This document shows, one piece after another, positions 1 through 32,000 of a stretch of DNA of 32,000 bases; within the stretch, counting starts at the first letter, position 1; each line of letters opens with the position of its first letter. The stretch is from contig NZ_OZ034981.1 of NCBI RefSeq assembly GCF_964030875.1, positions 180,001 through 212,000 on the forward strand, read 5' to 3'. The position numbers and the translations under genes were made by a program. Source of the stretch: Candidatus Saccharimonadota bacterium. Lineage in GTDB: Bacteria; Bacteroidota; Bacteroidia; Flavobacteriales; Blattabacteriaceae. The notes below the pieces were generated by a model that worked only from the letters and a program-made list of their open reading frames with translations, was not told the origin of the DNA and searched no databases.

Positions 1-316
1 GACGTATATTACAATAAAGATCCATAACTTTCCTAATTTTTAGTAACCCTTGTTCAGGTCTAATTTTATGATCACTATCATAGTTAGTATTTCCAACAGT
101 TCCCAATAATACGGCATCACTCTCCATACAAATTTCTAGTGTTTCTTTAGGCAGAGGATCTCCTGTCTTTTGAATAGCTATAGCGCCAATCAAAGCTTCT
201 TGGTAAACGAAATTATGATTAAACTTCTTAGCTATAGCATTCAATACTTTTATTGATTGTCGCATAATTTCAGGTCCTATACCATCCCCGGATAATATTG
301 CTATATTTTTTTTCAT
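1..316 (-). CDS. leuB: 3-isopropylmalate dehydrogenase, N-terminal part (gene runs off the left edge)
   Basis: Not in the ORF track because it is truncated. My translation of the minus strand from the ATG at 316..314 gives MKKNIAILSGDGIGPEIMRQSIKVLNAIAKKFNHNFVYQEALIGAIAIQKTGDPLPKETLE... The ILxGDGIGPEI opening is the standard N-terminus of isopropylmalate/isocitrate dehydrogenases. It lies 13 nt downstream of leuD in a leuA-C-D-B row. Confidence 0.85.
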   Translation of the reverse strand, partial: MKKNIAILSGDGIGPEIMRQSIKVLNAIAKKFNHNFVYQEALIGAIAIQKTGDPLPKETLEICMESDAVLLGTVGNTNYDSDHKIRPEQGLLKIRKVMDLYCNIR

Positions 317-329
317 AATAAAAAAATCC

Positions 330-929
330 TTAAGAAATAAACTCAGAATGCTTTTTCTCAAATGCCTTTATCTTATCTTTAAGACTAATTAGAAAATCTA
401 TATCGTCATATCCATTAAGAAAACAAATTTTTTTATAGGAATCTATATCAAAACTTTCAGATTTATTGGTGGTTCCTATTTTTAAAATCTGTTTTTCCAA
501 ATCTACACAGAGTAAGGTGTTCTTATTAATTTGCACTGCTTGGAATAGATCTGTTAAAAATTTGTCAGAAACTTCTATTGGCAATAACCCATTATTCAAA
601 GTATTTTCTTTGAAAATATCCGCAAAGGAGCTAGAAATTACTACACGAAATCCGTAATCTAAAAGAGCCCATGCAGCATGTTCTCGGCTTGAGCCACAAC
701 CAAAATTTTTTCCAGTTAGCAATATTTCACCAGAATAAGAAGAATTATTAATAATAAAATTTTTTATGGGGATTCCATTATAAGTAAATCTCCAATCTCT
801 AAATAAATTTTCACCAAAATGTTCTCTTGTAGTAGTTTTTAAAAAACGTGCTGGGATAATTTGATCGGTATCTATATTTTCTATTTCTAATGGGACAGCT
901 TTTGAAATAAGGCGGGTGAATTTTTTCAT
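330..929 (-). CDS. leuD: 3-isopropylmalate dehydratase small subunit
   Basis: 199-aa ORF. It has the aconitase swivel-domain signature GKNFGCGSSREHAAWAL and the opening ...PLEIENIDTDQIIPARFLK. It sits directly after leuC. Confidence 0.95.
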   Translation of the reverse strand: MKKFTRLISKAVPLEIENIDTDQIIPARFLKTTTREHFGENLFRDWRFTYNGIPIKNFIINNSSYSGEILLTGKNFGCGSSREHAAWALLDYGFRVVISSSFADIFKENTLNNGLLPIEVSDKFLTDLFQAVQINKNTLLCVDLEKQILKIGTTNKSESFDIDSYKKICFLNGYDDIDFLISLKDKIKAFEKKHSEFIS

Positions 930-934
930 CTGAT

Positions 935-2326
935 CTAATTTAAAAGAGAATTTTCTTCTATATAACGATTTATGTTAACGATTTTTCCTTCTATAGCTGT
1001 TATAGCTGCTACTAAAGGACTAGCTAACAAAGTTCTTGACCCATGACCTTGTCTACCTTCAAAATTTCTGTTGGAAGTAGAAACACAATAAGACCCCGAA
1101 GGGATTTTATCTTCATTCAGACCTAAGCAAGCTGAACATCCAGATTCTCTTAATTCAAATCCAGCCTTTTTAAAGATAATATCTAATCCTTCTTCACGAA
1201 GTTTACGAATTATTTTTTGTGATCCTGGGACAATCATTGCTTGAACATTATGAGCTTTTTTCTTATTTTTTACTATTTTCGCTACTAAATAAAGATCTTC
1301 TAGGCGAGCATTAGTACAACTACCTATAAAAACATAATCAATAGTCTTCCCTATAAGAGATTCATTGTTTTTTAGTCCCATATACTCCAAAGATTTTTGG
1401 TCTGTATGTTTAGGAATTTTTTTACTTATTTTTATCGCCATTCCTGGATTGGTGCCATATGTTATCATGGGTTCTATATCGGAAGCATCGAAAGAATATT
1501 TTCTATCAAATAGAGCATCTTCATCCGTATAAAGATTTTTCCAATACTTTATTGCATTTTTGAAAGTGATCCCAGTAGGAGAAAATTTATGACCCTCTAA
1601 GTAAGAAAAAGTGGTTTTATCCGGAGCAACAATTCCGCCTTTGGCTCCCATTTCAATACTCATATTACAAATAGTCATACGACCTTCCATGCTCATTTGT
1701 CTAAATATACCTCCTGTATATTCTACAAAATGCCCAGTAGCTCCACCGGTTCCAAGTTTGGAAATAATGTATAGTATTACATCTTTGGGAGTCACACCTT
1801 TCTTAAGATTACCCTCGACATGGATACGCATTTGTTTCGGTTTTCTCTGTAGAATACATTGGCTAGCCATTACCATGGCTACTTGACTGGTCCCGATACC
1901 AAAAGCAATAGATCCGAAAGCACCGTGCGTCGAAGTATGGCTATCTCCGCAAACAATAGTCATTCCAGGGAACGTTAGACCCAGTTCAGGTCCGATTACA
2001 TGAACTATTCCCTGATATTTATGTCCTAATCCAAAGAGTTTAAGATTATGTTTTTTACAATTACTAGATAAGGTTTCTATTTGATTTCTTGACAGTGGAT
2101 CTAGAATAGGTAAATGTTGATCCTTAGTAGGCACGTTATGGTCAGCGGTAGCGATCATTTGACGTTTTCTGAATATTGGTAATCCTTTTTTTTCCAATTC
2201 TTCAAAAGCTTGTGGACTAGTCACTTCATGAATAAAATGTCGATCTATATAAAGTACTCCGTAACCTCCTGGAATATTCATTACAATATGAGATTCCCAA
2301 ACTTTATCAAATAAACTTTTTGCCAT
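935..2326 (-). CDS. leuC: 3-isopropylmalate dehydratase large subunit
   Basis: 463-aa ORF with the MAKSLFDKVWESH opening. Aconitase-family Fe-S ligand regions are present: VCGDSHTSTHGAFG, IGSCTNARLEDL and SGCSACLG..NRNFEGRQG. Confidence 0.97.
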   Translation of the reverse strand: MAKSLFDKVWESHIVMNIPGGYGVLYIDRHFIHEVTSPQAFEELEKKGLPIFRKRQMIATADHNVPTKDQHLPILDPLSRNQIETLSSNCKKHNLKLFGLGHKYQGIVHVIGPELGLTFPGMTIVCGDSHTSTHGAFGSIAFGIGTSQVAMVMASQCILQRKPKQMRIHVEGNLKKGVTPKDVILYIISKLGTGGATGHFVEYTGGIFRQMSMEGRMTICNMSIEMGAKGGIVAPDKTTFSYLEGHKFSPTGITFKNAIKYWKNLYTDEDALFDRKYSFDASDIEPMITYGTNPGMAIKISKKIPKHTDQKSLEYMGLKNNESLIGKTIDYVFIGSCTNARLEDLYLVAKIVKNKKKAHNVQAMIVPGSQKIIRKLREEGLDIIFKKAGFELRESGCSACLGLNEDKIPSGSYCVSTSNRNFEGRQGHGSRTLLASPLVAAITAIEGKIVNINRYIEENSLLN

Positions 2327-2330
2327 CAGG

Positions 2331-3494
2331 TTAAAGATTTGTAATAAAATTCGCAGTCTTTAAAATAATTTTAAGATCTTCATTATGTACTTCTTTTTTT
2401 TTATCCGCATGTTCTAAGAAAATAGGATAAATAATATTTAAATCTTTTTTAGAGAAAGTATATCCCATTTTTTGAAATCTATAAGCTAAAGCAGCACGGC
2501 CACTACGAGCCGTTAAAACTATAGAAGATTCCTTAACACCTACCTCTTTCGGAGAAAGAATTTCATAAGTTTCACGTTTTTTTATCAATCCATCTTGATG
2601 AATTCCTGAAGAATGAGCAAAAGCATTGTCTCCTACTATAGCTTTATTAGCTTGAACATACATCCCAGTCCGTTCAGAAACTAGCCAACTAGTAGGACTA
2701 AGTAATTCAGATTTGATATTTGTATATAATCTTAATGAACGATGTTTTTTAACAATCAGAACAATTTCTTCTAGAGAAGTATTTCCAGCACGTTCTCCTA
2801 AACCATTTATGGTGCATTCTACTTGCTGAGCACCATGAATAATACCGGATAATGAATTAGCTGTAGCTAAACCTAAATCATTGTGACAATGGGTAGAAAG
2901 AACAGCTTTATGAATGCCTTTAACATTTTCTTTTAGATAAAGAATTTTTTTTCCATATTCTTCTGTCAGACAATAACCTGTGGTTTCTGGAATATTCAAT
3001 ACTGTGGCTCCGGCTTTTATCACTGACTCACATACACGAGCAAGAAACTCGTTATCTGTTCTACCAGCATCTTCCGCATAGAATTCGACATCTTCTACAA
3101 AACTTTTGGCATATTTCACTGCTGCTATGGCAGTTTCTATAATTTTTTCAGAAGTACTATTAAATTTATATCTTATATGAAATTCTGAGGTGCCTATACC
3201 TGTATGAATACGTTGTCTTTTAGCTGATTTAATAGATTCTGCTGCTACTTCAATATCTTTTTTTATTGCTCTTGATAGAGCACATACAATAGGTATGGAA
3301 ACCGATTGACTGATTTCCTTAACTGATTTAAAATCTCCAGGACTTGAAATAGGAAATCCTGCTTCAATTACATCTACTCCTAATTGTTCAAGTTGTCGTG
3401 CAATTTCAATTTTTTCTATAACATTCAACTTGCATCCAGGTACTTGTTCTCCATCTCTTAATGTTGTATCGAAAATTTCGATTTTTTTATTCAT
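2331..3494 (-). CDS. leuA: 2-isopropylmalate synthase (short form, catalytic domain only)
   Basis: 387-aa ORF with [17 protein letters not shown] and [13 protein letters not shown] (HMGL-like TIM barrel). It is the first gene of the leu row. Confidence 0.92.
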
Positions 3495-3605
3495 AACAAC
3501 TTTAAACTTATTATTAAAATAATAAAAGGAAACTACATGATAAAGTGACTAAATCCGAGGAATAATGGATATTTTTTTTAGATCGCACGTATTCATTACA
3601 TAGAC

Positions 3606-4931
3606 ATGATTTTTTTCAATAAAAAATTAAAATTAATGAAAGACCTCATACAAGAACTATCCTGGAGAGGATTACTAAAAAATATAACTCCAGGACTTAT
3701 AGAGAAATCAAAAAAACGACCGATAACTCTATACGTTGGATTTGATCCGACGGCGGATTCTTTACATATCGGGAATTTATTACCTATCTTACTTCTCATT
3801 CATTTTGAACGAGCAGGACATCATCCTATAGCTGTTTTAGGAGGAGCTACGGGAATGATTGGTGATCCATCTGGAAAATCTTCAGAACGTAAATTACTAG
3901 ATAAGGATCTCATTGAACATAATATTCAATGTCTTAAAGAACAATTGTCTCGATTACTATACATTAAATCGAGTAAGATTCGCTTGCTCAACAATTATGA
4001 TTGGATAAGTCCACTATCTTTTATAGAATTTGTCCGAGATGTAGGGAAACACTTTACTATAAACTATATGCTATCAAAAGATTCTATAAAAAAACGTTTT
4101 AACCCCGAATCACCAAAGAAGGGAATGTCTTTTACTGAATTCACTTATCAACTATTGCAAGGATATGATTTTTATCATCTTTATAAAAATGAAAACTGTC
4201 TATTACAAATAGGTGGTTCAGATCAATGGGGAAACATCGTTACTGGCATAGAACTTATTAGAAAAAAAACCTCGGGAACAGCATATGGTCTGACCTTCCC
4301 ATTAGTTACTAAATCCGATGGGACAAAATTCGGGAAAAGCAAGGTGGAAGGAAATATTTGGTTAGATGCTAAACGGACTTCACCCTACATTTTTTTTCAA
4401 TTTTGGATGAATATTTCAGATGACGAAGCAATACGTTTTATTAAAATGTATACTTTGTTACCTATTGAAGAAATAGATCAGCTTATTGAAGAGCATAAAA
4501 AAGCACCTAATAAACGAATTCTACAACAAATACTTGCTAAAGAGATCACTCAATGGATATATAGTACGGAATACTATAATAAATCGGTATATGCTTCAAA
4601 ATTTTTATTCAATAATAATTTGATAGCCTCTTTAAAAGATTTAGATAAAAAAACATTTATTTCGATTTTTGAGGGCGTTCCCCGCGCTACTATCTTTATG
4701 GAAGATTTGCTAAAAGGTGTGTCTATCATAGAGGTACTTACAGAGAAAAGTGGTTTTTTTTCTTCAAAAGGAGAAGCACGTCGTTCTTTGAAAGAAAAAT
4801 CGATTTCAGTTAATCATCAAAAAGTTGATGAAAATTTTACTTTAAGTAAAATCCATATAATAGCAGAACGTTATATACTTTTGAAAAAAGGAAAAAAGAA
4901 ATATTTAATTCTAGAAGCAACGGAATCTTAA
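3606..4931 (+). CDS. tyrS: tyrosine--tRNA ligase
   Basis: 441-aa ORF. It has class I motifs DSLHIGNLL (HIGH) and TKFGKSK (KMSKS) and a C-terminal S4-like domain. The more likely start is the ATG at 3636 (MKDLIQELSWRGL), and the first 10 codons are probably a track artefact. Confidence 0.95.
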   Translation: MIFFNKKLKLMKDLIQELSWRGLLKNITPGLIEKSKKRPITLYVGFDPTADSLHIGNLLPILLLIHFERAGHHPIAVLGGATGMIGDPSGKSSERKLLDKDLIEHNIQCLKEQLSRLLYIKSSKIRLLNNYDWISPLSFIEFVRDVGKHFTINYMLSKDSIKKRFNPESPKKGMSFTEFTYQLLQGYDFYHLYKNENCLLQIGGSDQWGNIVTGIELIRKKTSGTAYGLTFPLVTKSDGTKFGKSKVEGNIWLDAKRTSPYIFFQFWMNISDDEAIRFIKMYTLLPIEEIDQLIEEHKKAPNKRILQQILAKEITQWIYSTEYYNKSVYASKFLFNNNLIASLKDLDKKTFISIFEGVPRATIFMEDLLKGVSIIEVLTEKSGFFSSKGEARRSLKEKSISVNHQKVDENFTLSKIHIIAERYILLKKGKKKYLILEATES

Positions 4932-5815
4932 GAAAGAAAATAACCTAAACGTTTTAGTTTACTTTTATTTGAACGCCAATTTTTATTTATCTTTACATAA
5001 AGATGTAAAAAAATTCTTTTTTGAAAGAATCTTTCAAGACTTTTTCTTGAAATTATGCTTAATTTTTTTATAGCTTTTCCCTTGTTTCCTATTAAAATCT
5101 CTTTTTGGGAGTTTCTTTCCAAGTGAATAGAACAATACACTTTTAAAAGTGATTCTTTATCTTCGAAACTATCGATAGATACTTCAGATGAATAAGGAAT
5201 CTCTTTTCTATATAAAAAGAATATCTTCTCACGAAGAATTTCACTAACAAAAAATCTTTCTGAACGGTCTGTAATATCATCTTTGGTATAGTAGGCTTTA
5301 TGTTCAGGTAATAAATGGATAACCTTTTTTAGTAGTATCTGAATATTTTTTTTTTTTTTTGCTGATATTGGAAGTATTTCAGCTTTTGTAAAAATATTCC
5401 CCCAATAATAAATAGTATCCTTAAGGGTCTTTTTATCGATACAATCGATTTTATTAATCAACAATAACATAGGTATAGAATTATTTTTAATTATTTTTAA
5501 AATCTTTCTGTTTTTTTGCATTGTTTTCCTTCCCTCCACCATAAGAATAAGTATATCTGCATCTTCAATAGATTTTTTGACAAAACCCATCATTATATTT
5601 TGCATTGTATAAGAAGCTTCTAAAATACCAGGAGTATCATAAAAAATAATTTGATAATTATCATTATTTACAATTCCTATAATACGATGTCTAGTTGTCT
5701 GAACTTTAGGTGTAACAACAAAAAGACGTTCACCAACTAAAACGTTCATTAGTGTGGATTTTCCTACATTTGGATTACCAATGATGGTAACAAAGCCGGA
5801 TTTGTGATTAACCAT
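4928..5815 (-). CDS. era: GTPase Era
   Basis: 295-aa ORF with GNPNVGKSTLMN (G1), DTPG (G3), NKID (G4) and a C-terminal KH domain. It contains an A15 tract (plus-strand T run 5346..5360). Its stop codon shares the palindrome TTAA (4928..4931) with the tyrS stop. Confidence 0.95.
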   Translation of the reverse strand: MVNHKSGFVTIIGNPNVGKSTLMNVLVGERLFVVTPKVQTTRHRIIGIVNNDNYQIIFYDTPGILEASYTMQNIMMGFVKKSIEDADILILMVEGRKTMQKNRKILKIIKNNSIPMLLLINKIDCIDKKTLKDTIYYWGNIFTKAEILPISAKKKKNIQILLKKVIHLLPEHKAYYTKDDITDRSERFFVSEILREKIFFLYRKEIPYSSEVSIDSFEDKESLLKVYCSIHLERNSQKEILIGNKGKAIKKLSIISRKSLERFFQKRIFLHLYVKINKNWRSNKSKLKRLGYFLS

Positions 5816-5853
5816 GTTAAGGTATAAAGAATTTTTCTACAAAAAAATCAATT

Positions 5854-6474
5854 ATGATAAACATTCAAAGTACAAGTTTTATATCAAGCAGTACAAAAAA
5901 ATCTAAATTACCAGAACCTAATTTACCAGAATATGCCTTTGCAGGACGTTCAAATGTCGGAAAATCGAGCTTGATTAATATGCTAACGAATAGAAAAAGA
6001 CTTGCAAAAACATCATCATTTCCAGGAAAAACACGTTTAATTAATCATTTTTTAATCAATAATAAGTGGTATTTAGCAGATTTACCTGGTTATGGATATG
6101 CTGAGATATCTAAAAAGGAAAGAAAAAGAATACAAAAATTAATATACGATTATATAAGTTCTCGTGAAAATCTTTTCTGTTTATTTGTACTTATAGATAG
6201 TCGTTTACCGATACAGAAAAATGATCGAAACTTTTTTAAATATATTGGTGAAAAACAAATTCCATTTTGCTTAATTTTTACTAAAACAGATAAATTAAGT
6301 TTTAAAAAATGTGAAAGAAATATTTCACTATATAAGAAAACTTTATTAGAAGATTGGGAAGTAATACCCACTTTTTTTAAAAGTTCCTATAATTCAATAG
6401 AGGGAAAAATAAAAATTCTTAAATATATAGAAACTCTTAATGAACAATGGGAAACTCATATAGTAAACTCATAA
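5854..6474 (+). CDS. engB: ribosome biogenesis GTP-binding protein EngB/YsxC/YihA
   Basis: 206-aa ORF with AGRSNVGKSSLIN, DLPGYGYA and TKTDK motifs. Confidence 0.9.
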   Translation: MINIQSTSFISSSTKKSKLPEPNLPEYAFAGRSNVGKSSLINMLTNRKRLAKTSSFPGKTRLINHFLINNKWYLADLPGYGYAEISKKERKRIQKLIYDYISSRENLFCLFVLIDSRLPIQKNDRNFFKYIGEKQIPFCLIFTKTDKLSFKKCERNISLYKKTLLEDWEVIPTFFKSSYNSIEGKIKILKYIETLNEQWETHIVNS

Positions 6475-6883
6475 TAGCTAGATCATAAGATTTCAGACCA
6501 AACCCAAAGATAGAACCTTTACAAACAGCAGAAATTAAGGACCTATGACGAATTTCTTCACGGGAATAAACATTAGTAAGATGTACTTCTACTACAGGTA
6601 TATGAATAGCACGAATAGCATCGGCTAATGCTAAAGAAGTATGGGTATAAGCACCAGCATTTAATACAATCCCTATAGAGATTGTACTTTTCTTATGTAA
6701 AAAATCAATAAGTGTTCCTTCATGATTACTTTGCATATAATCCAATTTACAATTGGATAGAAAATATTTGTTTTTAAGGACAGTAATATATTTTTCCATC
6801 GATTCATTACCGTAAAGTTTTGGTTCTCGTTGACCTAGAAGATTTAGATTAGGTCCATTTATTATGGTTATTTCCTTTAACAT
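6437..6883 (-). CDS. aroQ: 3-dehydroquinate dehydratase, type II
   Basis: 148-aa ORF with NGPNLNLLGQREPKLYG and VEVHLTNVYSREEIRHRS, typical of type II DHQase. Its 3' end overlaps the engB 3' end by 38 nt (convergent). Confidence 0.93.
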   Translation of the reverse strand: MLKEITIINGPNLNLLGQREPKLYGNESMEKYITVLKNKYFLSNCKLDYMQSNHEGTLIDFLHKKSTISIGIVLNAGAYTHTSLALADAIRAIHIPVVEVHLTNVYSREEIRHRSLISAVCKGSIFGFGLKSYDLAIMSLLYEFPIVH

Positions 6884-7181
6884 ATATAATTTTTTCTTGG
6901 TAAGCCCACTAAACGATATTCTATCAAGATTGACTACGAACTATTCTGTTCCACCCTAGATGTAAAGTCAAGCTTACTATTTTTTTTGTAATTCCCCGTA
7001 GATAAGAAATTACATCTATTTTAGCTTCAATTTTTAATCTGATCCACAGCTTATTCATTCACCTGTGGTGGGACAATTATGACACCTAATAATAACAATT
7101 TCGTGTTAACTGATCAAGATAATAACGGACTTTATTTATCTTGAGACTAGTATACTTTTATTCAGGATAAAACTTGGTGAG

Positions 7182-7254
<73 letters not shown>

Positions 7255-7308
7255 CTCACAAATCTAAAAGAATATATAACCTTTATCAAGAGAGATCGAG
7301 AATCGTTG

Positions 7309-7382
7309 TGACCTAAGAGGGATTCGAACCCTCACCTTAGGAACCGGAATCCCACGTTCTATCCGATTTAAACTAAGAGGTC
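7309..7382 (-). tRNA. tRNA-Arg (CCG)
   Basis: Hand-folded: GACCTCT TA GTTT AAATCGGATA GAAC G TGGGA TTCCGGT TCCTA AGGT GAGGG TTCGAAT CCCTC TTAGGTC A. The D, anticodon and T arms are good. The acceptor stem pairs at only 5 of 7 positions (C6/T67 and T7/T66 are mismatched). It starts 2 nt after the pth stop. Confidence 0.8.
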
Positions 7383-7384
7383 TT

Positions 7385-7951
7385 TCACTTTTTATTAAAA
7401 ATATTCATTGTCTTTTGTAGTCCACTCATTACAAAAGAAATAATCGCCTTACCCGCTTCATCTATAGACTTCGATAGTACTAAAAACTCTTCATTTGTCC
7501 ACTCACTTAAGACGTAATCTTTTTGTTTTCCTCTTGAAAATTTCCCCCCAATACCGATTCTAAAACGAGGATAATGAGAAGTAGTAAGTATCTCTTGTAT
7601 ATTTTTCAACCCTTTATGCCCTCCATAACCCCCCTTATCACGAATCCGGAATGTACCTAACTTAAGATGAAGATCATCTGTAATGATGAGAAGTTTCTCT
7701 ATAATAATTTGTTCTTTTTCCATACAATATTTTACCGATATTCCGCTTAAATTCATAAAAGTATTAGGTTTTAGTAGTATAAATAGTTTTCCGATTAAAG
7801 AAAAATATAAAATATTTCCAAACCTACATGGCGAAAAATTTATACTATAGTTCTTAGCTAAGATATCTAGTACCATAAAACCAATGTTATGACGAGTATG
7901 TTGATAACTAAAACCTTTATTCCCTAAACCTACAATCAGATACTTTTCCAT
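7385..7951 (-). CDS. pth: peptidyl-tRNA hydrolase
   Basis: 188-aa ORF with IVGLGNKGFSYQHTRHNIGF and RIGIG motifs. Confidence 0.94.
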   Translation of the reverse strand: MEKYLIVGLGNKGFSYQHTRHNIGFMVLDILAKNYSINFSPCRFGNILYFSLIGKLFILLKPNTFMNLSGISVKYCMEKEQIIIEKLLIITDDLHLKLGTFRIRDKGGYGGHKGLKNIQEILTTSHYPRFRIGIGGKFSRGKQKDYVLSEWTNEEFLVLSKSIDEAGKAIISFVMSGLQKTMNIFNKK

Positions 7952-7960
7952 TTTAAAATG

Positions 7961-8962
7961 CTATAAGCTCGAATAGTAACGCCATTTTTTTATAACTTCA
8001 TTCATTTCTTTGGGTAAAGAAACTTCAAAAGACATCTTTTTATTACTTATAGGATGAATAAAATTTAAAGATTGAGCATGCAAAAATTGACCATGTAAAA
8101 AAGAAAAACAATTCTTTACAAATTGTTGATATTCTTTAGAAAATGTTCCTTTTAAAATTTTATTTCCTCCATATTGAATATCATTAAACAAAGGATGACC
8201 AATATACTTAAAATGTGCTCGTATTTGATGAGTACGTCCAGTTTCTAAACGACATTTTAACAAAGTAACATAACTGAATTGTTCACTAATTTTGTAATAA
8301 GTAACGGCAGGCTTTCCAAAAGAACCATCAGGAAATACTTTCATTATAGTTCTATTACGTAGACTTCTACCTATATTTCCACTAATATTTCCTGATTTTC
8401 CTATATTTCCCCAAACTAAAGCAAGATAATATCGTTGTGTGTTTTTACAAAAAAATTGTCTAGACAAATGTTGAAAATTATAATTATCTTTAGCTACTAC
8501 TATAAGACCACTAGTATCCTTATCAATTCTATGAACTATCCCCAGACGTTGACAGGGATCTTGTTTTTTTAAATAATATTTAAGAGCGTTTAAAAGCGTC
8601 CCATCATCATTTCCATTTCCAGGATACATTGCCATAGCTGTTGGCTTATTAATTACTAATAAATATTCATCTTCATATACAATATTTAAAGGAATGTTTT
8701 CTGCAATAACGTTAAAAACTGGATCTTTCATTATAAAACTGACATAATCCTTAAATTTTACTATATAATTTTGTTTTACAGGGATATCATTTACTAAAAT
8801 CTTTCCTGTTTTTATCGCATTTTTTATTTTACTCCTAGTAGGATGTTGTATCATATTAACTAAAAATTGATCAATTCTAATGGTATTTTGTTTTATATAC
8901 ACTTTTAAATAAAAGCGTTTATAACAGAAATTTTTATTATAAAATGTCTCGCATTTACACAT
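7961..8962 (-). CDS. rluD: RluA/RluD-family 23S rRNA pseudouridine synthase
   Basis: 333-aa ORF. It has an N-terminal S4 domain (RIDQFLVN...SRSKIKNAIKTGKILVN), the catalytic motif HRIDKDTSGLIVVAK, and GRTHQIRAH. The exact start codon is uncertain. Confidence 0.88.
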   Translation of the reverse strand: MCKCETFYNKNFCYKRFYLKVYIKQNTIRIDQFLVNMIQHPTRSKIKNAIKTGKILVNDIPVKQNYIVKFKDYVSFIMKDPVFNVIAENIPLNIVYEDEYLLVINKPTAMAMYPGNGNDDGTLLNALKYYLKKQDPCQRLGIVHRIDKDTSGLIVVAKDNYNFQHLSRQFFCKNTQRYYLALVWGNIGKSGNISGNIGRSLRNRTIMKVFPDGSFGKPAVTYYKISEQFSYVTLLKCRLETGRTHQIRAHFKYIGHPLFNDIQYGGNKILKGTFSKEYQQFVKNCFSFLHGQFLHAQSLNFIHPISNKKMSFEVSLPKEMNEVIKKWRYYSSL

Positions 8963-8974
8963 CTGAAGATTTTT

Positions 8975-9853
8975 ATTAAAATTTTATTCTTAGTTGTTTT
9001 ATCCTTGGAATCTTGCTAGGGAAGCTAAATTATTTAAAATTCGCGTCGACAGATTTTTTATCCGTGGTTTTCTAAATTGTATCTACTGTTTATGGATTCT
9101 GTAAAAATTAATCAAGAACAAATAACCCGTCCATTCCTATCAAAACCTGCTTGGCAGCGGTTAATTGTCATGCTTAGTGGAGTAATATTCAATGTTCTTT
9201 TATCTATATTTTAAGATTCCATTATGGTGAATATTAAATATGGTAGATACTGTAGAACGTAACATATTACATCTCCAACCCAATTACGGATATTTCCTAG
9301 ACTACCAGCTAGAGTAAAAAATGTTAATCACCAGCTGAAAAAATTTGTGTAAAAAAAGGAGATCAAATTAATTTACACCATACACCATGTATGATTTATT
9401 GATCATGTTCTTGAAATTCTTAATAAGTATGATACAATTAGACTGTTTATAAACAGGAATGGAGAACGTTATGAGATGAATATCAAAATATTACGGTCTT
9501 TTATCAGGTACTAAAAAAACCTGGGAAAGCTTAACTACACAAATAAATATATTAAAACCCAAGCTTATAAAAAAGTGGGTAGTATTCTATCTAAATCTTT
9601 TTGGATCATTACTGCTACTTTTTCTATATGGATAGCCAATGTATTACCTATCCCTTCTCTTGATGGAGGTTATGTCTTTTTTATAGAAATGATCATGGGG
9701 AGATATATAAGTGAGAAATTTGTAGAAAAATCCACTATCGTTGGTATTATATTTCTATCCTTATTGATGATTAATTTTGGATATATTAAAGAGGAACGTC
9801 CGTCGATCTTATTTTTTTGTTACTTTTATAATCTTTATAGGGCAAGCTTTTGA
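8975..9853 (+). pseudogene. rseP: RIP metalloprotease RseP (site-2 protease), disrupted
   Basis: Homology is scattered over all three plus frames. Fragments are ..EAKLFKIRVDRFFIRGF.. (8990-9070), PFLSKPAWQRLIVMLSGVIFNVLLSIF* (9130-9215), the PDZ-like PAEKICVKKGDQI (9330-9370) and the C-terminal NVLPIPSLDGGYVFF (ORF 9575..9853). The zinc motif HExxH that should precede AKLF reads YPWNL. There are multiple stops and frameshifts. Confidence 0.82.
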
Positions 9854-10039
9854 GGCTTTCTTACTATTTTCATAGTCATGATCATTAGGTGTTTTTAGGG
9901 TAAAAAACCCATTTTTTTCCACAGAATGCAATAATACTGATTTACCATCTTTTTTGGACATACTAAAATGAATTGGGGAGAGTTCAGTACAATAATTACA
10001 CCCAATGCATTTATTTCTTTGTAAGGTAATGATTAACAT
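9809..10039 (-). CDS. small single-cluster [4Fe-4S]/[3Fe-4S] ferredoxin
   Basis: 76-aa ORF with CIGCNYC...ACP cysteine spacing. Its start overlaps the stop of the upstream U32 gene by 29 nt, which suggests translational coupling. Confidence 0.7.
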   Translation of the reverse strand: MLIITLQRNKCIGCNYCTELSPIHFSMSKKDGKSVLLHSVEKNGFFTLKTPNDHDYENSKKASKACPIKIIKVTKK

Positions 10040-11279
10040 CGTTCTTTACTAGTTTATAAATTTTATCGGAATTCCTTATCCTGAAGTTTATAGGAATCGT
10101 GCATATTTGTCCCTTGTAGGCACATTTCGTATAAAGATTCTCTACCTTAAGAGAATTCACCTGTATTTCCTTAACTCCTGTAGTAGGTCCAATTATCAAA
10201 ATTTGATCACCTAGATGGATAGCATGAGCTTCTATGATAAATTCTCCAATGGAGGATTTCGTATAATAATGTCTTCCCTTACCTAAATAGACTTTTTTCT
10301 GTATAGCTACAGAACCGCTTACTTCAGACCATCCTCCTAATTTTTTCCCTAGATAATAACCACTCCAAAAACCACGATTATATACTGAATTTAGACGTTC
10401 CCTCCATTTATACGTATTTTGTACTTCAAAATGATCATTGGCGATAGCATCAATCGCTTCACGATAACAGGCTGTAGTGACTGCTACATATTCCGGAGAA
10501 CGACCTCTACCTTCGATCTTAAGAATTTTAACTCCTGAAGAAATTATTTTATCTAGAAAATCAATAGTGCAAAGATCCTTAGGAGACATCATGTATTCAT
10601 TATTTATCGATATGTCAAAACCATTTTCTTGATCAATTACTGTATATTTTTTCCGACAATTTTGTTTACAAGCTCCTCTATTTGCCGAAGAATTTTTAGA
10701 ATGAAGACTCAGATAACACTTTCCAGAAATCGCCATACATTGAGCTCCATGACAAAAAATTTCAATCTCTACTAACCGGCCAGACGGACCCATAATTTCT
10801 TCGAGTTGAATTTGTTTACTTATTTTTTGTATTTGCTTTAGACTAAGTTCTCTACTCAATACCATAACATCAGCAAAAAATGAATAAAATTTCACCGTTT
10901 CTATATTCGTTATGTTCAATTGAGTGGAAATATGTACTTCCATTCCTATTTGTCGAGCATAATTAATTATTGCTTGATCCATAACAATTAACGCATCTAT
11001 ACCTATTTTTTTTGCAGTATTAGATACTTTTTTGATAACCGAAAGGTCATGATCATAAATAATAGTATTCATAGCAAGGTACGTACGTACACCTTTCTCT
11101 TTACAGAGATTTACAACTTCAGCAAGTTCTTCTATTGTAAAATTTTTCGTAGAAACAGCTCTCATATTGAATTGTTCTACCCCAAAATATACTGAGTCTG
11201 CACCATGATCTATAGCTGCTTGTAAGGATGCCCAATCTCCGGCTGGAGACATCAGCTCTATTCTCCCATCTTTTACCAT
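10011..11279 (-). CDS. U32-family protein (annotated peptidase U32; Fe-S hydroxylase-type family)
   Basis: The ORF track gives 10011..11399 (462 aa). Homology begins at MVKDGRIELMSPAGDWASLQAAIDHGADSVYFG (ATG at 11279), so the first 40 codons are probably not translated; they would overlap holB. The conserved Cys-x6-Cys-x15-Cys-x3-Cys block CMAISGKCYLSLHSKNSSANRGACKQNC is intact. Confidence 0.85.
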   Translation of the reverse strand: MVKDGRIELMSPAGDWASLQAAIDHGADSVYFGVEQFNMRAVSTKNFTIEELAEVVNLCKEKGVRTYLAMNTIIYDHDLSVIKKVSNTAKKIGIDALIVMDQAIINYARQIGMEVHISTQLNITNIETVKFYSFFADVMVLSRELSLKQIQKISKQIQLEEIMGPSGRLVEIEIFCHGAQCMAISGKCYLSLHSKNSSANRGACKQNCRKKYTVIDQENGFDISINNEYMMSPKDLCTIDFLDKIISSGVKILKIEGRGRSPEYVAVTTACYREAIDAIANDHFEVQNTYKWRERLNSVYNRGFWSGYYLGKKLGGWSEVSGSVAIQKKVYLGKGRHYYTKSSIGEFIIEAHAIHLGDQILIIGPTTGVKEIQVNSLKVENLYTKCAYKGQICTIPINFRIRNSDKIYKLVKNDVNHYLTKK

Positions 11280-11320
11280 TAAATTCTGTAAATTTTTATT
11301 AGTTATACAATAAAAAAAAA

Positions 11321-12418
11321 ATGTATTTGGAAAATATAATTGGACAAGAAGAAGCAAAATTTTTTTTAAAAAAGATGTATAAAAGTCGATGTATTTCACC
11401 TACACTATTTTTTTTAGGACCTGCAGGCTATGGAGGTTTACCTTTATCCATAGCTTATGCACGGAAACTGTTATTCAATGAAAAAGATCCATACAATCAT
11501 TTAAAATTGGATACATTGCAACATCCAGATCTGCATTTTATATTTCCTACTGCTCAAAATGTTATAAGTTCAGATTTTTTTTATAAATGGAGAGAATTCA
11601 TTAAAAATAATTCCTATGGAAATCTTTTTCAATGGTTAGAGTATATAAAGATTGGAAACAAAACAGGAAAAATTGGTATAGAAGAAACGCAAAAAATTAT
11701 TAAAAAACTTCAAATGAAAAGCTATGAAGGAGGATATAAGGTACTAATTATGTGGATGCCTGAGCGTCTTAATGTTGTAGCAGCTAACAACCTGTTGAAA
11801 ATTTTAGAATCCCCACCAGAGAAAACCATTATGCTATTCGTTGGTGAAGAGGAAAGAGGATTATTGCCTACCGTTCTCTCTAGGTTGCTACTTATTCGTC
11901 TAAAACCAATTCCTGTAAAGGAGATACAAAAGATTTTGCAACAAAAATATAATTTAATTGAAAAAAAAGCTATTGTAATAGCTCAATGTACTGAAGGTGA
12001 TTTCGGAAGAACCCAGCAACTTATACAGTGTACTGAAGAGAACGATTTTGGGGAAGTGTTTATACAATGGATCCGAAATATATTTATTTTTATAAAAAAA
12101 ACTAAAGCTTTAAAAACTCTTATAGAATGGTCTGAAGTATTGCATAATTGGGGAAAAGAACGACATATCCAATTTTTGGATTATTGTTTATATATTTTCC
12201 GTCTAGCACTTTTGACCCATTATAACGTTAAAAAATTTAATCCATTACAATGGAAAAAAGTTGATTGGGAGTCTTTTTCGACCTATATTCAGTGGGAAAA
12301 TATGAAAGGGATTCTGAAAGAGATCAACAAAGCTAGTAGAGAAATTTGTCAAAATGCCCATGCTAATTTAGTTTTTCTCGACTTATCAATTAAAATTGCA
12401 AAATATTTACAATCGTAA
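11321..12418 (+). CDS. holB: DNA polymerase III subunit delta'
   Basis: 365-aa ORF with AAA+ clamp-loader layout. It has a degenerate P-loop (LGPAGYGGLPLSIAYARKLL), NNLLKILESPP and the SRL-type motif TVLSRL. Confidence 0.8.
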   Translation: MYLENIIGQEEAKFFLKKMYKSRCISPTLFFLGPAGYGGLPLSIAYARKLLFNEKDPYNHLKLDTLQHPDLHFIFPTAQNVISSDFFYKWREFIKNNSYGNLFQWLEYIKIGNKTGKIGIEETQKIIKKLQMKSYEGGYKVLIMWMPERLNVVAANNLLKILESPPEKTIMLFVGEEERGLLPTVLSRLLLIRLKPIPVKEIQKILQQKYNLIEKKAIVIAQCTEGDFGRTQQLIQCTEENDFGEVFIQWIRNIFIFIKKTKALKTLIEWSEVLHNWGKERHIQFLDYCLYIFRLALLTHYNVKKFNPLQWKKVDWESFSTYIQWENMKGILKEINKASREICQNAHANLVFLDLSIKIAKYLQS

Positions 12419-12428
12419 TGTAAAAAAT

Positions 12429-15227
12429 ATGGAATATCCTTTTAGAGAGATCGAAAAAAGATGGCAAAAGCGTTGGGAGTTAGATAAAATTTTTAAAGCG
12501 GATAATCATTCTAAGAAACCTAAATATTATGTGTTAGACATGTTTCCCTATCCTTCAGGAGCTGGATTACACGTCGGTCATCCTCTTGGGTATATTGCTT
12601 CTGATATTTATACAAGATATAAACGTTCTGAAAATTATAATGTACTTCATACAATTGGATTTGATGCGTTTGGACTTCCTTCTGAACAATATGCTATACT
12701 AACCGGACAACATCCCTCTCTTACTACCAAAGTAAATATCCAAAGATATAAGAAACAACTGAAACGATTAGGTCTTTCTTTCGATTGGAGTAGAGAAGTA
12801 TGTACTAGCGATCCTGATTATTATCGATGGACTCAATGGATATTTCTACAGCTTTTCTATTCTTGGTATGACATCTCTCTAAAAATAGCACGGCCTCTCA
12901 ATGAGTTGATTTCAATTTTTGAAAAAGAAGGAAATCTTGTAATAAGATCTACAGAAGAAAACATAAAAAAATTTCCGGCTAATGAATGGAACTCATTTAC
13001 CCTCGAGAGGAAAGAAGAAATACTTCAAAAGTATAGATTAGCCTTTCGTTCGGAAACTACAGTCAATTGGTGCCCGAATCTAGGTACTGTACTAGCTAAT
13101 GATGAAGTCATAGAAGGAAAAAGCGAACGAGGTGGTTATCCAGTATATCAAAAAAAAACTATTCAATGGAGCATTAGGATTACTTCTTATGCTGATCGTC
13201 TTTTACAAGGATTAGAAAATATAGACTGGCCAGAATCAATTAAAGAAGCACAAAAACAATGGATTGGGAAATCCTTTGGATTGAATCTGGTTTTTTTTGT
13301 AATAGATAATCCAGGAATATATATAGAGATTTTTACTCCAAGACCATATACAATTTTTGGAGTTAGTTTCATAGTATTAGCACCGGAGCATGAATTATGG
13401 GAAAAAATTACTATTAAAAAACAACTAAATGAAGTAAAAACCTATGTAGATGAGAGCAAAAACCGCAATGACCGGGAAAGGTTAACCCACGCTAAAAATA
13501 CATATGGAGTATTTACAGGGGCTTATGTAGCACATCCATTCACAAATGAACGTATCCCAGTGTATATCAGTGATTATGTATTAAATAGTTATGGTACAGG
13601 AGCGATTATGGCGGTTCCTGCTCACAACACCCGTGATCATATGTTTGCCAAAAAATATGGATTAAAAATTATAGAAGTAATCAGCGGCGGTAAAGATGTA
13701 TATCAAAAAGGAGAATGCATCCACTCATATTTTCTTAACGGACTTAGCGCAGAAGAAGCACTTAAAAAGTCTATTGAAAAAATAGAAGAAAAGGGTTTGG
13801 GATATAGAACGGTAAATTATCGTTTACGAAATGCAGTTTTCTCTAGACAACGTTATTGGGGTGAACCTATTCCAATCTATTATAAAAAAGGGGTTCCTTT
13901 CGGGATCCCTGAAAAAAAACTCCCACTTTTATTACCAATAGTGGATAAATATCTTCCGACTCAAGAAGGTAATCCTCCATTGGGAAGAGCCACACATTGG
14001 GCTTGGGATGAAAAAAAACAAAAAATAGTCTCCAATAAACTTATAGACGAAAAAACGATCTTTCCTTTAGACACTAGTACTATGCCTGGATGGGCTGGTT
14101 CTAGTTGGTATTTTTTGCGTTATATGAATACTGATAATGATAACTCCCCAATAGATACTACTTCTTCAAGTTATTGGAAAAACGTAGACTTATATATTGG
14201 AGGGAAAGAACATTCTACAGGACATCTTATCTATTCCAGATTATGGCAGAAATTTTTGAAAGATTTTGGTTGGGTGAGTACCGAGGAACCATTCAAAAAA
14301 CTACTTAACCAAGGAATGGTATTAGAACAATCAGCTCTTATAACAAGAATAGAAGGAACACAACGTTTTATATCATCTGGATTAATAAGAAATCAAGAGA
14401 AAACACAACAATTTTATGTTGATATTCATCTGTTAAAAAACGGAGATGAACTCGATATTGAAAAATTCAAAAAGTATCATCACGAATTTTCTAAAGCTGA
14501 ATTTTCCATAGAAAGTGGTAAATTCTTTTGCGAAAGAAAAATAGAAAAAATGTCGAAATCAAAGTTTAATGTTATAAATCCAGATGAGATTTGCGAAAAG
14601 TATGGAGCCGATACCTTGCGAATACATGAGATGTTTTTAGGACCTATAAATCAGACGAAACTTTGGAATACTAGAGGGATTAAAGGAGCACATCAGTTTT
14701 TAAAGAAATTTTGGAGATTATTTCATTCCAGAGAAAGTTTTTATGTTGAGGAATCGTCTCCCTCTATTAAAGAATTAAAAATATTACATTGCACCATAAA
14801 GAAAATAAGAGAAGATATACCTAATTTTTCATTCAATACTTCGATAAGTGCTTTGATGATTGCTACAAATAAATTGAGTGAAATTCAATGTAAAAGGAAA
14901 AAAATTTTGGAACCTCTAGTTATTTTACTAGCTCCCTTTGCGCCACATATATCTGAAGAACTTTGGCATCGTTTAAACCATAAAGATTTTATATGCTTTG
15001 TTCCTATGCCCAAGTACGATAAACAATATATTACAGATTCTATAATAGAATATCCGATTACGTTCAATGGTAAACTGCGTTTTAAAATGAATTTTCCTAT
15101 TGGAACTCCTAACACCTTTATTAAAAAAGAGGTTATGAGACATCCAGAAACTAAAAAATATTTACAGGGAAAAAAAATAAAGAATACGATTATTATCCAT
15201 CAGAAAATAATTAATATTGTAGTCTAA
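12429..15227 (+). CDS. leuS: leucine--tRNA ligase
   Basis: The track ORF starts at 12396, but homology begins at MEYPFREIEKRWQKRW (ATG 12429, just after the holB stop at 12416..12418). It has HIGH (PYPSGAGLHVGHPLGY) and KMSKS (EKMSKSKFN) motifs. Confidence 0.96.
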   Translation: MEYPFREIEKRWQKRWELDKIFKADNHSKKPKYYVLDMFPYPSGAGLHVGHPLGYIASDIYTRYKRSENYNVLHTIGFDAFGLPSEQYAILTGQHPSLTTKVNIQRYKKQLKRLGLSFDWSREVCTSDPDYYRWTQWIFLQLFYSWYDISLKIARPLNELISIFEKEGNLVIRSTEENIKKFPANEWNSFTLERKEEILQKYRLAFRSETTVNWCPNLGTVLANDEVIEGKSERGGYPVYQKKTIQWSIRITSYADRLLQGLENIDWPESIKEAQKQWIGKSFGLNLVFFVIDNPGIYIEIFTPRPYTIFGVSFIVLAPEHELWEKITIKKQLNEVKTYVDESKNRNDRERLTHAKNTYGVFTGAYVAHPFTNERIPVYISDYVLNSYGTGAIMAVPAHNTRDHMFAKKYGLKIIEVISGGKDVYQKGECIHSYFLNGLSAEEALKKSIEKIEEKGLGYRTVNYRLRNAVFSRQRYWGEPIPIYYKKGVPFGIPEKKLPLLLPIVDKYLPTQEGNPPLGRATHWAWDEKKQKIVSNKLIDEKTIFPLDTSTMPGWAGSSWYFLRYMNTDNDNSPIDTTSSSYWKNVDLYIGGKEHSTGHLIYSRLWQKFLKDFGWVSTEEPFKKLLNQGMVLEQSALITRIEGTQRFISSGLIRNQEKTQQFYVDIHLLKNGDELDIEKFKKYHHEFSKAEFSIESGKFFCERKIEKMSKSKFNVINPDEICEKYGADTLRIHEMFLGPINQTKLWNTRGIKGAHQFLKKFWRLFHSRESFYVEESSPSIKELKILHCTIKKIREDIPNFSFNTSISALMIATNKLSEIQCKRKKILEPLVILLAPFAPHISEELWHRLNHKDFICFVPMPKYDKQYITDSIIEYPITFNGKLRFKMNFPIGTPNTFIKKEVMRHPETKKYLQGKKIKNTIIIHQKIINIVV

Positions 15228-15241
15228 GAGATAGAGAAGTA

Positions 15242-16235
15242 ATGAAAAAGACTGAAAGTGTCGAAAGTAGCAGCGACTAACTACCTTGAAGTAGATCATA
15301 GACTACTTGATGTAGTAAAAGCTTGCTATTCTGTATATAGAAGACATTTGACGGGAAAACTTGGAAAAGAAATAAAGGTAATCGAATCCGATCAGGGTAG
15401 CATCATAAACTTCCCAGTAAAGGAGTAACAGTCCCGCTGTAAATTAATGGCTCTAGCGGCACTTATGACGTCTAAATGTGCCATAGTCAATGTTCCTTTC
15501 GTAGGTGCAAAGGGTGGTTATAGATCCGCAAACTTTTCCTGAAGAATATATTGAAAAAATTCCGCGCCGTTACAATTATCGGTCCAGTACTGGATGTCCC
15601 AGCACCTGATTATAAATTAGTTGGATTATCATTAAAGCCTGGGGAAGTGGGGCGTTACCGTATGGACCAACAGAGCTTTGCCAAGCTAGAGAAGAAATAG
15701 TATCATCATCCAAGGACTAGGAAATGTAGTATATCACGCTGCAAAGTTTTTTTTACGAAGCTGGTGCTAAAATAATAGCGATAGCTGAGAGAGAGGGGGC
15801 AACGAAAATGGATTAGCATATCCACATGGAAAATATATTCAAGATAAAGGCTAAGGCTATTGAATGCGACATTTTAATTACCTCTGCTCTAGAAAATATA
15901 GGTAATGCAAAAATTAGGCAGCCAATGGTCCTATGATGCCGATGAGGTTATGAATCAGAGAGGTATTATTATCATTCCGTATGTTTATCTAAATGCTGGT
16001 AAAAAATCTAAGTAAGGTGCGCTACGGGAGATTAGAAAAACGGTTTAGCGAAAATATTAATGCAGAAATTATTCGTGAACGTATAAGTGAAAAGAATATT
16101 TAAGAGAAAAATCTGTGAAATTTCCCTTATTCGCAGTGGTCTAGAAGATACTATGATCAATGAAATAAAACATATACCTGACTTGCAGACCAGGCATTTG
16201 TTCTCGCTATTGGAAATAAACACTTAGGTCTATTT
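15242..16235 (+). pseudogene. gdhA: glutamate dehydrogenase (Glu/Leu/Phe/Val dehydrogenase family), disrupted and shortened
   Basis: My translations give MALAALMTSKCAIVNVPFVGAKGGYRSANFS* (15447-15542; compare the family motif ..MT.K.A...PFGGAKGG), GPVLDVPAPDY (about 15582-15615), AGAKIIAIAERE (about 15760-15800) and RGIIIIP..YLNAG (about 15960-16000). These lie in different frames with many stops. The remnant spans about 1 kb, where an intact gene needs about 1.3 kb. Confidence 0.8.
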
Positions 16236-16250
16236 ACAGAATATAAAATA

Positions 16251-18119
16251 TTAACGATTAAGATAAATCAGAAGTGCACTAATATCTGCTGGAGAAACTC
16301 CACTAATTCTTGAAGCTTGTCCAATGGAACGAGGGTTCCGATAAACCAGTTTCTCTCTTGCTTCGGATGATAGAGCTCCTATGATTCCATAATCAAAATT
16401 ATCTGGAATACCAATGTTTTCAAGACGTGAAATTTTAGCGGCCATGTTCTTTTCACGTTCGATATAGCCTTTATATTTAATTTGGATAGACACTTGCTCA
16501 AGTTCTTCTTCGTTTATAGAATGCAAATTTCTATAATATTGGAAAATAGAAAGATGATAAAAGTCTTTGATGGAAATTTCTGGTCGTGAAAGTAATGAAG
16601 ATAACCGAATCGGTTGAGAAAGTAGTGTACTTCCTTTTTTTTCTAAAATTATATTTACGACATCAGGATGTAAATTTGTCTCGTAGAGAAAATTCACGCA
16701 ATCTTTTATCAATTTTAACTTTTTTTTAAGTTTTTTAATCCGATCTTCTTTAGATAATCCTAATTTATACCCTACGGGTGTAAGCCGTTCGTCGGCATTA
16801 TCTTGCCTTAGCAATATTCGATGCTCAGCCCTAGAAGTAAACATTCTATAAGGTTCTTCAGTACCTTTAGTTACTAAATCATCAATTAATACTCCTATAT
16901 AAGCTTCATGTCTATGTAAAATAAATGGTTCTTTTTTATTTATTTTTAAATGGGCATTTATCCCAGCTATAATACCTTGTGCTGCTGCTTCTTCATAACC
17001 TGTAGTTCCGTTAATTTGTCCAGCAAAGAATAAATTTTTTATCAGTTTCGTTTCGAGAGAATGATTTAATTGTATTGGTGGAAAGTAATCATATTCTATA
17101 GCATAACCTAATTTTAATATCTTTACACGTTCAAATCCAGGAATTTTTCTCAATGCTTCGCACTGAATCTCTTGAGGTAGAGAAGTAGAAAACCCATTAA
17201 CATACATTTCTGTAGTATTCCAACCTTCTGGTTCTACAAATATTTGATGATGATGACGTTCATCAAAACGATAAATTTTATCTTCAATAGAAGGACAATA
17301 ACGAGGTCCTATTCCGTGGATCGATCTATTGAATATAGGTGAACGTTTAAAACCTGAACGTAATATATCATGAACTATATCAGTGGTCTGAGTGATATAA
17401 CAACTACGTTGCTTTTTTAAAGCAGGAGTATTGATATAAGAAAAATTTTGAGGGTTTTCATCACCTATTTGTTCAGACATAGTTGAATAATCCAATGACC
17501 TTCCATCTACTCTTGGAGAAGTGCCTGTTTTCATTCGTCCGGTTAAAAAACCTAAATATCTTAGTTGTTCAGTAAGTCCTGTAGAAAATTTATCCGAGAT
17601 ACGTCCACCACGATATTGTTTTTCTCCGATATAAATCATCCCGTTAAGGAACGTCCCGCTAGCAAGTATTACTGCCCTACTTGTAATCTCTATTCCTAGT
17701 GCTGTTTTAACACCTAGGATCTTTTTTTTTTGGATCAAAAGTTCTGTGACTGAATCTTGAAGAAAGTCTACTTTTGGTAAACTCTCTAATTTGAAACGCC
17801 ATGTTTCAGAAAAACGCATACGATCTAACTGTGCTCTTGGGCTCCACATAGCAGGACCTTTTGATCGGTTAAGCATTCTGAATTGAATCATGGTTTCGTC
17901 TGTAATAATACCAGAATAACCACCTAAGGCATCTATTTCACGAATCATTTGTCCTTTAGCTATACCACCCATTGCAGGATTACAGGATAGATATCCAATG
18001 GTTTGGAGATTCATGGTAATCAAAAGAACAGAAGATCCCATTCGGGATGCTGCAGCAGATGCTTCAGCACCAGCATGGCCGCCACCTATTATAATAATAT
18101 CATAAATAGTGGAAAACAC
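16251..18119 (-). CDS. mnmG: tRNA uridine 5-carboxymethylaminomethyl modification enzyme MnmG (GidA)
   Basis: 622-aa ORF with the FAD fold YDIIIIGGGHAGAEA and a GTTGYEEAAAQG motif. It has a GTG start at 18119..18117. Confidence 0.96.
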   Translation of the reverse strand: MFSTIYDIIIIGGGHAGAEASAAASRMGSSVLLITMNLQTIGYLSCNPAMGGIAKGQMIREIDALGGYSGIITDETMIQFRMLNRSKGPAMWSPRAQLDRMRFSETWRFKLESLPKVDFLQDSVTELLIQKKKILGVKTALGIEITSRAVILASGTFLNGMIYIGEKQYRGGRISDKFSTGLTEQLRYLGFLTGRMKTGTSPRVDGRSLDYSTMSEQIGDENPQNFSYINTPALKKQRSCYITQTTDIVHDILRSGFKRSPIFNRSIHGIGPRYCPSIEDKIYRFDERHHHQIFVEPEGWNTTEMYVNGFSTSLPQEIQCEALRKIPGFERVKILKLGYAIEYDYFPPIQLNHSLETKLIKNLFFAGQINGTTGYEEAAAQGIIAGINAHLKINKKEPFILHRHEAYIGVLIDDLVTKGTEEPYRMFTSRAEHRILLRQDNADERLTPVGYKLGLSKEDRIKKLKKKLKLIKDCVNFLYETNLHPDVVNIILEKKGSTLLSQPIRLSSLLSRPEISIKDFYHLSIFQYYRNLHSINEEELEQVSIQIKYKGYIEREKNMAAKISRLENIGIPDNFDYGIIGALSSEAREKLVYRNPRSIGQASRISGVSPADISALLIYLNR

Positions 18120-18137
18120 TCTTTGTATAATTAAAAC

Positions 18138-18551
18138 CTATAAGTTGAGTAAATTTAAATAAAAGTCTTCTTTTGCATGAAGAATTAACCTCTCTTTATA
18201 CAGATTATCTTTGTAACCTAATAAATGCAGAATAGCATGTGCCATTACCCTATAAAGCTCTATATCAAAATATTGCTTCCATTTTAAAGCATTATATTTG
18301 ACTCTTTCTATACTAATGAATATATCTCCGGATATTTGTTTTTTTTTAACATAATCGAATGTAATAACATCAGTGTCAAAATCTTTATTAAGATAACTTT
18401 TATTTATTTTTAATAAATATTGATCATTGCAAAATATAAAATTTAGATTGGAAATATATGCATTTTCCTTTTGGATTATATTTTTTAACCATTTTTTTAA
18501 TTTTTTTCTATTATAAATCTTAAAATTGGTCTCATAAAAATAATGGATCAT
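18138..18551 (-). CDS. ybeY: endoribonuclease YbeY (rRNA maturation factor)
   Basis: 137-aa ORF with the metal-binding block HAILHLLGYKD. Confidence 0.88.
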   Translation of the reverse strand: MIHYFYETNFKIYNRKKLKKWLKNIIQKENAYISNLNFIFCNDQYLLKINKSYLNKDFDTDVITFDYVKKKQISGDIFISIERVKYNALKWKQYFDIELYRVMAHAILHLLGYKDNLYKERLILHAKEDFYLNLLNL

Positions 18552-18726
18552 CGTAGTATAGCGACTTTACTAATAGAAAGAAAAGTTGGACAGGAGATAT
18601 AAAGGAGTTAGTATATCGATACCTTATTCGTTAAAAATTCTTCCGTTGGGTGTGGAATATATTCAAGACCAGGCCAGTACTTAGGTATTAACACAAAAAA
18701 ATAACTACACAAGAGGCTTTGGGTCA

Positions 18727-18869
18727 CACTGCAAATTATGCTGCAGGTCAATAAAGCACTGCAAATTATGCTGCAGGTCAATAAAGCACTGCAAATTATG
18801 CTGCAGGTCAATAAAGCACTGCAAATTATGCTGCAGGTCAATAAAGCACTGCAAATTATGCTGCAGGTC
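18727..18869. repeat. tandem array, 30-bp unit x 4.8, all copies identical
   Basis: The unit is cactgcaaattatgctgcaggtcaataaag, at 18727, 18757, 18787 and 18817, plus a 23-nt partial copy at 18847..18869. It lies between ybeY and tRNA-Cys. Each unit contains a ctgcag palindrome. Confidence 0.97.
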
Positions 18870-18930
18870 TGATATTATCACCTAAAAATTGCTTAGTTTT
18901 TTTTTAGATTAACGGGAACGCTTGTTATAG

Positions 18931-19002
18931 AGGCACAGAGCGGAATCGAACCGCTATAAAAGGTTTTGCAGACCTTTGCCTAGACCATTCGGCCACAGTG
19001 CC
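18931..19002 (-). tRNA. tRNA-Cys (GCA)
   Basis: Hand-folded: GGCACTG TG GCC GAATGGTCTA GGC A AAGGT CTGCAAA ACCTT TTAT AGCGG TTCGATT CCGCT CTGTGCC T. The 3-bp D stem and U73 discriminator are typical of tRNA-Cys. There is one U6/U67 mismatch. CCA is not encoded. Confidence 0.88.
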
Positions 19003-19012
19003 TACAGTGCCT
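18995..19012. repeat. 9-bp tandem duplication (acagtgcct x2) spanning the tRNA-Cys 5' end
   Basis: The copies are at 18995..19003 and 19004..19012 and are identical. On the tRNA strand this reads AGGCACTGT AGGCACTGT GGCC, so the 5' acceptor strand is duplicated immediately upstream of +1. Confidence 0.95.
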
Positions 19013-19030
19013 GGTAAGGATAAGATAACA

Positions 19031-20047
19031 TTATATTTTCCAATGTAAATCTCCACTAAGCAGTATGTCCAGTGACATAGGATGGTTCTTCTGTGCAAGA
19101 GAAATTTGATCATGAAATAGCATGTCATAAGTAGTACGTTCTTCTTTATAAAAGACCCCAAAAGGACGAGGAAATTTTTCATCTCCTGGTGTACCAAAGA
19201 ATCTCGTTAAAATCTCTGCTTTCGGACGATCATTTTCATCATGGATCCAAATATCTGAAAAACTATAAGAACTTTCTTGTAGAGAAATTACCTTAGGATA
19301 TATACCGTCAAGACGTATGCCATATTGTTTTTCATAACCGAATATCATCAATTCCCCTTGCTTAAGAGAAAGTGTATGATTAACTTTTTTACTTTTTTCA
19401 GTAAAATTTTCAAAAACTCCATCATTAAAGACATTGCAATTTTGATATATTTCTAAAAAAGAGGTTCCTCTGTGCTCTTGTGCTCTTAGTAACATATCAC
19501 GTAAATGTTTAGGATCTCTATCCGTAGTTCTTGCTATAAAGCTAGCTCCAGCTCCTAATACCAAACTCAACGGATTGAATGGATAATCAATGGTACCTAA
19601 TGGAGAAGATTTTGTCTTAAACCCTAACCTTGAAGTTGGTGAATGTTGTCCCTTAGTTAGACCATAAATCTCATTATTAAATAACAGAATATTTACATCT
19701 AAATTCCTCCTAAGTAGATGAATCATGTGATTTCCTCCGATAGAAAGTCCATCACCATCTCCAGTAATAATCCACACATTTAAATCAGGATTTGCGAGTT
19801 TAATACCTGTAGCTATAGCTGGAGCTCGTCCATGAATACCATGAAGACCAAAAGTATCCATATAGTATGGAAAACGTGAAGAACAACCTATCCCTGAGAC
19901 AAAAACTATTTTTTCCTTAGGAAAGCCTATTTCAGGTAAAATAGTTTGGACCTGTTTTAAAATAGAGTAGTTTCCACAGCCTGGACACCATTTAATATCT
20001 TGGTCAGAAGAAAAATTTTTATGGGGATATTTTTTTATGATTTGCAC
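19031..20047 (-). CDS. korB: 2-oxoglutarate:ferredoxin oxidoreductase beta subunit
   Basis: 338-aa ORF with a GTG start. It has WCPGCGNYSIL and the TPP-binding ITGDGDGLSIGGNH motif. No korA lies adjacent on either side. Confidence 0.88.
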   Translation of the reverse strand: MQIIKKYPHKNFSSDQDIKWCPGCGNYSILKQVQTILPEIGFPKEKIVFVSGIGCSSRFPYYMDTFGLHGIHGRAPAIATGIKLANPDLNVWIITGDGDGLSIGGNHMIHLLRRNLDVNILLFNNEIYGLTKGQHSPTSRLGFKTKSSPLGTIDYPFNPLSLVLGAGASFIARTTDRDPKHLRDMLLRAQEHRGTSFLEIYQNCNVFNDGVFENFTEKSKKVNHTLSLKQGELMIFGYEKQYGIRLDGIYPKVISLQESSYSFSDIWIHDENDRPKAEILTRFFGTPGDEKFPRPFGVFYKEERTTYDMLFHDQISLAQKNHPMSLDILLSGDLHWKI

Positions 20048-20183
20048 GTTACAAGCATTATAACGAACTAGGGCTAAGTTAAGCTAAGCGCGGAGTTGCT
20101 CCAGTAAATTATGACTTATCTAGCTAGCTTGTGATTTTGATCATCACAAGATAAATACTACATTTGTAAGAGAGAATTAAGTA

Positions 20184-20257
20184 TCTTCAGTAGCTCAGTT
20201 GGTTAGAGCACCTGACTGTTAATCAGGGAGTCGCGGGTTCAAGTCCAGCCTGGAGAG
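20184..20257 (+). tRNA. tRNA-Asn (GTT)
   Basis: Hand-folded: TCTTCAG TA GCTC AGTTGGTTA GAGC A CCTGA CTGTTAA TCAGG GAGTC GCGGG TTCAAGT CCAGC CTGGAGA G. There is one G51/A63 mismatch in the T stem. CCA is not encoded. Confidence 0.88.
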
Positions 20258-20272
20258 CGATTAGTATCTGTA

Positions 20273-20347
20273 CGGGGTGTAGCTCAGTTTGGGTAGAGTG
20301 CATGCCTGGGGGGTGTGTGGTCGCTGGTTCGAATCCAGTCGCCCCGA
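20273..20347 (+). tRNA. tRNA-Pro (anticodon reads GGG)
   Basis: Hand-folded: CGGGGTG TA GCTC AGTTTGGGTA GAGT G CATGC CTGGGGG GTGTG TGGTC GCTGG TTCGAAT CCAGT CGCCCCG A. The C1-G72 pair is typical of bacterial tRNA-Pro. There are several G-U pairs. The anticodon was read from the run cctgggggg. Confidence 0.82.
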
Positions 20348-20450
20348 CTTAAGAATAGATTACATTATAAACGCTCTTTATCAAAAAGGTCGGATAAGTA
20401 TCCTCAGTACCATTGTTTTTGTCGTTTATATCAGCATGGAAAGATCTTCT

Positions 20451-23400
20451 TTAGCCTTTTTTACTAAATTTTTTAACGAATATTCTTAGAGTTTCTCCCT
20501 CAAAATCTACCATGTCTCCTAAGTTATAATCTAAGGATAGAGAGACGGAAAGAGTTTCTTCGCAAATATACTCTCTGTGTAATTTTATAACTTTTTCTAG
20601 TTCAGGAGAAGCTGCAATAGATAAAATAATTTGATCAGTTATCCCTAACTCTTTCTTTTTACGTATATTCTGTATTCTATTGATCAATTCTCTAGCTATT
20701 CCCTCATAACGTAATACGTTATCTATTTCTAGGTCGAGAACAACAGTTATCTCCTTGTCGGAGGCTATTAACCAATTTTTAGATGTCTTTATTACAATAT
20801 TCACCTCTTTTATAGTGATCTTTTCTTTAATACCTTCTATTTCTATAATAGAATGGCCATATTTTTCCATATGATCAATTTGCTGTTGAGTAAATTTTTT
20901 AAGAATATCAGAAATAATCCGTGTACGTTTACCAAATCTAGGACCTAACATCTTAAAATTAGGCTTTATTTCCCTAATAAAAAATTGACTGTAAGCTTTG
21001 TGGGTTAAAAATTTAATTTCCTTAACATTTACTTCCTGTTTAAGAATCTCGTAAAGACTAAAAATCTCTTCTTCAAAAGAAGAAACAAAAATAATTAATT
21101 TTCTAAGAGGTTGTCTAACCTTTATGTTCTTTTTTTTTCTAAAAGAGAAAACTATTGAAGTGACGCGTTGTGCCAAATGCATACATTTTTTTATCCGTTT
21201 GTCGATAATTTTTTCATAATATTTAGGAAAATAAGCCAAATGTACACTTTCAAAAAAATATTTTTTAGTTGTATATACTAAATTCATGTAAAGTTTATCA
21301 GAAAAAAAAGGTGCTATAGGAGAACTCATTATGGATATTGTAAGCAAACAATCGTATAACGTCTGATAAGCAGACACTTTATCTTTAGAATATTTTTCCT
21401 TCCAAAATCTCCGACGACAAATCCTAATGTACCAATTACTCAAATCGTCAATTACAAATTGAGAGATAATCCTAGTAGCACGAGTAGTATTATAGGTATC
21501 ATAATAAATTTCTACCTTCTTAATTAACTGGTGTAATTCTGAAAGAATCCATCTGTCCATCTCAGGACGTTCTACTATAGGAAGAAAATTTTCTTTATAA
21601 CAAAATCCATCTATATTTGCATACATTGCAAAGAATGCATAAGTATTATAAAGAGTTCCAAAAAATTTTCTACGGACTTCATCAATACCGGATATATCGA
21701 ATTTCAGATTTTCCCAAGGTTGTACCTTTGAAAGCATATACCAACGGGTCGCATCAGGACCAAACAAGTCTAATACTTCAAAAGGATTCACAGTGTTTCC
21801 CTTGCTTTTGGACATTTTATGTCCGTTTTTATCGAGTACTAAACCAATAGCCACTACATTTTTATAAGCTACTGACTTAAAAAGCATAGAAGAAATAGCA
21901 TGTAAAGTGTAAAACCATCCACGAGTCTGGTCAACCCCTTCCGCTATAAAATTAGCAGGATAAAACTTTCCTTTATCTATTTTTTCATGATTTTCAAAAG
22001 GATAATGCCATTGTGCAAATGGCATAGCTCCTGAATCAAACCACACATCAATTAAGTCAGACTCTCTATGCATTGGGGTCCCCCTAGTAGAAACTAAAAT
22101 AATATCATCCACAAATGGTTTATGCACATCAACTTTTTGGTAATTTTCATTGCTCATATCTCCAGGGACAAAATATTTTAGAGGATTTTCTTTCATGAAT
22201 CCAGCCTTAATTGATTTTTCTATTTCAAACCTCAATTCTTCAAACGATCCTATAATTCTTTCTTCTTTATGTGTCCGCCATATTGGGAGCGGAACTCCCC
22301 AATATCTTGATCGGGAAAGATTCCAATCGTTAAGGTTTTCAAGCCAGTGATTGAAACGACTAGTTCCAGTAGAAGTAGGAACCCAATGAATATTCTTATT
22401 GAGGTAAATAAGATCAGATTTAGCGGCAGTAGTTTTAATACACCAAGTATCTAAAGGATAATAAAGTATCGGTTTGTCTGTACGCCAACAATGTGGATAA
22501 TAGTGTTGATATTTCTCAATTTTAAAAACTTTTCCTTCCCTCTGCAATATGGCAGACAATTCTACGTCCACTGAAAATTCAGTAGATTTTTCCGTATTGT
22601 AGTATTCATTGCGAACATATTTTCCAGCAAATGGTTTAGGTAGACGTTGAATAAAACGTCCTTGTACATCTACCAAGGGTAGAGCTTGTTTTTTTACAGA
22701 ATCCCATACTAACATAGGAGGTATTTCATTTTTCTGAGCTACTTCAGCGTCATCAACCCCAAAAGTTGGTGCAATATGTACAATACCTGTACCGGTATCA
22801 GTAGTAACAAAATCTCCGGAAATAACTTTAAAGGCATTTTTTTTCCTTTCGTAGGGAATTACCCAAGGTAATAACTGTTCGTAACGGCTTCCTACAATAC
22901 TTTTTCCGTAAAAAGTCTTTATTATTTTATAAGGGATTTTATGATCTCCTTTTTGATCTCCTTTTTGATCTCCTTTTTGATCTCCTTTTTGATCTCCTTT
23001 TTGATCTCCTTTTTGAAATACTTCTAATGAAACGTTGGATGATACTGGAAAGTATTTATCATAAAGTATTTTACTAATCAAAACCTTGGCTAATATAACA
23101 TACATCCTTTCAAAGGAATAGGAATTAAATGTATCTATCACTAGATATTCTATATACGGACCAATAGTAAGAGCAGTATTTGAAGGAAGAGTCCAAGGGG
23201 TAGTAGTCCATGCTAAGAAATAGACATTTCTTGTTAGTACTTTTAAAAAAGTAGGAAGACTCTCTTTTATAGCTTTAAACTGTACCACAATCGTGGTATC
23301 AGTAATTTCTTTATAAGTACCAGGTAGATTAAGTTCATGTGTGCTCAATCCAGTTCCAGCAGCCGGAGAATAGGGTTGTACAGTGTATCCCTTATATAAG

Positions 23401-23918
23401 AATTTTTTTTTATAGAATTGCTTCAAAATCCACCATAGACTTTCTATATATTTTGAGTGATAAGTCATATACGGAGTTTTATGATCTATCCAATATCCTA
23501 TTTTATCAGTAAATTTTTTCCATATACTAGTGTAACGCATCACATATATAAGACAAGTCTTATTATATTCTTCTACACTAATTTTTTTACCGATATCTTC
23601 TTTTGTAATATTAAGTTCTTTTTCGACGCTAAGTTCTATGGGTAATCCATGTGCGTCCCAACCGGATTTACGGTATACTTTTTCTCCTTTTAAAGTATGA
23701 TATCTACAAAATACGTCTTTTATAGTACGAACCATTACATGGTGAATACCAGGATATCCGTTTGCTGATGGAGGGCCTTCATAAAATACATAGACATTTC
23801 TACCTTCCCGGTAGGTAATGCTTTTCTCAAAAATATTGTTTTTTTTCCAGAAATTGTCTATTTCTGAAGCCCATTGATTAAGATTAAATTTATTATATTC
23901 TTTAAATGTTTTAGACAT
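20451..23918 (-). CDS. ileS: isoleucine--tRNA ligase (long type-2 form)
   Basis: The track ORF is 20451..23933. The likely start is MSKTFKEYNKF (ATG at 23918..23916). It has HIGH-type PSANGYPGIHH and KMSKS (HKMSKSKGN) motifs. It carries an in-frame QKGD x6 repeat. Confidence 0.96.
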   Translation of the reverse strand: MSKTFKEYNKFNLNQWASEIDNFWKKNNIFEKSITYREGRNVYVFYEGPPSANGYPGIHHVMVRTIKDVFCRYHTLKGEKVYRKSGWDAHGLPIELSVEKELNITKEDIGKKISVEEYNKTCLIYVMRYTSIWKKFTDKIGYWIDHKTPYMTYHSKYIESLWWILKQFYKKKFLYKGYTVQPYSPAAGTGLSTHELNLPGTYKEITDTTIVVQFKAIKESLPTFLKVLTRNVYFLAWTTTPWTLPSNTALTIGPYIEYLVIDTFNSYSFERMYVILAKVLISKILYDKYFPVSSNVSLEVFQKGDQKGDQKGDQKGDQKGDQKGDHKIPYKIIKTFYGKSIVGSRYEQLLPWVIPYERKKNAFKVISGDFVTTDTGTGIVHIAPTFGVDDAEVAQKNEIPPMLVWDSVKKQALPLVDVQGRFIQRLPKPFAGKYVRNEYYNTEKSTEFSVDVELSAILQREGKVFKIEKYQHYYPHCWRTDKPILYYPLDTWCIKTTAAKSDLIYLNKNIHWVPTSTGTSRFNHWLENLNDWNLSRSRYWGVPLPIWRTHKEERIIGSFEELRFEIEKSIKAGFMKENPLKYFVPGDMSNENYQKVDVHKPFVDDIILVSTRGTPMHRESDLIDVWFDSGAMPFAQWHYPFENHEKIDKGKFYPANFIAEGVDQTRGWFYTLHAISSMLFKSVAYKNVVAIGLVLDKNGHKMSKSKGNTVNPFEVLDLFGPDATRWYMLSKVQPWENLKFDISGIDEVRRKFFGTLYNTYAFFAMYANIDGFCYKENFLPIVERPEMDRWILSELHQLIKKVEIYYDTYNTTRATRIISQFVIDDLSNWYIRICRRRFWKEKYSKDKVSAYQTLYDCLLTISIMSSPIAPFFSDKLYMNLVYTTKKYFFESVHLAYFPKYYEKIIDKRIKKCMHLAQRVTSIVFSFRKKKNIKVRQPLRKLIIFVSSFEEEIFSLYEILKQEVNVKEIKFLTHKAYSQFFIREIKPNFKMLGPRFGKRTRIISDILKKFTQQQIDHMEKYGHSIIEIEGIKEKITIKEVNIVIKTSKNWLIASDKEITVVLDLEIDNVLRYEGIARELINRIQNIRKKKELGITDQIILSIAASPELEKVIKLHREYICEETLSVSLSLDYNLGDMVDFEGETLRIFVKKFSKKG
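22943..23016. repeat. tandem array, 12-bp unit x 6, inside ileS coding sequence
   Basis: gatctccttttt starts at 22943, 22955, 22967, 22979, 22991 and 23003, and all copies are identical. It translates on the minus strand as QKGD x6. Confidence 0.97.
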
Positions 23919-24075
23919 AACAAAAAATCTCATTATTGAAATAATTCTATTAGGGATATTTATAATCTACCGGATTAACTATAGCTAAAACAGAATTTGA
24001 GGAGCGTAGTTGTGCAACTTTAGAGTGTTAGTGTTTATTAGCCGGACGAGCAGCTACGTTTCCACATAATACCAT

Positions 24076-24228
24076 GCTTACGGGATCCGCTAAGGTATAC
24101 GCTACGGGATCCGCTAAGGTATACGCTACGGGATCCGCTAAGGTATACGCTACGGTATCCGCTAAGGTATACGCTACGGTATCCGCTAAGGTATACGCTA
24201 CGGTATCCGCTAAGGTATACGCTAAGGT
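24076..24228. repeat. tandem array, 24-bp unit x 6.3 with two sequence variants
   Basis: Copies 1-3 are gct(t)acgggatccgctaaggtatac (24076, 24101, 24125). Copies 4-6 are gctacggtatccgctaaggtatac (24149, 24173, 24197). A tail gctaaggt follows. Each unit is two related 12-bp halves, gctacgg[g/t]atcc and gctaaggtatac. The array lies between divergent ileS and tsaB. Confidence 0.97.
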
Positions 24229-24301
24229 CTGTACAATTATTCATTTTTTAACCCGATAGCTATAGACAATCTTATCTTGCTTACTAAAAACAGGTTATTT
24301 G

Positions 24302-24943
24302 ATGGCGATTATACTTAATATAGAAACTGCAACTAGAAATTGTTCTGTATCTCTAGTTCAGAATGGCATTTTACAAATTTTAGTTGAAGAAAATTCTAAA
24401 TATTATTCGCATTCTGAAAATCTCCATAAATTTATGGATTATGTATTTAAAAAGTCTGCTATAAGTATTTATGAACTCAATGCTGTTTCTGTTAGTAAAG
24501 GTCCTGGTTCTTATACTGGTCTTAGAACAGGAGTTTCTGCGGCTAAAGGTTTGTGTTATGGTTTAAATATTCCACTAATAGCTATAGATACTTTAACGAT
24601 TATGGTACATGGGTTCAATGCTAATCAAGGAATATTGATTCCTATGATAGATTCACAAAGAAACGAGGTTTACACTGCAATTTTTAATAAAAAAAAGATG
24701 ACAACTATTGAGGCGAAAATTCTTGATGAGAACAGCTTTATAGAATATACAAAAAATCAAATTTATATATTTGGAGATGGAGCACAAAAAGCTAAAAAGT
24801 TGTTAAAAATATCTGCGTATTATTGGCCAGAATTTTTTCCATCTGCAAAATACATGAGCTCTCTTTCCGAAGAACGTTTTCAGCAACATAAATTTGAGAA
24901 TATTGAATCTGTTGAACCTTTTTATTTAAAAGATTTTTTGTAA
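24302..24943 (+). CDS. tsaB: tRNA threonylcarbamoyladenosine (t6A) biosynthesis protein TsaB (YeaZ)
   Basis: About 213 aa with ILNIETATRNCSVSL and VSKGPGSYTGLRTGVSAAKGL. The track start at 24299 is a TTG, and the ATG at 24302 is more likely. Confidence 0.85.
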   Translation: MAIILNIETATRNCSVSLVQNGILQILVEENSKYYSHSENLHKFMDYVFKKSAISIYELNAVSVSKGPGSYTGLRTGVSAAKGLCYGLNIPLIAIDTLTIMVHGFNANQGILIPMIDSQRNEVYTAIFNKKKMTTIEAKILDENSFIEYTKNQIYIFGDGAQKAKKLLKISAYYWPEFFPSAKYMSSLSEERFQQHKFENIESVEPFYLKDFL

Positions 24944-25394
24944 ATTAAAATATACTTTTATTCCATACAATTTAAGGATTCTTCTTTGTAAAAAGAGGAA
25001 TGCAAGCACAACCATGGATAACATCCAGTTTAGTTTTCATTACTTGTAAACGCACATCATGAATAGAAGCAACTTTTCAATTAATGGTGGTTCATTAACG
25101 AGGCATGAATATACGTACATCATTAGTGCCTATACCGAACGTCATTTACTAAACTTCACCGATTAGCTCAAAGATTAAGAAATGAACGTGTGAACCTATA
25201 GTATGATATCTGGAGTTCCTAAATGGGGAATTACCTCTTGTTATTTTAAGTATTGCATAGAAGGAAAAAATACACAACGTATATATTGCATTGGAGACTG
25301 TTATTCTCTGTCAAAATATTCTAGAAAACATATATAAAACATTTTATTTTTTGTACGTTATCATTTATGTCTTTTTATATTAGAAAAATTCTAT

Positions 25395-26303
25395 ATGATA
25401 ATGTCAAACAAATCTATTTTGTTCTCTACAAGAAACAGTAAAGATTTATCTAAAAAAATTTCTTCATTATATGGTGAATCATTAGGAGATATTAATTTTA
25501 TTGAGTTTGAAGACGGGGAGTATGAGCCATCGTTAGAACAATCAGTTCGGGGAATGCGTGTTTTTCTTATTGGTTCAACGGTTCCTCCGGCAGATAATTT
25601 AATGGAACTTCTCTTAATGTGCGATGCCGCTCATCGTGCATTAGCTAAGGAGATTATATTAGTAATTCCTTATTTCGGTTGGGCTCGTCAAGACCGTAAA
25701 AACAAATCTCGTTCTCCAATTGGCGCTAAACTCGTTACTAATCTTATAGAAGCCTCCGGAGCTACACGTGTAATAACTATGGATTTACATACCGATCAAA
25801 TACAGGGTTTTTTTAAAATTCCTATAGATCATTTATATGCCTATAAGATTTTTATGAAATATGTAAAATCTCTTAATTTACAAAATATTACTATAGCTTC
25901 CCCAGATATTGGTGGAGCTAATAGAATAAAAAACTATGCGAATGATTTGAATGCTGACAGGGTTATCTGTTATAAGGAAAGAACAAAGTCCAATAAGATT
26001 GATAGCATACACCTAATTGGTGAGGTTAAAGGTAGACATGTCATATTAATTGATGATATAGTAGATACGGCAGAAACTATAACTATGGCAGCTGACTTGA
26101 TAAAAGAACAAGGTGCAAATAGCGTCCGTGCTATAGCTACTCATCCAGTCCTTTCAGGGGATTCTTATGAAAGAATAATCTCTTCTTGTCTTGAAGAGTT
26201 AGTAGTTACTGATAGTCTCTCTATTAAGAGAATTTCTTCATGTAAGATAAAAGTTCTATCTAGCGCTGCTCTTTTTGCCGATGCAATATCTTATACACAA
26301 TAA
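25395..26303 (+). CDS. prs: ribose-phosphate pyrophosphokinase
   Basis: 302-aa ORF with YFGWARQDRK and the PRPP-binding loop VILIDDIVDTAETI. Confidence 0.95.
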   Translation: MIMSNKSILFSTRNSKDLSKKISSLYGESLGDINFIEFEDGEYEPSLEQSVRGMRVFLIGSTVPPADNLMELLLMCDAAHRALAKEIILVIPYFGWARQDRKNKSRSPIGAKLVTNLIEASGATRVITMDLHTDQIQGFFKIPIDHLYAYKIFMKYVKSLNLQNITIASPDIGGANRIKNYANDLNADRVICYKERTKSNKIDSIHLIGEVKGRHVILIDDIVDTAETITMAADLIKEQGANSVRAIATHPVLSGDSYERIISSCLEELVVTDSLSIKRISSCKIKVLSSAALFADAISYTQ

Positions 26304-26310
26304 ATAATCT

Positions 26311-26898
26311 ATGAAATCTATAACCATCCTAGTGGAAAAAAGAAACAACGTAGGAAAAAAATTCACTAGATCCTTACGGAAGATTGGGAAGGTTCCTTGT
26401 GTTGTGTATAGTAATGGAGAAACTTTTCATTTTTCCACTCCTCTATCCATATTAAAACATATTGTTGATACACCTGAGACATATACAGTAATCATTGAAT
26501 GGAAAGAGGGAGGAAGAATTGAAACAATTCTGAAGGATGTTCAATTACATCCTATATCCGATATTATCTTACATGCAGATTTTCTTAAACTACAAGAGAA
26601 CAAACCTATCGTTGTAGAGATCCCAGTAAAAATCATAGGAAGATCTATAGGAATAGCACAAGGTGGACAACTGTATATAACTCTTAGAAAACTTAAGATC
26701 AGAACTATTTTAAAAAATTTTCCAGATTATATAGAAATTGACATTACCTCTATAGGTATAGGTGGAAAAATATTGGTGAAAGACCTACTTACAGACAGAT
26801 ATAGTATTCAACATCCTAATGAGACGCTAATATTAGCGATAAAATCCTCACGGGAAGTAGAAAAGATTTCTAAGACTGAGAAATCAAATAATGAATGA
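26311..26898 (+). CDS. rplY: 50S ribosomal protein L25 (Ctc form)
   Basis: 195-aa ORF with an L25/Ctc N-terminal domain (GKKFTRSLRKIGKVPCVVYS). It follows prs, which is the usual order. Confidence 0.88.
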   Translation: MKSITILVEKRNNVGKKFTRSLRKIGKVPCVVYSNGETFHFSTPLSILKHIVDTPETYTVIIEWKEGGRIETILKDVQLHPISDIILHADFLKLQENKPIVVEIPVKIIGRSIGIAQGGQLYITLRKLKIRTILKNFPDYIEIDITSIGIGGKILVKDLLTDRYSIQHPNETLILAIKSSREVEKISKTEKSNNE

Positions 26899-26999
26899 GG
26901 TGCAGTAGTGGTAAGTAACTAGATTGTACGTTAACCTTGTATAATGTGTGCTGGGGGTGATACTAATGTAGCGATCCATCCTAACCTTTGTTGGTTAGG

Positions 27000-27030
27000 G
27001 AACATTCCGAATGTTCTATTTATATTTTTT
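27000..27030 (+). terminator. probable intrinsic terminator after rplY
   Basis: A hairpin gaacatt-ccg-aatgttc (27000..27016) is followed by tatttatatttttt. A second hairpin cctaacc-tttgtt-ggttagg (26980..26999) sits just upstream. Confidence 0.5.
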
Positions 27031-27074
27031 GGCTATACAAAATTCTCTGGTTTTACATTATTAAATATCTGTAT

Positions 27075-28382
27075 ATGCATCCTATTATTGCTATAGTAGG
27101 TCGTCCTAATGTCGGAAAATCTACTCTTTTCAACCGGTTTTTAGGTAGTCGTGACGCCATTATAGATTCTATTAGTGGTGTTACACGAGATAGACATTAT
27201 GGCATTTTAGAATGGAACGGCCGTCTATTTACTGTTATAGACACGGGTGGTTATATTACTGATTCTAAAAATCAAAATAAATTTTTATCCGAAATCCAAA
27301 AACAGGTCGTTATAGCTGTAAAAGAATCTGATATAGTTCTTTTTATGGTAGATGTTAAATCAGGGATTATGGACGAAGATTATCAGGTAGCTAAATTATT
27401 ACGTGAATATCAGAAACCAATTCTTTTAGTTGTTAATAAAGTAGATAGCGTTAAATATATCCCGAAGACTCTAGAGTTTTATGCTCTTGGATTCGAATGT
27501 TATTATTGTATTTCAGCTATTAGTGGTAGTGGTAGTGGTGAACTCTTAGATAAACTTGTGACTATGCTTCAAAAAAGCTATACACAGGAATCCTGTTTGG
27601 AAACACTACCAAAAATAGCTATAGTAGGACGACCTAATGTTGGAAAATCGACCTTAATGAATACCTTATTAGGAGAGGAACGTCATGTGGTTACCGATAT
27701 TTCTGGAACTACACGTGATTCTATACAAGTTCACTATTCCCGTTTTGGGATAAAATGCATATTAATAGATACTGCTGGTATTCGTCAAAAATCTAAAGTT
27801 AGAGAAACTATAGAATTTTATTCTGTAATACGAGCGATACGTGCTATAGAAAATTCTGATGTTTGTTTACTGATGATAGATGCTCAAAGAGGATATGAAG
27901 TACAGGATTTGAATATTTTTCGTTTTATTGAAAAAAATAAAAAGGGGGTAATTATTCTAGTAAATAAATGGGATATGATCGAAAAAGATCATCATACACA
28001 CTTAGTGTATGAAAAGATAATTAAAAAAAATATAAGCAATGTAAAAGAGCTGCCTATTTTATTTATTTCATCTATTACAAAACAAAGAATTTCAAAAACT
28101 CTTGAAACTGCGTTGAAAGTATATAAGAATCGTTGGAAAAAAATAAAAACCAAATGTTTAAACGAACTAATGTTACCCATCATTCATGCTACGCCCCCCT
28201 GTTCCATTCTACATGTAAATATCAAGTATTGTACTCAGTTACCTACTAATACCCCGAAATTTTATTTTTTTACTAATAAACCTAAATATATAAAAGAAAA
28301 TTATAAACGTTTTATTGAAAACAAATTAAGAAAAAAAATTGATTTTAAAGGAGTTCCTTTGACTATTTATTTTAATAAATAA
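27075..28382 (+). CDS. der: ribosome-associated GTPase Der (EngA)
   Basis: The track ORF starts at 26988, but homology begins at MHPIIAIVGRPNVGKSTLFN (ATG 27075). It has two GTPase domains (the second P-loop is GRPNVGKSTLMN) and a KH-like C-terminus. Confidence 0.95.
   Translation: MHPIIAIVGRPNVGKSTLFNRFLGSRDAIIDSISGVTRDRHYGILEWNGRLFTVIDTGGYITDSKNQNKFLSEIQKQVVIAVKESDIVLFMVDVKSGIMDEDYQVAKLLREYQKPILLVVNKVDSVKYIPKTLEFYALGFECYYCISAISGSGSGELLDKLVTMLQKSYTQESCLETLPKIAIVGRPNVGKSTLMNTLLGEERHVVTDISGTTRDSIQVHYSRFGIKCILIDTAGIRQKSKVRETIEFYSVIRAIRAIENSDVCLLMIDAQRGYEVQDLNIFRFIEKNKKGVIILVNKWDMIEKDHHTHLVYEKIIKKNISNVKELPILFISSITKQRISKTLETALKVYKNRWKKIKTKCLNELMLPIIHATPPCSILHVNIKYCTQLPTNTPKFYFFTNKPKYIKENYKRFIENKLRKKIDFKGVPLTIYFNK
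28023..28052 (+). repeat. 30-nt dispersed direct repeat, copy 1 (inside der)
   Basis: aaaaaaaatataagcaatgtaaaagagctg is identical to 28472..28501. Here it is read as KKNISNVKEL. Confidence 0.95.
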
Positions 28383-28464
28383 GTAATACGTCTTTGTGTT
28401 ACGTTGTTTAGTTAAGTTTCGATTAGTACAAAGGTTTTTAATAATGAATCCTTAAAATCATTAT

Positions 28465-29583
28465 ATGATTGAAAAAAAATATAAGCAATGTAAAAGAGCT
28501 GTTCTTATCGGTCTGATTACTACAGAACAGGGAAAAAATAAATCTAAAGAATACTTGGATGAACTTAACTTATTAGCACAAACGGCAAATATAGAGGTCT
28601 GTGCTACTTTTTTTCAAAGAGTATGTAGATCGTATCCAAAAACATTTATCGGGGATGGAAAATTGCAAGACATCGTTGTATACGTAAAAAAACAGACCAT
28701 AGATACTATCATTTTTGATGATGAACTCTCTCCGACACAACTAAAAAATATTAGAAAATATATTGAATGTACTATTATCGATCGTACACAACTCATTCTA
28801 GATATTTTTTATAATCGTGCAAAGACTTACTATGCTCGTACTCAAGTAGAAATGGCACAATATCAATATATTTTATCTCGGTTAACACGTATGTGGACTC
28901 ATTTAGAAAGACAGCGTGGTGGTATAGGATTTCGTGGTCCAGGAGAAACTGAACTAGAAACTGATAGGAGAATACTACGTGATCGTATAGGCTACCTTCG
29001 TAGAAGACTCCTTAGTATTGACACACAAATGTTTATTCAAAGAAAACATCGGAATAAATTTATTAGGGTTGCTATTATAGGATATACTAATGTTGGAAAA
29101 TCGACCTTAATGAATATTCTTAGTAAGTCTACTGTTTTCATTGAAAATAAACTTTTTGCCACAGTAGATCCTACTGTAAGAAAAACAGTAATTGGTAATA
29201 TTCCCCTTTTAATAGCCGATACAGTAGGTTTCATCCGAAAATTACCCACCCTACTTATAAAATCTTTCAAATCTACACTAGATGAAGTCAGAGAATCCGA
29301 TATTTTACTTCATGTTATAGATATTTCTCATGAGAGTTTCGAAGAACATATCCATATAGTACGAGATACCTTATATGAAATAGGAATAATTGATAAACCA
29401 GTTATAATGGTCTTTAACAAGATTGATACTGTAAATAATCTTACATTCCAAGAGTGGAAACATAATTCCTGTCTTAAATATTCTAATAAAACTGTATTTC
29501 TTTCTGCTCAGATGGGTATAGGTATTTCAGAATTGAAAAAGATGCTTTTTAATAATCTAAAAATATTGCATAATCTACGCTAG
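28465..29583 (+). CDS. hflX: GTPase HflX
   Basis: 372-aa ORF. It has the HflX N-terminal domain (WTHLERQRGGIGFRGPGETELETDRR) and the G domain motifs GYTNVGKSTLMN, DTVGF and NKID. The stop TAG (29581..29583) lies in the first unit of a 15-bp array. Confidence 0.94.
   Translation: MIEKKYKQCKRAVLIGLITTEQGKNKSKEYLDELNLLAQTANIEVCATFFQRVCRSYPKTFIGDGKLQDIVVYVKKQTIDTIIFDDELSPTQLKNIRKYIECTIIDRTQLILDIFYNRAKTYYARTQVEMAQYQYILSRLTRMWTHLERQRGGIGFRGPGETELETDRRILRDRIGYLRRRLLSIDTQMFIQRKHRNKFIRVAIIGYTNVGKSTLMNILSKSTVFIENKLFATVDPTVRKTVIGNIPLLIADTVGFIRKLPTLLIKSFKSTLDEVRESDILLHVIDISHESFEEHIHIVRDTLYEIGIIDKPVIMVFNKIDTVNNLTFQEWKHNSCLKYSNKTVFLSAQMGIGISELKKMLFNNLKILHNLR
28472..28501 (+). repeat. 30-nt dispersed direct repeat, copy 2 (codons 3-13 of hflX)
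   Basis: This is the same 30 nt as 28023..28052. Here it is read in a different frame as (E)KKYKQCKRA(V). Confidence 0.95.
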
Positions 29584-29675
29584 ATATTACTACGCTAGAT
29601 ATTACTACGCTAGATATTACTACGCTAGATATTACTACGCTAGATATTACTACGCTAGATATTACTACGCTAGAT
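29576..29675. repeat. tandem array, 15-bp unit x 6.7, starting in the last codons of hflX
   Basis: tacgctagatattac starts at 29576, 29591, 29606, 29621, 29636 and 29651, all identical, plus a 10-nt partial copy at 29666. Every unit carries a TAG in the hflX frame. Confidence 0.97.
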
Positions 29676-29696
29676 TTCTCATTAGATAAGAATTTA

Positions 29697-30460
29697 ATGT
29701 TATCTAATCGATGTTTTCACTGTAATAAAGAAGTTGTAGAAAAAATAAAAGTTTTCTGTTTTCAGGGGTGTAAAAGCGTAGACGAAATTTTACATAAATA
29801 CAGATTAATCAGTCTCCAGTAATTTCTCATCAGTAGAAAAATATTTTCTTGATACCCATCAAATTAGTCGATTTTGATCATCAGGACGATTTTTTCTTCA
29901 GATTTTTTCTGACGACAATTCATTGTATATGGCTGTTGTAAAATCTAACCAACGTGGTACAATTTCATCCTGATGAAAAGATATTATTCATTCAACAGTA
30001 GATTTTTAAATAAAATTAAGTGAATTAGCCAATACTCTCATAGTGTTGAAACTTTTTTTTGCTAACACAATGTTATTAGCTTTTCCAGAATATTTGTGGT
30101 AAGACCTTTGGCTTGAAAAAAAGCAGCATTTATTAATGTTCTTTACCGGGAATATTCTATTCAGCTACGGATTTTTTAAAAACTGCCTCTCATGCTGTTG
30201 TCCTATATAGATATTCCTTGGGCATACTATCGCTTTTTTTTAGAAGTATTGACAGGTTTTGGTTCGGGATATTTCGACAGTCTTAGTGGACTGGGATATT
30301 TCGACAGTCTTAGTGGACTGGGATATTTCGACAGTCTTAGTGGACTGGGATATTTCGACAGTCTTAGTGGACTGGGATTTTTCATGTTGCTAGGACGTGT
30401 TTTTAAGATGATAACTTATCGTTATCTAGCTTTTGACAGAGATTATAAATCATTTAAGAA
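29697..30460 (+). pseudogene. ccoI: cbb3-oxidase-associated heavy-metal P-type ATPase (CcoI/FixI-like), N-terminal remnant only
   Basis: The ATG at 29697 gives MLSNRCFHCNKEVVEKIKVFCFQGCKSVDEILHKY...*, the CxxC ... FCxxGC N-terminus of this ATPase family. Later frame-shifted pieces are ANTMLLAFPEYLW* and ..GYFDSLSGL..FFMLLGRVFKMITYRYLAFDRDYKSF. The whole ATPase core (phosphorylation and nucleotide-binding domains) is absent. Confidence 0.75.
30266..30378. repeat. tandem array, 27-bp unit x 4.2, inside the ccoI remnant
   Basis: gggatatttcgacagtcttagtggact starts at 30266, 30293, 30320 and 30347, all identical, followed by gggat. It encodes GYFDSLSGL x4. Confidence 0.97.
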
Positions 30461-30464
30461 TTCT

Positions 30465-32000
30465 TTCGGTATGTTAGGTTATGGACGTTGGAGAATGCTT
30501 CATACTAATACCGTTGTTTTTGCTTTTGTAGTAAATATAATTTTTACAGGCTCTTACTATTCTTTACAACGTTTATTGAAAACAAGAATGTTCAGCGATG
30601 GATCAATTTTTATGGATGGCAACTTCTGATTGTACTCACCTGGATTACTTATCTACTGGGAATAAATACCAGTAAAGAATACGCTGAACACGAATGGCCA
30701 ATAGACATACTAATTGCTATAGTATGGTGTATTTACTACGGAAATATTATTGGTACACTCTTAAGAAGAAGAGTACAACATCTGTCTGTTTCAATATGGT
30801 TTTTCCTGGGTAGCTGTTCTCGTATTGCACATTTATTGCGATTCCTATAGCTCTTAACTCACTTAATAGCTATTCTATTTATGCCGTAGTGGTCCAATGG
30901 TGGTATGGTCCAATGGTGGTATGGGCACAATGCTGTGGCTTTTATTTTGACCACACCGATACTTGGGTTGATATCCCTAGGTAAAGCCTGTTTTCTCTTA
31001 TAAATTATCTATTATTCATTTTTGGTCACTAATTTTCGTTTATATCTGGGCAGGTCCTCATCATTTAATGTATACCTCTCTTACCGGTTGGGCACAGATG
31101 CTCAATGGTATAAAGTAAGAGAGAATCCAATCCGAAAATTTTTATCAGTGACCTGCTATGGAATGGCTACTTTCGAAGGTCCCATGCTGGCTACTAAGAC
31201 ATTAAATTCCATCGTACATTTTCCCGACTGGATAATTTCACATGTAGGAACTTTGGTATGGAACGTCTTTATGGCATTTGGAGTTATCTATTGGCTAGTT
31301 AAGCGATTATATTCTCCAACATTAGCGAATATCCATTTCTGTATGGTAACTATTGGGATAATTTTTTATGTCATTCCGCTTTATTGTGGAGCTGTTATAC
31401 AAGCTTCGATGTGGAAAGAATTCAATCCGTACGGAACACTTGTGCACAAAAATTTTCTTGATACTGTAACAGCTATAGTTCCTTTTTACAAACTTCGGTT
31501 GATAGGTGGTATACTGTATTTTACAGGAGTTGTCATAATATTTATCCGAATCGTCCGATTTATCGCAAATGAACCTGCATAAGCTGTTTCTTTAAGAGAT
31601 AATTTCAACAACATAAACTTTAAAAATCATCCCTGGATCCCTAACAAAAACCAATTAAGTTTACTATATTATCTATCATTGTAGTATCTATTGGAAGCAT
31701 AGTAGAAATCATCCCTACGTTAATAATTTAGATCTACAATATCAAGTGTTAAACCTTATAGTCCTCTAGAATTATAGGGGAGAGATCTTTATATCCGTGA
31801 AGGTTGTATCACAGACCATTCATAGATGAAGTAGTACGTTATGGTGAATATTCTAAAGCAGGTGAGTTTGTTTCTTTGGGGTTACAAACGTACAGGTCCC
31901 GATTTAGTAGATCCCAGTTCTTGGCATTTAAAACATATGTCTAACCCTAGATCTACTTATCCTGGATCTATTATGCCGAGATATCCTGGGTTGATATCCT
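30465..32000 (+). pseudogene. ccoN: cbb3-type cytochrome c oxidase subunit CcoNO (fused N+O form), disrupted; continues past window end
   Basis: CcoN-like pieces lie in several frames: GRWRMLHTNTVVFAFVVNIIFTGSYYSLQRLLKTRMFS, KEYAEHEWPIDILIAIVW, AVVVQWWYG(16-bp duplication)[35 protein letters not shown] and FPDWIISHVGTLVW (the histidine block is damaged). CcoO-like pieces follow after 31600: VKPYSPLEL.GRDLYIREGC..., RYGEYSKAGEF, KRTGPDL and SWHLKHM.NP. The heme CxxCH reads EGCITDHS*. The N-terminus is missing. Confidence 0.85.
30891..30922. repeat. 16-bp tandem duplication (ggtccaatggtggtat x2) inside ccoN remnant
   Basis: The copies are at 30891..30906 and 30907..30922 and are identical. Deleting one copy restores the conserved CcoN peptide AVVVQWWYGHNAVAFILTTP. 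Confidence 0.95.

Follow-up and report, generated by a model that had tools for sequence, protein, structure and literature searches.

Why should a cluster of short tandem repeats, part of it in nominally intergenic DNA, contain only multi-copy units whose length is divisible by three? The question is raised by a window of 32,000 nucleotides (contig NZ_OZ034981.1, positions 180,001 to 212,000), the whole stretch of DNA analysed here, which was assigned by exact protein matches to Candidatus Walczuchella, the flavobacterium that lives as a symbiont in the scale insect Icerya purchasi; a scan of the genome collection gave matches to free-living Flavobacteriales only, with at most 61% identity. 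Tandem Repeats Finder (TRF) was run on the window, 100 dinucleotide-preserving shuffles of the window served as chance control, and orthologous sites were compared in syntenic DNA of six other Walczuchella genomes. The symbiont genomes compared were those from the hosts I. seychellarum (ICSE), Crypticerya (CRGE, CRMU) and Drosicha (DRPI, DRCO), together with LLAX. All tandem arrays listed in an earlier reading of the sequence alone (the sequence-only reading) were recovered by TRF with trivial differences in coordinates and copy numbers, and TRF agreed that every multi-copy unit in the window is a multiple of 3 bp. The arrays (TRF) and the genes flanking the first of them are:

18138-18551, minus strand: ybeY, flanks the 30-bp array
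18727-18869, no strand: 30-bp x4.8 array, 100% matches, spacer ybeY/tRNA-Cys
18930-19002, minus strand: tRNA-Cys, flanks the 30-bp array
18995-19012, no strand: 9-bp x2 duplication, straddles the tRNA-Cys 5' end
22938-23016, minus strand: 12-bp x6.6 array, 98% matches, inside intact ileS
24079-24224, no strand: 24-bp x6.1 array, 99% matches, with a 12-bp sub-period extending to 24228, divergent ileS/tsaB spacer
27521-27539: 6-bp x3.2 run (AGTGGT x3) in der
29575-29675, no strand: 15-bp x6.7 array, 100% matches, starts 6 bp before the hflX stop codon
30266-30383, plus strand: 27-bp x4.4 array, 98% matches, dead ccoI remnant
30890-30924, no strand: 16-bp x2.2 duplication, ccoN remnant

Chance is excluded because the TRF hits of the real window far outscore those of the shuffles: the arrays scored 151-286, the shuffle maximum was 75, and seven hits with a score of at least 60 (70-286) were found in the window as compared to a mean of 0.08 in the shuffles. 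Head-to-tail copies of the five arrays match to 98-100% and are strictly adjacent, the spacing between copies being the unit length, and the units are mutually unrelated in sequence, each coming from local native DNA. The 24-bp array indeed consists of two three-copy blocks that differ by one base (three GGGATCC copies, then three GGTATCC copies), and the microhomologies that had been named for array ends were seen in the sequence. Since the first 18.7 kb of the window are devoid of a comparable array, the clustering is real. It follows largely, but perhaps not wholly, from the position of spacer and pseudogene DNA: six of the seven recent events in the window sit in spacers, a tRNA leader or pseudogenes, and the tandem repeats of Walczuchella relatives are likewise concentrated in noncoding DNA. 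Tolerance alone does not fully explain the uneven array density along noncoding DNA: from ybeY to the cco genes there are ~10 times more arrays per kb of such DNA than in the two pseudogene spacers, of 1 kb each, that lie upstream.

As judged from the orthologous sites in the six other genomes, the units are native sequence, present once in relatives, copy number is lineage-specific and copies have been homogenised within genomes. The 30-bp array has 5.8 copies in the I. seychellarum symbiont, with one substitution in every copy, CRGE has the tract once and CRMU carries a different 21-bp x2 duplication at this site. The 9-bp duplication is private to the window genome among the Walczuchella genomes compared, and at the same tRNA-Cys junction CRGE (the symbiont of C. 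genistae) has a 13-bp x8 array. A 22 bp x3 array was found at the tRNA-Pro site of a relative; both tRNA-Cys and tRNA-Pro are intact despite the adjoining arrays.

The ileS array is in frame and adds five GDQK units (+20 amino acids) to an intact gene. It is missing from nine other Walczuchella IleRS sequences, and in relatives ileS has a single TTTTATGATCTCC and then TTTTTGA. The insertion (residues 295-328) falls in a non-conserved stretch without alignment to the solved IleRS structure 8c8w, and the window's ileS product, with either start codon, had no entry in the protein collection or in the Walczuchella IleRS cluster. The 24-bp unit of the neighbouring ileS/tsaB spacer is composed of two diverged 12-mers; the equivalent site shows 12 bp x2.6 in the I. 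seychellarum symbiont and one copy in those of Crypticerya, where GGTCT comes back after 12 bp. Every unit of the 15-bp array contains the TAG stop of hflX, and its copies number 6.7 here, 11.7 in ICSE, 4.7 in CRMU and one in CRGE, Drosicha and LLAX. A 7-mer, TACGCTA, is common to the 24-bp and 15-bp units, two independent loci being too few to give it a meaning. The der/hflX spacer of a relative contains a perfect 13 bp x8.1 array, and hflX of LLAX carries an in-frame 21 bp x4.1 array that is single-copy elsewhere. AGTGGT x3 in der had been counted among the recent expansions, but it is identical or nearly identical in all seven Walczuchella genomes and is thus old coding sequence (SGSGSG).

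In the cco region a ccoI remnant is fused to a ccoN remnant via a 1.8-kb deletion that is common to four genomes. In LLAX, where ccoI is intact, the sequence of the 27-bp array occurs once and reads GGGATATTTC...GGTATTTTTC, 10-nt imperfect direct repeats 27 bp apart. In four genomes the array runs to 4.3-4.4 copies, every copy bearing the substitutions of its lineage, and its layout varies by lineage: (XY)4Z, X(YZ)4 or (ZY)4Z. The cco remnants of relatives contain perfect arrays with units of 23, 25, 26, 28 and 31 bp. The 16-bp duplication, the sole event in the window with a unit length not divisible by three, is unique to the window genome and younger than the gene-killing deletion common to four genomes. 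It had been described as a frameshift in a dead gene; the location is correct, but the duplication did not inactivate ccoN because the gene had died earlier. A point against the slippage account is that the 27-bp array keeps the same 4.3-4.4 copies in four lineages despite independent homogenisation, which is unexpected if copies come and go freely; the assembly may have set a limit here.

Direct repeats one unit apart were found in the unexpanded sequence for the 12-bp (7/8 nt), 27-bp (8-9/10 nt) and 12/24-bp (5 nt) cases; they are weak (3 nt) for the 15-bp and 16-bp cases, and little or no unit-spaced microhomology was found at the borders of the 9-bp x2 duplication and the 13-bp x8 array of CRGE. 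The earlier proposal of slipped-strand amplification of native sequence is consistent with the microhomology at several arrays and with units that are single-copy in relatives. That expansion is recent and ongoing, as had been suggested, was borne out by copy numbers that differ by lineage and copies homogenised within genomes. Turnover is rapid, since some arrays carry lineage-specific substitutions in every copy. The Drosicha symbionts DRPI and DRCO, which differ by ~0.3-0.6% in substitutions, differ also by three copies (18 bp) of TGGGGT, more in DRPI, and by a ~200-bp duplication containing a 33-bp array. Hairpin-promoted slippage was rejected as a cause: stretches of three tandem units, folded as DNA and compared with shuffled versions, had a mean z of -0.12 over 20 units, no excess structure.

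We therefore consider it probable (about 80%) that the arrays are neutral or nearly neutral VNTRs, generated by RecA-independent replication slippage (template misalignment) in Walczuchella, an obligate symbiont that has reportedly lost nearly all of its repair and recombination genes; the slippage mechanism and its causal link to the lost repair genes we infer from the sequence comparison. A first duplication would often arise where native sequence by chance has short direct repeats spaced by one unit and, once two perfect copies are present, copies would be gained and lost fast by slippage, so that they stay alike within a genome and arrays diverge between lineages. Selection would purge only damaging products, in which a gene or tRNA is harmed; any unit length could therefore persist in spacers, tRNA leaders and dead genes, and intact genes would keep only in-frame arrays in tolerant loops. 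The same process seems to have made several of the deletions in the Drosicha hflX pseudogene, which have 3-4-nt direct repeats at their borders. The suspected repair-poor state agrees with Choi et al. (2025; PMC12188211), in which mutS, present in three of seven Walczuchella genomes, is the sole repair gene reported and dnaB and dnaG are missing in all of them. A dnaE/dnaQ function is reported as retained in Walczuchella, and the window itself contains no repair genes. A more specific version, for which we see a limited chance, is that the loss of DnaB, DnaG and repair leaves a distinctive template-switching signature, comprising arrays of mostly 12-33-bp units that arise afresh in each host lineage, microhomology deletions and short-patch copying. 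If true, it would be a main driver of the unusually fast pseudogenisation in this genus and an insertion source offsetting deletion bias.

Short-read assembly and polishing could in principle create arrays or distort copy numbers. The genomes were published as Illumina/SPAdes/Pilon assemblies, for which uneven depth at "repetitive sequences" was noted, an N run lies inside a 28-bp array of the CRMU assembly, no array in any genome compared exceeds 176 bp, and the assemblies of the I. purchasi symbiont measure 288,943, 288,648 and 286,606 bp. The existence of the arrays is secure, however, because orthologous arrays with species-specific substitutions are present in host species that were sequenced independently of each other, independent k=31 Logan contigs end exactly at the arrays, as expected if the reads contain repeats, the 288,648-bp NCBI contig has the identical 145-aa repeat ORF with four full 27-bp copies, and reads fully span arrays shorter than themselves. 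No close variant of this ORF was found, and look-ups of the exact proteins of tsaB, L25 and this ORF gave no contig. An artefact is thus very unlikely, but the copy numbers of the longest arrays (143 and 146 bp here) may be underestimated. Array lengths were also set against de Bruijn collapse lengths for k=99 or k=127, for which the expected ranges are very wide.

This brings us back to divisibility by three. The sequence-only reading had proposed that selection filters expansions even at intergenic sites, as these would be recently coding or still translated, or that the mechanism is coupled to coding sequence or translation. All five multi-copy arrays and the 9-bp duplication are multiples of three, some reading frames are open through arrays, and with the window included 11 of 22 pooled noncoding arrays have such units (P=0.08). 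In data independent of the window the proportion is 6 of 16 (P=0.45), or 3 of 11 for arrays with at least three copies, it is 33% for 96 noncoding indels of at least 4 bp, and 30-33% for the noncoding indels of four close genomes. At these noncoding sites or equivalent ones, relatives have perfect arrays whose units measure 13, 13, 22, 23, 25, 25, 26, 26, 28 and 31 bp. Frame is irrelevant at the 15-bp array because each unit carries the hflX stop codon, and the gene around the 27-bp array had already been killed by the shared deletion. The quoted chance of (1/3)^5 was worked out after the pattern had been seen, and two of the arrays that enter it are in sequence that codes or once coded. Arrays within intact genes are always in frame (ileS here, hflX in LLAX). 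The pattern in the window is a small-sample coincidence combined with selection inside intact genes; a general restriction to multiples of three is most improbable, and what would have been the surprise of this locus fails on comparison with relatives.

Equally hard to believe is a function of the repeats as contingency loci, protein-binding iterons or regulatory spacers tuning their neighbours. One array (24079-24228) does occupy a divergent promoter spacer, two lie directly at tRNA 5' ends, one changes the IleRS protein, and the G+C content of the units is 43.5% versus 33% in the background (0 of 20,000 resamples reach the observed mean). Against this, the units have no common sequence, the arrays are mostly lineage-specific and many of them lie in dead genes, and TAnnTTTG, the -7 promoter motif of Bacteroidota, shows no enrichment, with 37 matches in the window versus 46 expected and none within arrays. 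Phase variation was rejected since the arrays in intact genes are in frame and cause no switching, and the ileS/tsaB array sits upstream of the nearest promoter-like sequence. A CRISPR array does not fit strictly adjacent copies without unique spacers, and mobile elements and iterons were ruled out by units that are local native sequence, adjacent and mutually unrelated.

Neutral or nearly neutral slippage VNTRs have counterparts in known systems. Contingency loci of Haemophilus, Neisseria and Mycoplasma have 1-8-bp units whose copy changes switch a gene on or off; slippage-driven copy changes in or near genes are common to both, but in Walczuchella coding arrays never shift the frame and most arrays are in dead DNA. 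Bacterial VNTRs or minisatellites, such as the MLVA loci of Mycobacterium tuberculosis and the VNTR markers of Wolbachia, are formed by slipped-strand mispairing and consist of head-to-tail, near-identical units of ~10-100 bp with strain-variable copy number, in frame when intragenic. They occur at a few per megabase in repair-proficient genomes, unlike Walczuchella, in which 12 kb of a 289-kb genome contain six arrays and new arrays arise in each host lineage. The closest precedent for repeat proliferation is Portiera aleyrodidarum of Bemisia tabaci (Sloan and Moran 2013; PMC3673631), also an ancient obligate insect symbiont with a tiny genome and tandem repeats concentrated in intergenic DNA. 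In Portiera 7-bp microsatellites form a spike, intergenic regions are enlarged, inversions are numerous and repeats mediate large structural variants (PMC3673631). Walczuchella differs in its units of 6-33 bp, mostly 12-33 bp, in arrays that are also found in pseudogenes and, in frame, in intact genes, and in genomes that are described as completely syntenic in a published account; indeed, gene order was the same at all loci compared among the relatives, with no rearrangements or repeat-mediated structural variants of the Portiera type.

The usual picture of ancient insect symbionts is one of a frozen genome structure. Walczuchella would be the second lineage, after Portiera of Bemisia, that combines lost replication and repair genes with actively unstable repeats. 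The data suggest that slippage, by frameshifting duplications and microhomology deletions, contributes beside stop-codon point mutations to the accelerated gene decay of the genus. The repeats are without mention in the two Walczuchella genome papers; the short-read assemblies are least reliable at these sites, and the arrays are ready hypervariable markers for host populations of a major citrus pest. As a minor observation, a 30-nt der/hflX patch is a candidate for short-patch copying between nearby non-allelic sites.

Tandem Repeats Finder (TRF) recovered every array that the sequence-only reading had claimed in the window. The five multi-copy arrays scored 151-286, at 98-100% matches, and the 9-bp x2, 6-bp x3 and 16-bp x2 cases were likewise found; the shuffled window gave a maximum score of 75 (100 dinucleotide-preserving shuffles). 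The 24-bp array indeed consists of two blocks, three GGGATCC copies and then three GGTATCC copies, and the microhomologies described at the array borders are present; the observation of the arrays is sound. The AGTGGT x3 run in der, which had been counted in the cluster, does not belong there: since it is conserved in 7/7 Walczuchella genomes and encodes SGSGSG, it is old coding sequence. The gene map is as follows:

16251-18119, minus strand, mnmG
18138-18551, minus strand, ybeY
18930-19002, minus strand, tRNA-Cys
19031-20047, minus strand, korB
20184-20348, plus strand, tRNA-Asn / tRNA-Pro
20451-23918, minus strand, ileS
24302-24943, plus strand, tsaB
25401-26303, plus strand, prs
26311-26898, plus strand, rplY
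27075-28382, plus strand, der
28465-29583, plus strand, hflX
downstream of hflX, remnants of a decayed cbb3 oxidase cluster (ccoI, ccoN)

The HflX, MnmG, KorB, L25, TsaB, Der and Prs proteins of the window are recorded identically on two NCBI contigs, and a 145-aa ORF (30192-30629) has an identical copy on the second of these contigs. For comparison, the syntenic 20-22 kb of six other Walczuchella genomes and independent Logan contigs were used:

ICSE, host I. seychellarum, loci L088 and L091
CRMU, host Crypticerya multicicatrices, loci L089 and L093
CRGE, host C. genistae, loci L086 and L092
DRPI, host Drosicha pinicola, loci L082 and L094
DRCO, host D. corpulenta, locus L083
LLAX, host Llaveia axin, locus L081

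Over 13 kb, substitution divergence from the window was 1.1% for CRGE and CRMU, 1.8% for ICSE and about 5% for the Drosicha symbionts and LLAX.

Array turnover is fast. Private arrays were found in CRGE (13x8, 22x3, 26x5.3, 25x5.2, 23x4.3; unit in bp x copies), ICSE (13x8.1, 18x2.4, 31x2, 26x5, 25x2.1), CRMU (21x2 and a 28-bp array broken by an assembly gap) and LLAX (21x4.1, in frame in hflX). DRPI and DRCO, with only 0.3-0.6% substitutions between them, differ in length by three TGGGGT copies and a ~200-bp duplication holding a 33-bp array. Copies are alike within one genome, and substitutions between genomes are carried by all copies.

The ileS array (12 bp) is private to the window genome, nine other Walczuchella IleRS sequences having a single QKGD; the native DNA, TTTTATGATCTCC followed by TTTTTGA, is an imperfect repeat with a spacing of one unit, and the 20 extra residues fall in a stretch without alignment to solved IleRS structures. 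The 30-bp array is common to ICSE, there with 5.8 copies and the same C-to-A difference in every copy; its tract is single in CRGE and has a different 21-bp x2 duplication in CRMU. At the site of the 24-bp array, ICSE has a 12-bp duplication (x2.6) and the Crypticerya symbionts a single-copy form in which GGTCT recurs 12 bp apart; the 24-bp array derives from the 12-bp duplication still seen in ICSE. The 15-bp array starts 6 bp ahead of the hflX stop codon, has that TAG in each unit and is present in 6.7 copies in the window, 11.7 in ICSE, 4.7 in CRMU and one in CRGE, Drosicha and LLAX. A 1.8-kb deletion common to the four symbionts of Icerya and Crypticerya has joined a fragment of ccoI to one of ccoN, and the 27-bp array lies within the ccoI part; in LLAX, where ccoI is intact, the 27-bp sequence is single and imperfect direct repeats of 10 nt occur at a spacing of 27 bp. 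If the two variants of the flanking repeat are called X and Z and the core of the unit Y, the layout of the array is (XY)4Z in the window, (ZY)4Z in ICSE and X(YZ)4 in Crypticerya. The 16-bp duplication in the ccoN remnant is private to the window genome and is later than the gene-killing deletion. The 9-bp duplication spans the 5' end of tRNA-Cys, and the same junction in CRGE is a 13-bp x8 array (L086 2818-2921) overlapping the first 2 nt of the tRNA. Also in CRGE, a 22-bp x3 array (L086 4173-4239) is made of copies of the initial 22 nt of tRNA-Pro; each of the two tRNAs is still recognised as intact next to its array.

The arrays are securely established as real, because orthologous sites in independent assemblies carry them too and Logan contigs (k=31) terminate exactly at them. 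The published genomes were assembled from short reads, depth is described as uneven at repetitive sequences in PMC12188211, and the longest array in any genome is at most 176 bp. In CRMU (L089 ~14451-14809) a run of N within the 28-bp array separates 3.7 copies from 4.7; this array, at least, is too long for short reads to resolve. For these reasons the longest window arrays (143 and 146 bp) may be undercounted, and a limit of assembly could also explain why four assemblies agree on 4.3-4.4 copies of the 27-bp array.

The proposal that unit lengths are multiples of three even in noncoding DNA was refuted. Ten private arrays of the relatives, located in spacers, tRNA leaders and dead genes, have other unit lengths. 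When the window arrays and their orthologues were left out as the source of the hypothesis, 6/16 noncoding arrays were multiples of three (binomial P=0.45), and 3/11 in the same set with at least three copies. Noncoding indels in a four-genome alignment (13.4-13.9 kb) gave 32/96 for lengths of at least 4 bp and 39/128 for any length. Indels in intact genes are few and multiples of three, except where the very 3' end of ileS changes in length. Both multi-copy arrays that lie within intact genes, in ileS (window) and hflX (LLAX), are in frame, as predicted under purifying selection. The 15-bp unit contains a stop codon and the 27-bp unit lies in a dead gene; therefore, neither informs on frame constraint. 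In ICSE, a perfect 25-bp x2.1 duplication (L091 21539-21590, window ~6437-6474) falls where convergent aroQ and engB overlap at their 3' ends and makes both proteins shorter (142 vs 148 aa, 199 vs 206 aa); a duplication whose unit is not a multiple of three is thus tolerated at gene ends.

Slippage, already suggested from the array borders, gains support; RecA-independent replication slippage fits because the units are local and native, microhomology is frequent, gain and loss are rapid and copies are homogenised. Repeat units have a mean G+C of 43.5% vs 33% in the surrounding DNA (0/20,000 resamples as high; window and L081-L094 arrays), which would be in keeping with a requirement for misaligned strands to pair stably where the genome is AT-rich; excess hairpin potential in the units was looked for and none was seen. 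Choi et al. 2025 (PMC12188211) give mutS, in 3/7 genomes, as the sole repair gene and dnaB and dnaG as missing from all seven; the case for tying array instability to repair-gene loss comes from the literature. The closest parallel is Portiera of Bemisia tabaci, in which intergenic short tandem repeats proliferated while genes for replication and repair were lost (PMC3673631). Unlike in Portiera, repeat units in Walczuchella are longer, synteny is kept and arrays also occur in pseudogenes and, without breaking the frame, in intact genes. These repeats go unmentioned in both Walczuchella genome papers ('tandem', 0 matches in PMC12188211; 'repeats', 0 in PMC3971599).

In a comparison of window 18700-32000 with 1-18700 and with L091-L094 (positions above 11869), the ybeY-to-cco region is denser in arrays than the pair of 1-kb pseudogene spacers upstream, both in the window and in four relatives. 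There are 4-8 arrays per genome in the ybeY-to-cco stretch and, across all four relatives, only one recent array in the equivalent of window 6-16 kb, where those spacers lie. Noncoding DNA content accounts for part, not all, of this clustering.

The Drosicha hflX pseudogene (L082 12290-13400) was broken by deletions of 1, 6, 6, 10 and 10 bp; several are flanked by direct repeats of 3-4 nt, as would fit the same slippage process. The IleRS C-terminus (ileS 3' end, window 20451-20470) is not constant across ten Walczuchella sequences and differs in both length and residues (…KKLAC, …KKLADE, …KKLADKERKKG; window …KKFSKKG), which points to repeated small indels directly before the stop codon. A perfect 30-nt repeat occurs in der (28023-28052) and in hflX codons 3-12 (28472-28501), 449 bp apart and read in different frames. 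LLAX and Drosicha der have an unrelated tract of similar length there; in the ancestor of the Icerya/Crypticerya symbionts, hflX sequence therefore overwrote a piece of der. The two CRMU copies share an A-to-C variant, which suggests short-patch copying between these sites in a genome without recA.
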